Source: an uncultured Verrucomicrobiae bacterium (GTDB lineage Bacteria > Verrucomicrobiota > Verrucomicrobiia > Chthoniobacterales > Chthoniobacteraceae). From it: 64,000 nucleotides of DNA. Positions 1 to 64,000 of the stretch are shown here, one piece after another (within the stretch, counting starts at the first letter, position 1; each line of letters opens with the position of its first letter). Where the stretch lies: contig CAWIKF010000001.1 of assembly GCA_963836755.1 (NCBI GenBank), positions 704,001 to 768,000 of the forward strand, in the 5' to 3' direction. The notes beneath the pieces were generated by a model. It had not been told where the DNA came from, made no database searches, and saw only the letters and a list, made by a program, of their open reading frames with translations. A program made the translations under genes and the position numbers.

Positions 1-1
1 T

Positions 2-322
2 CAGCAGTGGATTTTCGCGGATGAGAAGCTCTATCACAGAGCGAATGAGGTTTGGCTTCTTCACCGAGATTCGGAGCTACACTACTCATTGGTTGGTGAA
101 CCGACATTCGGACGCGCCGCTCTCGCCTACTATATGCGTGCAACTGGCAAGCGTGTCCCTCCAGATTACTATTTCATTACCAGGATTGGGCCGTGGCCAA
201 ATGTTGGCAGCCGCATTCGACTGACTCTCTATTCAAGAGGCTGGCTCGACATTGCTCTTTGCTACGACTTTCAGACTAAGACTTTCTCAATTTCTGATGA
301 TCAGACGACGACATACTACTAA
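2..322 (+). CDS. Hypothetical protein, 5'-partial, low-GC, gene-cassette-like
   Basis: The frame of ORF 89..322 is open from position 2 (QQWIFADEKLYHRANEVWLLHRD...TTTYY*). It is AT-richer than the neighbouring genes and is followed 9 nt later by an attC-like motif. Confidence 0.55.
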   Translation, partial: QQWIFADEKLYHRANEVWLLHRDSELHYSLVGEPTFGRAALAYYMRATGKRVPPDYYFITRIGPWPNVGSRIRLTLYSRGWLDIALCYDFQTKTFSISDDQTTTYY

Positions 323-331
323 GCACGAGGG

Positions 332-491
332 GCCTAACCAAGCGCTGCAGCGATGCGCCATCACGATTGTAGCCAGTTATCCCGCTCGGCGCGGTTTCGG
401 CATTGCTTCTTCAACGCGACAACCGAACGTCGCCTAACCATGCGCTGCAGCTAACAGGCTCCGCCTATAGCTGATCTTGTTCTCCTCAGGC
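332..491 (+). repeat. Two attC-like (integron cassette recombination site-like) elements, first truncated, second degenerate
   Basis: GCCTAACCAAGCGCTGCAGC at 332 and GCCTAACCATGCGCTGCAGC at 432 both start with an RYYYAAC R'' box. The second has inner inverted CAGCTA/TAGCTG and ends TGATCTTGTTCTC-CTCAGGC, a degenerate GTTAGGC R' box. Confidence 0.55.
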
Positions 492-492
492 G

Positions 493-624
493 GTTCAGAC
501 GCTTTTCCACACCTGCAATGAAAAGCCGCTGACTTCCGGTGCGGAGGTTGTTCTTTCCATCAACGCAGTCGGCTCTGCCGGCGTGAGTGACTGGAGCGAT
601 TACGGGAGCTTGATGGTGATCTAA
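493..624 (+). pseudogene. C-terminal remnant of a fibronectin-type-III-like protein gene
   Basis: Manual translation gives ...KPLTSGAEVVLSINAVGSAGVSDWSDYGSLMVI*, matching the FN3 last-strand pattern L-x-S/P-G...A-x-G-x-x-G-x-S-x-W-S. There is an in-frame TGA at 472 and no start codon. Confidence 0.45.
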
Positions 625-656
625 AAAGATCGCGATCGAGTGGGCCGAACGCCATG

Positions 657-695
657 AAGCGGCGCTTCCAGTGATGGAGGCGCCGCTTTTCTTTT
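657..695 (+). terminator. Rho-independent terminator
   Basis: AAGCGGCGCTTCCA-GTGA-TGGAGGCGCCGCTT stem-loop followed by TTCTTTT. Confidence 0.65.
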
Positions 696-759
696 GCAGG
701 GAGCGGACATTTTTTCGCTGCTTTGCGCGGGCGCAGCAGTGAGTGTGCAGGGGACATCG

Positions 760-2889
760 ATGAAAGAAGATTTGAAAACACGCATCCTCCGCGTTTTGGC
801 GGAGCCGAAATATCAGCCGCTGGACAAGGTGGGCCTTTCAAAGAAGCTCGGCCTTTCCAGCGACGAACGCGCGGAGCTGCGCGAGCATTTGCGCCGGCTG
901 GAGCAGGGGGGCGAGATCGCGCGCATCCGCAAGGATCGCTACGTGATCCCGGAGGCGGCGGATTTGTGCACGGGTGTTTTACAAGTGCATCAAGGCGGCA
1001 GCGCGCACCTGCTCTCCGAGCGCAAGGGCCAGCCCGATCTTTTCATTTCGGCTGAAAACACGGCGACGGCGATGAATGGCGATCGCGTGGTGGCGCGCGT
1101 GATGCACGAGGGTGCGGCGCAGCGAGGCGCGAAGCGGGCAGGGCGCGTGATTCGCATTCTCACGCGCGCGAACGACACGGTGGTCGGGACGTTGCAGGCG
1201 ACGAAGAAGTTTTTCTACGTGATCGCGGACGACCCGCGGCTCGGGCACAATATTTACGTCAATCCAGGCGAGGCGCGGCTGCCGCGTCCGCCGGAGGTGG
1301 GCGACAAAGTCGTGGTGAAGCTCGAGGAGTGGAAATCGCGCCACGTGAATCCCGAGGGGCAGATCATCGAGCTGCTCGGGCGCGCGACGGACACGGGCGT
1401 GGATATGCTTTCGATCATCCGGAAGCATCATCTGCCGACGGAGTTTCCGCCGGCGGTTTTGCGCGAGGCGGAAAGGATCGGCGAGACGGTGGATGAGCGC
1501 GAAGCCGCGCTGCGCGAGGATTTGCGGGCGCAGATGATCGTGACGATCGACCCGGATGACGCGAAGGATTTCGACGACGCGATTTATGTGGAGCGGCTGG
1601 GCGACGGCTGGCGGCTCGGCGTGCACATCGCGGATGTTTCACATTATGTTAAACCCGGGAGCGCGCTCGACAAGGAGGCGTATGCGCGCGGAAACAGCGT
1701 TTATCTGGTGGACCGCGTGATCCCGATGCTGCCGGAAAAATTGAGCAACGGCGTCTGCAGCCTCAAGCCGGGAGTCGATCGGCTGACGCAGTCGGCGTTC
1801 ATCGATTTCACGCGCGCGGGAAAAATAAAGTCGGTCCGTTTCGCGCGGACGATCATCCGCAGCGCGCATCGCTACACCTATAAGGAAGCGTTTGCCGCGC
1901 TGCAAAAACCGCCGCACGATGCGTTAACGGAGCGCTTGCACACTGCGTGGGAGCTGGCGTCGCTGCTGCGGAAGAATCGTTTCGCGAATGGCTCGCTCGA
2001 TCTCGATTTTCCCGAGGTCAAAGTCTGGCTCGACGAGAAGAAGCGGCCGGTGCGTTTGGAAAAAATCGAGAACGACATTTCGCACCAGCTCGTCGAGGAA
2101 TTCATGCTCGCGGCGAACGAGGTGGTCGCGCGCGAAACGAAGAACCGGCAACTGCCCGCGGTTTATCGCATCCACGACAAGCCGGATGACGAGAAGCTCG
2201 CGGAGTTCCGCGAATTCGCGATGAGCTACGGATTGAAGGCGGGCGACCTGACGCATCGTGCCCGAGGTGCAAAAACTGCTCGCGGCGATCCGCGGACGGC
2301 CCGGCGAATACGCGATCAAGCTGGCGTTTTTAAAAAGTCTCAAGCGCGCCGCGTATGCGACCGAGGCGCTCGGGCATTACGGCCTGGCGAAGGTGAATTA
2401 CACGCACTTCACGAGCCCGATCCGGCGTTACGCGGATCTCGTGGTGCATCGTGTGCTCGCGCAGAAATCGGGCGCGACAGCTGCGAAAAAGTTTACGCAT
2501 CGGCGCCGTTCGATTTGAATGTTGTGGCGGAGCATATTTCCGGCACCGAGCGCGTGGCGGCGGATGCGGAAAAAGAATCGGTGAAGCTGAAGAAAATCGA
2601 ATTTTTCCAAAGCCAATTGCGCACGCGCAAGCCGGAGTCATTCAAGGCGATCGTGGTCGATGTGCGAAGCTACGGGCTGCTCGTGGAGTTACCCGATTTT
2701 TTACTGACGGGGCTCGTGCATGTGTCGTCGCTGCAGGATGATTTTTACGTTTTCGATCCGGCGCGTTTGCGTTTCGTCGGCCGACGGACGCGGCAGACTT
2801 ATGCGATGGGCGCGTCGGTGCAGGTGGAGGTCGCGCGCGTGGATGTGTATAAACAGCAGATCGATTTTCGCGTTTCGGCGAAATTTTAA
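760..2889 (+). CDS. rnr: Ribonuclease R (RNB family), with two compensating frameshifts at about 2262 and 2488
   Basis: Contains the cold-shock/OB region, [43 protein letters not shown] and a C-terminal S1 domain. The HYGL...[18 protein letters not shown] motif lies in the +1 frame (ORF 2258..2518). Confidence 0.95.
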
Positions 2890-2972
2890 ACAATCGATAA
2901 AACCGATGGACATGCAGCGAGCGATCTGCAAAATGCGTCGGCTCTTTTTCAGGGCAACAAAGTCAGGGACAC

Positions 2973-3185
2973 ATGGAAAATATCATCGCATCAAAAGAAG
3001 TGCAGGTGGAACGGAAGCATTTGCTGATCGAGTTCCGCGAAAACGACCGGGGCCGCTACATGCGGATCACGGAAACGGTCAACGGCCGGCGCAATTCCAT
3101 CATTGTGCCGAGCACCGGCTTGAATGAGTTTGCCAACGCGCTCGCCGAGGTGCTGACATTGGCGAACAAGCCGCTCGCCGCCTGA
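2973..3185 (+). CDS. PUR (Pur-alpha)-family ssDNA/RNA-binding protein
   Basis: 70 aa with a single PUR-repeat pattern: SKEVQVERK..IEFRENDRGRYMRITE...RRNSIIVP. Confidence 0.75.
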   Translation: MENIIASKEVQVERKHLLIEFRENDRGRYMRITETVNGRRNSIIVPSTGLNEFANALAEVLTLANKPLAA

Positions 3186-3213
3186 GGCGTCGTCCCCTTT
3201 TTTTTAGAATCTT

Positions 3214-6000
3214 ATGTCAAAATCAAAATCCACCCGTCTCCCCGCCAGCCGTCCCGCGCCGGCTGCGTCGAAAAATGGAGCGTCAAAAAGCGCGCCGAAG
3301 AAAAACAAGTTCGTCTACTTTTTTGGCGATGGTTCAGCCGATGGCGACGGAAAGATGAAGCCGCTGCTCGGCGGCAAAGGCGCGAATCTCGCGGAGATGA
3401 CGCGCATCGGATTGCCGGTGCCGCCGGGATTCACGATCACGACCGAGGTCTGCACTTACTTTTACGAGAACGGGAAAAAATATCCCGCCGTGCTGAATGA
3501 GCAGGTCGAGGCCGCGCTCGCGAAAGTGGAAAAATCGCTCGGCAAAAAACTGGGCGATCTCAAAGACCCGCTGCTGCTGAGCGTCCGCTCGGGCGCGCGC
3601 GATTCGATGCCCGGCATGATGGACACGATTTTGAACCTCGGCATGAACGACAAAGTCGTCGAAGTCGTCGCGAAAAAAACGGGCAACGCGCAGTTCGCGT
3701 GGGATTCGTATCGCCGCTTTTTGCAAATGTATGGCGACGTGGTGATGGGCGTGCAAAAGCGCGAGGGCGAGGATCACGAGCCGTTCGAGACCGTGATCGA
3801 GGAGCTGAAGGACGAGCGTTACAAGAAGCACGATTTCCCCGATTCGCAGCTCACCGAAGATGATTTGAAAGAACTCGTCGCGCGTTTCAAAGCGCTGATC
3901 AAAGAGCGCACTGGCAAAAATTTTCCGCAAGATCCGCGGCAGCAAATGTGGGGCTCAGTCGGCGCGGTTTTTGGCTCGTGGATGAATGATCGCGCGATTG
4001 TTTACCGCCGCAAATACAACATCCCGGCGGAGTGGGGCACGGCGGTGAATGTGCAGACGATGGTCTTCGGAAACATGGGCGACACGAGCGCGACCGGCGT
4101 CGCGTTCACGCGCGATCCGGCGAATGGCGACAAAGTTTTCTACGGCGAATATTTGATCAACGCTCAGGGCGAAGACGTGGTCGCCGGCGTGCGCACGCCG
4201 CATCCTGTCGCGAAGCTGGCCGAGGAAATGCCGAAGGCGCACGCGGAACTTTTGAAAGTGCGCGCGCTTTTGGAAAAGCATTTCAAGGACATGCAGGACC
4301 TGGAATTCACGGTCGAAGACAACCGGCTTTTCATCCTGCAAACGCGCAACGGAAAGCGCACCGGCCTCGCCGCCGTGAAGATCGCGGTGGACATGGTGAA
4401 TGAAAAACTGATCACGCGCGAAGAAGCTGTGAAGCGGATTCCCGCGGATTCGCTCTCGCACGTGCTCGCGCCGATTTTTGATCTCGGGTCGAAAAAGTCT
4501 GCGAAAAAAATCGCGACTGGATTGCCAGCCGGTCCAGGCGCAGCGAGCGGCAAAATCGTTTTCAACGCTACCGATGCCGTCGAGCTCGCGCACAAAGGCG
4601 AGCGCGTCGTGCTCGTGCGCATCGAGACTTCGCCGGAAGATTTGCGCGGCATGATCGCGGCGGAAGGAATTTTGACTTCACGCGGTGGCGTCAGTTCGCA
4701 CGCAGCGCTGGTCGCGCGCCAAATGGGCAAAGTTTGCGTCTGCGGCGCGAGCGATTTGAAGATCGATTATAAACAAAAAACCGTCAGCGCGGGCGGCGTC
4801 ACTTTGAAGCAAGGCGACTTTATTTCCATTGATGGAACTGCGGGCGAAGTTTTTGCGGGCGAAGTGAAAACCGCTCCGTCGGAAGTCGTGCAGGTGCTCG
4901 TCGCGAAAACGCTGAAAGGCGAGAAGAGCAAAACATATCAGCAGTTCGCGCAGCTCATTAAATGGGCGGACAGTTTTAAAAAACTCGACGTCCGCACCAA
5001 TGCCGACACGCCGGAGCAGGTCGAAAACGCGATTGCGTTCGGAGCAGTCGGCATCGGCCTCACGCGCACTGAGCACATGTTTTTCGAGGGCGATCGCATC
5101 GATGCGATGCGGGAGATGATTCTCGCGACGAACAAAGAAAAGCGCGCGAAGGCGCTGGCGAAATTGCTGCCGTATCAGCGCGAAGACTTTGTCGGCATTT
5201 TCAAAGCGCTGAAAGGTTTGCCGGCGACGATTCGGCTGCTCGATCCGCCGCTGCACGAATTTTTGCCGCACGATGAAGCGGCGCGAAATTCCCTCGCGAA
5301 AAAACTCGGCGTCGATGCAGCAGACATCGCGAAGCGCGTGCATGAATTGCACGAGTTTAATCCGATGCTCGGACATCGCGGCTGCCGGCTCGGCATCGCG
5401 TATCCGGAGATCACCGAGATGCAGGCGCGTGCGATTTTCGAAGCCGCTGCCGAGGTGCAAAAGAAAGGCATCAAAGTAAAACCGGAAGTGATGATTCCGC
5501 TCGTCGGTTTTCCGAAGGAATTGGAATTGCAAATCGAGGTGGTCCATCGCGTCGCTGCCGAAGTGCAAAAAGCGACGAAGCAAAAACTGAATTATTTGGT
5601 CGGCACGATGATCGAAATTCCGCGCGCCGCGCTCGTCGCTGACGAGATTGCGAAGGACGCGCAGTTTTTCAGCTTCGGCACAAACGATCTGACGCAAACG
5701 ACGCTCGGCATGAGCCGGGACGACAGCGGCTCGTTTTTGCCGGCGTATGCTGAGCACGAAATCATCCGCGCGAATCCGTTCGCGACGATCGATCAAATCG
5801 GCGTCGGGAAATTGATGGAAATCGCGCGCGATCTCGGACGCAAAACGCGGCCCGACATCAAGCTCGGCATTTGCGGCGAGCACGGCGGCGAACCTGAGAG
5901 CGTGAAGTTCTGCCACGCGCTCGGTTTGAATTACGTGAGCTGCTCGCCGTTCCGCGTCAGCATCGCGAAGTTGGCGGCGGCGCAAGCGGCCCTCGCCTAA
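3214..6000 (+). CDS. ppdK: Pyruvate, phosphate dikinase
   Basis: Motifs [28 protein letters not shown], phospho-His [18 protein letters not shown] and GICGEHGG; 928 aa. Confidence 0.98.
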
Positions 6001-6019
6001 AAAGAACGTTAACGCAACG

Positions 6020-6050
6020 AAAGCGCCCCGGGAACCTGGGGCGCTTTTTT
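6020..6050 (+). terminator. Rho-independent terminator of ppdK
   Basis: AAAGCGCCCCGG-GAA-CCTGGGGCGCTTTTTT. Confidence 0.85.
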
Positions 6051-6135
6051 GCAACTGCCCTCGCTCACCGGTGTTCCTTTTTACAGCATCGCCGTCGGCG
6101 ATTTACAAAAAGAGAAACAAACGAACCCAATAAAT

Positions 6136-6552
6136 ATGCAAATCCTATCACGTAAAATCCTCACTTTGCTGGCCTGTGGAGCCAGCTTCAGCATCGCGCA
6201 AGCGCAAGATACTTCGACGCCATCGGCCAGTGCGTCGCCTTCTGCCGGCACGCAATGCCGCCATCATCACCACAAACATTCTGGCGCCCGCGGCGGAGAA
6301 AATCGGCTCGAGAAAATGACGCAGGAGCTCAATCTCACCGCTGACCAGCAGGCGAAAATCAAGCCGATCCTTGATGCGGCGAAAACGCAGATGCAGGCGG
6401 TCCACGCGGACACTTCGATGACGAAGGAGCAGAAGAGGGCGAAGATCAAGGACGTGCGTAAAGGCGTGCGTGGACAGGTGAGCGGCATTTTGACCGATGA
6501 TCAAAAGGCGAAACTCGCCACGCTTCACAAAGGACATCACGCAAAAAGCTGA
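6136..6552 (+). CDS. Secreted Spy/CpxP-like (LTXXQ) helical protein
   Basis: Signal peptide ending AQA-Q, with LNLTADQQ and ILTDDQK motifs. Confidence 0.7.
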   Translation: MQILSRKILTLLACGASFSIAQAQDTSTPSASASPSAGTQCRHHHHKHSGARGGENRLEKMTQELNLTADQQAKIKPILDAAKTQMQAVHADTSMTKEQKRAKIKDVRKGVRGQVSGILTDDQKAKLATLHKGHHAKS

Positions 6553-6575
6553 TTTCAAACGAGACCAAACAAACC

Positions 6576-6610
6576 AAAGCCGCTCCGGAAAGCCGGAGCG
6601 GCTTTTTATT
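6576..6610 (+). terminator. Rho-independent terminator
   Basis: AAAGCCGCTCCGG-AAAG-CCGGAGCGGCTTTTT, a perfect stem. Confidence 0.85.
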
Positions 6611-6668
6611 ATTTTTTCACGCGCCTTTGAGAATGGATATTGCACTGCTATAGTCCGCCGCATCGAAT

Positions 6669-7334
6669 ATGAAACGCTCCAGCCTGCTGTTTATTCTGCT
6701 CGTCTGCTCGTTCCGATTCATTTTCGCGCAAGCCGGCGAGGTGCTCTACATGGGACGCTATTACCACGATGTGACCGTGGAGTCGGTTGAGGGAACCAAA
6801 GCGAAAATTCATTCTACGGAGGGTGATGCGGAGATTCCGCTGAGCGCTCTGCCGCCGATCCTGCAACGGATTTCGAAACCAACGCCTGCCGCCACGCCGA
6901 GGCCCACGCCGGTGAGGCATCCGTCGCCGGCATTCCATGAGCCGACGCCGCGTCCGGTGAACCCCGCAGCGTCAGCTCCCGATTGGCCTTTTCAAAGTGC
7001 GGCGTGGCAGGGGAGGTCGACGCACCCGGCGCTTCCGAAAGTCGTTTTCGCGCCGGGCGAGGTCCGGCTGCGCGGCCACATCGCGCAAAAGTTTCACGGC
7101 GGGCTGCTCGTCGATTGCCCGGATCCGGCGCAACTCACTGGCACCGCCAGCGCAAATCCAGCGGCAACCGAGCCGACCGCATACGGAACATTTTTTCTAA
7201 AAAATCATCCGATGGAAACTTACCTCGTCAATCAAGATCCGGTGAACGTCATTGCGAAACCGATCGACGGAATCTTCACGAGCGACGGGCAAAATTTCCG
7301 CGTTTACGAGGTCACGAAAGCGGACGCGCGGTGA
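6669..7334 (+). CDS. Hypothetical exported protein with Pro/Thr-rich linker
   Basis: Signal peptide, then a PTPAATPRPTP linker between two small domains. Confidence 0.7.
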   Translation: MKRSSLLFILLVCSFRFIFAQAGEVLYMGRYYHDVTVESVEGTKAKIHSTEGDAEIPLSALPPILQRISKPTPAATPRPTPVRHPSPAFHEPTPRPVNPAASAPDWPFQSAAWQGRSTHPALPKVVFAPGEVRLRGHIAQKFHGGLLVDCPDPAQLTGTASANPAATEPTAYGTFFLKNHPMETYLVNQDPVNVIAKPIDGIFTSDGQNFRVYEVTKADAR

Positions 7335-7352
7335 GGCAGCGGCCGGCGGTTT

Positions 7353-8414
7353 TTATGCCGGCAATTTTCCGTTTCTTTCGAATTCCAGCAGCAGACGTTT
7401 GCGCCAGACGCCGCCGCCGTAGCCGCTGAGCGTCCCGTTTTTTGCGATCACGCGGTGGCACGGGACGAGGAGATAAATCGGGTTCGCCGCGTTTGCGCGC
7501 GCGACGGCGCGAACGGCGGATGGAGCGCCGAGGCGCGCGGCGATTGTTTCATAGCTGGCCGTTTCGCCGCACGGAATGCGCTGCAACTCGCGCCATGTGC
7601 GTTGCTGAAAATCTGAGCCGTGCGCGGCGAACGGCACGGTGAATTCGCGGCGCTTTTTTTCAAAATATTCGCGCAGCTCGGTGCGAAGCTGCCTGAGAAT
7701 TGCATTGTCGCCGGGCACGACCGCCAATGCGAAACGTTGGCGCAAAGACGAGTAACTTTTTTCCAACGCGCGCCGATCGGCAAATTCCAACTGGCACAAA
7801 AGTTCGTGGCGCGCGGCTGCAAGCATCGGGCCGAGCGGTGTGTCGAGCAGCGCGACGTGGATGCAATCGCCGCGGCGCATGCGGCCGGGCGGCTTTCCGA
7901 ATGTCCGTGAAAACGCCTCGCGAAAACCGCTGTGCGAATCGAACCCGTGGCCGAGGATGACATCGTCCATCGGCGCACCATCGCGCATTTGCGTGAAGGC
8001 GCGGGCGAGGCGCAATCCGCGGCACCAGGCGGTGAATGTCATGCCGTGATTTTTTTGAAACCAGCGCCGCACTTTTTCCGGGGCGATTCCGAGCGCGAGC
8101 AAATCGGTCGCAGAAATTTTTTCGCCGGGCACATCGGCGGCGCGCGCCATCAAGGCGGCAACCCATGAAGGCGGCTGGCCGTTCGCAAGCTCGGGGGCGC
8201 AGCGTTTGCACGGGCGGTAGCCGGCGCGGAGCGCATCGCCGGCGCTCGCAAAAAATTCCAGGTGCTCGCGCTTCGGTTGCGACGGACACGACGGTCGGCA
8301 GAAAACGCCGGTAGTTTTGACGCCGAGAAAAAAGAGCCCGTCATAGCTCGCGTCGCGCGCGCGCCACGCGGTGGCCATTTCGCTTTCGGTCAAACTCGTT
8401 TGCTGGAACATCAC
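7353..8414 (-). CDS. ada: Bifunctional transcriptional activator / O6-methylguanine-DNA methyltransferase Ada
   Basis: Zn-binding FCRPSC...RPCKRC, an AraC-type HTH and the active site PCHRV. Confidence 0.93.
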   Translation of the reverse strand: MMFQQTSLTESEMATAWRARDASYDGLFFLGVKTTGVFCRPSCPSQPKREHLEFFASAGDALRAGYRPCKRCAPELANGQPPSWVAALMARAADVPGEKISATDLLALGIAPEKVRRWFQKNHGMTFTAWCRGLRLARAFTQMRDGAPMDDVILGHGFDSHSGFREAFSRTFGKPPGRMRRGDCIHVALLDTPLGPMLAAARHELLCQLEFADRRALEKSYSSLRQRFALAVVPGDNAILRQLRTELREYFEKKRREFTVPFAAHGSDFQQRTWRELQRIPCGETASYETIAARLGAPSAVRAVARANAANPIYLLVPCHRVIAKNGTLSGYGGGVWRKRLLLEFERNGKLPA

Positions 8415-8467
8415 GCTAAGAATCTACCACCGGCTTCCACCGAAAAAACGACACCGCATTGCGTGCT

Positions 8468-10255
8468 TCAAGCCGCACCGATGCCGAGATCGTAGCGGCT
8501 CGAGAGTTCCTGCAACTGCGTGCCGAGTTCTTCGAGTTTTTTCGCGTGCGCCTTCAATTGCATCGCACTTTCGAGATTTTCCGCGCTCACGTTTTTGATG
8601 TGCTGCATCGCGATTACGACCTGCTCGATGCCGGAAAGTTGCTCGCGGCTCGACGTTGCAATTTGCGTCGACGCGTTCGCCGCCTGCATCACATTTTCGC
8701 CGAGCGCGACGATCGATTCGCCCGCTTCATCGGAGCGCTGCACGCCGGTTTCGACGGCTTTGTTGCCCTGCTCGGTGAGCAGCGCGGCGCTGTGCGTCGC
8801 CTTTTGGATATCCCCCAAAATCGTCCGCACCTGCGCCGTCGCGGCCTTACTTTGCTCCGCGAGAAATTTCACCGCCTGCGCGACCACCGCGAATCCTTTT
8901 CCATTTTCACCGGCCTTCGCGGCCTCGATCGCGGCGTTGACTGCGAGCAAATTTGACTGTCGCGCGAGGTCTTCGACCGCGCTGATGATTTCGCTGATTG
9001 CGCGGCTTTGCTCGCTGAGTCGCATCATTCCGACGGCGATGGAATCCATCTGCTGCCGGATTTCCTGGGTGCCCACGCGCATCTCTTCTGCGGCGCGTCT
9101 GCCGCTTTCGGAGATCGCAGCCGTCGTCTGCGCGCGCGCCGCCACGCCGTCGGCTTTTTCGCTCGCGAGCTGCGCCGTCTGCCGCAATTCCTCGATCGTC
9201 ACCGTCGTCTCACTCAATGCCACGGCCGTGTGACTTGCGCCCTGCGCAAGCTGTCCCGTCGAGCCGACAATTTCATTTGCCGTCGAGCCGAGCACCGCGA
9301 TTCCGCGCCCGATCTCCGCAATTACTTTGGAAAGATCGGCCGTCCGCTCCTGCACTCGCACTTCGAGTTCATCTCGCGCTTTTCGCAGCGCTTCGTCGGC
9401 GAGGTCGCGCTCGGATTCCTTCCGGTCGAGCATCACGGCGTTGCTCCAGATCAACGCAGAAAAAACAATCACCACGCACAGCACGAAAAGCGAAAACGCA
9501 AAATCCGCATCGTAAAAACGCGCGCGATGTCCGGAGAGAATCAGCCACCCGAGCAGCAGCGGTGCACCGACGATCATGGCCAGCAAATGCCTCAGCATCA
9601 TCCCGCCCGCGCCGTCATTCGTCAGTCGCGCCATCCAGCCGCTGCGCGGTTGCGCGCAGAGCAGAGCGCAAGCGAGCGCGACGAATCCGAACGCCGTGTG
9701 CAGCGCCATCGGGATGAAACGCGCGATCCCCGTGAGGCTCGTGACGCCGTAGCAATAGCCGACCAGCGCGAGCAAACCGATCAACGCAACCGCGAGCGCG
9801 AGCAATTGCGCGAGACGCCCTCCGCCTCGCCGGGCGCTGCGTTCCGTCAGCAAAAGCGCGGCGCCGAGCAGGAGAAAATTGAGCGCAGTCGTCGGCGCCA
9901 TGCGGTTCGGGATCGGGCCGAGATCGAGTTTGTGCGGGAACAAAATTTGATCGAGCCCCAGATCGAATCCGAACCGGATTCCCCCGAGTTTCAACGCCGC
10001 GACCAGGACCACCACGAACGCCGCGAGTTGCTGCCACGCGGAAATTGTTTCCACTTCCTCATCGCCGCAAAACCCCACCAGCGACAAGCCGCAAAGCAGA
10101 AAGCAAAGCGCCGTCAGCGGGTTCATCGCCACCAGGGCAGGTGCAACGCGCTTGAGCGGTTCGACGTCTAAGATCCAGCCTGCGAGCACCAGCGCGGGCA
10201 GCACCAGGGCGACGCCGCATCCGAATCGCAACACCCATCGGCACACCTTTGGCAT
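8468..10255 (-). CDS. Methyl-accepting chemotaxis protein with multi-TM N-terminal sensor
   Basis: MCP hairpin QSNLLAVNAAIEAAKAGENGKGFAVVA preceded by several TM helices. Start chosen at MPKVCRW. Confidence 0.88.
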   Translation of the reverse strand: MPKVCRWVLRFGCGVALVLPALVLAGWILDVEPLKRVAPALVAMNPLTALCFLLCGLSLVGFCGDEEVETISAWQQLAAFVVVLVAALKLGGIRFGFDLGLDQILFPHKLDLGPIPNRMAPTTALNFLLLGAALLLTERSARRGGGRLAQLLALAVALIGLLALVGYCYGVTSLTGIARFIPMALHTAFGFVALACALLCAQPRSGWMARLTNDGAGGMMLRHLLAMIVGAPLLLGWLILSGHRARFYDADFAFSLFVLCVVIVFSALIWSNAVMLDRKESERDLADEALRKARDELEVRVQERTADLSKVIAEIGRGIAVLGSTANEIVGSTGQLAQGASHTAVALSETTVTIEELRQTAQLASEKADGVAARAQTTAAISESGRRAAEEMRVGTQEIRQQMDSIAVGMMRLSEQSRAISEIISAVEDLARQSNLLAVNAAIEAAKAGENGKGFAVVAQAVKFLAEQSKAATAQVRTILGDIQKATHSAALLTEQGNKAVETGVQRSDEAGESIVALGENVMQAANASTQIATSSREQLSGIEQVVIAMQHIKNVSAENLESAMQLKAHAKKLEELGTQLQELSSRYDLGIGAA

Positions 10256-10350
10256 CGCCCAGCTATAAGCGGCCGCCGTTTTTACGCCATGAAAAAAGTC
10301 GCGAACTTCGCGCCGTCGTGCGCCGCACCGACTCGCGTCAAAGTTCGCTC

Positions 10351-10731
10351 CTACGGCGTCAGCAATCCCGCGAAATGTGCGCGATACCGGGCCAGCAAAA
10401 ACAGCGCGAGCGCCGACACGACCGCCGCGATCGGCAGCCCGGAAGGATCGAGGCAAAGATGATAGAGATCGATGTTTACGATCACCGGCCCGAGCAGCGT
10501 GAGCCCGAGCGCCACATACCGCCCGAGCAGCAAAAGCGCCCCGCCCGCGACCTGCAGCCCGCCGATGACGAGCATGTAAGGGTTGCCCATCAGCGCCCGC
10601 ATGAAAAACTGCGCGCGCTCCGGCGGCGCGACCGGCGGTTTCATCGGCAGGAAATGGAAAAAGATGTTCAAGCCAAAGACCACGAACGCGAGCCCGAGGA
10701 GGATGCGGATGATTGTGGTGAAAACTTTCAT
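10351..10731 (-). CDS. DoxX-family membrane protein
   Basis: MKVFTTIIRILLGLAFVVFGLN..., four hydrophobic helices, LGPVIVNI..H. Confidence 0.75.
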   Translation of the reverse strand: MKVFTTIIRILLGLAFVVFGLNIFFHFLPMKPPVAPPERAQFFMRALMGNPYMLVIGGLQVAGGALLLLGRYVALGLTLLGPVIVNIDLYHLCLDPSGLPIAAVVSALALFLLARYRAHFAGLLTP

Positions 10732-10817
10732 GCGCCGCCAGAATGCGCAGATCTCGTGAGAAGGCAACAGCGAATCCGCGCGTAGAAAACTCGCGGAAAT
10801 GGAGTAAAAGTTGGCCG

Positions 10818-11744
10818 CTACATCTTCGGCGGATACGCAGGCAAATGCGCGAAGCCGTAACGGAGTAAAAGTTTGCTGTCCTCCCAAATCCCCGGCTTGT
10901 CCGTGTGCATCACGACCGCGATCACCTCGCGCGTCCCCCAAAGCGCAGAGCTGACGAGCACCTGCTGCGCGGGATTCGTGTAGCCAGTTTTGACGCCAGT
11001 GCAGCCGGGGAATACCGTCAGGAGCCGGTTGTGATTGCGCAGCTCGAACGGCCCGTTTTGGTTCGTCCACAAATGGTTGACCGTGCCGACGATGCGGCGA
11101 AAAAGCGGCTGCTGCATGGCGGCGCGCGCGATCAGCGCGAGGTCGTGCGGCGTGGTGTAATGCTCCGGATCGTGCAGGCCGTTCGGGTTGACGAAGTGGC
11201 TGTTCGTCGCGCCGAGTTCGCGCGCGCGGCGATTCATTTTGTCCGCGAATGCTTCGATGCTGCCGGCGTCGTCGCGCGCGAGGAGATGCGCCACGTCGTT
11301 CGCGCTTTTTAAAAGCATTCCGTAGAGCAGCTCGATGCGTGGATAATGATCGCCGACGCGCATCTCGAGCGAACTCTCCGGAACCTTCGGCTCCTCCGCG
11401 TCGGCGAGGGCTTCCTGGTCGAGATGACCATTTTCGATGACGAGCAGCGCGGTCAGAATTTTCGTAGTGCTCGCCGGATAGAAAGGCTGGTCCGCATTTT
11501 TTGCGTAGATAATTTCGCCAGTGACTTCATCGATCACACACGCGCCTTGCGCCGCGATCGGGAGGTCGCCGGTGAAAGTGTAAACATCGACGGCCGGTGA
11601 CGAAGATGCGCTCGCAGCCTGCGTGGGAGCGGCGTCGGCGGTCTTGTGAGTGGAGGCCTTTTTCCGTTTGTGCGTCGTGGCCGCAAACGCGGGAGCGCCG
11701 TGAAAAAACAGCGAGAGGCCGGCGAGCAGCGCGAGATTTTTCAC
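10818..11744 (-). CDS. D-alanyl-D-alanine carboxypeptidase (peptidase S11)
   Basis: SxxK (ASTTK), SxN (SAN) and KTG motifs plus a signal peptide. The GTG start overlaps the upstream TGA. Confidence 0.92.
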   Translation of the reverse strand: MKNLALLAGLSLFFHGAPAFAATTHKRKKASTHKTADAAPTQAASASSSPAVDVYTFTGDLPIAAQGACVIDEVTGEIIYAKNADQPFYPASTTKILTALLVIENGHLDQEALADAEEPKVPESSLEMRVGDHYPRIELLYGMLLKSANDVAHLLARDDAGSIEAFADKMNRRARELGATNSHFVNPNGLHDPEHYTTPHDLALIARAAMQQPLFRRIVGTVNHLWTNQNGPFELRNHNRLLTVFPGCTGVKTGYTNPAQQVLVSSALWGTREVIAVVMHTDKPGIWEDSKLLLRYGFAHLPAYPPKM

Positions 11745-12952
11745 GCAGCCTCGCTCCCATCGACCATCAGCCATCGGATGGGTGACTGGTGCTGAACAAT
11801 CGCGTCATAAACATCGCCGACCGCGCCATCGAATGGCACGGCGATCAAGTCTGCATGCGCCCCGGGAGCGATCTGGCCGAGCGTTTCACTTTTTTGCAAA
11901 GCCTTCGCCGGATGCAGCGTGACGGTGCGCAAAATTTCCTCCGCGCCCAGCGTCGGCTCGTTTTTTTGCAACGCCTGCATCTCGGCAAAAAGGCTGAGCG
12001 AATCATTGCTCGCGAGGCTGTCGGTGCCGAGCGAGATGTTGACGCCGCAGTCGCGCAGTTTCTGGAATTGAAACCTGCTGTGCGCGAAATACGCGTGACT
12101 GCGCGGGCAGTGAACGATGTTTAAACTTTTGCCGGCGAGAAGATCGAAGTCGTCGGCGTCGAGCTCGTTTGCATGCGCGAGAATCCAGTTTTCATCGACG
12201 AGATGATTTTCCAGCAATCGCCGCAGCGAGGAACGCCCGCCGCAATCGCTCATGTCGCGCCCGAGCCCGCGCATGAAATCAAACAGCGGCCCACTCGCGT
12301 CTCGAAACATCGCCTGCTCCTCGCGCGACTCCGCGACGTGCGTCGTGAGCGGCATGCCGGTGATGCGCGCGCAGTCGTTCGCGAGGCGATAAAGCGCCTC
12401 CGATGAAGTGTAAGGCGCGTGCGGGCTGAGGCCGAAACCGCCGAGCCAGCCGGGCCGTTCCTTGAAAAACATGAACGCGCCGGCGACGAGCCGATCCGTG
12501 GCGACGCGATGCCGCACGTCGATCATTTCATAAAACCACCACGTGCGAATCGGCGGCGCGGGCATTTGCGGGAGCAGCTCGGGAAAAGCCTCGATGTTAA
12601 AAACAGTCGTCGTCCCCCATTTTTTCAACTCCACAAAACCGCTCGCAATCGCGCGCAAATAATCGCTGTCGTCGAGGCTGCGCTTGAGCGCGTTGATGCG
12701 CGCGATCCATTGTGTGAAAGGTTGCGCCGCGTGGATGGCGTTGCGCATCATCGAGTAATCGAGATGGCAATGCGCGTTGATCAAGCCGGGCAAAAGCGCC
12801 TGCTCACCAAGGTCGTGAAGCTTGCCGGCGTAGAGCCGTCGCACCTCGTCAAATGCCCCGACGGCTTGGATTTGGCCGCCGGAAATCGCCACCGCGCCGT
12901 TCTCAATCGGCGGCCCATCCATTGTCACGACGATGCGCGCGCGGCAGATCAT
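11741..12952 (-). CDS. Metal-dependent amidohydrolase/deaminase family protein
   Basis: Motifs PGLINAHCHLD, SPHAPY, THVAES, HCPRS and LGTDS. Confidence 0.88.
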   Translation of the reverse strand: MICRARIVVTMDGPPIENGAVAISGGQIQAVGAFDEVRRLYAGKLHDLGEQALLPGLINAHCHLDYSMMRNAIHAAQPFTQWIARINALKRSLDDSDYLRAIASGFVELKKWGTTTVFNIEAFPELLPQMPAPPIRTWWFYEMIDVRHRVATDRLVAGAFMFFKERPGWLGGFGLSPHAPYTSSEALYRLANDCARITGMPLTTHVAESREEQAMFRDASGPLFDFMRGLGRDMSDCGGRSSLRRLLENHLVDENWILAHANELDADDFDLLAGKSLNIVHCPRSHAYFAHSRFQFQKLRDCGVNISLGTDSLASNDSLSLFAEMQALQKNEPTLGAEEILRTVTLHPAKALQKSETLGQIAPGAHADLIAVPFDGAVGDVYDAIVQHQSPIRWLMVDGSEAA

Positions 12953-13587
12953 TTTGGCGCTCCCTCGGTTCCACGGACGACATCGCGAGCGGCTGCGACG
13001 AGGAGATTACAGGCCTCGTGGCAGAGCAGGGGAATCGCCTGAAGGCCCGTGGCAGCTTGATCCACGGCCGGGTCGAACTTTTCCTCAGGCAGCGAAGTCA
13101 TCGGAAAATTGTCGTCGATGCGCCACAAAATAGTTTTTAAACATCCGTCGCAGGATCGACAGAAACGGCCGATGAGCGAATCGGCCTGTTGGTCGGAGAG
13201 TTTCTTCGTCACCGCATACATTCCCGATTGGCGGTTCAGCGTTTCGCGCAGATTTACGCGGAGCAAAACTCCGCGCTCATGCGTCCTAAAGACGCCCAGC
13301 ATTGCGGGGTAAAACTCTTCGATCGCAGCGCGCACTTCTTGAAGATCGCGCAACACGAGTTTCCAGCCGCGGCGCAAATTTGGCGCAGTCTTGAGCGGAC
13401 GAAAAATTCCTGCGGCATCATATTTCGCAAGTTCGCGAGCCGCGATCGGAGAGTTAAACACCTGCAGATTGTCGCGGTCACTGTCAGCGTGATGCGTGAT
13501 TTCGAATGTGCCGCGAATCACAATCTCGCCAATGCTTCCGCCGCCATTTTCCAGCAGTTTTTCGAGAGACGAAACGTTGCCGTTCAC
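12949..13587 (-). CDS. DR2241-family protein (stabilising plus putative Fe-S domain)
   Basis: FRPLKTAPNLRRGW, LNRQSGMY, and Cys cluster C..SC.GC...LLCHEAC; adjacent to a CbiX gene. Confidence 0.7.
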   Translation of the reverse strand: MNGNVSSLEKLLENGGGSIGEIVIRGTFEITHHADSDRDNLQVFNSPIAARELAKYDAAGIFRPLKTAPNLRRGWKLVLRDLQEVRAAIEEFYPAMLGVFRTHERGVLLRVNLRETLNRQSGMYAVTKKLSDQQADSLIGRFCRSCDGCLKTILWRIDDNFPMTSLPEEKFDPAVDQAATGLQAIPLLCHEACNLLVAAARDVVRGTEGAPK

Positions 13588-14405
13588 ACGTGTTGAAAAG
13601 TCTCGTGATGCCGCGCGTCAAAGTCCTCAACCTGATCGAGCACGAGATCTGCAAAAAGTTTCTCTGTCCCGATCGCGCTGCTGTAAAAAAGCTCGCGGCC
13701 ACTGATTTGATAAGGATTCCGGCGGAATACCTCCATCCGGCTCGCAGCCTCGGTCGGCGTATTTTCAATGCCGAGCAGCACCGGGATGTCCTGATGACTG
13801 TGCAGGCCATCGGCCACGAAAAATGGAACGGCGACAACGTTCCGTTGCGTTGCCATTTTCCGCCAATCAGTGACGAGTGGTTCCTCTTCCATGAACACGC
13901 CGAAAACTTCCGCGTATTCGCCGCGCTGTTGAATGAGCCGGACCTGATTCTTCACCGCCGCGCCGGAATTGTCGTTCAGCGAAGTGCCGTGACCGATGAT
14001 CAAAAGGCTCGTCGCGCTCGGCGGCACACCGGGTGCGACTTCAGCGGCGCGATGCAGAAGCAGGTCAGTCATGCGCGCGTGATTTCCCACAGGCTCGCAA
14101 TATTTGACCACTCGCCCGTCGCGCCATGTCACCGCGCCGGGAAGCTCCAGTTCGCGCGGGATGATTTTTTGCGTGAAGTAGCCTTCGCTGATGAAATTCG
14201 GAACGATGTAAATGTCCCCGCTTTCCACTGTGTATAACACCTGTCGCAGGCTCGGCTCTTCTTTCCAAAACGCGCAGGCAACTTCACCAAAAATGCCGCG
14301 AGCCCTGATTTCATCGGCGTGCGCGAGCGTCGGCGCGCTGGAATCGGGGTTGACCGTCGAGCCGTGGCCGACGATGATGAGCGCGCTGTCCGGTTTTGAA
14401 AACAT
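13584..14405 (-). CDS. CbiX/SirB-type chelatase (two CbiX repeats)
   Basis: IVGHGS...VPNFISEGY and IIGHGT...VPFFVADGLHSHQDIP. Confidence 0.85.
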   Translation of the reverse strand: MFSKPDSALIIVGHGSTVNPDSSAPTLAHADEIRARGIFGEVACAFWKEEPSLRQVLYTVESGDIYIVPNFISEGYFTQKIIPRELELPGAVTWRDGRVVKYCEPVGNHARMTDLLLHRAAEVAPGVPPSATSLLIIGHGTSLNDNSGAAVKNQVRLIQQRGEYAEVFGVFMEEEPLVTDWRKMATQRNVVAVPFFVADGLHSHQDIPVLLGIENTPTEAASRMEVFRRNPYQISGRELFYSSAIGTEKLFADLVLDQVEDFDARHHETFQHV

Positions 14406-14438
14406 TGCGGAGACTTTCGCGGATGCCCCGGGCGAAGT

Positions 14439-16217
14439 CTAATGGAATGCCGCGTCGATCGTCGCCACCTGCTGCCGCGCGCCATCGTCGTGGACATCGA
14501 ATTCTGCGGCGTGACGGTAAGCGCGCAGCGCAGAATCGGGCTGGTGCGCGTGCAGCCACAAGTCTCCGAGCAGATGCCAGGAATCGGAGCGCCACCATTG
14601 CGTCGTGAGGACTTTTTGCAGCGCTAAAATTGCCGGCTTCAGCTCGCGGCGCTCGATGAGATGACCGATGTAGCGTTTCTGGATCGACCAATCGTTCGGC
14701 GCGGATTGAGCGGCTTCAGCAAGCAAGTCGACGCGATCGCGGCCGGTCTGTTTGTATTCCAAAATCGCGAGATCCTGAATCGCTTCCGAACGCGTCAGCG
14801 GAATGCGGGCAGCTTTTTCAAATGCGTCTTGCGCCTTTTCAAAATTGTTCTCGCGCAAATAAACAGCTCCGAGTCCGAGCAGTCCTAAAGGCTGTTCTGG
14901 CGCACGTTGCAACGCCGTCACGAAATATGCTTCGGCGACGCGCTGATGACCCTGCGCCGATTCGAGCTGGCCGAGATTAATCAGCATGCGCGCGCTGTCA
15001 CCGCCGTCGGCAATCGTCCGCTCGAGAAAGGTCCGCTGATCGCGCCAATCGAAGTTGCGGGTAAAAGTTCGCGTTGCGAGAAATGCCGCCCAAGCCAGCA
15101 GCAGAGCCCATCCGGCGGATTTTGAAAGCCGAGGATGCGTAAGACTCAAAGCAGCGCCGGCAAACAAAAAAGCACTCGGAAAATAGAGCCAATGTTCGGC
15201 GACGGTCGCATTCAGACGCAGTAAATTCGAGACGGGCAAATACGCGATGACGAATGCAGCGAGGCAAAAGAACGCGCAGAGTTCGCGACGGCGCGTCCAG
15301 CGCATCCAGAAATAAAACGCGGCCATCAGCAGCACGCCGAGGAGCGATTGGAACTCGCGCAATTCAGCCGAGCGCAGGGTCGCATTCGCATCGCCGCGGC
15401 CAAAGGGGAGCACGTCGCGCTCCATGTGCAGGTGCGCTGGCGCAAGTAAAAGTCCCGCGTATTCAGCCCACGCCCGCGCGATCAAGATCGGCCGCGCGGC
15501 CGCGGCGATTGCAGTGGGCGGAGGCGGCGGCGTTTCGTGTTCTGCGGTAAAACGGAGCGCGCCGTAAATTCCAGCGATGCAGATCAGCGCGAGCAGCATC
15601 GGCCAAGGCTTTCGCTTGTTAAAAAAAGGAATGCACATCGCGAGCAGCGATGCGACGCAGCCACTTTCCTTTGACAACATTGCGGCGAGCAAACACGCCG
15701 CTCCGGAAATGAGCGACAGCGACGATCGCCCCATCGCCAAATAAAGTCCGGCGAAGCCGAAAAATGCCGCGATCAAGTCGGCGCGGCCTGACACATAAAT
15801 CACCGCCGCGGAATGCAGCGGATGAATTGCCCAAATCGTCGCCACGGCTGATGCCAGCAGGGTTGCGCGCGGGACCGCAAAATGCGCAAACAATTTTTCG
15901 AGAAGTAAGAAAAGCATCACCGCGGCCGCCGCGTGCAGCAGCAGATTCGTGAGATGCCAGCCCCATGCGTGAAAGCCGAACCAAGCGTAATCCCAAGTGT
16001 TCGCCACGCGTTGCAGCGGCCGGTAAAAGTCCGACGGGGCCGCGTCGGTGAAAAGAAAATGGCGAAAACTTTGCGGCAGCAGCCGCCAGCTTCGGATGAA
16101 CGGGTCGCGAAAAACCAACGCGGTGTCGTCCCAGACAAAGCCGTCGCGCAGGGCCGGCGCATAGACGGCGAAGACCGCGACGATGATCAGCAGAATGCCA
16201 GCAGTGCGTTTATTCAG
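14439..16217 (-). CDS. TMTC-like GT-C glycosyltransferase with C-terminal TPRs
   Basis: The frame extends upstream of the listed ORF through LNKRTAGILLII...YAPALRDGFVWDD. Motifs FYRPL, WHLTNLLLH, HPLH...SGRADL, SKE and AEHWLY, then TPRs. Start uncertain (CTG 16217). Confidence 0.82.
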   Translation of the reverse strand: MNKRTAGILLIIVAVFAVYAPALRDGFVWDDTALVFRDPFIRSWRLLPQSFRHFLFTDAAPSDFYRPLQRVANTWDYAWFGFHAWGWHLTNLLLHAAAAVMLFLLLEKLFAHFAVPRATLLASAVATIWAIHPLHSAAVIYVSGRADLIAAFFGFAGLYLAMGRSSLSLISGAACLLAAMLSKESGCVASLLAMCIPFFNKRKPWPMLLALICIAGIYGALRFTAEHETPPPPPTAIAAAARPILIARAWAEYAGLLLAPAHLHMERDVLPFGRGDANATLRSAELREFQSLLGVLLMAAFYFWMRWTRRRELCAFFCLAAFVIAYLPVSNLLRLNATVAEHWLYFPSAFLFAGAALSLTHPRLSKSAGWALLLAWAAFLATRTFTRNFDWRDQRTFLERTIADGGDSARMLINLGQLESAQGHQRVAEAYFVTALQRAPEQPLGLLGLGAVYLRENNFEKAQDAFEKAARIPLTRSEAIQDLAILEYKQTGRDRVDLLAEAAQSAPNDWSIQKRYIGHLIERRELKPAILALQKVLTTQWWRSDSWHLLGDLWLHAHQPDSALRAYRHAAEFDVHDDGARQQVATIDAAFH

Positions 16218-16328
16218 AGCGCGCGATGATGCGCGGCGGCGCGCGCTGCATCAACTCCGAAACGGGCGCGCACATTTGGATGCGCTGCGTTCACACGTGC
16301 AAAGCTCGGTGCGCGCGAAACTAAAAGC

Positions 16329-16487
16329 ATGGCCACAACAAAACAAAAAACCGCGGCAAAAAAGAACATCAAGAAGGCAGCAAGCGCCGCAAAAGCGAAA
16401 AAGACGATCTCGCATTTGCCGAAAAAAACGCGCAGTGCGCTTGGGAAAAAAGGAGCGGCGGCTGCCAAGAAAAAGCGCGACGGCTGA
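16329..16487 (+). CDS. Small Lys/Ala-rich basic protein (52 aa)
   Basis: Manual translation: MATTKQKTAAKKNIKKAASAAKAKKTISHLPKKTRSALGKKGAAAAKKKRDG*. It is below the ORF-track size cut-off. Confidence 0.7.
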   Translation: MATTKQKTAAKKNIKKAASAAKAKKTISHLPKKTRSALGKKGAAAAKKKRDG

Positions 16488-16533
16488 AATTCTCTTCAAG
16501 TCCGAATCCTCTGCCGGCGCCGATTTGCAGGCG

Positions 16534-16644
16534 ATGTTTGCTTTCTTCTCCAACCGCTTGGGCTGCATCGGCTCACTGCTCGTCTCGCTCCTCGGCACCG
16601 CGCTTTTGATTCTTCTCATGCGCGGCTGTCATGGAGCAATGTGA
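16534..16644 (+). CDS. Small single-TM protein (36 aa)
   Basis: MFAFFSNRLGCIGSLLVSLLGTALLILLMRGCHGAM*, ending 6 nt before the next gene. Confidence 0.5.
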   Translation: MFAFFSNRLGCIGSLLVSLLGTALLILLMRGCHGAM

Positions 16645-16650
16645 GGGGCG

Positions 16651-17604
16651 ATGAGCGCTGACCCGATCCTCGATGCCGTCATCGTCGGCGGCGGGCCGGC
16701 CGGGCTCAGTGCCGCGCTCGTGCTCGGGCGCTGCCTGCGCCGCGTGCTGGTCTGCGACGCCGGCTTGCCGCGCAACGCGCCCGCGCGCATTTTCAATGGC
16801 TTCCTCTCGCGCGACGGTTCGACGCCCGCGGAGTTCCTAGAAATTTGCCGCAAGCAGCTTCGGCGCTACGAAACGGTCGAGCTGCGCAAAGTAAAAGTGG
16901 AGGATGTCGAACGCGGCGATCGGCGATTCACGGTCGTCCTCGAGACGGGCGAGCGCATTGTGACGCGGCTGATTTTGCTCGCGAGCGGGCTCGTCGATGA
17001 ACTGCCGCAGATCGAGGGCTTGAAACAATTTTACGGAAAGACTGCGCACAGTTGCCCGTATTGCGACGGCTGGGAAAGTCGCGGCGAGCCGATGGCGGTT
17101 GCGGGTGGAAACCAGTGCGCCGTCGATCTCGCGATTGAACTGCTTTTGTGGAGCAAGGACGTCGTCCTTTGCACGAACGGCTCGCTGACTTGCGATGAAA
17201 AATCGCGCGCACAATTGCAACGCGCGGCTGTGCGAATCATCGACACACCGATCGCGCGGCTCGAGGGCGAGGGCGAGGAGCTGCGCGGCATCCGCTTTAC
17301 CGATAGAAGTTTTCTTCCGCGGAAAGTGCTTTTCTTTTCTCCCGAGCAACACCAGCGCTCGCCGCTCGCCGAACGCCTCGGCTGCGGATTTTGTCCCGAC
17401 GATGTGTGTTGCATCGAGTCCGGAGATGATACGGCGACGTGCGTGCCGGGCGTTTATGCAGCGGGCAATGCGAGTAAAGGCGTGCAACTCGTGATCGCCG
17501 CTGCCGCCGAGGGAACGCTCGCGGCCGTTGCGATGAACAACGCGCTGCTCGAGGCCGATGCCGAAACCGGCGCGCTCGCCGACGCGGAAATCGCAGGCAT
17601 TTGA
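16651..17604 (+). CDS. NAD(P)/FAD-dependent oxidoreductase, thioredoxin-reductase-like
   Basis: GGGPAG FAD motif, CPYCDGWE and PGVYAAGN. Confidence 0.9.
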   Translation: MSADPILDAVIVGGGPAGLSAALVLGRCLRRVLVCDAGLPRNAPARIFNGFLSRDGSTPAEFLEICRKQLRRYETVELRKVKVEDVERGDRRFTVVLETGERIVTRLILLASGLVDELPQIEGLKQFYGKTAHSCPYCDGWESRGEPMAVAGGNQCAVDLAIELLLWSKDVVLCTNGSLTCDEKSRAQLQRAAVRIIDTPIARLEGEGEELRGIRFTDRSFLPRKVLFFSPEQHQRSPLAERLGCGFCPDDVCCIESGDDTATCVPGVYAAGNASKGVQLVIAAAAEGTLAAVAMNNALLEADAETGALADAEIAGI

Positions 17605-17651
17605 CAGCAGAGTTTTAAAACCGGCTGCCGCACTCCGTGCGTAACTTGTTT

Positions 17652-17840
17652 ATGCCAGCAAAATCCAAAAAACAGCAGATGGCCGCCGGCGCTGCACTCG
17701 CGGCGAAGCGCGGCGAAAAATCAAAGTCTTCGCTCAAGGGCGCGTCGAAACAAATGGTGAAGTCCATGAGCGAAAAACAGCTCGACGAACTCGCGAGCAC
17801 GAAGCGCAAAAAGCTTCCTGCCAAAAAGACTAAAAAGTAA
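17652..17840 (+). CDS. DUF3008-family small basic protein
   Basis: MPAKSKKQQMAAGAALAAKRGE...LKGASKQMVKSMSEKQLDELASTKRKKLP. Confidence 0.8.
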   Translation: MPAKSKKQQMAAGAALAAKRGEKSKSSLKGASKQMVKSMSEKQLDELASTKRKKLPAKKTKK

Positions 17841-17862
17841 GCAGCCGCGCGCCGGCTGCTTT
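17839..17862 (+). terminator. Possible terminator hairpin
   Basis: AAGCAGCCG-CGCGC-CGGCTGCTTT. Confidence 0.45.
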
Positions 17863-17868
17863 GCAAAA

Positions 17869-18765
17869 ATGGCGCGCCAAAAAAAACCGGCTACGCGGCG
17901 CGATGCCTTTCGCATCGGCATTTCCGGCTGGACCTACGCGCGCTGGCGCGGCGTTTTTTATCCGCCCGGATTGGCGCACCGCAGCGAACTCAGCTACGCG
18001 AGTCGAAAGGTCAATTCCATCGAGATCAACGGCTCCTTTTATTCGCTCCAGCGCCCGACCAGCTATCAGCGCTGGCACGACGAAACGCCAGACGACTTCA
18101 TCTTCAGCGTCAAAGGCTCGCGCTTCATCACTCACATGAAAAAGCTGCGCGACATCCGCATCCCGCTCGCAAACTTTTTCGCGTCGGGATTACTGTGTCT
18201 CCGCGAAAAGCTCGGGCCGATCCTTTGGCAATTCCCGCCGAATCTCAGATGGGACGCCGAGCGATTCGGTAGCTTTTTCGATCTACTCCCGCGGGACACC
18301 GCAGCCGCCGCGGAGCTCGCGCGCGAGCACGACGCGAAACTCGAAGGCCGCGCTTGGACGAAGGCCGACGCCGCGCGACCAATCCGCCACGCGGTCGAGA
18401 TTCGCCATCCCACTTTTCTCACGCCGGAGTTCTTTGCGCTTTTGCGCAAACAGAACATCGCCTTCGTCATCGCCGACACCGCGGGCAAATGGCCATACAT
18501 CGAAGAAATTACCGCCGATTTTGTTTACTGCCGCCTCCACGGTGCGGAGGAACTTTACGCCAGCGGCTACACCGAAACGGCGCTCGACTGGTGGGCGCGG
18601 CGTCTCCGTCAATGGCAGCGCGGCCTGCAGCCCGACGACGCCCGGCTTCTCACGCACACGCGGCTGCGCAAAGCCGCGCAAGACATCTTTCTCTACTTTG
18701 ACAACGACGCCAAAGTTCACGCTCCTTCTGACGCAATCAATCTCGCGAAGCTTCTACGCGAATAG
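17869..18765 (+). CDS. DUF72 (YecE-like) protein
   Basis: Motifs [37 protein letters not shown] and YFDND. Confidence 0.9.
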
Positions 18766-18795
18766 CTGGCAATGGAGCTGAATCGTGAAAGTGTT

Positions 18796-19589
18796 CTAGA
18801 AGCCAATGCTCGCTCCGCCGTCCACGGGCAGGACAACTCCAGTGATGAATTTGCCGCCGTGGAGCAAAGGTAAACCGCAGCCCAGCCAATGTCGTCCGCC
18901 TCGCCGAAGCGATTCATAGGCGTGCGGCCGAGAATTTTTTCGGCGCGGGAAGGATCGTTCCGAAGCGCGTTGCGCATCATCTCGGAATCGATCCAGCCGG
19001 GCGCGATCGCATTCACTCTGACTCCCTGCCCTGAGACTTCGGCGGCGAGCGTGCGCACCATTCCGATATAGGCGCTCTTGGCCGCGCTGTAGGCCAGCAC
19101 CAACGGAATGCCGAAAAGCGACGCCATTGAGGCGATGAAAACAATATTCCCATGCTGGCGCGCGAGCATCCCGGGCAGCACGGCGGCGCTGAGAGCGTGC
19201 GCGCCCAGGACGTGGGTCTGTAAGACCGAATCAAACTCTGCGATTTTAGTTTCGGCGGCTGGTTTTTTGAGATGAATCCCGGCGTTGTTGATCAGGATCG
19301 AAATGGGAGAGGCGGATATTTTCTCCGCCTGTTCGATACAATGCTCCGCGGCTGCGAAGTCAGTCACATCGTGGGAAATCCCAAACGCCCCGTCGCCAAG
19401 CTCTCGCACCGCTTTTTCGATCGCATCGCTCCGCCGCCCCACGAGCACTACACGCGCGCCGGCGGAGACGAAGCAGCGCGCCATGCCAAAGCCGAGGCCA
19501 CTCGCACCGCCTGTGATGACTGCAGTCTCACCGGCGAGTGAAAAAGGTCCTGCGGCCGCGTCTAAGCTCTGTGGATTGGAAGATTTCAT
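18796..19589 (-). CDS. SDR-family sugar/sugar-acid dehydrogenase, 1-nt frameshift near 18851
   Basis: [17 protein letters not shown] and VNAIAPG motifs. Restoring one A in the AAA run gives the canonical end [18 protein letters not shown] (stop at 18796). Confidence 0.88.
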
Positions 19590-19696
19590 CCTGCGTTAGG
19601 TGGATGAACGCATGTTGCCGAAGCGGATTGCGAATGGAAGAAAACATTCGGAACGCCCTTTTCATCAGTTGCTTTTTTCCGGAGTATCAAGGCTCC

Positions 19697-20545
19697 TTGA
19701 AAACGTTGCGAATAGACTCACACAATCATTTTTGGAAATACGATCCGGCCCAACATACTTGGATGACCGATCAGATGGGAGTGTTGAAGCGGGATTATCT
19801 GCCGGACGATTTTAAGCCTTTATTGGAACAGGCAGGCTTTGACGGAAGCGTGGTCGTCCAAGCGCGTCAAAGTCTGGAAGAAACGGAATGGTTGCTAGGA
19901 CTGGCAGAGCGCTATGACTTCCTAAAAGGAGTTGTAGGATGGGTCGACTTGCAATCACCCGAAGTTCGGAGCCAGCTAGGAAAATACTCTTCCTCTCCGC
20001 ATCTGCTTGGCGTCCGGCATGTGGTGCATGATGAACCAGATGATAGGTTCATGCTTCGAAAGGAATTCCTTCGCGGTATTGAACAATTGGAAGACTTCGA
20101 GTTGAGCTATGACTTGTTGTTATTTCCGAAGCACCTGCCGGTAGCGGCGGAGCTTGTCCGGAAGTTCCCCCAGCAGCGTTTTGTGGTGGATCACATCGCA
20201 AAGCCTTCTCCTAATCGCGGACCCATCTCAGGTTGGAAAGAAGATATTGAGCGGCTGGCATCATTCCCAAAAGTATACTGCAAGCTATCCGGCATGGTAA
20301 CTGAAGCCAGCTGGAACGCGTGGCACGCCGAAGACTTTCACGCTTATCTAGATCATGTTTATGAGGCATTCGGACCAGAGCGCCTGATGATCGGCTCGGA
20401 CTGGCCCGTATGCACCTTGGCTGGCAGTTATGCGGCTGTCATGCAGATCGTCATCGACTGGCTTGAACGATTTCAAGTGTCCGTTAGGGAGAATATCCTC
20501 GGCGGCAATTGCGCCACGTTTTACAAGCTTCGATTCGAAAATTGA
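19697..20545 (+). CDS. Amidohydrolase_2 family sugar lactonase (L-fucono/L-rhamnono-lactonase-like)
   Basis: Motifs RIDSHNHFW, VVVQA, VVGWVD, DHIAKP, CKLSGMVTE and GSDWPVC. Confidence 0.85.
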   Translation: MKTLRIDSHNHFWKYDPAQHTWMTDQMGVLKRDYLPDDFKPLLEQAGFDGSVVVQARQSLEETEWLLGLAERYDFLKGVVGWVDLQSPEVRSQLGKYSSSPHLLGVRHVVHDEPDDRFMLRKEFLRGIEQLEDFELSYDLLLFPKHLPVAAELVRKFPQQRFVVDHIAKPSPNRGPISGWKEDIERLASFPKVYCKLSGMVTEASWNAWHAEDFHAYLDHVYEAFGPERLMIGSDWPVCTLAGSYAAVMQIVIDWLERFQVSVRENILGGNCATFYKLRFEN

Positions 20546-20617
20546 CTTCGCTCTACCCGATGTCCTAGAACTGCATTTGGCTGACAGAGTTCAGCCAAGC
20601 AGTTCACCTCCATCAAC

Positions 20618-21799
20618 ATGACAAATCCAATCGTCGGCGTTTTCTACCACTGGCTTGGCGGCCTGGCTTCCGCGAGTTTTTACATTCCATATCGCGCCGT
20701 AAAAAAGTGGTCGTGGGAAACCTACTGGCTCGTTGGTGGTTTTTTTAGCTGGATCATTGCTCCAATGGTTTTCGCTACGCTGCTGGTTCCGAATCTTTGG
20801 ACGATGTTGGGCGCCGCTCCTGGATGGCCACTTTTCTGGGCCTACTTTTTCGGGGTGATGTGGGGTTTTGGCGGCCTTACCTTTGGCCTGACGATGCGCT
20901 ACCTAGGCATCGCCCTCGGAATGGCGGTAGCGCTTGGATTTTGCGCTGCTTTTGGGACACTCGTTCCACCAATCTTCTCCGGACAGCTCGGTAAAATTAT
21001 CGGCACTAGTTCCGGACAGATGATCCTGCTTGGTGTAGGAGCATGCCTTGTGGGGATCTGCATCAGTGGAATGGCCGGGATGTCGAAGGAGCGTGAGCTT
21101 TCGCCAGAACAGAAAGCGGCGACTGTAAAGGAGTTTAATTTCGGTAAGGGGATGTTAGTGGCGACTTTTTCGGGAGTGATGAGTTCGTGCTTCGCCTATG
21201 GATTGGCAGCGGGAAAGCCATTGGCAGAAATTAGCAAGGCGAGCCTTCTTAAAAACGGAGGAAGTGACCTATGGCAGAATCTTCCGGTCCTCGTAGTCGT
21301 ATTGTGGGGCGGCTTTACGACGAACTTCATCTGGTGTGTGATCCTTAATATTAGAAATCGCACCAGCCACGAATATTTGAACCTGAGTAACCGAGCAGTG
21401 GGCGAGCTATGTGCGGTTGAGGGAGTAATGCTTTCGAATGCCGTGGAGGAAAAAGCAGCGCAAGGGTCTTCCGCCCTCTCGAACAGTGGATCATCGACTC
21501 CAGTCCCGTTACTCTGGAATTACTTCTTCTCCGCTATAGCTGGCATTACGTGGTATCTTCAGTTCTTTTTTTATAGCATGGGACAAACGAAGATGGGGAA
21601 GTTCGAGTTTTCGAGTTGGACGTTGCACATGGCAAGCATCATTATTTTTAGCACGCTCTGGGGAATTGTTTTGCATGAATGGAGAGGCACGAGCAGGCGA
21701 ACTCATGTGCTTATCGGCATCGGACTGGCAGTGCTGATTGGATCGACGATGATTGTCGGTTACGGAAACTACTTAGGTTTAGCGGCAGCGTCGCACTAA
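20618..21799 (+). CDS. rhaT: L-rhamnose/proton symporter
   Basis: ASFYIPY..VKKWSWETYW, GGLTFGLTMRYLG, WYLQFFFY and SSWTLHMA; about 10 TM helices. Confidence 0.9.
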   Translation: MTNPIVGVFYHWLGGLASASFYIPYRAVKKWSWETYWLVGGFFSWIIAPMVFATLLVPNLWTMLGAAPGWPLFWAYFFGVMWGFGGLTFGLTMRYLGIALGMAVALGFCAAFGTLVPPIFSGQLGKIIGTSSGQMILLGVGACLVGICISGMAGMSKERELSPEQKAATVKEFNFGKGMLVATFSGVMSSCFAYGLAAGKPLAEISKASLLKNGGSDLWQNLPVLVVVLWGGFTTNFIWCVILNIRNRTSHEYLNLSNRAVGELCAVEGVMLSNAVEEKAAQGSSALSNSGSSTPVPLLWNYFFSAIAGITWYLQFFFYSMGQTKMGKFEFSSWTLHMASIIIFSTLWGIVLHEWRGTSRRTHVLIGIGLAVLIGSTMIVGYGNYLGLAAASH

Positions 21800-21814
21800 A
21801 GGGCTTGCTCGCAA

Positions 21815-24800
21815 CTATTGCCCAAATTGTTTGGTGTAGACGAGACGCCAGCGCGTTCCGCGCACAGCAGCATCCGGGTGAGCTGACAAGTTGGCATCTT
21901 CTGTATTGGCCAATGCGTTGCCCTGGCTGTCGGTGATGTTCGCAGTGTTCGGATCGTAGTATTTTTCAATCGTAAAGGCGCCGCGGTATTCGCCCGTGAC
22001 CTGGTCGCGATCTTCGCGCCAAACACCCGGAGTGCCGTTGACTGCTTGCTGCACACTTTGCGCCCGCACATGGACGGTGAAGGTGTTGGACTTGGTTGTC
22101 ACGCGCGGGTAGATCATTGAATAGGGCCGCTCTACGCTGTTGTCTCCGGTAAGACTGTTTGTAGTCCAGAAGGTAGATAGAGTTGAAGAAGTGGAACCGA
22201 GCGGTATCAGCGGGACGTCGCAAATCTGGGAAGCCGAAACGAAGAAATTTGGCAGTCTCGCGGAGTTGGAAGTTCTATTAAAGACCGGATAGAAGGCGGT
22301 GGAGTTGGTGATCAACTGGTTGAGAGTTTGATCCGCATCGATCGGATAACGTGTCGTGGCGGCGGCAACACCACCTGATGTCTTATATCCCTTGGTGAAA
22401 TTGTTTACCGACGGATTCAAAGCAGTCACCATAACCGACTTCAAAACGGCTCTCATGCCTGTAGTTCTGGTGATGTAGGTGAACGGCGCGATCTGCGTGT
22501 TCAGATTGATCTTTCCGGAAGTAGAGAGTGGTCCGCTGATGCTCCAGGGCTCGACGATTGGCATCCAGAAAAGGTCGAGCAAAAGGTGATCCGGCGGATT
22601 CAAAGTTGGGTTCGCATTTCCCGGATGAGTATAGGTGCCGTGGTAACCCGGCAACGAGGCGGGTCGAAAAAGCAGCGTCTGCCATGGACTATTGAATCCT
22701 ACCGGCAGGGAGCCAAACATGACGGGCGAAGAAAGTTGCCGGTTAGGAGAAAAAAGGGTGGTCATCGGTGCGCCATATTGCTGCATCACGGTATAGTTCC
22801 CAATATAGGGGACGGTGGAGCTGGAACTAGGAGTCATGCCTTCGTCCGGCTTGTTGATCCATGGGCCGTCGGCGACTAAACCTTCTCCGTTATCCCAGTC
22901 AGCGGTTCCAGCGAGGGCACTCGTGCCGCCGCTCAATATCAAACCTGGAATGGCCTTCGCGGAATAGTTATTAAAAGGAGGAATATCGGGGCCGAAACCA
23001 CCAAAACTTCCGCTAGTTCCGCCTGTGTAGCCGGCAACAAAGCTGCCCGATGTATAACCAGATGCCCAATTGTCGCCCGTGCCCATCCGGAAGCAGTTGG
23101 TGTTTGTGTTGTAGGTCGTGGAAGTAGGAGTTCCTGTGACCTCAAAAGTATTTTGCGTAGGATCGGAAGCGGGGATTTTGGGAGCCAGGGCGACCAGACG
23201 CGTATCTCCGTCAAGAGGCTGTTTATCCAAAGGCCCCGTCGCAGTCACTGTCCGGACACTGTCATTGCCGGTGTTGTAAAGAAAGTAACCACCGTTCGCA
23301 TATGCACCGCAACGGTAGTTACCTTTGGGAGCTGTCCCACTGGCCAGCGCGGCTGGATAGCTGACGGTGCCGGTGCCAGACGAGGCAGTCGCTGAGTAGA
23401 TGCTTGTCGCACCATTTTGTCTGAATGCGCCATACCAGTTATTGCTTGAATCCAACCAGAGCGTCGGCACCGGCGCTTGGATGGACGGAAAGTTAAAGGT
23501 AAATTGCTGAAGCTGAGTCCCGGGTGAGGCGGCGGTGCCAGCCAGCCCATAGGTTGTCATCGTGACTTTTCCCGAGATTGAAACCGGACCGGTCGCTGGA
23601 ATCAAAGCCAAGCCCGTCGCATACATTGAGTCCTTTGGGCAAGCTGTGCCGCCATTAAAACTGCCAGTTTCAGCAAAGCAGAGCGGATCGAGTGGACCTC
23701 CTATGCCCGATGCATCGCGCGTGCCGGTGATGGTGCCCAGACGGTATAGGTCCGGCATTACCGCACTCCAGGTGGAAGTAGCGTTAGAGCCTCCAATGGT
23801 TAGGTTCAGACTGTTATAGCGAATCCGCATGTTATTATACATGGGAACGTAGCCCGCCATCGGGCTGACGAACCTCGGTATCAAAGCCCATTCGACCAAG
23901 GTTTGCTGTGAAGGATCATAGGTGGTGCCGGCGAGGCTTCCAGCTCCCGCGCCTCCGATAGTAATACTCTTGGCGACATTGCCCGATTCCGCTTTAGTGA
24001 GATCGGCCCTGTCATCGACCTTCACGATCGCGAGGCCGAGCTCGGAGATCGTATTGAAGCGTCCAAATCCTCGGGTAGTCCCACCGCTTCCACTCGGCGT
24101 GATCTGGATCGGCACTACTTGACCAAGAGCGGCTTGATTGACATTGCCTGTCCCGCTGGACGGAGGGTTGGCCGTGTAGGGCGCAGCGCCAGAGCTGTTG
24201 TCCGCCAAATTTGAGGAGCGGATGTAATCAAAGATTTCTGTCAGAATCTGTTCGCTGTCCTTGGCGCCGAACGGATTGACGTTCCCATATTTCGTAGACG
24301 AAGAAAAGCTGGTGCCAAAGCCAGGGATGCTCTGGTTCATGAGAGACTGAAGATAGGCATATACTTGAGGGTTCCGTGCCACTCCTCCGATAGTGGCAGA
24401 GGTGTAGTCCACGGTAGTGCTGGTCGGATCCTTGCGTGCGAAGATCATCGGATGCTGATTGCCAGCCGTAGCACTGTTGGCCACAGTGGCAGAGCGCAGG
24501 ATGGCATTGTCAAAGGCGGTGCGGTTCGATGCATGAGAGTCATCCCAGACCGGCCACATCGCCACGCGCGGAAGGCCGAAAAGATTCAACTCCGGAGCCT
24601 TGCTGCTGGAGGTGAGGAAAAAGCGGGTGCGCTCGATGACATTCTGGACCGTGGAACCCGAGCCTACGGCTTGCACAGTGCGCGTGGTATCCGTGGAGGC
24701 TGGTGGCTTGAAAGCAAACTCATCCACGCTGGCGTAGAGCCGATCTAAGTCAGTGGTTAAATTCGCAGTGTTAGGCGCTGCCGTCCCACCCATTGAGGAT

Positions 24801-25852
24801 TGACCTGCTGTATCAGTGACTCGCGGAATGGCATTGGTGATCGCCTGCACAAGATCATTTCGCGACAAACCACCCAGAGCCGAGCCAAGGACCGTGGAAA
24901 GACAGGTCGTCGCGGGATGTCCCGGGTAACGTTGATACTCGTGCTGCGCTCCTTGATAGGTTGCAAGGAGCACATCTCCTATCGCTGTAGTTTGTGGATA
25001 TGAGAAGCTGTCGGGAGACTTTCCAGTGTTTGCCACCGGCGTATCCCAATAGGTTCCCTCGGAGGCTGTGTTGAGATTGACCTTGGCACTTTCGTCATCG
25101 GTCCAAAATGCGATGCGCCCCACGATCGGGTTGTTTTTGGTGGGGATGTTCGCCGTAAAGGTCGCGCTCGGAACTGTAGTGCTCGCTGAAGCAATGTCCG
25201 GGCAGGTCAAAGTTCCATCGCGCAGCACATAGAGCCATCGCACCGGCATCGGCAGCCGGGCTGTGTTTGTGCCGCTGCTGACCTGCACCACGCCGTCGAC
25301 TCCCGCAGTGTAGCTAAAGCCCTCCACCGGAGTCGAAGGATCGGTCGCACGCGGATCGGCAATGGGGAAAATCACATCCGAAGGATTGGTCGCGTTCGCA
25401 ATCGGCGCATTGAGATCGGTGAAGTAGGCCGGCTTCTTGTCCCAAAGCGCATCGAGATCCGAGGAGGGTGAGAAGTTGGTCACCGCTGGATTGGTGTCCG
25501 CCGTCACCACCATGGTGTCCGAGGAGTAGAGCTTGTAATACTTATACGGCGCACTCGAGGCACTGGTCCCGGTGCCAAAGGTGCGGATCATCCCCGGCTG
25601 GCAGGCCCACGCAGTCGTCGTTGTTTCCCGTGGCTCGGTCGCATTGGTGATCGTCCCCTGCACCAATTGCACGGCCGAAGCCGCCAATTGCCGCGAACGC
25701 AAGTTCGACGCCGAAGCTTTCGCGCCCACAACTTCCGTGGTCACGCGGGTGAAAAACGCCACCACCAGCACCATCAACAACACCAGCATCCCCAGCACCA
25801 ACACCAACGCCACTCCGGCCCGGCGGCGGTGGGAAGGTGCCTTCACAAGCAA
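21815..25852 (-). CDS. Verru_Chthon cassette protein A (large)
   Basis: GVALVLVL pilin-like N-terminus, W.CQPG.IRTF, GRIAFWTDDESAKVNLNTASEG, EYQRYPGHPATTCLS, GKINLN and LTGDNSVERPY. Confidence 0.9.
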   Translation of the reverse strand: MLVKAPSHRRRAGVALVLVLGMLVLLMVLVVAFFTRVTTEVVGAKASASNLRSRQLAASAVQLVQGTITNATEPRETTTTAWACQPGMIRTFGTGTSASSAPYKYYKLYSSDTMVVTADTNPAVTNFSPSSDLDALWDKKPAYFTDLNAPIANATNPSDVIFPIADPRATDPSTPVEGFSYTAGVDGVVQVSSGTNTARLPMPVRWLYVLRDGTLTCPDIASASTTVPSATFTANIPTKNNPIVGRIAFWTDDESAKVNLNTASEGTYWDTPVANTGKSPDSFSYPQTTAIGDVLLATYQGAQHEYQRYPGHPATTCLSTVLGSALGGLSRNDLVQAITNAIPRVTDTAGQSSMGGTAAPNTANLTTDLDRLYASVDEFAFKPPASTDTTRTVQAVGSGSTVQNVIERTRFFLTSSSKAPELNLFGLPRVAMWPVWDDSHASNRTAFDNAILRSATVANSATAGNQHPMIFARKDPTSTTVDYTSATIGGVARNPQVYAYLQSLMNQSIPGFGTSFSSSTKYGNVNPFGAKDSEQILTEIFDYIRSSNLADNSSGAAPYTANPPSSGTGNVNQAALGQVVPIQITPSGSGGTTRGFGRFNTISELGLAIVKVDDRADLTKAESGNVAKSITIGGAGAGSLAGTTYDPSQQTLVEWALIPRFVSPMAGYVPMYNNMRIRYNSLNLTIGGSNATSTWSAVMPDLYRLGTITGTRDASGIGGPLDPLCFAETGSFNGGTACPKDSMYATGLALIPATGPVSISGKVTMTTYGLAGTAASPGTQLQQFTFNFPSIQAPVPTLWLDSSNNWYGAFRQNGATSIYSATASSGTGTVSYPAALASGTAPKGNYRCGAYANGGYFLYNTGNDSVRTVTATGPLDKQPLDGDTRLVALAPKIPASDPTQNTFEVTGTPTSTTYNTNTNCFRMGTGDNWASGYTSGSFVAGYTGGTSGSFGGFGPDIPPFNNYSAKAIPGLILSGGTSALAGTADWDNGEGLVADGPWINKPDEGMTPSSSSTVPYIGNYTVMQQYGAPMTTLFSPNRQLSSPVMFGSLPVGFNSPWQTLLFRPASLPGYHGTYTHPGNANPTLNPPDHLLLDLFWMPIVEPWSISGPLSTSGKINLNTQIAPFTYITRTTGMRAVLKSVMVTALNPSVNNFTKGYKTSGGVAAATTRYPIDADQTLNQLITNSTAFYPVFNRTSNSARLPNFFVSASQICDVPLIPLGSTSSTLSTFWTTNSLTGDNSVERPYSMIYPRVTTKSNTFTVHVRAQSVQQAVNGTPGVWREDRDQVTGEYRGAFTIEKYYDPNTANITDSQGNALANTEDANLSAHPDAAVRGTRWRLVYTKQFGQ

Positions 25853-26944
25853 CTAATTCGAAGGCCCCTTGGAAACCAGAGGCACGGCAGAGGAAAAGAG
25901 CCGGTAATCGATATGATTCTTTTGCAGAAACGCCGTGAGGTTATTGAGATCGGTCTGCCGAGAGGTATAGGAAGCATCCGATAAGAAAGTAGAACCGTTA
26001 TTATATAGTCCGCCAAAGTCCGGCATGGAAGTCGAAGTAGATTGGAAGCGCGCAAAGGTTTTAGGATCGACCGCTATCATGATGACCTGGACCAAGGGCG
26101 GAAGCTGATTGTGTGAATTGGGAGTAAGCCCTGAGTCCTTGGAAGTATCATAGGAATACTTTGGGGCGATGTCAGTCGAGGTTCCGTCGGCCGCGCCGCC
26201 GCTGGGGCTGCTCGCATCCTTGGGAGCGACCATCGGGAGAAATGCAAGAAGGATGATATTCTCGGCGATTGGATGGATCCTCGATGGGCTGGTGGACTTT
26301 ATTGGATCCTGGAACCAGTCAAGTCCAGTATACGACCATGACTTGGATCGCGGAGGGTTCTGACCGTTTGAACCGGAAGTATATTTGTAGACGGATAAAG
26401 AGTCGGAAGGTTCGGCCAATTCCATCAGCCGAAAGCGCCATTGCAGCGGGATGGTCGCCGGTAGAAACGTAGGACGCAGATTTGCGTCGCTTCCCCATTC
26501 GATAAAGAAGCCCCAGGTATTCAGGAGCGTTTCCATCTGTCCAAATGAACTGTCACTCACGTATCCAAAAGGAGCTTGGAAGAAGATAGCGTGAGTGGGA
26601 TGGCTCGCAGACGAAGCGCTGCCGATTAGGGTTTGTGCACTACCGGAAATAAAGCGAAGCTCTGAAGCTCGAACATACTGGTTGGTTACAACGTTGTTTG
26701 GATCGATGTCGTTGTAGGTATTTAAAGTAGCCTGGCTTAAGCGCCGAGTAATCGCTTCGAATGCATCGCGCGCTTCCCGAAATTGATCAATCTTCGCAGT
26801 CGTTTGTGAAGTAGTTCGTTGGACTGTGCCGGTAATCTGAACCAGAGCTATCATTAGCATGACCAGGATCAGCATCGAGACCAACAACTCGACGAGTGTG
26901 AAGCCGAGTCGCTGACCCGTGTTTGAGTATCGAGGCGCGATCAT
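25853..26944 (-). CDS. Verru_Chthon cassette protein C
   Basis: GFTLVELLVSM N-methylation motif, FREARDAFEAITRRLSQATLNTY and NQLPPLVQV. Confidence 0.88.
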   Translation of the reverse strand: MIAPRYSNTGQRLGFTLVELLVSMLILVMLMIALVQITGTVQRTTSQTTAKIDQFREARDAFEAITRRLSQATLNTYNDIDPNNVVTNQYVRASELRFISGSAQTLIGSASSASHPTHAIFFQAPFGYVSDSSFGQMETLLNTWGFFIEWGSDANLRPTFLPATIPLQWRFRLMELAEPSDSLSVYKYTSGSNGQNPPRSKSWSYTGLDWFQDPIKSTSPSRIHPIAENIILLAFLPMVAPKDASSPSGGAADGTSTDIAPKYSYDTSKDSGLTPNSHNQLPPLVQVIMIAVDPKTFARFQSTSTSMPDFGGLYNNGSTFLSDASYTSRQTDLNNLTAFLQKNHIDYRLFSSAVPLVSKGPSN

Positions 26945-27576
26945 AGGCTGCGAGCGACGAATGCGCTGTAAGTGTAAAGGGGAACAGCGCCGGTGGCAGC
27001 AGGAGCTGAGCTGAGCGCACCTGTCCAAAGGCCAGTTGTGGCATTGGTGGCCAACTTCTGGTTGCTAGGATCATAGGCGACCTGAATGGTGACCGAGGCG
27101 AGATCAACGTTGGTCAAAGTAGTCCCGCCGCTTTTCTCCAAAGGAGTAGTCACAGGAACTACTCGGATATTGACGTGATAGATCGTCGTTGAGTCAGCGG
27201 AACTAGTTTCCGTTCCATCCTCAGTAAAGAAACGCTCGGGAAACTGATAGACCGAGCCTGCCGCCGCCGGCGCGTAACGCGTCGTGTTCGTCAAGTTGTC
27301 AAAGGTCATGCTTTTTACTTCGGAGAAAATCTTCTCCTCGATTTGTGACGTGATGCTGATGTCCTTTGCAGTGCGAAAGCTGCCCAACCCGACTGGGATC
27401 AAGCCAAAGATCGCCAGCAGCGCGAAAGCCATTACGCCGATTGCGAGGGTGACTTCGATCAAGCTGAAGGCTTCGCGCGCGTCACATTTCCAGCGCGTCA
27501 CGCGAGTCGCCGCATGAACTTCTCGCACGCTTGCTGCGAACGAAACTTTACGGCCTGTAGATAATTGTATGTCCAT
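26941..27576 (-). CDS. Verru_Chthon cassette protein B
   Basis: AFSLIEVTLAIGVMAFALLAIFGLIPVGL and RFFTEDG. Start uncertain. Confidence 0.85.
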   Translation of the reverse strand: MDIQLSTGRKVSFAASVREVHAATRVTRWKCDAREAFSLIEVTLAIGVMAFALLAIFGLIPVGLGSFRTAKDISITSQIEEKIFSEVKSMTFDNLTNTTRYAPAAAGSVYQFPERFFTEDGTETSSADSTTIYHVNIRVVPVTTPLEKSGGTTLTNVDLASVTIQVAYDPSNQKLATNATTGLWTGALSSAPAATGAVPLYTYSAFVARSL

Positions 27577-28273
27577 TAAATGGATCGATCTTGATGGTGA
27601 AAAAGTTTGGCGGAGGGGTTTGCAGACCATCACCGTTGGTGATCGCGTGCAGCGTCACATACCAAAGACTACTCCGCGGGATCAGACTGTCCGAACCATC
27701 GGGCATGATCTGGAAGGAGACGTATTTATAGTTCATGCCGACTCTCGGCAACAGCGGGTCCGCAACCGGATGCTGTGTTGACGTCGTCGATGAAGCGGTG
27801 ATTTCGCCGCCCGGCGACTGCTGGATTAACGAGGAAAGAATTCCGGAATCCATGATCACGGTGTTTGGAAGGAGGAGCATCTTGCCGGTCGGTTTCTTTG
27901 AGGTCCCATCCTCAGAGATTTCAAAGCCTTGAATCGCACGGTAGAAGCCTGAAGGAGTCGAAGTCTTCTCTCCCGCCATGCTTGGATCGGCGAAACGATA
28001 GAGCCGCACTTCGACAGTTCGATTCTTCGAGAGTGCCTGTTGACGCAATAGCGCGAGTTCATCCTGCACCATTTGTCCGCCTTGGCTGAGTTGCGAACCG
28101 CGCATGATGCCGCTCATTGAGGGCGCAACGAGCGCGGTCAAAAGGATGATGATCGCCATGACGACCAGCAGTTCGACGAGGGTAAACGCTCGCCGCGAGG
28201 TGGACTCATTGAATACCGGAGGAAAAGAGCACGAGAGGGCTCTCTGGCGGTTTCCGTTCTGTATGCTCTCCAT
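27548..28273 (-). CDS. Verru_Chthon cassette protein D
   Basis: AFTLVELLVVMAII, RQQALSKNRTVEVRLY and PPNFFTIKIDPFNG. Confidence 0.88.
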   Translation of the reverse strand: MESIQNGNRQRALSCSFPPVFNESTSRRAFTLVELLVVMAIIILLTALVAPSMSGIMRGSQLSQGGQMVQDELALLRQQALSKNRTVEVRLYRFADPSMAGEKTSTPSGFYRAIQGFEISEDGTSKKPTGKMLLLPNTVIMDSGILSSLIQQSPGGEITASSTTSTQHPVADPLLPRVGMNYKYVSFQIMPDGSDSLIPRSSLWYVTLHAITNGDGLQTPPPNFFTIKIDPFNGHTIIYRP

Positions 28274-28383
28274 GGGGGGAATGACGAACTTGTAGCTATA
28301 ATGTATTCTTCATTTTCACAATCCGCACGTGAAATATGGCGAAAAAGTCAACTTTCTTTCGAGCCGCCATTTTTTCCACATCT

Positions 28384-29085
28384 CTAGTCGCTGATCATTA
28401 CGATCGGCCCATGCTCTTCAGCCGCACTCCCCTTGGGATCGAGGCTGACGGCAAACTTTTCCGCATGAGAAATCGGCTCGCTTGCGTGGAAGGAAATTGG
28501 AGTCAGGTCGGGTTTCTCAACTGTGAAAACTCCCGCGCTCACCGGCTGCGGGTATTTCGGATCAATCACCCAGAGATGATAATGCCGGTCGGATTCTGCC
28601 GGCGGCACGCCGATGACCTTCAACATTCCGCTCTGCTTTTCCTCGTCCCAAACGACCACAGCGGATGCGTTCGGCGCGCTTTCGAGTTTTGACGAGAGCA
28701 TTGCGATCTGCATTTTGCAAAAGACGTCGCGCTGCTGCAGGTCGTCGAGCTGCGACAAAAGTTTTCCGCGATCTGAATTCAAAATGAAACAAGCGACGGC
28801 GAGAGACGCCGCGATCGCCCAGGGAATCGCGGGCTTTACAAACGAAAAGGGAACAACTTTCTCCTCGCCACGGATCTGCGAAAAAATCCGCGCTTCCAGT
28901 TGCGGCGGCACTTCGCGCGGCGGCGCGCGATGCGCGAGCGCGGCGGCCGTCTCCCGCAACGCAGCCACGTGCTGCCGCAAATCTGCATCGGTTTCACATC
29001 GCGACTCGAACGCCCGCGCGTCTTCGGGCGCGAGCAAATCCAGCACATAAAGCGAAGCCGTTTCTTCTGTTGGTTCGTCGATCAT
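28384..29085 (-). CDS. Anti-sigma factor, RskA-like
   Basis: N-terminal ASLYVLDLL..E...FE, one TM helix, then YHLWVI...PVSAGVF...FAVSL. Confidence 0.85.
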   Translation of the reverse strand: MIDEPTEETASLYVLDLLAPEDARAFESRCETDADLRQHVAALRETAAALAHRAPPREVPPQLEARIFSQIRGEEKVVPFSFVKPAIPWAIAASLAVACFILNSDRGKLLSQLDDLQQRDVFCKMQIAMLSSKLESAPNASAVVVWDEEKQSGMLKVIGVPPAESDRHYHLWVIDPKYPQPVSAGVFTVEKPDLTPISFHASEPISHAEKFAVSLDPKGSAAEEHGPIVMISD

Positions 29086-29765
29086 CGCTTTTGCAAAAGG
29101 GTTTGCAGCGCCAGCATGCCTCGCCGGATTCGCGCCTTAATCGTGCCAAGCGGCACAGCGAGCCGCGTCGAGATGTCGGTGTGGGTGAGGCCGCTGAAAA
29201 ATGCGAGATCGATGGCCTCGCGCTGCTCGACTGGAATCTGCGCCATTGCCGCAAAGATGCGTTTCCGTTCGTCACCAGACTCTGCCGCGTCGAGTCCTGA
29301 GTTTGACGCCGCGGCATGGGAATTGTTTTTAAATTCTTCGCCGACCCTTTCCATTTTGTGCTGGTGACGATTGGTCGCGCGCAGCCGATCGATCGCTTTG
29401 TGCCGTGCGATCATCACCGCCCACGTGAAGACGCCACTGCGCGTGGAATCGTAGGTCGCCGCTTTTTTCCACATTTGGATGAAAGCTTCCTGCAGCGCGT
29501 CCTCCGCCTCTTTTTGATCGCGGAGAATTTCGTAAATCATCGAAAACAATCCCGGCGAAAATTTGCGATAAAGCTGCGCAAAGGCGTCTTCATCACGAGC
29601 GACGACGCGCGCGATCATTTCTGCATCCGCAGCCCGAGCGGCGGCGCCGGTTTGGGGGGAATCTGAAAACTCGGCGGACACGGGCTGAAAATCTGCATGG
29701 GCGCAAACTCCGGCACAAGGCGATTCTCGAAATGCGCGCGGCCTGGCACCCAGCGGATTCGGCAA
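29082..29765 (-). CDS. ECF sigma-70 factor (SigK-like)
   Basis: AEDALQEAFIQMW, IARHKAIDRLR and PLGTIKARIRRG. The true start is probably downstream (ATG 29618 or a nearby GTG). Confidence 0.92.
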   Translation of the reverse strand: MPNPLGARPRAFRESPCAGVCAHADFQPVSAEFSDSPQTGAAARAADAEMIARVVARDEDAFAQLYRKFSPGLFSMIYEILRDQKEAEDALQEAFIQMWKKAATYDSTRSGVFTWAVMIARHKAIDRLRATNRHQHKMERVGEEFKNNSHAAASNSGLDAAESGDERKRIFAAMAQIPVEQREAIDLAFFSGLTHTDISTRLAVPLGTIKARIRRGMLALQTLLQKR

Positions 29766-29911
29766 AACTTCACGCGAGACGCGCGCTGAGTTTCGCTGGC
29801 CGGCAGTGGAAATGTGTCACACTTGTTTTAGACGCACGAAAGCGCGCGACAGATGCATGTGCGAAAGTTTTTTCCTCATCCATCCGGCGGCGGCGTTTCG
29901 ATAGAAGAGGT

Positions 29912-30367
29912 ATGACCGACACCAATAAAATCACCCGCGCGCAGATGATCGATTTTCTCAACGAAGACCTGGCGCGCGAATACCAGGCGATCATTTCCTA
30001 CGTCATCTACAGCCAGACGATCAAAGGCGCGCAATTCATGGACATCGCCGGTGAGCTCGAAAAGCACGCGGCCGAGGAGCTGGAGCACGCGATCGTGGTC
30101 GCGAAACAGATCGATTATCTCAACGGCACGCCGACAAAGACGCCGAAGGAAATCCGGGTATCGAGCGAGGCGGTCGACATGCTCCGCTTCGATCTCGAGA
30201 ACGAAAAAGTGACGATCATCAATTACCGCGAGCGCATTCGTCAGGCCGAGGCAATGGGCGAATTTGCGATCGCCGAGGCGCTGCGAAAAATCATCGCGCA
30301 GGAGCAGGAACATTTGACCGATCTCGCCGACGCGCTCGGCATCGATAATCCTGAGATCAGCGATTGA
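29912..30367 (+). CDS. Ferritin-like / bacterioferritin-family protein
   Basis: Ferroxidase-type residues in LAREYQAI..Y, EELEHA, ENE and QEQEH; GAGG RBS before the ATG. Confidence 0.88.
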   Translation: MTDTNKITRAQMIDFLNEDLAREYQAIISYVIYSQTIKGAQFMDIAGELEKHAAEELEHAIVVAKQIDYLNGTPTKTPKEIRVSSEAVDMLRFDLENEKVTIINYRERIRQAEAMGEFAIAEALRKIIAQEQEHLTDLADALGIDNPEISD

Positions 30368-30537
30368 ACACGCGGAAATGGGACGATTACCATTCAGGCA
30401 GTGCGGTCGAAGTCGCGAATGCGATGCCGACGGCGCGCAGAACCTTGACGCCAGGCAATACGTGCCCGTCCGCCGAGCAAAATCATCTCGACGCGGCGGT
30501 CGTTGAATTGATGATGCCGGGGATGAAAGGCGCCTGA

Positions 30538-31302
30538 ATGTTGCGGCTTGCGCGCTGCTGCCTTCTGTTTTACATCGTGGTAACAACCGCCCATGCGGGA
30601 GAAGTTCTCATCGCGGTGGCGGCCGATGCGACAGGAGCCGTTCGGGAGATCAATGCAGCCTTTGAAAAAGCGCATCCGGGCGCAAAGCTACAGCTCGCGA
30701 GCGGATCATCCGGCAACCTTTTTGCGCAGATTGACAACGGGGCGCCATTCGATGTTTTTCTTTCCGCCGACACCAATTATCCGCGCGAACTCGCGAAGGC
30801 TGGGTTCGCCGTGGAAGCGAGCATCCATGCCTATGCGCGAGGACGCATCGTTCTTTGGACGACAAGGCCAGGGCTCGATGTCGCGAAAGGTTTGGCGCTT
30901 TTACGCGATTCACAGTCCTTTAAAAAAGTGGCGATCGCCAATCCGAGCCACGCTCCTTACGGACGCGCGGCAAAGTCTGCGCTTGAGCATGAAAAATTAT
31001 GGGACGAACTCGCGCCGCGCCTCGTCCTCGGCGAAAATGTTTCACAGGCCGCGCAGTTTGTGCAGACCGGAAATGCGGACGCCGGCATTGTCGCGTTGTC
31101 GCAAATGAAGGAAGTCGCAGCGGCGAAAGCCGGGAACTTTTTTTTGATTCCGCAGGCGTTTTATCCGCCGCTGGATCAGGGTTCCGCGTTGTTGAAACAC
31201 GGCGCGGACAATCCGCTGGCGAAAGAATATTTGGAATTTCTTAACACGTCTCCGGCAGCGCGAAAAATCCTCGACAATTACGGATTCGGATTGGAAAGGT
31301 GA
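30538..31302 (+). CDS. modA: Molybdate ABC transporter substrate-binding protein
   Basis: GSSGNLFAQIDNGAPFDVFLSA, AIANPSHAPYG and GENVSQA. Confidence 0.93.
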   Translation: MLRLARCCLLFYIVVTTAHAGEVLIAVAADATGAVREINAAFEKAHPGAKLQLASGSSGNLFAQIDNGAPFDVFLSADTNYPRELAKAGFAVEASIHAYARGRIVLWTTRPGLDVAKGLALLRDSQSFKKVAIANPSHAPYGRAAKSALEHEKLWDELAPRLVLGENVSQAAQFVQTGNADAGIVALSQMKEVAAAKAGNFFLIPQAFYPPLDQGSALLKHGADNPLAKEYLEFLNTSPAARKILDNYGFGLER

Positions 31303-32006
31303 CCGCGATTTTTCAAACCGTGACCCATCTTCCACCGGAATTTTGGCAGGCTTTGTGGCTGACGCTGCGCCTCGCTTTTTGCACCACTTTTTTTCTGCTC
31401 ATCCTCGGGCTGCCGCTCGCGCAGTGGCTCAATCGCGGTCGCGGCCGCTTCATGATTTTGGTTGAGACGCTCGTGACGCTGCCGGTCGTGCTGCCGCCGA
31501 CGGTGATCGGTTTTTACCTGCTCTTCTTTTTTGCGCCGCAAACTTTTCTCGGCAAAATCTGGATCGCCGTGCTGGGCCGGCCGCTCGCTTTCAGTTTTTC
31601 CGGGCTCGTCGTCGGCTCGATTCTTTACAGCCTGCCGTTCGCGATTCAGCCGTTCCAGGCGGCGCTGCGCGCGGTGCCCGAGGTTTTGCTGGAAGCGGCG
31701 AAAATGGACGGCGCGTCTGCGCTGCAAATTTTTCGGCACGTCATGCTGCCGGTCGCCGGCGGCGGAATTTTGGTCGGCGTGATTTTGAGTTTTGCGCACA
31801 CGATCGGCGAGTTTGGCGTCGTGCTGATGCTCGGCGGCAGCATTCCCGGCCAGACGCGCGTCGCGTCGATCGCGCTCTTTGATGAAGTGCAAAAACTGAA
31901 TTATCCGATGGCTCATGCCTACGCGCTGGTGCTGCTCCTGGTCTCGTTCGCGTTGATTTTCGGGATGAGCTGCGTGCGGCGCAATGGCCTGCGCAGCATC
32001 TATTGA
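31299..32006 (+). CDS. modB: Molybdate ABC transporter permease
   Basis: LPVVLPPTVIGFYLL, EAA loop and FAHTIGEFGVVLMLGGSIPG. Confidence 0.93.
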   Translation: MTAIFQTVTHLPPEFWQALWLTLRLAFCTTFFLLILGLPLAQWLNRGRGRFMILVETLVTLPVVLPPTVIGFYLLFFFAPQTFLGKIWIAVLGRPLAFSFSGLVVGSILYSLPFAIQPFQAALRAVPEVLLEAAKMDGASALQIFRHVMLPVAGGGILVGVILSFAHTIGEFGVVLMLGGSIPGQTRVASIALFDEVQKLNYPMAHAYALVLLLVSFALIFGMSCVRRNGLRSIY

Positions 32007-32075
32007 TCGGCCTCGCCGGCCCGCGCAGGTAAGGTTGGACAAAAGCGGCAACGACCACCATATTCCCGACCCGCC

Positions 32076-32498
32076 ATGTCAATTCTCATCAACCTGCTGC
32101 TCGGCATTTTCGTGCTCGTGTCGTCTCTTTTGATCCTGATCGTCCTCATGCAGCGGCCGAAAAGCGAAGGCCTCGGCGCGGCTTTCGGCGGTGGGATGAC
32201 CGAAAATCTTTTTGGTGCGCAAACCACGAATGTGCTCGGAAATGCCACGCGCTATCTCGGCGCGTTTTTTTTCATTCTCGCGCTCATTCTCTCGATGCTT
32301 TACGCGAAGCAATCGCAGCGCAAAAGCGCACTCCAGCAGGAGTTGATTAAAACAGCGCCGCCGGTTGCGATTCCGCTGACATCGCCGGCTGCGTCGCCCG
32401 CGGCATCCGCCGCTCCGTCAGCTTCCGCAGCTGGGAGCGAAAAGTCTTCGCCGCATCCAGCGGCATCGGCGGCAGCGAGCTCAAAAAATAGTCAGTAA
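32076..32498 (+). CDS. secG: Preprotein translocase subunit SecG
   Basis: VLMQRPKSEGLGAAFGGG between two TM helices, with a Pro/Ala/Ser-rich tail. Confidence 0.92.
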   Translation: MSILINLLLGIFVLVSSLLILIVLMQRPKSEGLGAAFGGGMTENLFGAQTTNVLGNATRYLGAFFFILALILSMLYAKQSQRKSALQQELIKTAPPVAIPLTSPAASPAASAAPSASAAGSEKSSPHPAASAAASSKNSQ

Positions 32499-32510
32499 CT
32501 TCCGGCTGCT

Positions 32511-34091
32511 GTGAAAAGCGTGCGCGGTTTTGCTTTCGCGGCGCTGCTGATTTTTCTCGCCGGATGCGCAAAGCGATCCGACCGCGCCGATCTCGTTTTT
32601 CTCAACGGCGCAGAGCCGGAAACGCTCGATCCCGCGCTCATCACCGGCCAACCGGAAGGCCGCATCGCCAGCGCGCTTTTCGAAGGTTTGACGACATTCA
32701 ACTCTGCGGCGCAGCCGGTGCCCGGCGTGGCGGAGCGGTGGGAACTTTCGCCCGACAAGCGCATCTACACTTTTCACCTGCGCGCAAACGCCCGCTGGAG
32801 CAACGGCGATGCGATCACTGCGAATGATTTTCTGAAATCGTGGCAGCGCACGCTCGCGCCGGAGACCGCGTCGGAATACGCCTATCAACTTTACTACATC
32901 AAAAACGCGCGCGCTTTCAACGAAGGGACGCTGCACAATTTCTGGCAGGTCGGCATTCGCGCGCTCGACCCGCTCACGCTCGAGGTCACGCTCGAAAATC
33001 CGACGCCATTTTTCCTCGATCTCTGCGCGTTCACCACGCTCATGCCCGTGCATTTGCCGACCGTTTACCGCTACGGCGATGGCTGGATCAAGCCCGGCAA
33101 ACTCGTCGGCAACGGCGCGTATCAGCTCACGGAGTGGCGCATCAACGACCGTGTTCGCCTTGTTAAAAATCCGTTTTATTGGAATGCGGCGCACGTGGCG
33201 ATGCGCAGCGTCGATGTGCTCCCGGCCGCGCGCGCGAACACAGCATTCAACTACTACGCGACCGGCCTCGCCGACCTCATGATGGACAAAGGTCTCGCGC
33301 CGACGCCGCTGATGGGCGAGCTGAAAAAGCGCGCCGACTTTCATTCCGCGCCGTTCCTCGGCAACTACTTCATTCGCTTCAACGTCACGCGCAAACCGTT
33401 CGACGATGTGCGCGTGCGGCAGGCTTTCGCGCTCGTCATCGACAAAAATTTGCTCGTCGAAAAAATTACAAAGGCCGGCGAGGTTCCCGCGCAAAGCCTC
33501 GTCCCGCCTGGCTGCGCGGGCTATCAGCCGCCGCCGGGACTCGCGCGCGATCCGGTCCGTGCGCGCCAGCTTCTCGCCGATGCGGGATTTCCCGGCGGCA
33601 AAAATTTTCCGCTCATCAGCTATCTTTACAAAGGAGACTCCGATCTCGACCGCGACCTCGCCGTCGAGCTGCAAGGCATGTTCCAGCGCGAGCTCGGCGT
33701 GAACATGCAACTGCAGGGCCAGGAATGGAAAGTCTATCTCCGCTCGATGAGCAGCCTCGACTACGACCTTTGCCGCTCGAGCTGGGTCGGCGATTACAAT
33801 GATCCGAACACGTTCCTCGACATGTTCGTCACCGGCGGCGGCAACAACCGCACCGGCTGGGGCAGCACCGTTTACGATGACGACATCGCGCAGGCCGCGC
33901 GCGAGATCGACCCGCGCACGCGCTTCGATATTTTCCGCCGTGCCGAGCACATCCTCATTACCGAGCAAGCGCCGATCTGCCCGCTCTACTTCTACGTCGG
34001 CATCCAGTTTTATAATGGCGCGCGCCTCGGCGGCATCCAGGCGAACCTTCTCGACGAGCATCCGCTGCGCGAAATGTTTTGGAAAAAATAA
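32511..34091 (+). CDS. oppA: Peptide ABC transporter substrate-binding lipoprotein (OppA family)
   Basis: Lipobox LAGC, EPETLDP, WSNGDAITANDF, GNGAY and W.GDYNDP.TFL. Confidence 0.9.
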   Translation: MKSVRGFAFAALLIFLAGCAKRSDRADLVFLNGAEPETLDPALITGQPEGRIASALFEGLTTFNSAAQPVPGVAERWELSPDKRIYTFHLRANARWSNGDAITANDFLKSWQRTLAPETASEYAYQLYYIKNARAFNEGTLHNFWQVGIRALDPLTLEVTLENPTPFFLDLCAFTTLMPVHLPTVYRYGDGWIKPGKLVGNGAYQLTEWRINDRVRLVKNPFYWNAAHVAMRSVDVLPAARANTAFNYYATGLADLMMDKGLAPTPLMGELKKRADFHSAPFLGNYFIRFNVTRKPFDDVRVRQAFALVIDKNLLVEKITKAGEVPAQSLVPPGCAGYQPPPGLARDPVRARQLLADAGFPGGKNFPLISYLYKGDSDLDRDLAVELQGMFQRELGVNMQLQGQEWKVYLRSMSSLDYDLCRSSWVGDYNDPNTFLDMFVTGGGNNRTGWGSTVYDDDIAQAAREIDPRTRFDIFRRAEHILITEQAPICPLYFYVGIQFYNGARLGGIQANLLDEHPLREMFWKK

Positions 34092-34215
34092 GCTGCGCGC
34101 GGCCGAAATGTGCGCTCGGAATTTGTTGGCCGGATTTCCCGCAGCGCATAGTTTTTGCAACCGTGCCGATTGCGAACCCCGCCGCTGAACTTTTTCGCAA
34201 AGCCGAAATGCGCTG

Positions 34216-36115
34216 ATGGATTACGCCAGTTTTTTGCTTTACCGCGCGGTGCGGAAGTTTTGTTCGTGGCTGCCGATCCGATGGGTTTTTTTGCTCGGCA
34301 GATTTTTTGGCGCGAGCGCGTATTGGCTCGCGCCGCCTTACAGGAAGCTGGTTCTCGCGAATCTCTCGCTCGCATTTGAGGGAGAAAAAGATGCGCGCGA
34401 AATCCGTGCGCTGGCGCGCGAACATTTCGCAAACCTTGGCGCGAATTTGCTCTCGAGCCTCAAGCTCGCCACGATGAGCCGCGACGAAATTCTCGCGGTC
34501 GTGACGATGGAAAATACGGAAATTGTCGAGCGCGTCATTTACGAGCACGGCGGTTTTGTTTTCGTCGTCAGCCATCTTGGCAATTGGGAATTGCACTCGC
34601 AACTCGCGCCGATCGCGTTTCGCTGCCAGTGCGGCACGATTTATCAGCGGCTCGGTAATCCCTACATCGATGCTGATGTCCGCAAAAGTCGCGCGCGTCA
34701 CGGGCTGGAAACTTTTGAGCGCAAGGAAGGATTCGCCGGCGCGATGCGACTGCTCCGCGCGCGCGGAGGCGTCGGCGTGCTCGTCGATCAACACGCCGGC
34801 GACGCCGGTCTGTGGACGCCGTTTTTTGGGCGGCTCGCATCGACTTCGCCGCTTGCAGCGACGCTCGCCATTCGCACCGGCGCGGCACTTTTACCGGCCG
34901 CAATTTACACTGTCGGCGTCGCGCGCTGGCGCTTCGTTGTTGGCGAGGCGGTCTTTGCAGTCGATCGAAATTCCGATCAACTCACGGCGACGATCAATGA
35001 AACTTTGGAGCAACAAATCCGCGTCTCGCCGAAGGATTGGTTTTGGGTTCACAAGCGCTGGAAAACGCCCGCGCCGAAATTTTTGCTCGCGACCTACAAG
35101 CGCGGCGTCGTGCTGCCGGACGATTTTCCAGCAACGCGCTTGAAGCCTTTCCGCATCTTGATCCGCTCGACGAACTGGCTCGGCGACGCGGTGATGAGCG
35201 TGCCGGCAGTCCGCGCCATCAAGCGCGGCCGGCCCGACGCGCACGTTACGATTCTCACGCGCGCGAAGCTCGTCGATTTCTGGAAAACTGTGCCTGAGGT
35301 GGACGAAGTCATCGCGATTGAAAAAGGCGAGGGGACGTGGCGCGTCGCGCGAAAAATCGCCGCGAAAAATTTCGACGCGGCGGTTTTGTTTCCAAATTCC
35401 GTCCGTTCCGCACTCGAGGTCTGGCTCGCGCGAATCCCGCGCCGGGTCGGCTATCGTGCGAAGTGGCGCGACAAACTTTTGAACCAGCTTGCCGACGCGA
35501 AAAAACGCGAAAAACAAACACGGCCTCCACGCCATCAAATGTTTAACTATTTGCAAATCGCCGAATCGATCGGCGCGGACATCTCGGCAGCGGAAACTTT
35601 TCTCCAGCCGCCGCTCCCGCAAACCAGCACGACCGCGCGCATCGGCATCTGCCCCGGCGCGGAATATGGCCCGGCGAAGCGCTGGCTGCCTGAGCGTTTC
35701 GCGGAGGCCGCGCAACGCTTCGCGGCGGCGCGCGATTGCGAGTGGGTGATTTTTGGCGTGGAAAAAGATCGCGAGATCGGCGCGCAAATCTCCGCCGTGC
35801 TCGGCGACCGATGCACCGACTTGACCGGCAAAACGACGCTCGGCGGAATTAATCGAGCAGTTGCGCGCGTGCCGTCTGCTGCTCACGAACGACACCGGCA
35901 CGATGCATCTCGCCGCGCATCTCGGCGTGCCGGTCGTCGCGATTTTTGGCTCCACGGAACCGGCGCTCACCGGCCCGATCGGCGCGCGGCACCGCGTGCT
36001 CCGCCATCACGTCGTCTGCAGCCCGTGCTTCCTGCGCGAGTGCCCGCTCGACTTCCGCTGCATGAAATCCGTCGGCGTGGACGAAGTCGCGGACGCTGTG
36101 CTGGCGGCGCTTTAG
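34216..36115 (+). CDS. waaF: Fusion of lipid A acyltransferase (LpxL/HtrB-like) and heptosyltransferase II (WaaF, GT9), 1-nt frameshift near 35842
   Basis: N-terminal half has SHLGNWE, LVDQH, PFFGR and WFWVHKRWK. C-terminal half has RSTNWLGDAVM and PGAEYGPAKRW. NDTGTMHLAA...IFGST...CSPC lies in the shifted frame (35861..36115). Confidence 0.88.
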
Positions 36116-36594
36116 CGTTCCGGCCGCCGCTCGTTTTGTGGCACGAAAGAATTTTCGATGACGTCGTTCACGCGCGACGCGGGAATCACGCGATCGGTCT
36201 GGCTGTCGAGATTTCCGTCACGGCCGATGATGACAATGTTAAACTTTCCGTTGGTGCCGTAATCGCTCGCGATCTGCGCCGGGTCGCGCGCGATGGCGAA
36301 TGGAATATCGGAGCGAATGTTCGTGCTGCCGTCCGCGAGCGCGGCGACGAAGATCACCTTCCGGCTCGCGAACTTTTGATAAAGCTCGTGCAACTTTTTC
36401 ACCTGTGCGCGAAAGGCGTGGTTGCGCGCGCTCGGCGCGATGAGCAACACAATCGGCTGACCCTTGACCGCGCGGAGACTGTTCGCGCGAGCCGGCGCGT
36501 CCCAGCTGAAATTCGGCGCGGGCCGCGCGACATTTGCGAGCGCGGCGGCTGCGAAGGCGAGGGGGATGAATGCGAGAAGGCGAAGTTTTCTCAC
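36112..36594 (-). CDS. Exported thioredoxin-fold-like protein lacking CxxC
   Basis: Signal peptide, PAPNFSW...KGQPIVLLIAP and FNIVIIGRDG. Confidence 0.6.
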   Translation of the reverse strand: MRKLRLLAFIPLAFAAAALANVARPAPNFSWDAPARANSLRAVKGQPIVLLIAPSARNHAFRAQVKKLHELYQKFASRKVIFVAALADGSTNIRSDIPFAIARDPAQIASDYGTNGKFNIVIIGRDGNLDSQTDRVIPASRVNDVIENSFVPQNERRPER

Positions 36595-36597
36595 GGG

Positions 36598-37158
36598 CTA
36601 GATTTTCATGATGTCGGTTTCTTTTGCCGCAACGGCGTCGTCGATTTTCTTCACGTATTGATCGGTCAGCTTCTGCACTTCCGACTCGAGATCGCGCAAG
36701 CCATCCTCGGTCAGGTCGCCGCTTTTCTCCGCCTTCTTCGCGGCGTCGATTCCCTCGCGCCGCGCGCTGCGCACTCGCACCCGCGCTTCCTCCGCCATTT
36801 GTTTGATCGTCTTCACCAGGTCGCGCCGGCGCTCCTCGGAAAGTTCGGGAATCGGCAGCCGGATGATCTTTCCATCGACCGCGGGATTGATCCCAATCTT
36901 CGATTCCTTGATCGCTTTTTCAATGTCCTTCGTCGTCGCCGCATCGAATGGCTGGATGACCAGCAGCCGCGGTTCCGGCGTCGTGATCAGCGCGATCTGC
37001 TTCAGCTTCATCGACGCGCCGTAAGCTTCGACATCGATGTTTTCCACCAGCGCAGGCGATGCCTTGCCGGTTCGCACGCTCGCGAATTCATGCGTCATGT
37101 AATCGGCGGCTTTTTCCATCGCGCCTTCGGTATCGAGGAGAATTTCGTCGGGGTCCAT
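36598..37158 (-). CDS. frr: Ribosome recycling factor
   Basis: VRTGKASP, IQPFD, PELSEERRRDLVK and KETDIMKI. Confidence 0.97.
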   Translation of the reverse strand: MDPDEILLDTEGAMEKAADYMTHEFASVRTGKASPALVENIDVEAYGASMKLKQIALITTPEPRLLVIQPFDAATTKDIEKAIKESKIGINPAVDGKIIRLPIPELSEERRRDLVKTIKQMAEEARVRVRSARREGIDAAKKAEKSGDLTEDGLRDLESEVQKLTDQYVKKIDDAVAAKETDIMKI

Positions 37159-37173
37159 AGTTTAAAAAATCGA

Positions 37174-37902
37174 TTACTCCGTCGTCACGATCGTGCCGAC
37201 TTTTTTGCCGAGCACGGCGTCGCGGATGTTTTTCTTGTTCATCATGTCGAAAACAATGATTGGAACTTTGTTATCCATGCAAAGCGAGAACGCCGTCGAG
37301 TCCATCACCTGCAAACGTTTCGTTAACGCTTCGGTAAAAGTCAGGTGCGCGTATTTCACCGCCTTCGGATTCTTGTTCGGGTCAGAATCGTAAATCCCAT
37401 CCACCTTTGTCGCCTTTAAAATCACCTGCGCGCCGATCTCGCTCGCCCGCAGCGCCGCCGTCGTGTCCGTGGAGAAAAACGGATTCCCCGTCCCCGCGAC
37501 AAAGATCACCACGCGTCGCAGCTCCAGATGCCGCATCGCGCGCCGGCGGATGAACGACTCCGCCACATTCTTCATCTCGATCGCCGTCTGCACCCGCGTC
37601 ACCACGCCGAGCGATTCGAGCGTGCTCTGCAGCGCCAGCCCATTCATCACCGTCGCCAGCATCCCCATGTAATCGGCCGTCGCCCGCTCCATCCCGCGCG
37701 TGCTCGCCGACGCGCCGCGCCAGATATTTCCACCGCCGACCACCACCGCCACCTCGCAGCCCAGCTCGTGCACTTCCTTGATCTGCTTCGCCACATCGCC
37801 CACGATCTGCGGCGAGATATTGTCACGGCTGCCCGGTTCCCGCAGCGCCTCGCCGCTGATCTTTAGGACGATTCGCTTATAAAAAGGAACTTTCGCTGGC
37901 AT
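37174..37902 (-). CDS. pyrH: UMP kinase
   Basis: [35 protein letters not shown] and [10 protein letters not shown]. Confidence 0.97.
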
Positions 37903-37985
37903 CGCGCGCAGATGAAACACGAAACCCGCGCGCATGAGAAAACAAAAATGCGATCACGCGAAAAAGCGTGCGCCTTTGGGAAACC

Positions 37986-38059
37986 CGCGCCCGGGGTGAC
38001 TCGAACACCCGACCGGCGGATTAGAAATCCGCTGCTCTATCCGGCTGAGCTACGGGCGC
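37986..38059 (-). tRNA. tRNA-Arg(TCT), CCA not encoded
   Basis: Reverse complement GCGCCCGTAGCTCAGCCGGATAGAGCAGCGGATTTCTAATCCGCCGGTCGGGTGTTCGAGTCACCCCGGGCGCG folds as a cloverleaf with anticodon TCT. Confidence 0.96.
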
Positions 38060-38218
38060 AAAGTGGATTTGAACCGCCGCAATATCGAAAGCCCGCGCCC
38101 CTCTGGCAATGCATTTCCGAAAAGTCTGCGCGCATTTTCCCCATTCGCACCGGAAGCAACCCAGCCTCGTCGCGGGTCGAACTTTCACGTCGGAGGTCAG
38201 ACGAGACGCGTCGGCAGC

Positions 38219-38547
38219 CGAATGCGCCATTTCCACCCGCGAACGATGCAGCTCGACACGCGAAGGATTGAGTTCCGCAGTCGGACGAGACAGCCCCGGA
38301 TGCGAAGCATTCAGCTACAGAGCCGAAGGATCCACCTACGAAAGAAGCGAAGGATCCAGCTACAAAGGCGAAGGATCCACCTACGAGAAAGCCTCAGCGA
38401 CGAACGATCCACCTACGAAATCGAAGAAATCAGCTCCCGCGACGAAGGATTCGCCTCCCGTTGCGAAGGATTCAGCTCCGCCGACGAACGCACCACCTGC
38501 AAAACCGCCCGCGACAGCTCCCGACTCGAGCGTTTTACTCTGTTAAA
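38219..38547. repeat. Degenerate 21-bp tandem array (about 15 units, consensus CGAAGGATYCASCTMC+N5)
   Basis: Units start at 38219, 38240, 38261, 38282, 38303, 38324, (24 nt) 38348, 38369, (32 nt) 38401, 38422, 38443, 38464, 38485, 38506 and 38527. Confidence 0.9.
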
Positions 38548-38591
38548 AAACAAAGCTGTGCGCCAGCGACGCCGGCCGATACCCTCGACCC

Positions 38592-39451
38592 ATGTCCGAC
38601 CCAACACCCACCCCAGCCCCGAAAAAACGCAAATCTCCAGCACCGCTCGACAGCAGGCTCATCGACCACCTGGAAAAAGACGGCGAAGTCGTCACCGCCA
38701 CTCTCGACGAGATGACTGCCGACGCAGCCTTCGCCGCCGCGCTCGCCCCGCATTTCCTCGACCGCGACAGGACACCATCAGCCATCAACCCCGGCGCAGG
38801 TATCCACCGCTGGCCGAAGGCCTGCGATCAATCTCACGGCGCTCTCGACACAGGTCTCCGACGCCCGCTCCATCGGGGCCGATGTCACCAGTGGCCGCGC
38901 AAAGTTTCACAGCGTCACAGACGATGAAGACGGCGATGAGGCTACCGCCATTGCAGCCATCCGCAACGTCCAAACCCGCGCAAAAGAAAAATACGAGGAG
39001 AGCGACCCGGCGCGGCTCGACGCCTATTACCTTGGCCAGCCGCTCCGCTCCCGCAGCCAGATCACGCAGGCCGGCGCCGCCGTTTACACCCTGCTGCGCA
39101 CGACCGACAACTCCGGCAATCCCGTCACCCCGCAAGACACGCTCCCCGGCTTCGGCGCCCCGCAAATCCTACAACTCAACGACTCGAGAACGTCTGCGGG
39201 CAGAGAGAGGCTTACAGGAGCTCAATGTAATAACCGACCTCGGCAGCTACGGCGGCGTCCAGACGACGCAAAGCGGCGCGCAGACCGATGCGAAACAAAG
39301 TTTGCAGGAATTTGAAGACGAATGCGACCAAATCAGCCGCCGCCGTCGCAAAGTCCAGCTCGCCGTCGATGCCGAACGCCCCTTCAGCAACCCGTCCAAC
39401 GGCCCGCTCCGCACCCGCCTGGGACTGCCCGCAGATCGCGGGATGGCATAG
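38592..39451 (+). pseudogene. Frameshifted hypothetical alpha-helical protein gene downstream of the 21-bp array
   Basis: Three consecutive frames with C-ending codons: MSDPTPTPAPKKRKSPAPLDSRL... / AINLTALSTQVSDARS...QDTLPGFGAPQILQLN / TDLGSYGGVQTTQSGAQ...RLGLPADRGMA*. The frame changes coincide with roughly 40-55 nt atypical segments. Confidence 0.7.
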
Positions 39452-39582
39452 GTCTTCCGCCATGGGAGAGCTATCGGATGAAGAAGGGTAGGACGTGGGA
39501 AATTTCGTCTCAACCTTCAAAGGCGACTCGCGTGGCTCCTTTGAATGTCACACTGCACCAGTTGCCGCCGAGCGGGGCTGCG

Positions 39583-40107
39583 CTAGTGCGCAGGCCGCTG
39601 TTGCCGCAAGGCGTCTTGCACCGGCCCCGGCAGTTTGTCGGCATTGTGCAAGAGCAGGCTCACCTGCCAGAGCTCATCATCGGAGAGCTTGCCACTGAAC
39701 GATGGCATGCCGCTAAAGCGGATGCCGTTCTTGATCACCCAGTGAGTTTCCCCGACTTGGTCATCCGTGACGCCCTTTGATGGCGGCAGCAGGTGCGGCG
39801 CGGCGGGATACATGCGTTTGCCGACACCGGACTGCGGGTCGCCGATCCGGCCGTGGCACCCGACGCAACCTCTCTCCTGGAAAACGTGCGCGCCGGCGAG
39901 AAGGTTTTGCTCGTCGGCTGGCAGTGGCGACTGCTCCCTCGACGCCTGGCCCATGGAGGAGGAAAGAGCTGCGTGCGCCAGCATTTTCTCCATCGGTAAC
40001 GCGTGTGCGTCGGTGCCCATGGCGATGCCGCCATGCGCGACGAACAAGTATTCTGCCAGCGCGAGGAGCGCGGCTCCGACGACAAGACCAATGATGAATT
40101 TCAGCAT
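39583..40107 (-). CDS. Membrane-anchored monoheme cytochrome c
   Basis: CVGCH heme motif, MYPAAPHL and WVIKNGIRFSGMPSF. Confidence 0.9.
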   Translation of the reverse strand: MLKFIIGLVVGAALLALAEYLFVAHGGIAMGTDAHALPMEKMLAHAALSSSMGQASREQSPLPADEQNLLAGAHVFQERGCVGCHGRIGDPQSGVGKRMYPAAPHLLPPSKGVTDDQVGETHWVIKNGIRFSGMPSFSGKLSDDELWQVSLLLHNADKLPGPVQDALRQQRPAH

Positions 40108-40125
40108 AGGTGTGGGTGCGCGCTG

Positions 40126-41094
40126 TTAATCCTGCGATTTTTGATTCGAACCTTCAGCATTGGTCAGGTCGAGCCCGCGGCGAAGCTCGGCCGCAAGCTT
40201 ATAGGCGTCACCCGTCTTGGCCATGTGGTCGAAGAAGAGTTGCGGCTGTTCGCCGGTTTCCTGGTTGTAAAGACAGCCCTGATACCAGCCGAGTTGATTC
40301 CGCATCAGCTTCACCACCGGCTGGATTTCTTTGGAAGTCATGGAGAAATCCGCCACGATCTGCGCCTGGTCGCCGCTGGTGGGATGGAATTCGATGTTCG
40401 TCGAGACGTTGGCCCGCGGGTTCGCGTGAACGCCGTCGATGGTGATCCGGTCCTTTCGCAACACCCAGACGGTGACGACTCCATTCTCGCCGACGCTGGC
40501 GTCGCCATGGAGGATATCGCCGAGGCGCTTCGAGTCGAGCGAGCTGCTCGGTTTCGAGGCCTTCTTCTGCGGGAGCGGAGTGCTGGTGGTGTCGAGCGCA
40601 TGGCGTATCCCGCGAGCGAGGGTGAGCGCGTCGCCGACGCCGCGGAAATGCACGAACCACACCTGCGGATGCGTCGGCAAATGCTGGTGGAAAGCCTCGA
40701 AGACGAGGCCATTCTCGATCAATGCGGAGATGAACGGGTTGACCTCTTCTTCCTTGAGACAAAGATCGCCGTTCACGAAGACGCGATCGTTCGAGAGCGG
40801 CTGGAATAGTGCTCCGCCGTCGAGCTCGAAAGACGGTTTCAAGGTGAGGCCGGTGCCGCGCGGGCCCTCGACCGATCCGATGTCCTTGCGCGCGATCTCC
40901 AGACTGAGCAGGCCGTGCTCCATTTCGCCCTCGAGGCCGAGGATGTCTTCGATTTGTGCCTTCGGCAAGCCTGCGTCCCCGGACCCGCTCTTGCCTTTCC
41001 CGCCGCTGTCTTGGTCCGCAGCACGCAGGAATGGCACGAACCCGAGCGAAACGCTCAGCAACAACAGTGCGCTGGCTTTGTAAAATGGCTTCAT
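40126..41094 (-). CDS. DUF1259 (LppY/LpqO-like) exported protein
   Basis: Signal peptide and a duplicated domain: GDLCL..EEVNP...AFHQH..P.VWFVH / ADFSM..KEIQP...LYNQE...PQLFFDH. Confidence 0.75.
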   Translation of the reverse strand: MKPFYKASALLLLSVSLGFVPFLRAADQDSGGKGKSGSGDAGLPKAQIEDILGLEGEMEHGLLSLEIARKDIGSVEGPRGTGLTLKPSFELDGGALFQPLSNDRVFVNGDLCLKEEEVNPFISALIENGLVFEAFHQHLPTHPQVWFVHFRGVGDALTLARGIRHALDTTSTPLPQKKASKPSSSLDSKRLGDILHGDASVGENGVVTVWVLRKDRITIDGVHANPRANVSTNIEFHPTSGDQAQIVADFSMTSKEIQPVVKLMRNQLGWYQGCLYNQETGEQPQLFFDHMAKTGDAYKLAAELRRGLDLTNAEGSNQKSQD

Positions 41095-41449
41095 AATCGT
41101 GTTGCCAGCCTTGCAGCGAGCCGGCTCCGCGGGCAACTGTGGCCGCTTGCACAATGGATCGCGCGGATCTTCCGCGCCGGTTCTACGAAACCTACGGATT
41201 TCCGAGTTTGCGGTTGCTCGCTTTCTCGGCATGCGCCAGGATGACACGATGATCGAGGACGGGCAAAGGCGTCCGCCAACCTAGCATTTGATGGTGACAA
41301 CTCCCGCCGCGACAGCTCGCGGCTCTGCCTTTCGCGGAGAGCGGAATGCGGTTTGCTGCCGCGCCTAGACATGAACGCGAAGTCTTTGCGCGCACCTTCC
41401 CACCCGAGGCTTTGCCTCATCAATGCTTCCTTTCATGATGCCGGGGCGA

Positions 41450-42535
41450 TTATTCCAGACCGAGCGAATCGAGGGTCGGCTCGTCGATGACGGCGGTGCG
41501 GTAGAGGCCGTTGTCGTTTTGGTAGCCGACGAGAGCTTCGCGGGTGAGCGGGCCGAGTAAGCCGTCCACTTCACCTTTGTAGTAACCTTGGTCTTGCAGG
41601 AGTGCTTGCACGTTTGCAATCACGCGATCGAGTGGCTCGGCGCGGTGGCCGACATAGATCGGTGCATCGTAAGGGTAGTATTCATGGGAAGTGTTGTAGC
41701 CCCAGGCCGGATACCAATAGCCGTTGTTCCAATAATAGTAGCCGCCACTGATAAGCTCCACGCGTTTGTAGTGGGAGTGGTAGTAGCCTGCATCGTGTCT
41801 CTCAGGATGATAGGAGCGATAGACTTGGTATCTCTCGCCTTGCCATTGATCGCTATTCTCAATGCGGCGATTCTCGGTGAAGGTGACGGGCGGAACCTTT
41901 TCCGGTTTTGGCTGTGCCTTAAAGCTGGCGTGTTCGGTTTTGACCTTCTGAATGGTCTGCACGTCTGGCTTCTTGGCATTGGCATGGACTTTGGGAGACT
42001 GTTCCTTAGTCGCTGCGGCTGGGGATGAAGCAGTCTCACTGGAAGCAGTAGGGCTGGCGGTCTTCTTTGCGGTCGTAGCTTCGGCGCCTGTCTTCTGATT
42101 CTTCTTGTGCTTGCCGCCTTGTTTTTGTTCGGCGGAGACTGCCGATGGAGTGGGATTCGCCACGGTTGATTCGTCGGTTTTTGACGAGGTGTGGGATGTG
42201 CCTTCAGTGGTCGCTGGGGTCTTTCCTTCGCCGTGCTTCTTGCCCGTGGGCACGGGTTTCGCCGCATGTTTCGCTTCCTTGGCGGTTTGAGCTTCGTTTT
42301 CGCTCTGGGCCTGCTGAGCGGGTTTTTCCACGGCTGCGCGTTCCTTTGACGCGTGGGCTTCGGCGGCGCCCTTCCCCTCGGTGAGAGGCTTGGCCTGGAC
42401 GGCATGTTCCTGTGCCGAATGGTCTTTACCTTGGTGTTTCTTTGTCGCTGCGGGCGACTCTTCGGGCTGCTGGGCCTGCAAGTGGGCGGTCAGCGCGAGC
42501 GAAGAGGCAATCAAGAGGGTGAGAAGTTTTTTCAT
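41450..42535 (-). CDS. Secreted low-complexity protein with C-terminal peptidoglycan-binding domain
   Basis: Signal peptide, K/A/T/S-rich region, Tyr/Trp-rich segment and VQALLQDQGYYKGEVDGLLGPLTREAL..YQ (PG_binding_1). Confidence 0.85.
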   Translation of the reverse strand: MKKLLTLLIASSLALTAHLQAQQPEESPAATKKHQGKDHSAQEHAVQAKPLTEGKGAAEAHASKERAAVEKPAQQAQSENEAQTAKEAKHAAKPVPTGKKHGEGKTPATTEGTSHTSSKTDESTVANPTPSAVSAEQKQGGKHKKNQKTGAEATTAKKTASPTASSETASSPAAATKEQSPKVHANAKKPDVQTIQKVKTEHASFKAQPKPEKVPPVTFTENRRIENSDQWQGERYQVYRSYHPERHDAGYYHSHYKRVELISGGYYYWNNGYWYPAWGYNTSHEYYPYDAPIYVGHRAEPLDRVIANVQALLQDQGYYKGEVDGLLGPLTREALVGYQNDNGLYRTAVIDEPTLDSLGLE

Positions 42536-43019
42536 CTTATTCCTTTCAGTCAGTAGGTTTGTATCTGAGGTTCTACTGCGCCATAGGAGCAAAGTTGCTC
42601 GTTCTGTAGCTGTGAGTGGCGAAAGGGATTCGATGCTTCTACGCTTTTTGGTCCTCTCTATGTCGAGATGATTCGTGATGAGGGCAAAATCCCTTGCGAA
42701 TCCGCTGATAAAACGTCGCTGTATGGCTCGACCGCAACCGAAACGGGACGTATTTCGCCGCAGTGAAAGTCCGCGGCGAGTAGATAAAGCGGTTCGCTCA
42801 AGACGGACGATTCCATGCTTGCCAAAGTGTCGGCTGTCGGAATTGCGCACGGAAGCGGAAAGCTCGCGGAGAGATTGTATGGCGCGCGTTCGTGATTCGT
42901 GGTCTCCGCCTTTTTTACCTCAATCAAATCTGCGGCATCGACAAAACCCGCGGCAGCTTGTCAACTTTGTGACCCGGCGGCGTATTACATGATCACGCCA
43001 AGCTTCCCAATAAACTAAC

Positions 43020-44309
43020 ATGTCCCAAACCACCACAATGCCCCGCCTTTTCCAAGCCCTCGCGGCGATCGCCTGCTTCTCCTGCGTCACTCTTCCAGCG
43101 TTCGGCGAGACGAGAACGTTGGTATTGACCTCGCCAAAAGATGACGATCATTTTGAGGTGACGAAGCCGCTGTTTTTCTGGGACTCCTTACCGGCGGCGC
43201 AAAAATACGAGGTTTACGTCGATGATGCGAAGCTGGGCGAGGTGCAGGCTGCTTCGATTCCGGTCTTGCACTTCGCGGCGCCTCAGCCTCTTCCGGTCGG
43301 GACGCATCATTGGGTTGTCAAAGCTATTCCCGCCCAAGGCGATGCCGTTTCTTCGAGCCCATCTGCGTTCACCATTGATCCTCCGGGCAATTGGCCGGCG
43401 TGGGCGATTGGGCCGTTCGAACGGTATGGGGGAAATCCGATTCTCCGACCGCAAGGCAGCGGCTGGGAACAAGTTAATACCTACAATCCCGGTGTCCTAT
43501 TTAGAAACGGGAAGTTTCTCATGCTCTATCGTGCGCAAGGTCAAAAGGTAGGCGCGACGAAGGTAAATCCGGACCGCATCTCACGCGAGGGCTATGCTGA
43601 AAGCGTCGATGGAGTGACCTTCGTCCGGAAACCCGAGCCGGTGATCGATGCCACCGAATCGTTTGAAAAGCTCTACGGCTGCGAGGATGCGCGTTTGTTC
43701 GAGAAGGATGGCGTTTATTACGCCTTCTACACCGGCAATGGAAAGGGCGGCATCGCAATTTGTGAGGCGACCTCTGCGGACGCAATCACGTGGAAAAAAT
43801 TGGGACCAGTCGTCCAAGGGACGAAAAACGGGGCCATGGTCATTGATCCCAATGGCACGCCGGTTCAAATCAACGGAAAGTATGCGATGTTCGTCGGGAA
43901 CTCCGGCTTCGGAGTCTGCTACTCCGACGACCTTCTTACGTGGAGCCCAGTTACAAAAATCGACATGATGCTTCCGCCAAATTGGGTCAAGCCGTATGAG
44001 CCTTGCATCGCCGTCGCGAACTACTCAAGCGCAAAGCCCGATGACATCGTTCTATTTATCGCGGGCACGTTGAACGGGAAAGGCAAGTGGTTCTACGCCA
44101 TTTCCGAAACCTTGTTCTCCAAGCAGGATCTCACCAAAAAAGTCGATCAACTGGACGACTGCATTATGAAAGCGAGGGAACCCTATGAGAGCGGCACGTT
44201 CCACAATTGTCTCTGGATGAACTGCATCATTCAGCACGAGGGAGAGTGGATGATGTATTACGGCGCGGGTGATCGGAATGTCGGGCTGGCTACCGCTCCT
44301 GTGAAGTAG
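43020..44309 (+). CDS. Secreted GH130-like beta-propeller glycosidase with N-terminal Ig-like domain
   Basis: GNPILRP, YNPGV, MLYRAQ, GCEDARL, KNG and MYYGAGD. Confidence 0.8.
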   Translation: MSQTTTMPRLFQALAAIACFSCVTLPAFGETRTLVLTSPKDDDHFEVTKPLFFWDSLPAAQKYEVYVDDAKLGEVQAASIPVLHFAAPQPLPVGTHHWVVKAIPAQGDAVSSSPSAFTIDPPGNWPAWAIGPFERYGGNPILRPQGSGWEQVNTYNPGVLFRNGKFLMLYRAQGQKVGATKVNPDRISREGYAESVDGVTFVRKPEPVIDATESFEKLYGCEDARLFEKDGVYYAFYTGNGKGGIAICEATSADAITWKKLGPVVQGTKNGAMVIDPNGTPVQINGKYAMFVGNSGFGVCYSDDLLTWSPVTKIDMMLPPNWVKPYEPCIAVANYSSAKPDDIVLFIAGTLNGKGKWFYAISETLFSKQDLTKKVDQLDDCIMKAREPYESGTFHNCLWMNCIIQHEGEWMMYYGAGDRNVGLATAPVK

Positions 44310-44368
44310 TTGCCCGAGATATGGGCGCGTAGCGGCAACTCGCTCAGGACCTTGACGCTAGGCGAAGG

Positions 44369-45268
44369 TTACTGGCTGCCGACGCCGGCGACGCGCATGC
44401 GCAATGCGAATAGATTCTTGCTGGCCGTCATGAAAAGCGTGTGCCGGTCTTTACCGCCGAAGCAGATGTTGCCGACCCAGCCGCGCTCGGGCATCTCGAT
44501 TTTCTCGATCTGTTTTCCGTCGGAGTTAAAGACGGTGACTTGGTCGCCGGTGAGATAGACATTGCCCTCATTGTCGATGGTCATTCCATCGGAGCCCATC
44601 TCGCAGAAAAGCGTTTTGTCCTGCAGCGAACCATCGGGCTGAATGTGGTAGCGATAGGTTTTTTTCGCGCCAATGTCGGCAACGTAGAGAATTTTCCCGT
44701 CGGGCGTTCCGATGATGCCGTTGGGGCTTTTGAGATCCGTGGCGACGGGCACGAGCCGTTGGCGATCGGCGGAGAGGAAGTAAACGTGCTGTCCTGTCTG
44801 CTCCATCGGGCCTCGATGCCAGTAGTTGCGCTTGTAAAATGGATCGGTGAAATAAAGGCCGTCGTCGGGGCGCACCCAGATATCGTTCGGGCCGTTGAGC
44901 AGTTTGCCCTGATAATCCTTCACGACGACCTCGACTTTGCCGGCCTTGTCGATTTTCCAGAGCTGGTTTTTTTCATCGGCGCACGCCCAAAGATTTTCAT
45001 GCAAGTCAAAGCAGAGGCCGTTCGACCGGCCGCACGGCTGCATGAAAGTCGTGAGCTTGCCGTCCGTGCTCCATTTCATGATCCGATCGTTCGGCTGGTC
45101 AGTGAAATAGACATCGCCCGCGCGAGTGCTCGCCGGGCCTTCGGTGAAAAGAAAACCGCCGGCCAGCTTTTCGATTTGCGCGCCCGGCGCGATGATTTGG
45201 GATTGCACGGTGTGGAGTGAAACGCAGAAAGCGAAAACTTTAAACAACTGAAGGGCGCCGTTTTTCAT
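44369..45268 (-). CDS. SMP-30/gluconolactonase family protein
   Basis: FTEGP, SNGL, LNGPND, YFTDP, PNGI and DGMTID. Confidence 0.92.
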   Translation of the reverse strand: MKNGALQLFKVFAFCVSLHTVQSQIIAPGAQIEKLAGGFLFTEGPASTRAGDVYFTDQPNDRIMKWSTDGKLTTFMQPCGRSNGLCFDLHENLWACADEKNQLWKIDKAGKVEVVVKDYQGKLLNGPNDIWVRPDDGLYFTDPFYKRNYWHRGPMEQTGQHVYFLSADRQRLVPVATDLKSPNGIIGTPDGKILYVADIGAKKTYRYHIQPDGSLQDKTLFCEMGSDGMTIDNEGNVYLTGDQVTVFNSDGKQIEKIEMPERGWVGNICFGGKDRHTLFMTASKNLFALRMRVAGVGSQ

Positions 45269-46983
45269 GACGCTCGCCCGCTTTCGCGAAGCAGCGACGC
45301 GACGGCTTGCAATTTTTTCTTGAGCGCAGGCTCGGTGCGCCACTGCGCGATCGTGTGCGGGAGGCGCTGGCTCCAGTTGGCATCGGCGATGGCGCCGGGC
45401 GTGTTGAAGCGCTGGTCGCTGCCGAAAATATCGGTAATCATCGCCACAGCAATCCATGAACGGCTGTTAAACAAAGCGCGCAGCAACTTTTCATGCAGTT
45501 CGTCGCTCCACGGCTGCGGTTCGCGCAGGTCGATGTGCGCGAACGCGGCAAATTTCCGCAGCTCCTCCCAGGCGCCGTGGCTCTCGCCCGTGCGCGCCTT
45601 TGCGACTTTGAACAGCCGCTCCCAGCGCGCCTTCAGCGGCTCGTGATCGTGCGTCGCGTAGGTCGCGAGCGAGAGCGGCTGATACTCCGCGCCGTCGATG
45701 AGCCAGCCGTCGTTTCGTTTTTCCCACATCGGAATTTTGAAGCCGGGAATGCCGAGCGACGTGAGATTCGGCCGCACATACGGCGGCACCGTGCCGAGGT
45801 CTTCGCCGACCAGCCGATGCTCCCCTGTTTCCTCGAGCAACACCTTCAGCAGCTCGTCGCCGTGTGCGCGATTTTGCTCGCAATGCGCGGGCGTGTCGTC
45901 CGGCCGCTCGATGAAACGCGGCAGCTCGCCGCCGGTCTTCGCGCGCGCCTGCTCGTGCGTGAGCGGGAGGAATGCGTCGTTCTCCGGCGGCCGCCACGGG
46001 AAGCAGTAGATGCGGTAAAAACCGAGCACGTGATCGATGCGGAAAATGTCAAAAATCTCGCGCACGGTGCGAACGCGATTGCGCCACCAGGCAAAGTTGC
46101 TATCGCGCATCACGTCCCAGCGGTAGAGCGGCACGCCCCAATTTTGACCCCACTTTTGCGTGAAGGCATCGTCCTTAAAATACGGCTCGGGCGGCGCGCC
46201 ACCGCTCCATTTCAAATCGAAAAGCTCCGGCTGACCGAAGACATCGGCGCTGTAATAACTCACGCCGAACGGCACGTCGCCCATCAGCGCGATTCCTCGC
46301 GAAGCCGCATAGGCACTGGCTTCGTGCCATTGTCCGAATGCGATCCACTGGACGTATTTGTAAAAGCGCATCCGCTTTTCAAACTCCTTCCGACGCTTCA
46401 CGGGCAGCGCGGCGATCCACTCCGCGGCGGCCGCGGCGGACTTCTGGTGCGCCGGCCAAAGGTCCCAGCGTTCGTTGACGCCGTTCTCTTCCATCAGCAC
46501 GCGGAAGAGCGCATAGCCCTCGAGCCAGCACGCCTGCCCGTGGACGAATGCGCGGAATTTGCGCGCGCGCGTCGTGTTCTTGCCGAGCTCGTTTTTGGAA
46601 AAATTTTCAAACGCGCGCGCGAGCAGTGCAAGTTTCAGGCGTTTAACATCGGGATAAACAACCGGTCCTGTGCGCAACTTTTTCAAATCCACTTTTTTCA
46701 GCTGCGCCGCGAATTCATCGGCGGGCAAATCCGCGAGCGAGTCGGATGAAATGAAAATCGTCGCCGGCTCCAGCGCGACGGAGCTCACCGCCATGTAAGG
46801 ACTGTTGTCGCCGCCCGTTTCATTGATCGGCAAAAGCTGCACGAGCCGGATGCCCGCGTCCGCTGCCGCGTCGATTAATTCGCGCAGGCTGCCGACATCG
46901 CCGATGCCGAGATCGTTTTCAGTCCGAAGCGCGAAGAGCGGCGTGAGAAGGCCGGCGATCGGTTGGGCGGGGGATAGTTCCAT
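45265..46983 (-). CDS. malQ: 4-alpha-glucanotransferase (amylomaltase, GH77)
   Basis: GIGD, QLLPIN, SPY, GQNWG.PLYRW, RIDHVLGFYR, GEDLG, ATHD and RFNTPG. Confidence 0.95.
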   Translation of the reverse strand: MELSPAQPIAGLLTPLFALRTENDLGIGDVGSLRELIDAAADAGIRLVQLLPINETGGDNSPYMAVSSVALEPATIFISSDSLADLPADEFAAQLKKVDLKKLRTGPVVYPDVKRLKLALLARAFENFSKNELGKNTTRARKFRAFVHGQACWLEGYALFRVLMEENGVNERWDLWPAHQKSAAAAAEWIAALPVKRRKEFEKRMRFYKYVQWIAFGQWHEASAYAASRGIALMGDVPFGVSYYSADVFGQPELFDLKWSGGAPPEPYFKDDAFTQKWGQNWGVPLYRWDVMRDSNFAWWRNRVRTVREIFDIFRIDHVLGFYRIYCFPWRPPENDAFLPLTHEQARAKTGGELPRFIERPDDTPAHCEQNRAHGDELLKVLLEETGEHRLVGEDLGTVPPYVRPNLTSLGIPGFKIPMWEKRNDGWLIDGAEYQPLSLATYATHDHEPLKARWERLFKVAKARTGESHGAWEELRKFAAFAHIDLREPQPWSDELHEKLLRALFNSRSWIAVAMITDIFGSDQRFNTPGAIADANWSQRLPHTIAQWRTEPALKKKLQAVASLLRESGRAS

Positions 46984-47073
46984 TGCGCGGACAATACGAA
47001 ATCGCGCGGAAAAGCGAAGCGGACTTCCGCAAACTTTCATCCGCGGCAACCCGGCGCGCCTTTGCTGATGCCG

Positions 47074-47700
47074 TCAAAGTTTGATCAAGCCATGCCGAAT
47101 CGCGTAGCGCGTGAGGTCGGCCGTCGTGCGCAGGCCGAGCTTGCACTTGAGATTGCCGCGATGATTTTCCACCGTTTTCACCGAGACGCTGAGGCGCGTC
47201 GCGATCTCTTTGTTGCTGCGGCCTTCGGCGATTAATTGCAGCACCTCTCGCTCGCGATGCGAGAGATCGCGCTGCTCGTCCGGCGTGCTCGCATCGAAAA
47301 GAAACTTTGACGCGAACGGCGTGAAGAAGCTGCAGCCGTGCAGCATCGCGCCGACTGCCTCGCGAAAAGTTTCCAGCGAATCCGACTTTGAAACGAACGC
47401 CGCCGGCTTTGATTTCAGCGCGCGCAGCACCAGCGCCGCATCGCACGGTCCCGCAAAAATCAGCGCGCGCGTCGGCCCGCCATTTTCGCGCAGCCGCCGC
47501 AAAACTTCGGTGCCGCACAGCTCCGGCAGCATCAGGTCGAGAATCAAAATTTCCGGCTGCTCGCGTTCGCAAAATTCCAGCGCCGCGAGTCCTGACTCGA
47601 GCTGCGCCACCACCGTCACGTCGAAATCTTTGCGCAACATCGATGCGATCAAATTCCGGAACGAACGTTGTGCATCTGCAATGGCCACTCGTTTTTTCAT
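47074..47700 (-). CDS. NarL/LuxR-family response regulator
   Basis: REC domain (ILILDLMLP) plus HTH LSHREREVLQLIAEGRSNKEIA...KTVENHR. Confidence 0.93.
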   Translation of the reverse strand: MKKRVAIADAQRSFRNLIASMLRKDFDVTVVAQLESGLAALEFCEREQPEILILDLMLPELCGTEVLRRLRENGGPTRALIFAGPCDAALVLRALKSKPAAFVSKSDSLETFREAVGAMLHGCSFFTPFASKFLFDASTPDEQRDLSHREREVLQLIAEGRSNKEIATRLSVSVKTVENHRGNLKCKLGLRTTADLTRYAIRHGLIKL

Positions 47701-47885
47701 CCGCCGCCTTTTGTTGGATTTAGGGAAACGCAGCCTCCGCTACCGAAACTAACGCGTCGGCCACCGTCGCCTTCGTGTAAAACAAACTGCTGCACGATGG
47801 AAGATTAATTTAGGTATTTTTTCCCGACGCAACCGAGGGGAACTACCCATTCCGCCGCGCGCTGCTCGGCTCTACAACCATTCGC

Positions 47886-48734
47886 ATGCCTCCCGGACGT
47901 GCCCGCGGTAAAAACCTTCGTGTAACAAACGTCAACTCCCACGGCCTCGGCTGGGCGCCCGATCTCCCGGACCACCGCGATCATGTTTACGGCGCGCCCC
48001 TCGCAAAACTCACCGCCGCCAAACCGCTCCCGGCCCGAGCCGACCTCACCGCGCAATGCCCTCCCGTTTACGACCAGGGCCAGATCGGCAGTTGCACCGC
48101 CAACGCCATCGCCGCCGCGCTGGAGTTTGATTTGAAAAAGCAAAAGCTCGCCGACTTCGTCCCGTCGCGCCTCTTCATCTATTATAATGAGCGCGCGATC
48201 GAGCACACCACAGGCACCGACTCCGGCGCACAGATTCGCGACGGTATCAAAAGCGTCGGCAAACAAGGCGCATGTCACGAAACCGAGTGGACCTACGACG
48301 ACACCTCCGCCGACCCTAACACCGGCGTCTGGCCCGCGGGCGCCAAGCCCGCCGAAAAGCCGCCACGGAAATGCTACACCGACGCGCGCAAATTCAAGGC
48401 CCTCGCCTACGCCCGCGTCAACCGCGACCTCGCGCAGATGAAAGGCTGCCTCGCGAGTGGCTACCCCTTCGTCTTCGGCTTCACCGTTTACGATAGCTTC
48501 GAAAGCGCCGCCGTAGCCAAGTCCGGCCAGCTCGACATGCCGGCGTCCGGCGAACAAGTCGTCGGCGGCCACGCCGTCCTTTGCGTCGGCTACGACGACT
48601 CCGCGCAGCGCTTCACCGTCCGCAACAGTTGGGGACCGAAATGGGGACTCAAAGGCTACTTCACCATCCCCTACGCCTACCTCCTCGACACCAACCTCAG
48701 CGACGATATGTGGACCGTCCGCACCGTCGCCTAG
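47886..48734 (+). CDS. Papain-family (C1) cysteine peptidase
   Basis: DQGQIGSCTANA (Cys), SRLFIYYNER, GGHAV (His) and RNSWG (Asn). No signal peptide. Confidence 0.93.
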   Translation: MPPGRARGKNLRVTNVNSHGLGWAPDLPDHRDHVYGAPLAKLTAAKPLPARADLTAQCPPVYDQGQIGSCTANAIAAALEFDLKKQKLADFVPSRLFIYYNERAIEHTTGTDSGAQIRDGIKSVGKQGACHETEWTYDDTSADPNTGVWPAGAKPAEKPPRKCYTDARKFKALAYARVNRDLAQMKGCLASGYPFVFGFTVYDSFESAAVAKSGQLDMPASGEQVVGGHAVLCVGYDDSAQRFTVRNSWGPKWGLKGYFTIPYAYLLDTNLSDDMWTVRTVA

Positions 48735-48755
48735 TTTTTCAAAAACGTTTCCCCC

Positions 48756-49790
48756 ATGCCCAAATACTGGCTCATCAGCGATCGCAACAACGGCCCCGGC
48801 GGTATCGGAACCGGCACAGGCCGCAACGTCCCCGGCCTCACCTACTTCGTCAGCGACGGCGGGCCGTTGAACAACATCGCCAACTGGAAAAAAGTTTCCC
48901 ACGACCAATTCCAGAAGCTCCTCTCCGCCGCCGCCGACTCCTTTCCCGCATTGCCGCAGGGCGAAAACGAAAACCAGAGCCACGTCACCATCCTCATCCA
49001 CGGCTTCAACGTCAGCTTCGACCATTCCACCAGCTTCTACGAGCAACTCTGCGGCAAACTCTTCGACGGCCCAGACAGCCTCGGCCTTTGCATCCTCTAC
49101 GACTGGCCCTCGCTCGGCAACGTCGTCGGCTACGAACCCGACCGCGCCATGGCCCGCGCCTGCGCCGGCGACCTCACCGACATCCTCAGCGAGCTCTTTG
49201 ACTGGCTCATTAAAAAACAGCAAACCGCCATCAACAGCGACGGCGACCCCCAGAAAGCCTGCAAGGCCAAAGTCTCCGTCATCGCCCACAGCATGGGCAA
49301 TTACGTCCTGCAAAAAGCCATGGCCGCCGCCTGGACACGCAAAAACCAGCCGCTCCTCGTCAGCCTCATCAACCAGCTCCTCATGGTCGCCGCCGATGTC
49401 GACAACGACCTCTTCGACACCGGCGCGCCCGACAACGACGACGGCGGCGCCATCGACAACCTCACCTACCGCATCACCGCCCTCTTCAGCGGACGCGACG
49501 CCGTCCTCGGCTCCTCCGCCGGCTTGAAACATTTCGGCACCCGTCGGCTCGGGCGCAGCGGCCTCGCGCACGAGCCGCCCCTCGTCACGCAACTGCCCGC
49601 CACCGACAACGTCTGGGACATCGACTGCTCCAGCTTCTTCCCGCCGAGCGTCAATGGCCTGAACATCCACGGCGCATATTTCGTCACCGACAGCGTCATC
49701 GCCCTCATGCGGCAGATCTTGAAAGGCCTCGACCGCGGCGTGCTCGAGACCACCGGCGTCACGACCGGCCACGCATGGCCCGTTTCCTAA
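48756..49790 (+). CDS. Alpha/beta hydrolase, DUF900-like
   Basis: IHGFN, DWPS, nucleophile elbow AHSMG, AADVD, RLG and HGAYF. Confidence 0.85.
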   Translation: MPKYWLISDRNNGPGGIGTGTGRNVPGLTYFVSDGGPLNNIANWKKVSHDQFQKLLSAAADSFPALPQGENENQSHVTILIHGFNVSFDHSTSFYEQLCGKLFDGPDSLGLCILYDWPSLGNVVGYEPDRAMARACAGDLTDILSELFDWLIKKQQTAINSDGDPQKACKAKVSVIAHSMGNYVLQKAMAAAWTRKNQPLLVSLINQLLMVAADVDNDLFDTGAPDNDDGGAIDNLTYRITALFSGRDAVLGSSAGLKHFGTRRLGRSGLAHEPPLVTQLPATDNVWDIDCSSFFPPSVNGLNIHGAYFVTDSVIALMRQILKGLDRGVLETTGVTTGHAWPVS

Positions 49791-49844
49791 AAATGAAAAG
49801 CCCCAGCCTTCGCGCCTGATCAAACTTTTCCGCCAAACCCCCCA

Positions 49845-50558
49845 GTGCCGCGCAGTTACTACCAAATGATCATCCCCATGAACGTCGACGTCGACGGCGC
49901 GCCAAACGCCTACGGCCCAGCCGGCCTCCCGACCCTCGACGACGAGCGGAACGCCCGCTATTGGGTCAACCGCCAGCCCACCGACCGCGTCGCAGGCTAC
50001 CGCACCCACGACGGCACATGCCGCACCCCCATTTTACAAGGCCCCGCCGACCCGTTCCCCGGCTACTACATCTCCACCAGCGGCTACGAAGACATCCGCA
50101 ACGCCAACGAAAACGACCCGCGCCGCTACGTCAACGCCGCCGAAATCAACTACACCGTCCTCGGCACCGCCGCCCAGCAAGCCGGCGTCCTCCCCGGCGA
50201 CTTCTGCACCGTCCACAGCCTCCGCACCCGCTTCGTCGCCTACGCCATCGTCGGCGACACCGGAAACTCCAGCGGCGCCGAAGGCTCCCTCGCACTCCTC
50301 CAGCGCCTCGGCTACACCGTCCGCGACGGCCGCTCCGGCTCCGTCGAGCAGGCCGAAATCGTCGTCCGCCACTTCCCCGGCTCCAATCCCGCCCACCTCT
50401 TCTTCCACACACAGGCCGATCTCGAAGACGCCGCACGCAGCCTCGATCTCGACATCGACTTCTCCGAGTTCCATCCCGGCGACCCCGGCAAACTCATCCT
50501 CCAGGCCGTCGCCGCCGGCGACCCCGCAGCAGGCCAGCCCGGCACGGCACAAATTTAA
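49845..50558 (+). CDS. GH75 (chitosanase)-like glycoside hydrolase
   Basis: MNVDVDGA, RYVNAAEINYTVL, GDFCTV and YAIVGDTG...EGSLAL. Confidence 0.65.
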   Translation: MPRSYYQMIIPMNVDVDGAPNAYGPAGLPTLDDERNARYWVNRQPTDRVAGYRTHDGTCRTPILQGPADPFPGYYISTSGYEDIRNANENDPRRYVNAAEINYTVLGTAAQQAGVLPGDFCTVHSLRTRFVAYAIVGDTGNSSGAEGSLALLQRLGYTVRDGRSGSVEQAEIVVRHFPGSNPAHLFFHTQADLEDAARSLDLDIDFSEFHPGDPGKLILQAVAAGDPAAGQPGTAQI

Positions 50559-50559
50559 C

Positions 50560-50853
50560 ATGAGCCACCTCCTCGTTCGGCAAAAAGTAGCCGACTTCCG
50601 CCACTGGAAACGCGCCTACGACGCCCATCGCCCCGCGCGCGAATCCGCCACCCTGCACGAAATCGCCCTCTTCCACGATCAGGAAGAGCCCGACAACATC
50701 CACGTCCTTTTCAAAGTGGGCGACTCGGAAAAAGTCCGCGCCTTCATCGCGTCGGAAGATCTGCGCGAAACCATGCGCACCGCCGGCGTCATCGACACCC
50801 CGAGCATCCACTTCCTCACCGCCGCCTCCGCCGCGAAGCTGCCCTCAAACTAG
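50560..50853 (+). CDS. Small dimeric alpha/beta-barrel ('cyclase'-annotated) protein
   Basis: LVRQKVADFRHWKRAYD...LRETMRTAGV..P.I.FL. Confidence 0.7.
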   Translation: MSHLLVRQKVADFRHWKRAYDAHRPARESATLHEIALFHDQEEPDNIHVLFKVGDSEKVRAFIASEDLRETMRTAGVIDTPSIHFLTAASAAKLPSN

Positions 50854-50867
50854 GAACGGATCGACCT

Positions 50868-51476
50868 ATGCGCTCCCCTTACACCGGCATCCTTCTATCA
50901 CTCTTTACATGCATTGGTTCGGGAAACACCAATGCGGGTCAAAGGCTGATCGCTGACCCTGTAAAGGACTTCATCGCGGATGGACACCATTTTCGGAAGG
51001 ACATCCCGCTACTACGCATCGACGTCGACATGAACAACGATGGCTACAAGGAAACCCTCCTCTCATGGGCCGATGAGACCGATGGCCAGCAAGGCAACAT
51101 ATGGTTCGTCTATAAAGGAACTAAAAAGGGATATGTGAATCTCAACAACATCATTGAGTTTCATGGCGACTGGTTTTCCATTCGCTACATTGGGCGCCTG
51201 GGCTGCAAAGGCCTGGTTGCTTATTCCAGAGGGGGAGGCCGTATCGGGACCTATATCGCCTACGTGATCAAAGGAGACCGCGTCATCGACGTCCAGCTGG
51301 AGGGTCTCGGCATGTATGATTCGGACAAAAAGCGTGAAGCTTTAAGCAGAAAGTATTTCGGAATCATTGAGGGAGATACGGCTCTCAAGACTCCTGCCCC
51401 CGTGAAGGAACTCTACCCGCCCGAACTGGCCGCCAAATATCACCTGCCGCTGATTTACCATCCACTCCCATGGTAA
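50868..51476 (+). CDS. Hypothetical exported protein, low-GC
   Basis: 202-aa ORF with a hydrophobic N-terminus, a DMNNDGYKE Ca-binding-like loop and A/T-rich codons unlike its flanks. Confidence 0.7.
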   Translation: MRSPYTGILLSLFTCIGSGNTNAGQRLIADPVKDFIADGHHFRKDIPLLRIDVDMNNDGYKETLLSWADETDGQQGNIWFVYKGTKKGYVNLNNIIEFHGDWFSIRYIGRLGCKGLVAYSRGGGRIGTYIAYVIKGDRVIDVQLEGLGMYDSDKKREALSRKYFGIIEGDTALKTPAPVKELYPPELAAKYHLPLIYHPLPW

Positions 51477-51515
51477 TGATTGCCCCAACCATCCGATGGG
51501 CTCTTCCTGCGCCGC

Positions 51516-51788
51516 TTCTTCCGCACGGCAGACTCCTCCTGCCGCACGGTGGAACGACTTCACCGCACGGTGGAATGGAGTTACCGCACGGGAAAACCAA
51601 TGTTTGGACGCGGCGAAGCGTTCTGCCATGCGGTGGAGCGGTTCCACCGTCCGGCAGCAGCGTTCCACGGCGCGGCAGGATCATTTCACCGCACGGCGGG
51701 ACGGTTCTGCCGTGCGGCAGGAGGAATCAACCGTGCGGCAGAATCATTCTACCGTGCGGCAGAATCATTTCACCGCAGCCGCCTGTCT
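51516..51788. repeat. Degenerate 21-bp tandem array of palindromic units (13 units)
   Basis: CCG-(CA/TG)-CGG cores or variants at 51521, 51542, 51563, 51584, (51605), 51626, 51647, 51668, 51689, 51710, 51731, 51752 and 51773. Consensus TTCYRCCG-NN-CGGYRGAA-NNN. Confidence 0.92.
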
Positions 51789-51876
51789 CTGTAGACGGCT
51801 CGGAAGTGTAGCGAAAGCATACAGAACTCGAACCAACTAACAACGCAGTCAGTTTACCAATAGAAACCAAAAAATT

Positions 51877-52575
51877 ATGGCAAAATCAGATTTCGTCGAC
51901 TCGAACGACGACAAGTTTTCGGCGCAACAGCAGGTCTACAAAACCAATATCCCCAGCTACGCCACCGACCTCGGCGTGACCCCGGCTCAAGTGGCATCGC
52001 AAGCGGCGGATGCCAATTACTTCACCTACATCATCGCCTGCCAGGAGATCATGCAGAACGCGGCGCAGCAATGGACTTCCTGGAAAGACCTCATCCGCGA
52101 CGGCGGCACGCCTCCCGCCGCCGGCGCCCCGGTGCTGCCGGTCTTCCCGCCGGTCGTCGCCTCCGTGGCGCCCGGCGTCGAATCGCGCTACCGCGCACTG
52201 GTGAAACAAAATAAAAGCAAGACCAACTACAACGATTCCATCGGACAGGCCCTCGGCACAGTCGGCGCAGAACAAACCGCGCCTGATCTAACCACAGTGC
52301 AACCCGAACTCGACGCCAAAATCAGTGGCACCACCGTGAATGTTGGCTGGGGCTGGGGTGGCAACAGCGCCTTCCTCGACATGATCGAGCTACAAGTCGA
52401 TCGCGGCGACAGCAAAGGCTTCGTCATGCTGGCCTACGACACCACGCCCAACTACACCGACACCGCCCCATTCCCCGCCACGCCCGCGAAGTGGACCTAT
52501 CGCGGCATCTACCGCGTCGGCGACAAACAAGTAGGCCTCTGGAGCAAGCCGGTGAGTGTGACGGTGGGTGGGTAG
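51877..52575 (+). CDS. Hypothetical protein: helical N-terminus plus C-terminal FN3/Ig-like domain, downstream of the 21-bp array
   Basis: 232 aa with no signal peptide; ends W.YRGIY...VGLWSKPVSVTVGG. A-rich leader before the ATG. Confidence 0.85.
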   Translation: MAKSDFVDSNDDKFSAQQQVYKTNIPSYATDLGVTPAQVASQAADANYFTYIIACQEIMQNAAQQWTSWKDLIRDGGTPPAAGAPVLPVFPPVVASVAPGVESRYRALVKQNKSKTNYNDSIGQALGTVGAEQTAPDLTTVQPELDAKISGTTVNVGWGWGGNSAFLDMIELQVDRGDSKGFVMLAYDTTPNYTDTAPFPATPAKWTYRGIYRVGDKQVGLWSKPVSVTVGG

Positions 52576-52604
52576 TTCAAGATATAGAACTTACTGTGAA
52601 AACC

Positions 52605-52749
52605 GATATCGAAACCAGCACGCCACAGCGCAACGACTTCCAACCCGCCCGACCTCGGCAAGGCCATCTATTATGCCCTCCGCTGGAGCGGAACCAAAGG
52701 CGACCCCGGCCCCTGGAGCGCGGTGTATACAGCCGTGGTGCCTGGATAG
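52605..52749 (+). pseudogene. Orphan C-terminal fragment of a second FN3-like gene
   Basis: DIETSTPQRNDFQPA(+1 at about 52650)DLGKAIYYALRWSGTKGDPGPWSAVYTAVVPG*, with no start. Confidence 0.65.
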
Positions 52750-52772
52750 GAAGCGACCTAGGAGCTCAAAAT

Positions 52773-53762
52773 ATGAAACTCACTTACGCTCACCTAATTG
52801 TTTCGACCTTTGCGCTTTTTCTTCTAAGCGGCTGCTTTGACTCCGCAGTAAAAAAAGCGGCGGAAGACATCGATCGTCAAGCATACATGTTACAGCAGGA
52901 GAAGGGGGATATCAGCGCTACATACAAGCAATCGATTGCTGATCTCCAGAAGGCAAGTCAGACAGAGTTAGCGAACGAGGTTCAAAACGTGCTGGACCGT
53001 TCAGTAGATGGAGCAGCGGAGAAAACTAGTTTTGAACTAGACTTCGTTCGCAACCGTTCTGCCCAAACCCTGAGAAAAGTCGCCGATGTCCTACGGGGAG
53101 GTAAGAAGGAGCTTATTTCATCACCGGAAATCGGTGACTGGACGCCGAAGAAGATCGACCTATACCTACCGGCTGAACGCCGAACCAGCTTGGAGTTTTC
53201 AGGTTACGACCTAAATAACAAAACAAGTGACGGGAAAGGCCTTCGGATCGTTCTGCTGCTGTCGGACGGTTCTAGTTCCGACGTTTCAGAACACCTTTAT
53301 AAGACTACGTTCTACCACGCGGTGGTTAACACGAGCGGAAGTGGACTCCAATTTCCACAGAATAGCAAGGAACTCAGATTATTGTGGGGCGATACTTTAT
53401 TGTCTCAAATCCCAGTGTTACTGCCTAAATTCAGTTGGCATCGTTCTGACAACGCCGGGACAGCTTACTCAAAGACGTTTAGTTTCATTTCCGAAAACGA
53501 GGCCGGCGTAGATGGCGGAAAAATAGCGAGTGGACAATTCACGCTGGGTATTCCAGATGCTCGAATCTACCGAATTGACTTTCGACACGAAGGCGATGGT
53601 GCTCCTTGGAATTACCATCCTACAAACGCTCCTCCTAACGAATATCAAGGATGCACAGAGCTTTTAGACGGTGGAAAAAGTTTTAAGTGGACGCGCCGAT
53701 GGGCTGGCAAACCAACGACCGAGTATTACACGGCTTTTTACGAAATCTGGCAAACGGACTAA
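52773..53762 (+). CDS. Hypothetical lipoprotein, low-GC
   Basis: GGAG RBS, MKLTYAHLIVSTFALFLLSGC lipobox, helical region then beta-rich domains. Confidence 0.8.
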   Translation: MKLTYAHLIVSTFALFLLSGCFDSAVKKAAEDIDRQAYMLQQEKGDISATYKQSIADLQKASQTELANEVQNVLDRSVDGAAEKTSFELDFVRNRSAQTLRKVADVLRGGKKELISSPEIGDWTPKKIDLYLPAERRTSLEFSGYDLNNKTSDGKGLRIVLLLSDGSSSDVSEHLYKTTFYHAVVNTSGSGLQFPQNSKELRLLWGDTLLSQIPVLLPKFSWHRSDNAGTAYSKTFSFISENEAGVDGGKIASGQFTLGIPDARIYRIDFRHEGDGAPWNYHPTNAPPNEYQGCTELLDGGKSFKWTRRWAGKPTTEYYTAFYEIWQTD

Positions 53763-53776
53763 CGGCAAGCCTGTCA

Positions 53777-54100
53777 ATGACCACATTTGAGGTGAAGATT
53801 CCTGCCGGACAGACTGTCGACGTCGCCCAATACGTCAATATGTCCGGCACGTTGAATATTCTAATTCGCACTCGTGATGGTTCTAATCACCTTCCTGCTT
53901 GTTGGTGGATCGCTTGGGGTTTTGGCTCCGTGTCTCAGTTGGGAGAGCATAAAGACCATTTTACTACGGATATTCCGGTTAGTTGGTGGCGAGGAGTTGT
54001 GCATGCCAAACTTCGAGCATCCGCAGATGATACTGACACCGTCTTAACGATCGGGGAAAACGGAGAGCTAGATTTCAGCAAAAGTTTTACGTGGCCTTGA
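53777..54100 (+). CDS. Hypothetical protein, low-GC
   Basis: MTTFEVKIPAGQ...SFTWP*, starting 14 nt after the lipoprotein stop. Confidence 0.6.
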   Translation: MTTFEVKIPAGQTVDVAQYVNMSGTLNILIRTRDGSNHLPACWWIAWGFGSVSQLGEHKDHFTTDIPVSWWRGVVHAKLRASADDTDTVLTIGENGELDFSKSFTWP

Positions 54101-54235
54101 ACAGGGCAATTAACCATCAAATATAGATGATCAGTCTGAGCCGGTCGGCTGCCACCGCACGAAATGGAAGTGACGCGATCCCGCTCACCGCATTGTAGTA
54201 AAAGCGCGTGTGCCGAAGATTTAACGAACCGTTTT

Positions 54236-55522
54236 ATGCCACGTAAAAGATCAGCTGCCGTCTACTGGATGCCTTTTTGCGTCATGAGCATTCTCGCAAA
54301 GGCCGCGGAACCGGCGGAGGCGCCGACTCCGGCGCCGGCGGATGTGGTGGTGACGGATTCGGATCAATACGGGGAGATTCATCTCGACTCGATGATCGCG
54401 CTGCATGGGGCAGGGTTGCGGGCTTGGGAGGAGCAGACGCCGAAGAAGGATCTGGAGGTGTATGTGGATGGGATTTTGATTCCGCTGCCGCAGTCGCAAA
54501 TCCTGCTGAGCAAGCTGCGCGATGATTGGATCAGCGTGATTCTGACGCGCGATGCGACGGACCAGGCGAGCCATGACGCGTGGGGGCCGATTCTGGAGCG
54601 GTCGATGCATTACATCGGCAAGACGCCGCATCTCGTGGATGTGACGCTGGGCCGGCAGGGGGAATTGCCGCTGCCGACGAAGGCGCGGCTGCCAATGATG
54701 ATCGTGGATCGGACGTGGTTTTGGTTTTGGCTCCTGGGAATGGCGGCGCTGGCGGCGTTGCTGTTCTGGCTGGGGAAAGAGAGCGATTTGCTGCGCGATC
54801 AAGGGCCGGACCCGGCGGGCGGGCGGAAGCCTTTCAGCCTCGCGAGGACGCAGATGGCTTTCTGGCTCTTCGTGGTCGTGGCGTCGTATCTTTTCATCCT
54901 GATTGTCACCGGCGACACGAATACGATCAATGATTCGGTGCTCGGCTTGATGGGGATCATCGCCGCGACGGGGTTCGGCGCGGTGATGGTGGATGCGTCA
55001 AAAACGAGCGCGACGCGGGCTCAGCGCGATGCGGCGCAGAAGACGCGGTCGGAGTTGCAGATGAAAAAGACGGTGGCGCCGCTGACGCCGGCGGAGGAGA
55101 CGCAGCTCGCGACGGCGATTGCCGATGTGGCCCGCCGCCGACTCCGCCTCGCCCTTCCGCTCACGGTCGCGCTCCTCACCGCATCCTGCTGCAGCATGAA
55201 ACAGCAGGCGCTCATCCGCAAACCGCAGACCCTCGCATTGATGGACAGAGCCAAAGCCGAATCCTTCAACGCCAACCAATCCGCCGTGCAAGCCCTCCAG
55301 CGAGGCATGAGCGCCGACTACGCGAAAGTCAGCGCCAACCCCTCAGCCAAGCCATGCGCCGAGCAATGGACAATCCTTTCCCACCGCATCGACAGCTTCC
55401 TCGACCGCTGGCACACGAAAAAACAAAGCGCCGACGCCTCACCGGGCACCGGCACACTCAGCCCCGCATTCGTCGATGCCGCCAAGGAACCGATAGCCGG
55501 CTCCTTCGACGCCATCCGCTGA
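54236..55522 (+). CDS. Chimeric ORF: truncated paralogue of membrane protein 59448..60593 fused in frame to a lipoprotein (about 55127..55522)
   Basis: Near-identical to the 59448 protein from LDSMI to ETQLA. It then switches to RRRLRLALPLTVALLTASC (signal peptide/lipobox), with an abrupt change from G-rich to C-rich composition. Confidence 0.7.
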   Translation: MPRKRSAAVYWMPFCVMSILAKAAEPAEAPTPAPADVVVTDSDQYGEIHLDSMIALHGAGLRAWEEQTPKKDLEVYVDGILIPLPQSQILLSKLRDDWISVILTRDATDQASHDAWGPILERSMHYIGKTPHLVDVTLGRQGELPLPTKARLPMMIVDRTWFWFWLLGMAALAALLFWLGKESDLLRDQGPDPAGGRKPFSLARTQMAFWLFVVVASYLFILIVTGDTNTINDSVLGLMGIIAATGFGAVMVDASKTSATRAQRDAAQKTRSELQMKKTVAPLTPAEETQLATAIADVARRRLRLALPLTVALLTASCCSMKQQALIRKPQTLALMDRAKAESFNANQSAVQALQRGMSADYAKVSANPSAKPCAEQWTILSHRIDSFLDRWHTKKQSADASPGTGTLSPAFVDAAKEPIAGSFDAIR

Positions 55523-55540
55523 CCCGCCACGCATTTCCTC

Positions 55541-55864
55541 ATGAACTTTGACGACTACAAAGCCGAGGCCATCCGCCGAGTCGGCGACCTCATCACCAGC
55601 CAGTTCTCCGACTCCGTCGATGCCGCCCGCGCCGACGCCGACGCACTCATCGCCCAGTGCAACGACCGCCTCGAAAAATGGACCGCCCTCCTCGCGAGCG
55701 GCCAGATCGACGCCGACGACTTCCAATGGCTCGTCGAGGCCCAGCAGGATGAAATCAAAGTAACCGCGCTCAAAAACGCCGGCATCACCCCGGAGCGCGT
55801 CAACCTTCTCGTCACCGCCACCCTCGAGATTTTGGTCAAAGTCGCCGTCGCCTCCCTCGTCTGA
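55541..55864 (+). CDS. Hypothetical helical protein
   Basis: 107 aa with strong C-ending codon bias and a hydrophobic C-terminus. Confidence 0.75.
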   Translation: MNFDDYKAEAIRRVGDLITSQFSDSVDAARADADALIAQCNDRLEKWTALLASGQIDADDFQWLVEAQQDEIKVTALKNAGITPERVNLLVTATLEILVKVAVASLV

Positions 55865-55876
55865 TCCTGCACTGCC

Positions 55877-56563
55877 ATGCGCGCGCTCCCACCCGAAGCA
55901 CCCATCGGCGAAATCGCCGCGCAGCGCGCCATCCAGTGGCTCAAGACCACCTTCGGCATCCCCCTCGTCGCCCAAACGCAAGGCACCCCATTCACCGTCG
56001 ACCACCTGTGCGGCATCGCCTGCCAGGAAACCGCCTACTTTTGGGTCAACCTTCTCGGCCGACTCCCCGACGACCAGGTCTGCGCCCGCTGCGTCCTCGA
56101 TGGCAGCGGCGACTTTGAACCCGATCAAAACCCGCGCAGCGCTTTCCCGCGCAACACCGGCGAGTTTCGCTCCTGCTACGACCGCAGCACCCCCGGCTTC
56201 ACCGAAATGCTGATCGGCGAGGGGAACCAGACCCGCTCCCTCCGCGGCATGAGCCCCGCCGACTGGATCTACAAAGGCTACGGCATCTTTCAATACGACC
56301 TGCAGTTCGTGAAAACCGACATGCACTTTTTCTACGACCGGCTCTGGTATCGCTTTGAGAACTGCCTCGCCCGCGCCATGCGCGAGCTCACCCGGAACTG
56401 GCGGCTCCACAGCGGCGACCTCTTTGCCGCCATCAAAGCCTACAACGGCTGCGGCCCGAGCGCCGAGATTTACGCCCAAAACGTCCTCGCCTACAGCGGC
56501 ATCTCCGTCGAAGTCGCCGCCCTCGCCACCGCCGTCGATCCCAGCACCGGAATGCCGGCCTAA
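55877..56563 (+). CDS. Lysozyme-like / lytic transglycosylase-fold protein
   Basis: IACQET (putative catalytic Glu), GYGIFQYD and AIKAYNG parallel the SLT motifs ES / GLMQ / AYN. Confidence 0.7.
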   Translation: MRALPPEAPIGEIAAQRAIQWLKTTFGIPLVAQTQGTPFTVDHLCGIACQETAYFWVNLLGRLPDDQVCARCVLDGSGDFEPDQNPRSAFPRNTGEFRSCYDRSTPGFTEMLIGEGNQTRSLRGMSPADWIYKGYGIFQYDLQFVKTDMHFFYDRLWYRFENCLARAMRELTRNWRLHSGDLFAAIKAYNGCGPSAEIYAQNVLAYSGISVEVAALATAVDPSTGMPA

Positions 56564-56696
56564 TCCAATCTCGATGGTAACAACGTTCTCCTTCTACCAG
56601 CACGAAATTCCGGTGCGGCGCGAGAAATCGGTTCACCGCAAGGGCCGGGATTCCATTTATCTTGTGCGGTGGTTGTTAAAGCGCTACGGAAGTTCC

Positions 56697-57830
56697 ATGG
56701 GTTCGATGCGTAGGTGGTGGACAGCGCTCGAACGCTTCCCGCAAGACCCCGTTGGCTTCCGCCGGAACAACTTTGACGCGATCCGGTTGTTCCTCGCCGT
56801 CCTGGTGATCTATTCCCATTCGTTCCCCTTGTCCCTCGGCGACAACAACCAGGAGCCGCTGTTTCGAATCACGAAACACAATCTTTCCTTCGGCGGGGTC
56901 GCCGTCGCGGCGTTCTTCATAGTCAGCGGGTTTCTGATCACGCATAGCTGGATCAGGCGACCGATGCTGAAGGAATTCCTTCGGAACCGCGTGCTGCGAA
57001 TCGTCCCCGGCTATGCCGCCTGCATTCTAATCAGTGCCCTCGTGATCGTGCCGTTGTTCGCCGGTGTGCAACATACGACCTCCGGGCACGCGGGATGGTT
57101 CCCGACAGCATGGGGGATTTTGACGCTCGATAAATACGAACCTGCCGGCGTTTTTCCTCACAACCCGTTCCCTGGCGAATTCAACGGGTCTCTCTGGTCG
57201 ATTCACTTCGAGTTCTTGTGCTACCTGCTGGTTGGCGCTCTGGGCGTTGCCGGCATGTTGAGGCGTCGCTTCGTCGCGGTATTGCTTTTTGTCCTGCTGC
57301 CCCTTTTTGTCGCCGATCGTGTTCTTTACCACCCAATACACTGGCCGGGGTGTTTGAAATATTACCCCACCTACCTGATCGGCGACTTCGGTCTGCTGAT
57401 ATTTTCAACTGCGTTCTTCCTGGCCGGTTCCACGTTCCGGATTTACCTTCGACACATCCCGCGATCTCGCTGGTTGGCCGGCGTTGCCGTCCTCGTGGCA
57501 GCGTGCTCACTCCTGTTTCCCGGTGCTCCGGTTCTCGCTGCTATGTTCGCGGGCACCTACCTCATTCTCTACGTAGCATTCTCCCGGACACTGCAGTTGC
57601 ACAACGCTGCCCGCTTCGGTGATTTCTCCTACGGGACATACCTGTATGCCTTCATAATTCAGCAACTGCTCGTCAGTGTTTGGCCCGGCGTGACTCCGAT
57701 GCAGTTGTTCCTCGCCGCCGCGCCGCTCGCGCTGCTGGCTGGGGCCGCGAGTTGGTTCACCACGGAACGCAGATTCCTTCGGGCGAAGCACAAGACGGCG
57801 CCCGCGACGACAACTGCTTTTCCCGCCTGA
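56697..57830 (+). CDS. Acyltransferase-3 (OafA-like) membrane O-acyltransferase
   Basis: NNFDAIRL..A..VIYSHS, FFIVSGFLI, RVLRIVPG, NGSLWSI..E, SYGTYLY and ER.FL. Confidence 0.92.
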   Translation: MGSMRRWWTALERFPQDPVGFRRNNFDAIRLFLAVLVIYSHSFPLSLGDNNQEPLFRITKHNLSFGGVAVAAFFIVSGFLITHSWIRRPMLKEFLRNRVLRIVPGYAACILISALVIVPLFAGVQHTTSGHAGWFPTAWGILTLDKYEPAGVFPHNPFPGEFNGSLWSIHFEFLCYLLVGALGVAGMLRRRFVAVLLFVLLPLFVADRVLYHPIHWPGCLKYYPTYLIGDFGLLIFSTAFFLAGSTFRIYLRHIPRSRWLAGVAVLVAACSLLFPGAPVLAAMFAGTYLILYVAFSRTLQLHNAARFGDFSYGTYLYAFIIQQLLVSVWPGVTPMQLFLAAAPLALLAGAASWFTTERRFLRAKHKTAPATTTAFPA

Positions 57831-57950
57831 TGCTCTCTTTTTAAAAGATTGAACTCGCAGCGCTTTTCTCACACCACGGCTTTCCAACTCCCGTTCGTTA
57901 TGAAGGTTTTTAAGAAAACGCCAGACGCCGAAACTTTCACCGCAGACGCC

Positions 57951-59432
57951 ATGAAGAAGGCGTGGCGGTTTTGGCAGTCGTTCTTGATTGCGGCTCTGCT
58001 GCTGGCGCTGTGCAGGCACGCGGCGCAGGCGCAGGGGGCGAGTGGGCTCGGGAAGGGGAGCCCGGCGGCGAATCAAGCGGATAAGAGCCAGAAGGCTCCA
58101 GCGCCAGATGCGTTTCGCGATGTGCCGACGCAGAGTTTGCAGACGGAGGCGGATCGGCTCGACCAGAAGCTGGAGAGTTTGCAGGATCAGCTGGCCAGCT
58201 TCACCGATTACGCGGCGAAGGTGAGCGATGCGGAGAAGAATCTGCCGGACAACATCGGTGTCACTCCGCTCATCGCGAAGGTGAAGGATGCTTACGCGAA
58301 GCTGAAGGCGGAGAACCCAGATGCAAATGTTTCCTCGGGGAAGATGGGAACACTGGGGTCGAATTTCGGGCAGGCGGTGAATCAGTTGCAATTCGCCCTG
58401 CGCAACCAGTTCGTGGATGTGACGGCAAAAGTGGTTCCGAGTTTTCGTTACGGGCCGCTGGGGTCGTCGAATCAGACCTCACCGCCGGAGCAGACGGCGA
58501 ACGACGCGGCGAGCCGCGTGAACACGTTTCGCAACAGCGATCCATTTTTCACGGCGTTGCCAAACATCAATGCGCTGCTTGGTGCGCTGATGGTTTTCAA
58601 TGGCGAGGTGAAGCGGAGCGCGGTGGATCAGGAGATCAATGCGGCGCAGCAGGAGATCGCGTCGTTGCCCGATGTGACGCGTCAGGTTTTCACCCAATAC
58701 AAGACGGATTACACGGAGGTGCTCGACGCCGTGTCCGCTGCGATGAAACAGCAGATCGACAAGCTGCAGGCGACGCTCGACTCGGACAAGCAGCAGTGGA
58801 CGGAGATGAACAAGGTGCTGTTGAATCGGTCGCAGGCGGTGGGGACCCGGCAGGCAACGCTGACGGATTACTCCATCTACACGGAGATGCTGATGATGGG
58901 GGTGATCGTGTTCGCGATGATTTTCCTGCGCTTTTATCCGGAGAAGCTGGCATTGACGGTGGTGCAGGAGCGGATGTTCGGGGACATGCTGGGGATGGGG
59001 TTACTGCTGGTGACGGTGGTTTTTCTCGCGACGGGGGCATTCGTGGATCAATCGGCGGTGGTGACGCTGCTGGGGACGATCGCGGGATATATTTTCGGAC
59101 GCCGCTCGCCCAGTTCGGTGGTTGGCGCGATGCAGCCGGCGGTGAACCGGATTGCGGCGGTGCCGGCCGCGCCCGGGAATGTGCGCGAGGCTTTGCCGCG
59201 GGTGTCGCGAGAGGCGTCGGTGAGTTGCGATCCGGTGCCGAATGCGGTGGCTTACCGCTGGTATGCGAAGTCGCAAAATGAGCCGGGCGATCCGGTTTTC
59301 CGTCAGCAAACGAGCGCGCCGCATGTGGTCCTGTCGGGTTTCCACACGGGCGATCAGGTCGTGATTACGGTGAGCGCGACCAATGGTCAGGAGAGCGGAC
59401 AAAGTCCGCCGCTGATTGTTCCCATTACTTAA
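57951..59432 (+). CDS. Membrane protein: signal peptide, coiled-coil ectodomain, 3 TM helices, C-terminal FN3-like domain
   Basis: AQA-Q cleavage site, heptad-rich region, TLLGTIAGYIFGR and PAAPGNV...YRWY...VSATNG.ES..S. Confidence 0.8.
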   Translation: MKKAWRFWQSFLIAALLLALCRHAAQAQGASGLGKGSPAANQADKSQKAPAPDAFRDVPTQSLQTEADRLDQKLESLQDQLASFTDYAAKVSDAEKNLPDNIGVTPLIAKVKDAYAKLKAENPDANVSSGKMGTLGSNFGQAVNQLQFALRNQFVDVTAKVVPSFRYGPLGSSNQTSPPEQTANDAASRVNTFRNSDPFFTALPNINALLGALMVFNGEVKRSAVDQEINAAQQEIASLPDVTRQVFTQYKTDYTEVLDAVSAAMKQQIDKLQATLDSDKQQWTEMNKVLLNRSQAVGTRQATLTDYSIYTEMLMMGVIVFAMIFLRFYPEKLALTVVQERMFGDMLGMGLLLVTVVFLATGAFVDQSAVVTLLGTIAGYIFGRRSPSSVVGAMQPAVNRIAAVPAAPGNVREALPRVSREASVSCDPVPNAVAYRWYAKSQNEPGDPVFRQQTSAPHVVLSGFHTGDQVVITVSATNGQESGQSPPLIVPIT

Positions 59433-59447
59433 TATTATAACTGCGCC

Positions 59448-60593
59448 ATGATGATGCTCTTTTTACGCCGATGGAAATACAGCACGCTGCTGGCGGCGGG
59501 TCTGCTTTGCGCGAACGTCTCAAAAGGCGCAGAGCCGGCGGCTTCGCCAAGTCCTGCTCCGGCGGCGATGGTGACGGTGGCGCAGGGGGTCATTCAGCTC
59601 GACTCGATGATTTCGCTCTATGCGCCGGGGTTGCGGGCGTGGGAGGAGCAGCCGCCGGCGAAGGAGTTGCAGGTGTATGTCGATGGGATTTTGATCCCGT
59701 TGCCGCAATCGCAAATCCTGTTGAGCAAGCTGCGCGATGATTGGGTTAGCGTGATTTTGACTCGCGACGCGACGGATCGGGCGAGCCACGATGCATGGGG
59801 GCCGATCCTGGAGCGGTCGATGCATTACATCGGGAAAAATCCGCGGCCGGTGGATGTGACGCTGGGGCGGAGCGGGGAGTTGCCGCTGGCGACGAAGGCG
59901 CAGTTGCCGATGATGGTGGTGGATCGGCTCTGGTTTTGGTTCTGGCTCGGCGGGATGGTGGCGCTCGGGGCGGGGCTCGTGTTGCTCGGGAAGCAAAGCG
60001 ATCTGCTTCGCGATCAAGGGCCGGACCCGGTGGGCGGGCGGAAGCCGTTCAGCCTGGCGCGGACGCAGATGGCATTCTGGCTGTTCGTCGTGGTGGCGTC
60101 GTATCTTTTCATCCTGATGGTCACGGGGGATACGAACACGATCAACGACTCGGTGCTCGGCTTGATCGGGATCAGCGCGGCGACTGGCTTCGGCGCGGTG
60201 ATGGTGGATGCGTCAAAATTGACGGCGACGCGCACGCAGCGCGATGCGGCGCGGAAGGCGCGCGGGGAATTGATGGCGAAGAAGACGCTGGGAACACTGT
60301 CGCCGGAGGACGAGACGCAGCTGGCGAAGGCGGCGGCGGATGAGGCGCGGCTGGAGGAAACGCTAGCGCCCGATGCGTCAAAGGGATTTTGGTGGGACAT
60401 CGTGAGCGATGCGGAGGCCGTGAGTTTCCACCGGCTGCAGATCGTAGTCTGGACGATGGTGGTCGGCTGGGTGTTCGCGGAGAGCATTTATCACGCGCTG
60501 GCGATGCCGGAGCTTTCGTCGACGATGCTCGGGCTGATGGGAATCAGCGGCGGGACTTACATCGGGTTCAAGCTGCCGGAGAAGCAAAGTTAG
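59448..60593 (+). CDS. Hypothetical membrane protein with internally repeated S-x-x-R-x-Q...W TM hairpins
   Basis: Signal peptide; FSLARTQMAFW...SVLGLIGISAAT and SFHRLQIVVWT...TMLGLMGISGGTY. Confidence 0.85.
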   Translation: MMMLFLRRWKYSTLLAAGLLCANVSKGAEPAASPSPAPAAMVTVAQGVIQLDSMISLYAPGLRAWEEQPPAKELQVYVDGILIPLPQSQILLSKLRDDWVSVILTRDATDRASHDAWGPILERSMHYIGKNPRPVDVTLGRSGELPLATKAQLPMMVVDRLWFWFWLGGMVALGAGLVLLGKQSDLLRDQGPDPVGGRKPFSLARTQMAFWLFVVVASYLFILMVTGDTNTINDSVLGLIGISAATGFGAVMVDASKLTATRTQRDAARKARGELMAKKTLGTLSPEDETQLAKAAADEARLEETLAPDASKGFWWDIVSDAEAVSFHRLQIVVWTMVVGWVFAESIYHALAMPELSSTMLGLMGISGGTYIGFKLPEKQS

Positions 60594-60611
60594 TTTTCCA
60601 AAAAACAAAAC

Positions 60612-61760
60612 ATGAATATCAACGATCTCATCTCCGCGACGGCGCGGCCTTATTCGTCGCTGGAGCGCCGGGTGCAAATCGGCGGCTGGTTGTATGCGTT
60701 GCGGACGCTCGCGTTCAGCATGCAAGCGCAGACGGAATCGAACTGGTGCTGGGCGGCGACCTCGACGAGCGTGTCGCTTTTCTATTGGTCGTGGAGCGGC
60801 TGGACGCAGTGCAAGGTGGCTTGCAACGTGGTGAACCTGACGACGTGCTGCGACTCGCCGGTGCCCGATGCTTGCAATCAGCCGGAGAAACTTTCCGACG
60901 CGCTGACGGTGACGAAAAATCTGTCGAGCTTCGTCTCGACGACGGTGAGCTTTGACACGGTGAAAGCGGAGATCGACGCGGGCCGCGTGGTCTGCGCGCG
61001 GATCGGCTGGAGCGGGGGCGGCGGGCATTTTGTGGCGATCCGCGGATACGTGCAGATCCTCGACAGTCTCGATTTTTTCGAGATCGGCGACCCGATTTAC
61101 GGCAACTCAACCGTCTCCGTGTCGGACTTCACGACCAAATACCAGACGACTGGAAGCTGGACACACACCTACTTCACGAAGTCATATATCCACTTGCCTT
61201 TCATCCCCATTCTCGTGGCGGAAGAAGTGCTGCGGCGAATCGCCGAACAGCGCGTCGTGCTCGGCGTGCAGGCGGGGTTGCCGGTGGAGCAGATCGAGAA
61301 ATCGGAAGGGCGAACGATCGGGCTGGCGCACGCGATTTTCACGCTCGGCCTGCACGATCTCGCGCGCGGCGAAGCGCAAGCGGCGCACACGGGCGTGCGG
61401 TTGCTGGAGTTTGAAGGCGCGAAGGCGCGCGCGTTTTTCGATGTCGAGAACGCGCAGACTGGACAGGTGCAGCAGATGTCCGCGAGCGGGCCATATCTGG
61501 AACTTTTTCCGCGAGCGCTGGCGGCATCAAAAGTGGACGACAAGGCGCGTTGCGAGCTGCGACTGCTGCGCGCGCCGGCGCTGAACTTTGAGGCGCTCTG
61601 GCTGCACTTTCCAGAAGGCGCGGAGGACGAGGTGATCCCGCTGCGCGGCTTCCACGGCTTCGCGCCGATGCAGTCGATCCCGTATCGCGAGGCAGTCGAA
61701 AAACTCCGCCACGCCGCGCAGTCAGTGAGCCGCGCTGGCGACGATGAGAAAGGCGCTTGA
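60612..61760 (+). CDS. Papain-like (C39/C70-type) cysteine protease fused to a C-terminal domain
   Basis: MQAQTESNWCWAA (Gln/Cys), GGGHFVAI.GY (His) and IGDP (Asp). C-terminal ELRLLRAPALNFEALWLH...VIPL. Confidence 0.82.
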   Translation: MNINDLISATARPYSSLERRVQIGGWLYALRTLAFSMQAQTESNWCWAATSTSVSLFYWSWSGWTQCKVACNVVNLTTCCDSPVPDACNQPEKLSDALTVTKNLSSFVSTTVSFDTVKAEIDAGRVVCARIGWSGGGGHFVAIRGYVQILDSLDFFEIGDPIYGNSTVSVSDFTTKYQTTGSWTHTYFTKSYIHLPFIPILVAEEVLRRIAEQRVVLGVQAGLPVEQIEKSEGRTIGLAHAIFTLGLHDLARGEAQAAHTGVRLLEFEGAKARAFFDVENAQTGQVQQMSASGPYLELFPRALAASKVDDKARCELRLLRAPALNFEALWLHFPEGAEDEVIPLRGFHGFAPMQSIPYREAVEKLRHAAQSVSRAGDDEKGA

Positions 61761-61898
61761 CCAATTTGCTAGCCAGACGCGGAACAGCTCAGTCTCAACT
61801 TTGACTCCAATCATCGCCCCATGAACGAATTCCCGCCCAACATTCCCGTCACTCCCACCGCCGTCGCTTTCATTTCGTAACCCAACGCCCGCACATTT

Positions 61899-64000
61899 AT
61901 GCCCCGCAAAAAACCTGTCTCCTCGAAACCAGCCGCGTCGAAACCAACCGCCGCGGCGGCGTTTGAAAATCCCGCCGCCTTCGCGGATCGCGCGAATACT
62001 TTTCGCTTCGTCGAAAATGAACGCGCAAGCGCGCCGCCGCCATTTTCGACGCAGAAAATGTTTGTCACCGGTCCGCCGCAGCCGCGCGGTTTTGTGCAGG
62101 TCGAGGTGCCCGATGCGGCGCTGGATGAGGTGATCGCGCAGCGCCACGCAGCGGTCACACATATTTACCGGACGTTAAACGGAATGTCTGGCGACCTGCA
62201 GGACTTTTTTCCAAAGCTCGACGAAACGCTGCCGACGTCGGCGGATGGAATCTTGTTGAACCCGGACGGCACGCCCGCGGCGGGAGTTTCGGTGGAAGCG
62301 CTCGAGCCGGTTTACGCGAAAGACGAAGCGATTGGCAAAAATGCTTTGGCGAAAGCCGGCTGGACGCCGCCCCTGGCGGTGACCGATGCGCGCGGCGCGT
62401 TTCGGCTCAATTTGCCGACCGTGCCGATCCCGGCTCAGGGCTTGCAACTGCAAATCCGTGGCGCGAACGCGCTGCTGCAGGCGAATGTAAAAAATGTTTT
62501 GCTCAACGAAGGACGCTTGGGGTTGATCCCGATCCAGCAGGCGCTTTTGCCGTTGCCACAGGAAAGCGTGGTCGCGCAGTTGAAAGGGATTCAGGCGGAC
62601 ATCATCGCAACGGCGCCGGAAGATGTAGTGAACCGGCCGGATCAATTTGCCGCGCCCGCGCAGCAGATGACGATCGGCCAGGGCGATTGCGCCCGGCTTT
62701 TCCGCTCGAACAGCGGCGTGATCGACAGTTTTCGCTACTCAACTTTAATCCGGTTGATCGAGCCGCAGATGAATGTCTGGCAGCCGATTTTTCGCATTCC
62801 ATTTGAGCGCGATCGCTTTTTACCGTTCGCGCTGCCGAGTGCGAATGACGCGATCTGGGGACTGACCGATGCGCAGACTGCGGTGCAAAAGTTGCACGCG
62901 CTCGGCAAGCTGACGCTCGTCAATCGCGCGCCGGTGAGCCAGCCGATCGACGTGACGCTTTTCCACAACCAGATCGAGACCGCGCCGGTCGCGCTGCCGA
63001 AAGCATCGACCCTCGGGCTCGGCTACGTGGTGCACATGCAGCAGACGTGGATTCCGGCGGGCATGTCGCTGGGCGATCTCGTTTATTCGCTCCCGCTCGC
63101 GCCGGGCGAGCAGCAGCGCATCGCGATCGAGGAAAGCACGAAGACGCTCACCGACCAGTCGCGGCAAACTTTTTCCGAAGATGAATTGCAGACCTTTCGC
63201 GAAACGCAGGATTCATCGGCGCTGGCGACGTTTCAGTCGGCGTTCGACGAGGCCGCGCGCGGCGGCAGCCACATGGATTCGTCAAGCACCACCGGCAGCA
63301 TGGCAGGCGAAGCCTCGACCGGAATCGTCGGCGCGATCTTCGGCGGCGGCGGCGTATCGGGCGGCTTTTCAAGTTCATCGTCGAGCGGGAACACGAGCAG
63401 TTGGCAAAACACGAGCCGCGATTTCACATCGAATGCCGCGCAGGACATGCACTCGGCGCTCAACCGCGTCGCCGCCGCGAGCCGGCGCGGATCGCAAACG
63501 AGCATTCGTGTGGCGACGGAAACCGAGCGGACGTCGGTCACGACGCGCGTCGTCACGAACCACAACAAAGGCCACGCGCTGACGATGCAATGGTGGCAGG
63601 TGCTCAGGCATTTTTCCGTGACGTCGGAAGTGGACGACGTGCAGATGGTTTGTTTCGTGCCGCTGGAGCTGGTGCAATTTTTGCCCGAAGGCCAGCCGTT
63701 CAGTCTGCCGGGAATGCCCGGCGAAGAGAACGGGCCGCCGCTCGCGTTCGGCCTCACGCCGCGCCAGTTTTTGCTCAACCGCTACGCGATGGTGCTGCGC
63801 TATTGGGATGTGATCATTCCGTTTTTTCGACGCAATGCGGAATACGCATACGGCATCCGGGCGCTGCGCGATTTCGCGGCGAACCCTGAGGCGGTGCCGG
63901 AAAAATCGAAGCTGCAGGCCGACGTGGTGCATTTCACGATCGAGGGAACTTTCATGCCGTTCGAGCAGGCGTGGGTCACGGTGGTCAGCAAAAGCGGCTC
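61899..64000 (+). CDS. Large hypothetical protein, 3'-partial, putative pore-forming-toxin-like
   Basis: Not in the ORF track because it runs off the window. Manual translation from ATG 61899 (MPRKKPVSS...) includes QQTWIPAGMSLGDLVYSLPLAPGEQQRIAI, a Ser/Gly/Thr-rich segment and TRVVTNHNKGHALTMQWWQVLRHFSV. Confidence 0.8.
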   Translation, partial: MPRKKPVSSKPAASKPTAAAAFENPAAFADRANTFRFVENERASAPPPFSTQKMFVTGPPQPRGFVQVEVPDAALDEVIAQRHAAVTHIYRTLNGMSGDLQDFFPKLDETLPTSADGILLNPDGTPAAGVSVEALEPVYAKDEAIGKNALAKAGWTPPLAVTDARGAFRLNLPTVPIPAQGLQLQIRGANALLQANVKNVLLNEGRLGLIPIQQALLPLPQESVVAQLKGIQADIIATAPEDVVNRPDQFAAPAQQMTIGQGDCARLFRSNSGVIDSFRYSTLIRLIEPQMNVWQPIFRIPFERDRFLPFALPSANDAIWGLTDAQTAVQKLHALGKLTLVNRAPVSQPIDVTLFHNQIETAPVALPKASTLGLGYVVHMQQTWIPAGMSLGDLVYSLPLAPGEQQRIAIEESTKTLTDQSRQTFSEDELQTFRETQDSSALATFQSAFDEAARGGSHMDSSSTTGSMAGEASTGIVGAIFGGGGVSGGFSSSSSSGNTSSWQNTSRDFTSNAAQDMHSALNRVAAASRRGSQTSIRVATETERTSVTTRVVTNHNKGHALTMQWWQVLRHFSVTSEVDDVQMVCFVPLELVQFLPEGQPFSLPGMPGEENGPPLAFGLTPRQFLLNRYAMVLRYWDVIIPFFRRNAEYAYGIRALRDFAANPEAVPEKSKLQADVVHFTIEGTFMPFEQAWVTVVSKSG

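Follow-up and report, generated by a model that had tools for sequence, protein, structure and literature searches.

Tandem arrays with a 21-bp period precede genes of two small-protein families in a verrucomicrobial genome

The window, i.e. the whole stretch of 64,000 nt that was analysed, contains two tandem arrays with a 21-bp period. Each array is followed on the same strand by a gene of one of two families, here called F1 and F2, and two further gene remnants are present:

38219..38547, + strand: array 1, about 15 degenerate 21-bp units CGAAGGATCCACCTACGAAAG, without dyad symmetry and with register slips of 24, 29 and 18 nt
38534..38545, + strand: junction motif TTTACTCTGTTA, at the end of array 1 that faces the gene
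38592..39451, + strand: F2 pseudogene (all-helical family), split into pieces in three frames (38592-38777, 38830-39297 and 39230-39445)
51516..51788, + strand: array 2, 13 x 21 bp with consensus TTCTGCCGTGCGGCAGAATCA, dyad-symmetric at 16/21 positions, the most conserved part being a CCG-N2-CGG core
51783..51794, + strand: junction motif CTGTCTCTGTAG, at the end of array 2 that faces the gene
51877..52575, + strand: intact F1 gene (product P0001, 232 aa); predicted structure with a helical hairpin (11-32, 36-74), a proline-rich linker, short helices (101-113, 120-126) and an FN3 domain (146-230)
475..624, + strand: FN3 C-terminus remnant of an F4-type member, with 53% identity (E 3e-9 vs all ORFs) to the C-terminal 45 aa of C2:1250097-1250717
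52600..52749, + strand: FN3 C-terminus remnant of another family member, with 44% identity (E 3.6e-4) to the C-terminal 32 aa of C2:2229027-2229692

The initial annotation had proposed both arrays, their 21-bp period and their positions ahead of a small gene, and self-match and TRF confirmed all three. In array 1 (329 bp, about 15.7 units) the self-match was highest at lag 21 (0.53), with 0.48 at lag 42 and 0.41 at lag 63, and TRF returned period-21 rows at 38302-38386 and 38422-38488. The corresponding self-match values of array 2 (273 bp, 13 units) were 0.59, 0.53 and 0.51, and its TRF rows had periods of 21, 42 and 84. The distance from the array end to the next ATG is 45 nt for array 1 (38592) and 89 nt for array 2 (51877). 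Both arrays are intergenic. Their units follow each other head to tail without spacers, unlike CRISPR arrays, which combine identical repeats with unique spacers, and a tRNA was the only Rfam match in the window. The unit sequences of the two arrays, CGAAGGATCCACCTACGAAAG and TTCTGCCGTGCGGCAGAATCA, are unrelated, as had been claimed. The accompanying statement that units keep their length applied to array 2 with its 13 units of 21 bp but not strictly to array 1, in which the anchor spacings were 42, 21, 24, 21, 29, 24, 21, 21 and 18. In array 2 it is the best-conserved unit positions that form the dyad.

A distance of 21 bp corresponds to two helical turns of B-DNA and also to seven codons. 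Three mechanisms had been suggested for the arrays, namely phased binding sites, a structured RNA and a heptad peptide; phased binding sites, as a prediction, fit the data best. If the array were transcribed, a string of RNA hairpins could serve as partner or regulator of the downstream protein. Array 2 together with its leader folded more stably than any shuffled version (z = -8.06; 0/100 shuffles as good), which is due to the palindromic nature of its units, and transcription has been proposed for related repeats in the accessible text of PMC8161180. Array 1, however, showed no excess structure (z = +0.66), and the dyad symmetry of the five F2 arrays of this genome was below the random mean; genome-wide, 12/55 arrays exceeded the 95th percentile of random dyad symmetry. 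RNA structure is thus not a property shared by the two arrays, and we consider an RNA partner very improbable. RNA evidence was looked for over 50860-52780, and no record was listed. Hypervariable heptad-repeat peptides encoded by the arrays are hardly credible. Arrays within alaS, ispG and other genes are indeed translated as heptads, array 2 can be read through in each of the three forward frames, and array 1 is covered by a 145-aa ORF. Yet the conservation in array 2 is dyad-symmetric and lacks a 3-base period, and array 1 contains a 29-nt slip, which disfavours a peptide. Furthermore, orthologous arrays slip out of register, and a dicodon-based gene caller chose no ORF over either of the window arrays.

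When the downstream genes were analysed, the gene at 38592, previously described as a gene of about 230-260 aa, turned out to be broken. It matches an intact paralogue in three pieces and three frames and therefore contains at least two frameshifts. In this module both partners are decayed, the array by slips and the gene by frameshifts. The idea of a single helical or FN3-containing gene type also had to be abandoned: F1 and F2 are unrelated (hhalign probability 0.6%), and FN3 is found only in the product of 51877. A weak local match of a basic helix between the two families (hhalign E = 0.1) was not relied on. For P0001, the C-terminal half of the model was identified as FN3 (Z 11.5, rmsd 2.0 A over 90 residues to 6pok_A); FN3 made up all of the top 50 rows of the structure search, and Foldseek was concordant. 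At the sequence level P0001 itself stayed below the Pfam fn3 threshold and the PDB gave nothing (best E = 2). PHROGs were matched solely through FN3, BFVD likewise (TM at most 0.36), and the Atlas search yielded only unnamed verrucomicrobial clusters. The F2 model, a long helical bundle, had no significant match in the PDB (best E = 0.15, generic helical bundles).

Neither F1 nor F2 matched a Pfam family, and the 21 array-linked proteins had no Pfam match except fn3. In the Pfam, PHROG, PDB sequence and model searches no DNA-binding domain was found in F1 or F2 proteins, nor any sequence or fold match to a solved helical DNA binder. Ribbon-helix-helix and HTH folds were absent from the PDB search matches, which scarcely covered the N-terminal half of P0001. 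The median pI is 4.85 in F1, whose proteins are acidic (P0001, 4.82), and 6.1 in F2. Judged by eye, the proteins have no signal peptide. A comparison of the A1 query with viral contigs gave no relative.

Both FN3-like remnants noted earlier proved to be real when aligned to the C-termini of intact ORFs of the genome. The remnant at 475-624 is located about 1.2 kb downstream of a further array (C1:702966-703252), which lies just before the window. Together with the decayed copy at 38592, the remnants corroborate the suggested turnover of these modules.

Altogether, about 65 arrays with a period of 20, 21, 41 or 42 bp are present in this 3.18-Mb verrucomicrobial genome, and their 21-bp periodicity is beyond chance. 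In a whole-genome scan (self-match >=0.55) the best lag was 20, 21, 41 or 42 in 58/59 regions, and 124 of the 128 TRF rows of at least 100 bp had a period in the 20/21 series. The 65 arrays form 13 multi-copy motif clusters and 23 singletons, i.e. several unrelated families coexist in one genome, and several motif families have 3-8 copies. Modules were not enriched per motif cluster: a module was present in 9/13 clusters, where chance would give about 8.6, and a scheme with one protein per motif cluster was rejected on this basis. Mobilisation by a REP/RAYT-IS200 system was rejected as well, since the only clear Y1_Tnp gene (C2:2206408-2206746) has 34-bp hairpins of its own on either side, and these bear no relation to the arrays. 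About 45 of the 65 arrays lack an F1/F2-type small gene, and a real gene remnant was found beside only 4/48 non-module arrays. Some gene-less arrays are followed by ordinary genes, e.g. thyA-like and esterase-like ORFs. In at least four cases the array forms a translated, in-frame part of a housekeeping gene (alaS, ispG, nrdJ and an acrB-family gene); most of the other arrays are intergenic.

The question whether arrays are scattered independently of the gene families therefore has a divided answer: this is so for the gene-less arrays and for those in housekeeping genes, yet all 13 family loci of the genome possess an array. Within 500 bp upstream, arrays were found at 8/8 F1 and 5/5 F2 loci, compared with 64/2717 ORF-based gene calls (Fisher p = 2e-22). 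In other genomes, the best upstream period was 21 or 42 at 18/23 F1 loci. Among the F2 loci, an upstream period of 21, 42 or 43 was detected at 19/23, including 16 of the 20 foreign ones, and a downstream array was seen at none of the 46 F1/F2 loci. Homologues thus do have adjacent 21-nt arrays, and the proposed recurrence of an array with a small gene was upheld in this genome and in others. F1 paralogues carried an array in 3/3 cases in a same-genus genome and in 3/5 cases in other lineages; an FN3/F4-type relative at C1:551554-552186 has none. Over the 23 F1 loci and the window no neighbour was conserved except the F1 gene itself, and two same-genus genomes have no cassette in the syntenic interval. 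Array and gene are the sole co-inherited pair.

Regardless of unit sequence, 22 of the 65 arrays end with the junction motif TTTACTCTGT[AT]G, both window arrays included. Since the motif is common to arrays with unrelated units, it suggests that a common factor is involved, not one specific to the cassette. One or a few host factors might then recognise the two-turn spacing and read the arrays as upstream regulatory elements, with the small genes as the most frequent cargo, whose products have a role unrelated to DNA. The ordinary genes behind gene-less arrays and the acidic proteins without a DNA-binding fold are in line with this explanation, which we consider possible but doubtful. However, the motif of arrays A5 and A60 sits at the end distal to the F1 gene, and that of A22 comes before the array. 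The strict motif is also missing from the foreign loci (0/18 F1, 0/19 F2), even though arrays are kept there. A scan restricted to sigma-70 promoters revealed no forward one between array 1 or array 2 and its gene. Host factors would, moreover, have to read unit sequences that differ wholly between arrays, yet a half-site is conserved among orthologous cassettes.

In the P0001 clade, this palindromic half-site, CGGCAGAA, is kept among genomes in which the proteins are only 60-66% identical and the leaders cannot be aligned. Allowing at most one mismatch, it occurs 6-14 times upstream of the gene in the window and at loci L001, L002, L003, L013 and L018, compared with 0.3-0.5 times in shuffled sequence and 0-1 times downstream. 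The identity of the window leader to the leaders of these loci (0.46-0.57) is like that of shuffled sequence (0.50). The unit sequence is thus under selection. Conservation of the half-site in orthologous cassettes despite differing units calls for cassette-specific recognition. Close F2 relatives and array 1 have GGATCCACCTCC-like units in common. Overall, the period is fixed and the unit sequence varies between cassettes. Protein identity and unit similarity were correlated (Mantel r = 0.30, reached by 0/2000 permutations), and co-inheritance alone would account for part of this correlation. Unit similarity exceeded random only at a protein identity of at least 65%, in a bin that includes one duplicated locus (L010 = G202:C44). 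Differing units were found in L004 (61% identical) and in the G236 copy (E 1e-103 to the profile).

The half-site also bears on a second alternative, selfish satellite DNA that spreads or expands alone, e.g. by replication-coupled insertion and slippage, the link to genes resulting from co-transfer or preferred landing sites without any recognition between protein and array. The 65 arrays with their motif families of 3-8 copies, the in-frame insertions in essential genes, the patchy distribution of F1 (4/301 sampled genomes of the phylum) and F2 (10/201 of the order) and the strand bias of the junction motif (17 vs 3, p = 0.003) are all in line with such DNA. It does not account for arrays that lie exclusively on the 5' side of 13/13 family genes here and of most homologues, nor for half-site retention at 60-66% protein identity, and we judge it unlikely. 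Growth of arrays from the junction-motif end was rejected, as only 9/17 arrays were more homogeneous there, and the absence of such a gradient speaks against the selfish explanation too. The GC skew of the genome was too weak for placing the origin.

We tentatively favour a mobile cassette that consists of phased predicted binding sites and their cognate protein and has moved between places and lineages. The 21-bp repeats would be the sites, two DNA turns apart, for the protein encoded alongside, and a dimer or higher oligomer of this protein may read each unit. The 21-bp spacing would put the bound copies on one helix face and could thereby create a cooperative nucleoprotein tract, which might control how the cassette itself is expressed from the promoter-like junction immediately behind the array. 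Gene-less arrays with the same core motif may be further targets, or relics of cassettes that have lost the gene. Candidates for such targets are the GCAGAA-N3-TTCTGC arrays at C1:311018, C1:345921, C2:110730 and C2:641156. Array 1 with its frameshifted gene would represent a cassette in which both halves are decaying together. It is also conceivable, although rather improbable, that the pair forms an autonomous satellite element, in which a small protein of a new fold class reads its own 21-bp unit and maintains or spreads the arrays. Gene-less arrays dispersed over the chromosome, including the in-frame ones in essential genes, would then be the traces of such an element, comparable to the MITEs left by transposases. 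If true, a repeat class found in many phyla would gain a named partner and a reason for its constant length.

A conserved, cassette-specific protein beside the arrays makes the partner question testable at the bench, with a 232-aa protein and a 273-bp DNA. Binding by P0001 would, if true, establish families of DNA-reading proteins and a type of mobile element that are both new, and would also account for the heptads inserted in essential enzymes. Without binding, some other cause would have to be sought for the strict 5' linkage.

Among known systems, the geometry of array 2 resembles the tandem ARG boxes of ArgR, which consist of an 18-bp palindrome plus 3 bp, with centres 21 bp apart on one helix face. 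ArgR uses two ARG boxes, whereas array 2 has 13 units and no ArgR-like protein is present here. In iteron replicons (R6K, P1, pSC101), 17-22-bp iterons lie beside the gene of their binding protein Rep, and changes in the repeat sequence go along with changes in the protein. In our case, too, direct repeats with a spacing of about two turns adjoin a gene, but by Pfam there is no winged-helix Rep or replication function, the 21 array-linked proteins include no Rep initiator, and 13-15 units per array and about 65 chromosomal arrays are found. The plasmid centromere parC (R1, pSK41) comprises tandem phased repeats upstream of the gene for ParR, which coats them cooperatively and autoregulates. 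The position of phased tandem repeats directly 5' of a gene is shared with this system. Unlike in ParR/parC, a partner NTPase gene is missing (Pfam detected no actin-like or Walker-type NTPase gene among the 18 ORFs at 34216-55522), and dozens of elements lie on the chromosome. The predicted folds (helical hairpin with FN3, long helical bundle) also differ from ribbon-helix-helix, and F1 is acidic.

The initial annotation recognised no named system, but the arrays fit the constant-length 20-21-nt tandem repeats of bacteria described by Subirana and Messeguer, a class called enigmatic and reported from many bacterial groups (PMC8161180). In the accessible text of that article a binding protein is suspected and none is named, no function is given, the words 'upstream' and 'adjacent gene' do not occur and no gene family is linked to the repeats. 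Our literature search found no link of such arrays to a gene family either; J Bacteriol 2020 202:e00229-20 may bear on this point. Shared features, as far as the accessible text goes, are the fixed period of 20-21 nt (two helical turns) with varied sequence, unrelated families within one genome and a short conserved core per family (PMC8161180). The repeats described there are mostly non-coding; here both window arrays and most others are intergenic, and at least four arrays are translated in frame. The host is a member of the Verrucomicrobiota and not Bacillus. A further difference from the accessible text is the link, across genomes, of the arrays to two protein families without a name (PMC8161180). 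Because the pairing seen in the window recurs across this genome and in distant relatives, the F1 and F2 proteins are likely candidates for the missing partners of this enigmatic class of constant-length repeats.

The initial annotation had described two 21-bp tandem arrays just upstream of small cytoplasmic genes, and this arrangement was confirmed in the source genome (3.18 Mb in four contigs, the window being C1:704001-768000). Self-match of array 1 (38219-38547) and array 2 (51516-51788) peaked at lag 21 (0.53 and 0.59, respectively) with lags 42 and 63 next, TRF reported period-21 rows in both, and the array ends lie 45 nt (array 1, ATG at 38592) and 89 nt (array 2, ATG at 51877) before the start codon. 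The claim that units keep their length held for array 2, whose 13 units are in perfect register, whereas array 1, with the unit CGAAGGATCCACCTACGAAAG, showed register slips of 24, 29 and 18 nt. The array 2 consensus TTCTGCCGTGCGGCAGAATCA is an 8-bp inverted repeat with a 2-bp centre plus 3 bp; it is dyad-symmetric at 16 of 21 positions, and conservation is highest at CCG-N2-CGG. No dyad symmetry was found in array 1 by the unit symmetry test. A structured non-coding RNA, as had been proposed, is not shared by both arrays: the folding z-score is -8.1 for array 2 and +0.7 for array 1. Back to back with array 1 lies tRNA-Arg(TCT) (37985-38060, minus strand) with a sigma-70-like promoter match at 38081-38109 (minus strand), at a distance of about 110 bp from the first array unit.

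The gene behind array 2 defines family F1:

51877-52575, P0001 gene, 232 aa

P0001 has 742 database relatives, all unnamed and none with a Pfam domain; many share 63-77% identity with it and its exact length of 232 aa. In the AlphaFold model (pLDDT 88.6), a helical hairpin (residues 11-32 and 36-74) is followed by a proline-rich linker, a pair of short helices and then a beta sandwich. By structure comparison the sandwich is an FN3 domain (Z 11.5 with an rmsd of 2.0 Å over 90 residues), in agreement with a second structure search; the N-terminal half, which was barely covered, gave no match. At five F1 loci (L002, L003, L005, L007, L013) the reading frame extends about 144 nt further upstream than the P0001-like start codon, adding some 48 N-terminal aa that the window copy lacks. 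This extension includes a conserved stretch, W..DPN...LEPGDPG, and a PKPKRPK-like tail of basic residues, resembling the N-terminal PAPKKRKSP tail of family F2.

As judged from its reading frames, the F2 gene at 38592 is a pseudogene, with frame 1 ending in a stop after 111 codons and the intact paralogue C2:1698816-1699586 aligning to it in three pieces and three frames. F2 has 39 database relatives; those of both families are Verrucomicrobia or Chthoniobacterales records. The paralogue is modelled as an elongated bundle of helices (pLDDT 87.1), two of which span about 56 residues each; the model has no significant match in the PDB. The earlier assignment of both window genes to one helical(/FN3) kind was not upheld, as profile comparison detected no homology between F1 and F2 and the model of the F2 paralogue is all-helical. 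The genes separating the modules (Pfam: cytochrome c, GH130, gluconolactonase, 4-alpha-glucanotransferase, LuxR-type response regulator, C1 peptidase) are ordinary chromosomal genes, so that there are two independent cassettes 13 kb apart rather than one system.

When the flanks of homologues in public genomes were analyzed, 18 of 23 F1 loci had a best upstream period of 21 or 42 with a self-match of at least 0.52, and a nineteenth (L001) had a short period-21 row upstream by TRF; the other four were L016 and three partial-gene fragments. For F2, an upstream array was present at 19/23 loci (16/20 foreign ones). Downstream arrays were found at none of the 23 loci of either family. Arrays accompanied all three F1 paralogues of a same-genus genome, one of them being the L010 contig itself, and three of five F1 loci in more distant lineages. 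Distribution of both families is patchy, with several copies in genomes that have them: F2 was found in 10/201 genomes sampled from the order and F1 in 4/301 from the phylum. Two same-genus genomes retain the flanks of cassette 2, the C1 peptidase gene and the 54164 gene, but lack cassette 2 and all the other genes that lie between them in the window. Together with the lack of any flanking gene common to F1 loci, this points to the array plus its gene as the unit that is inherited and moves. The stretch 48756-54100 is variable cargo. A tandem repeat with a period of 162 bp (L010:3404-4296, 5.5 copies) directly follows the F1 gene of a same-genus genome, and four of the 23 foreign F1 loci contain, some hundreds of bases before the 21-bp arrays, perfect tandem repeats of 8 bp with differing units (7-14 copies, 98-100% matches):

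L001:231-314, 8-bp tandem repeat
L011:1580-1694, 8-bp tandem repeat
L014:1803-1856, 8-bp tandem repeat
L021:1601-1673, 8-bp tandem repeat

The self-match scan of the whole source genome yielded 59 regions, 58 of them with a best lag of 20, 21, 41 or 42, and merged TRF rows gave 65 arrays (median length 211 bp). Profile searches identified eight F1 and five F2 loci; each of the 13 is preceded by an array within 500 bp (at C1:654954-655643 detected only by the self-match scan), against 64 of 2717 genes in our own ORF-based calls. The module therefore recurs, but arrays also occur without it: about 20 of the 65 precede a small helical or helical+FN3 gene without Pfam family (F1/F2 and further such ORFs), and the remainder adjoin unrelated genes or sit within genes. 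Real family remnants lie within 1.5 kb of 4/48 non-module arrays, leaving out two further matches that are the candidate genes themselves, and of 1/191 random regions. The related helical+FN3 (F4-type) gene C1:551554-552186 (plus strand) is intact, with a strong AAGGAG ribosome-binding site, and the 800 bp before it contain no array; its C-terminus shares an identical 17-aa stretch with the remnant at window 475-624. A REP-type origin of the arrays was rejected, as the hairpins of the sole Y1 (IS200-like) transposase gene (C2:2206312-2206767, minus strand) are its own and unrelated to the arrays; a GC-rich hairpin of 34 bp flanks it on both sides in inverted copies, as in REP-associated transposases.

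Four arrays lie in frame within genes, where they are read as heptad repeats and split the Pfam domain matches:

C1:61211-61430 (L083), in alanyl-tRNA synthetase
C2:799696-799941 (L084), in an AcrB-family transporter
C2:1021285-1021511 (L085), in GcpE/IspG
C2:52301-52484 (L086), in class II ribonucleotide reductase

For intergenic arrays, the heptad peptide of the initial annotation is unlikely according to the unit conservation and register analysis.

A junction motif, TTTACTCTGT[AT]G, marks one end of 22 of the 65 arrays, often with a TTTTC/TTTTTG element about 16-18 nt upstream:

38534-38545, junction motif of array 1
51783-51794, junction motif of array 2

Its strict 8-mer has 61 copies genome-wide, 19 at arrays. 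This strict form was absent at 18 foreign F1 and 19 foreign F2 loci; the motif is lineage-specific. It lies on the plus strand right of the array in 17 cases, mirrored in three (17 vs 3, p = 0.003) and inverted in two; GC skew was too weak to relate this bias to replication. At arrays A5, A60 and A22 it is not on the gene side. The motif may function as a promoter, or it may be a site linked to the way arrays are deposited. The in-frame IspG array is preceded by the same motif as intergenic arrays.

The half-site CGGCAGAA (at most one mismatch) occurs in 6-14 copies upstream in the window and at five loci with proteins 60-66% identical to P0001, against 0.3-0.5 in shuffles and 0-1 on the downstream side; similarity of the 90-nt window leader to the leaders of those loci was no higher than to shuffled sequence. 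Other orthologues (53-61% identity) have different palindromes, some with a GAATCATTC centre, and the copy in another genome, G236, very similar to the F1 profile, has yet another unit. Units resembling GGATCCACCTCC are common to array 1 and close F2 relatives. Unit similarity correlated with protein identity over 26 loci (Mantel r = 0.30, reached by 0/2000 permutations), a signal from pairs of at least 65% identity with one duplicated locus included.

We favour phased binding sites, two helical turns apart, that would be read by the cassette's own protein, because the two-turn period is fixed, cores are dyadic, half-sites are conserved and cassette-specific, and no other gene is co-inherited. 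Several results stand against this: the F1 family is acidic, with a median pI of 4.85; the cassette proteins show no recognised DNA-binding fold; and arrays far outnumber genes. The original observation is confirmed, its interpretation supported in part.

The nearest functional analogues are centromere, iteron and operator arrays beside the gene of their binding protein, and none of the membership tests placed the cassette in one of these classes. Our literature search found no link of such arrays to an adjacent gene family, and upstream or adjacent genes are not mentioned in Subirana and Messeguer (PMC8161180). The window and genome arrays fit the constant-length 20-21-nt repeats described there, which those authors call enigmatic and for which they suggest an unknown binding protein or small RNAs; this known but unexplained repeat class gains a concrete, testable candidate partner protein.
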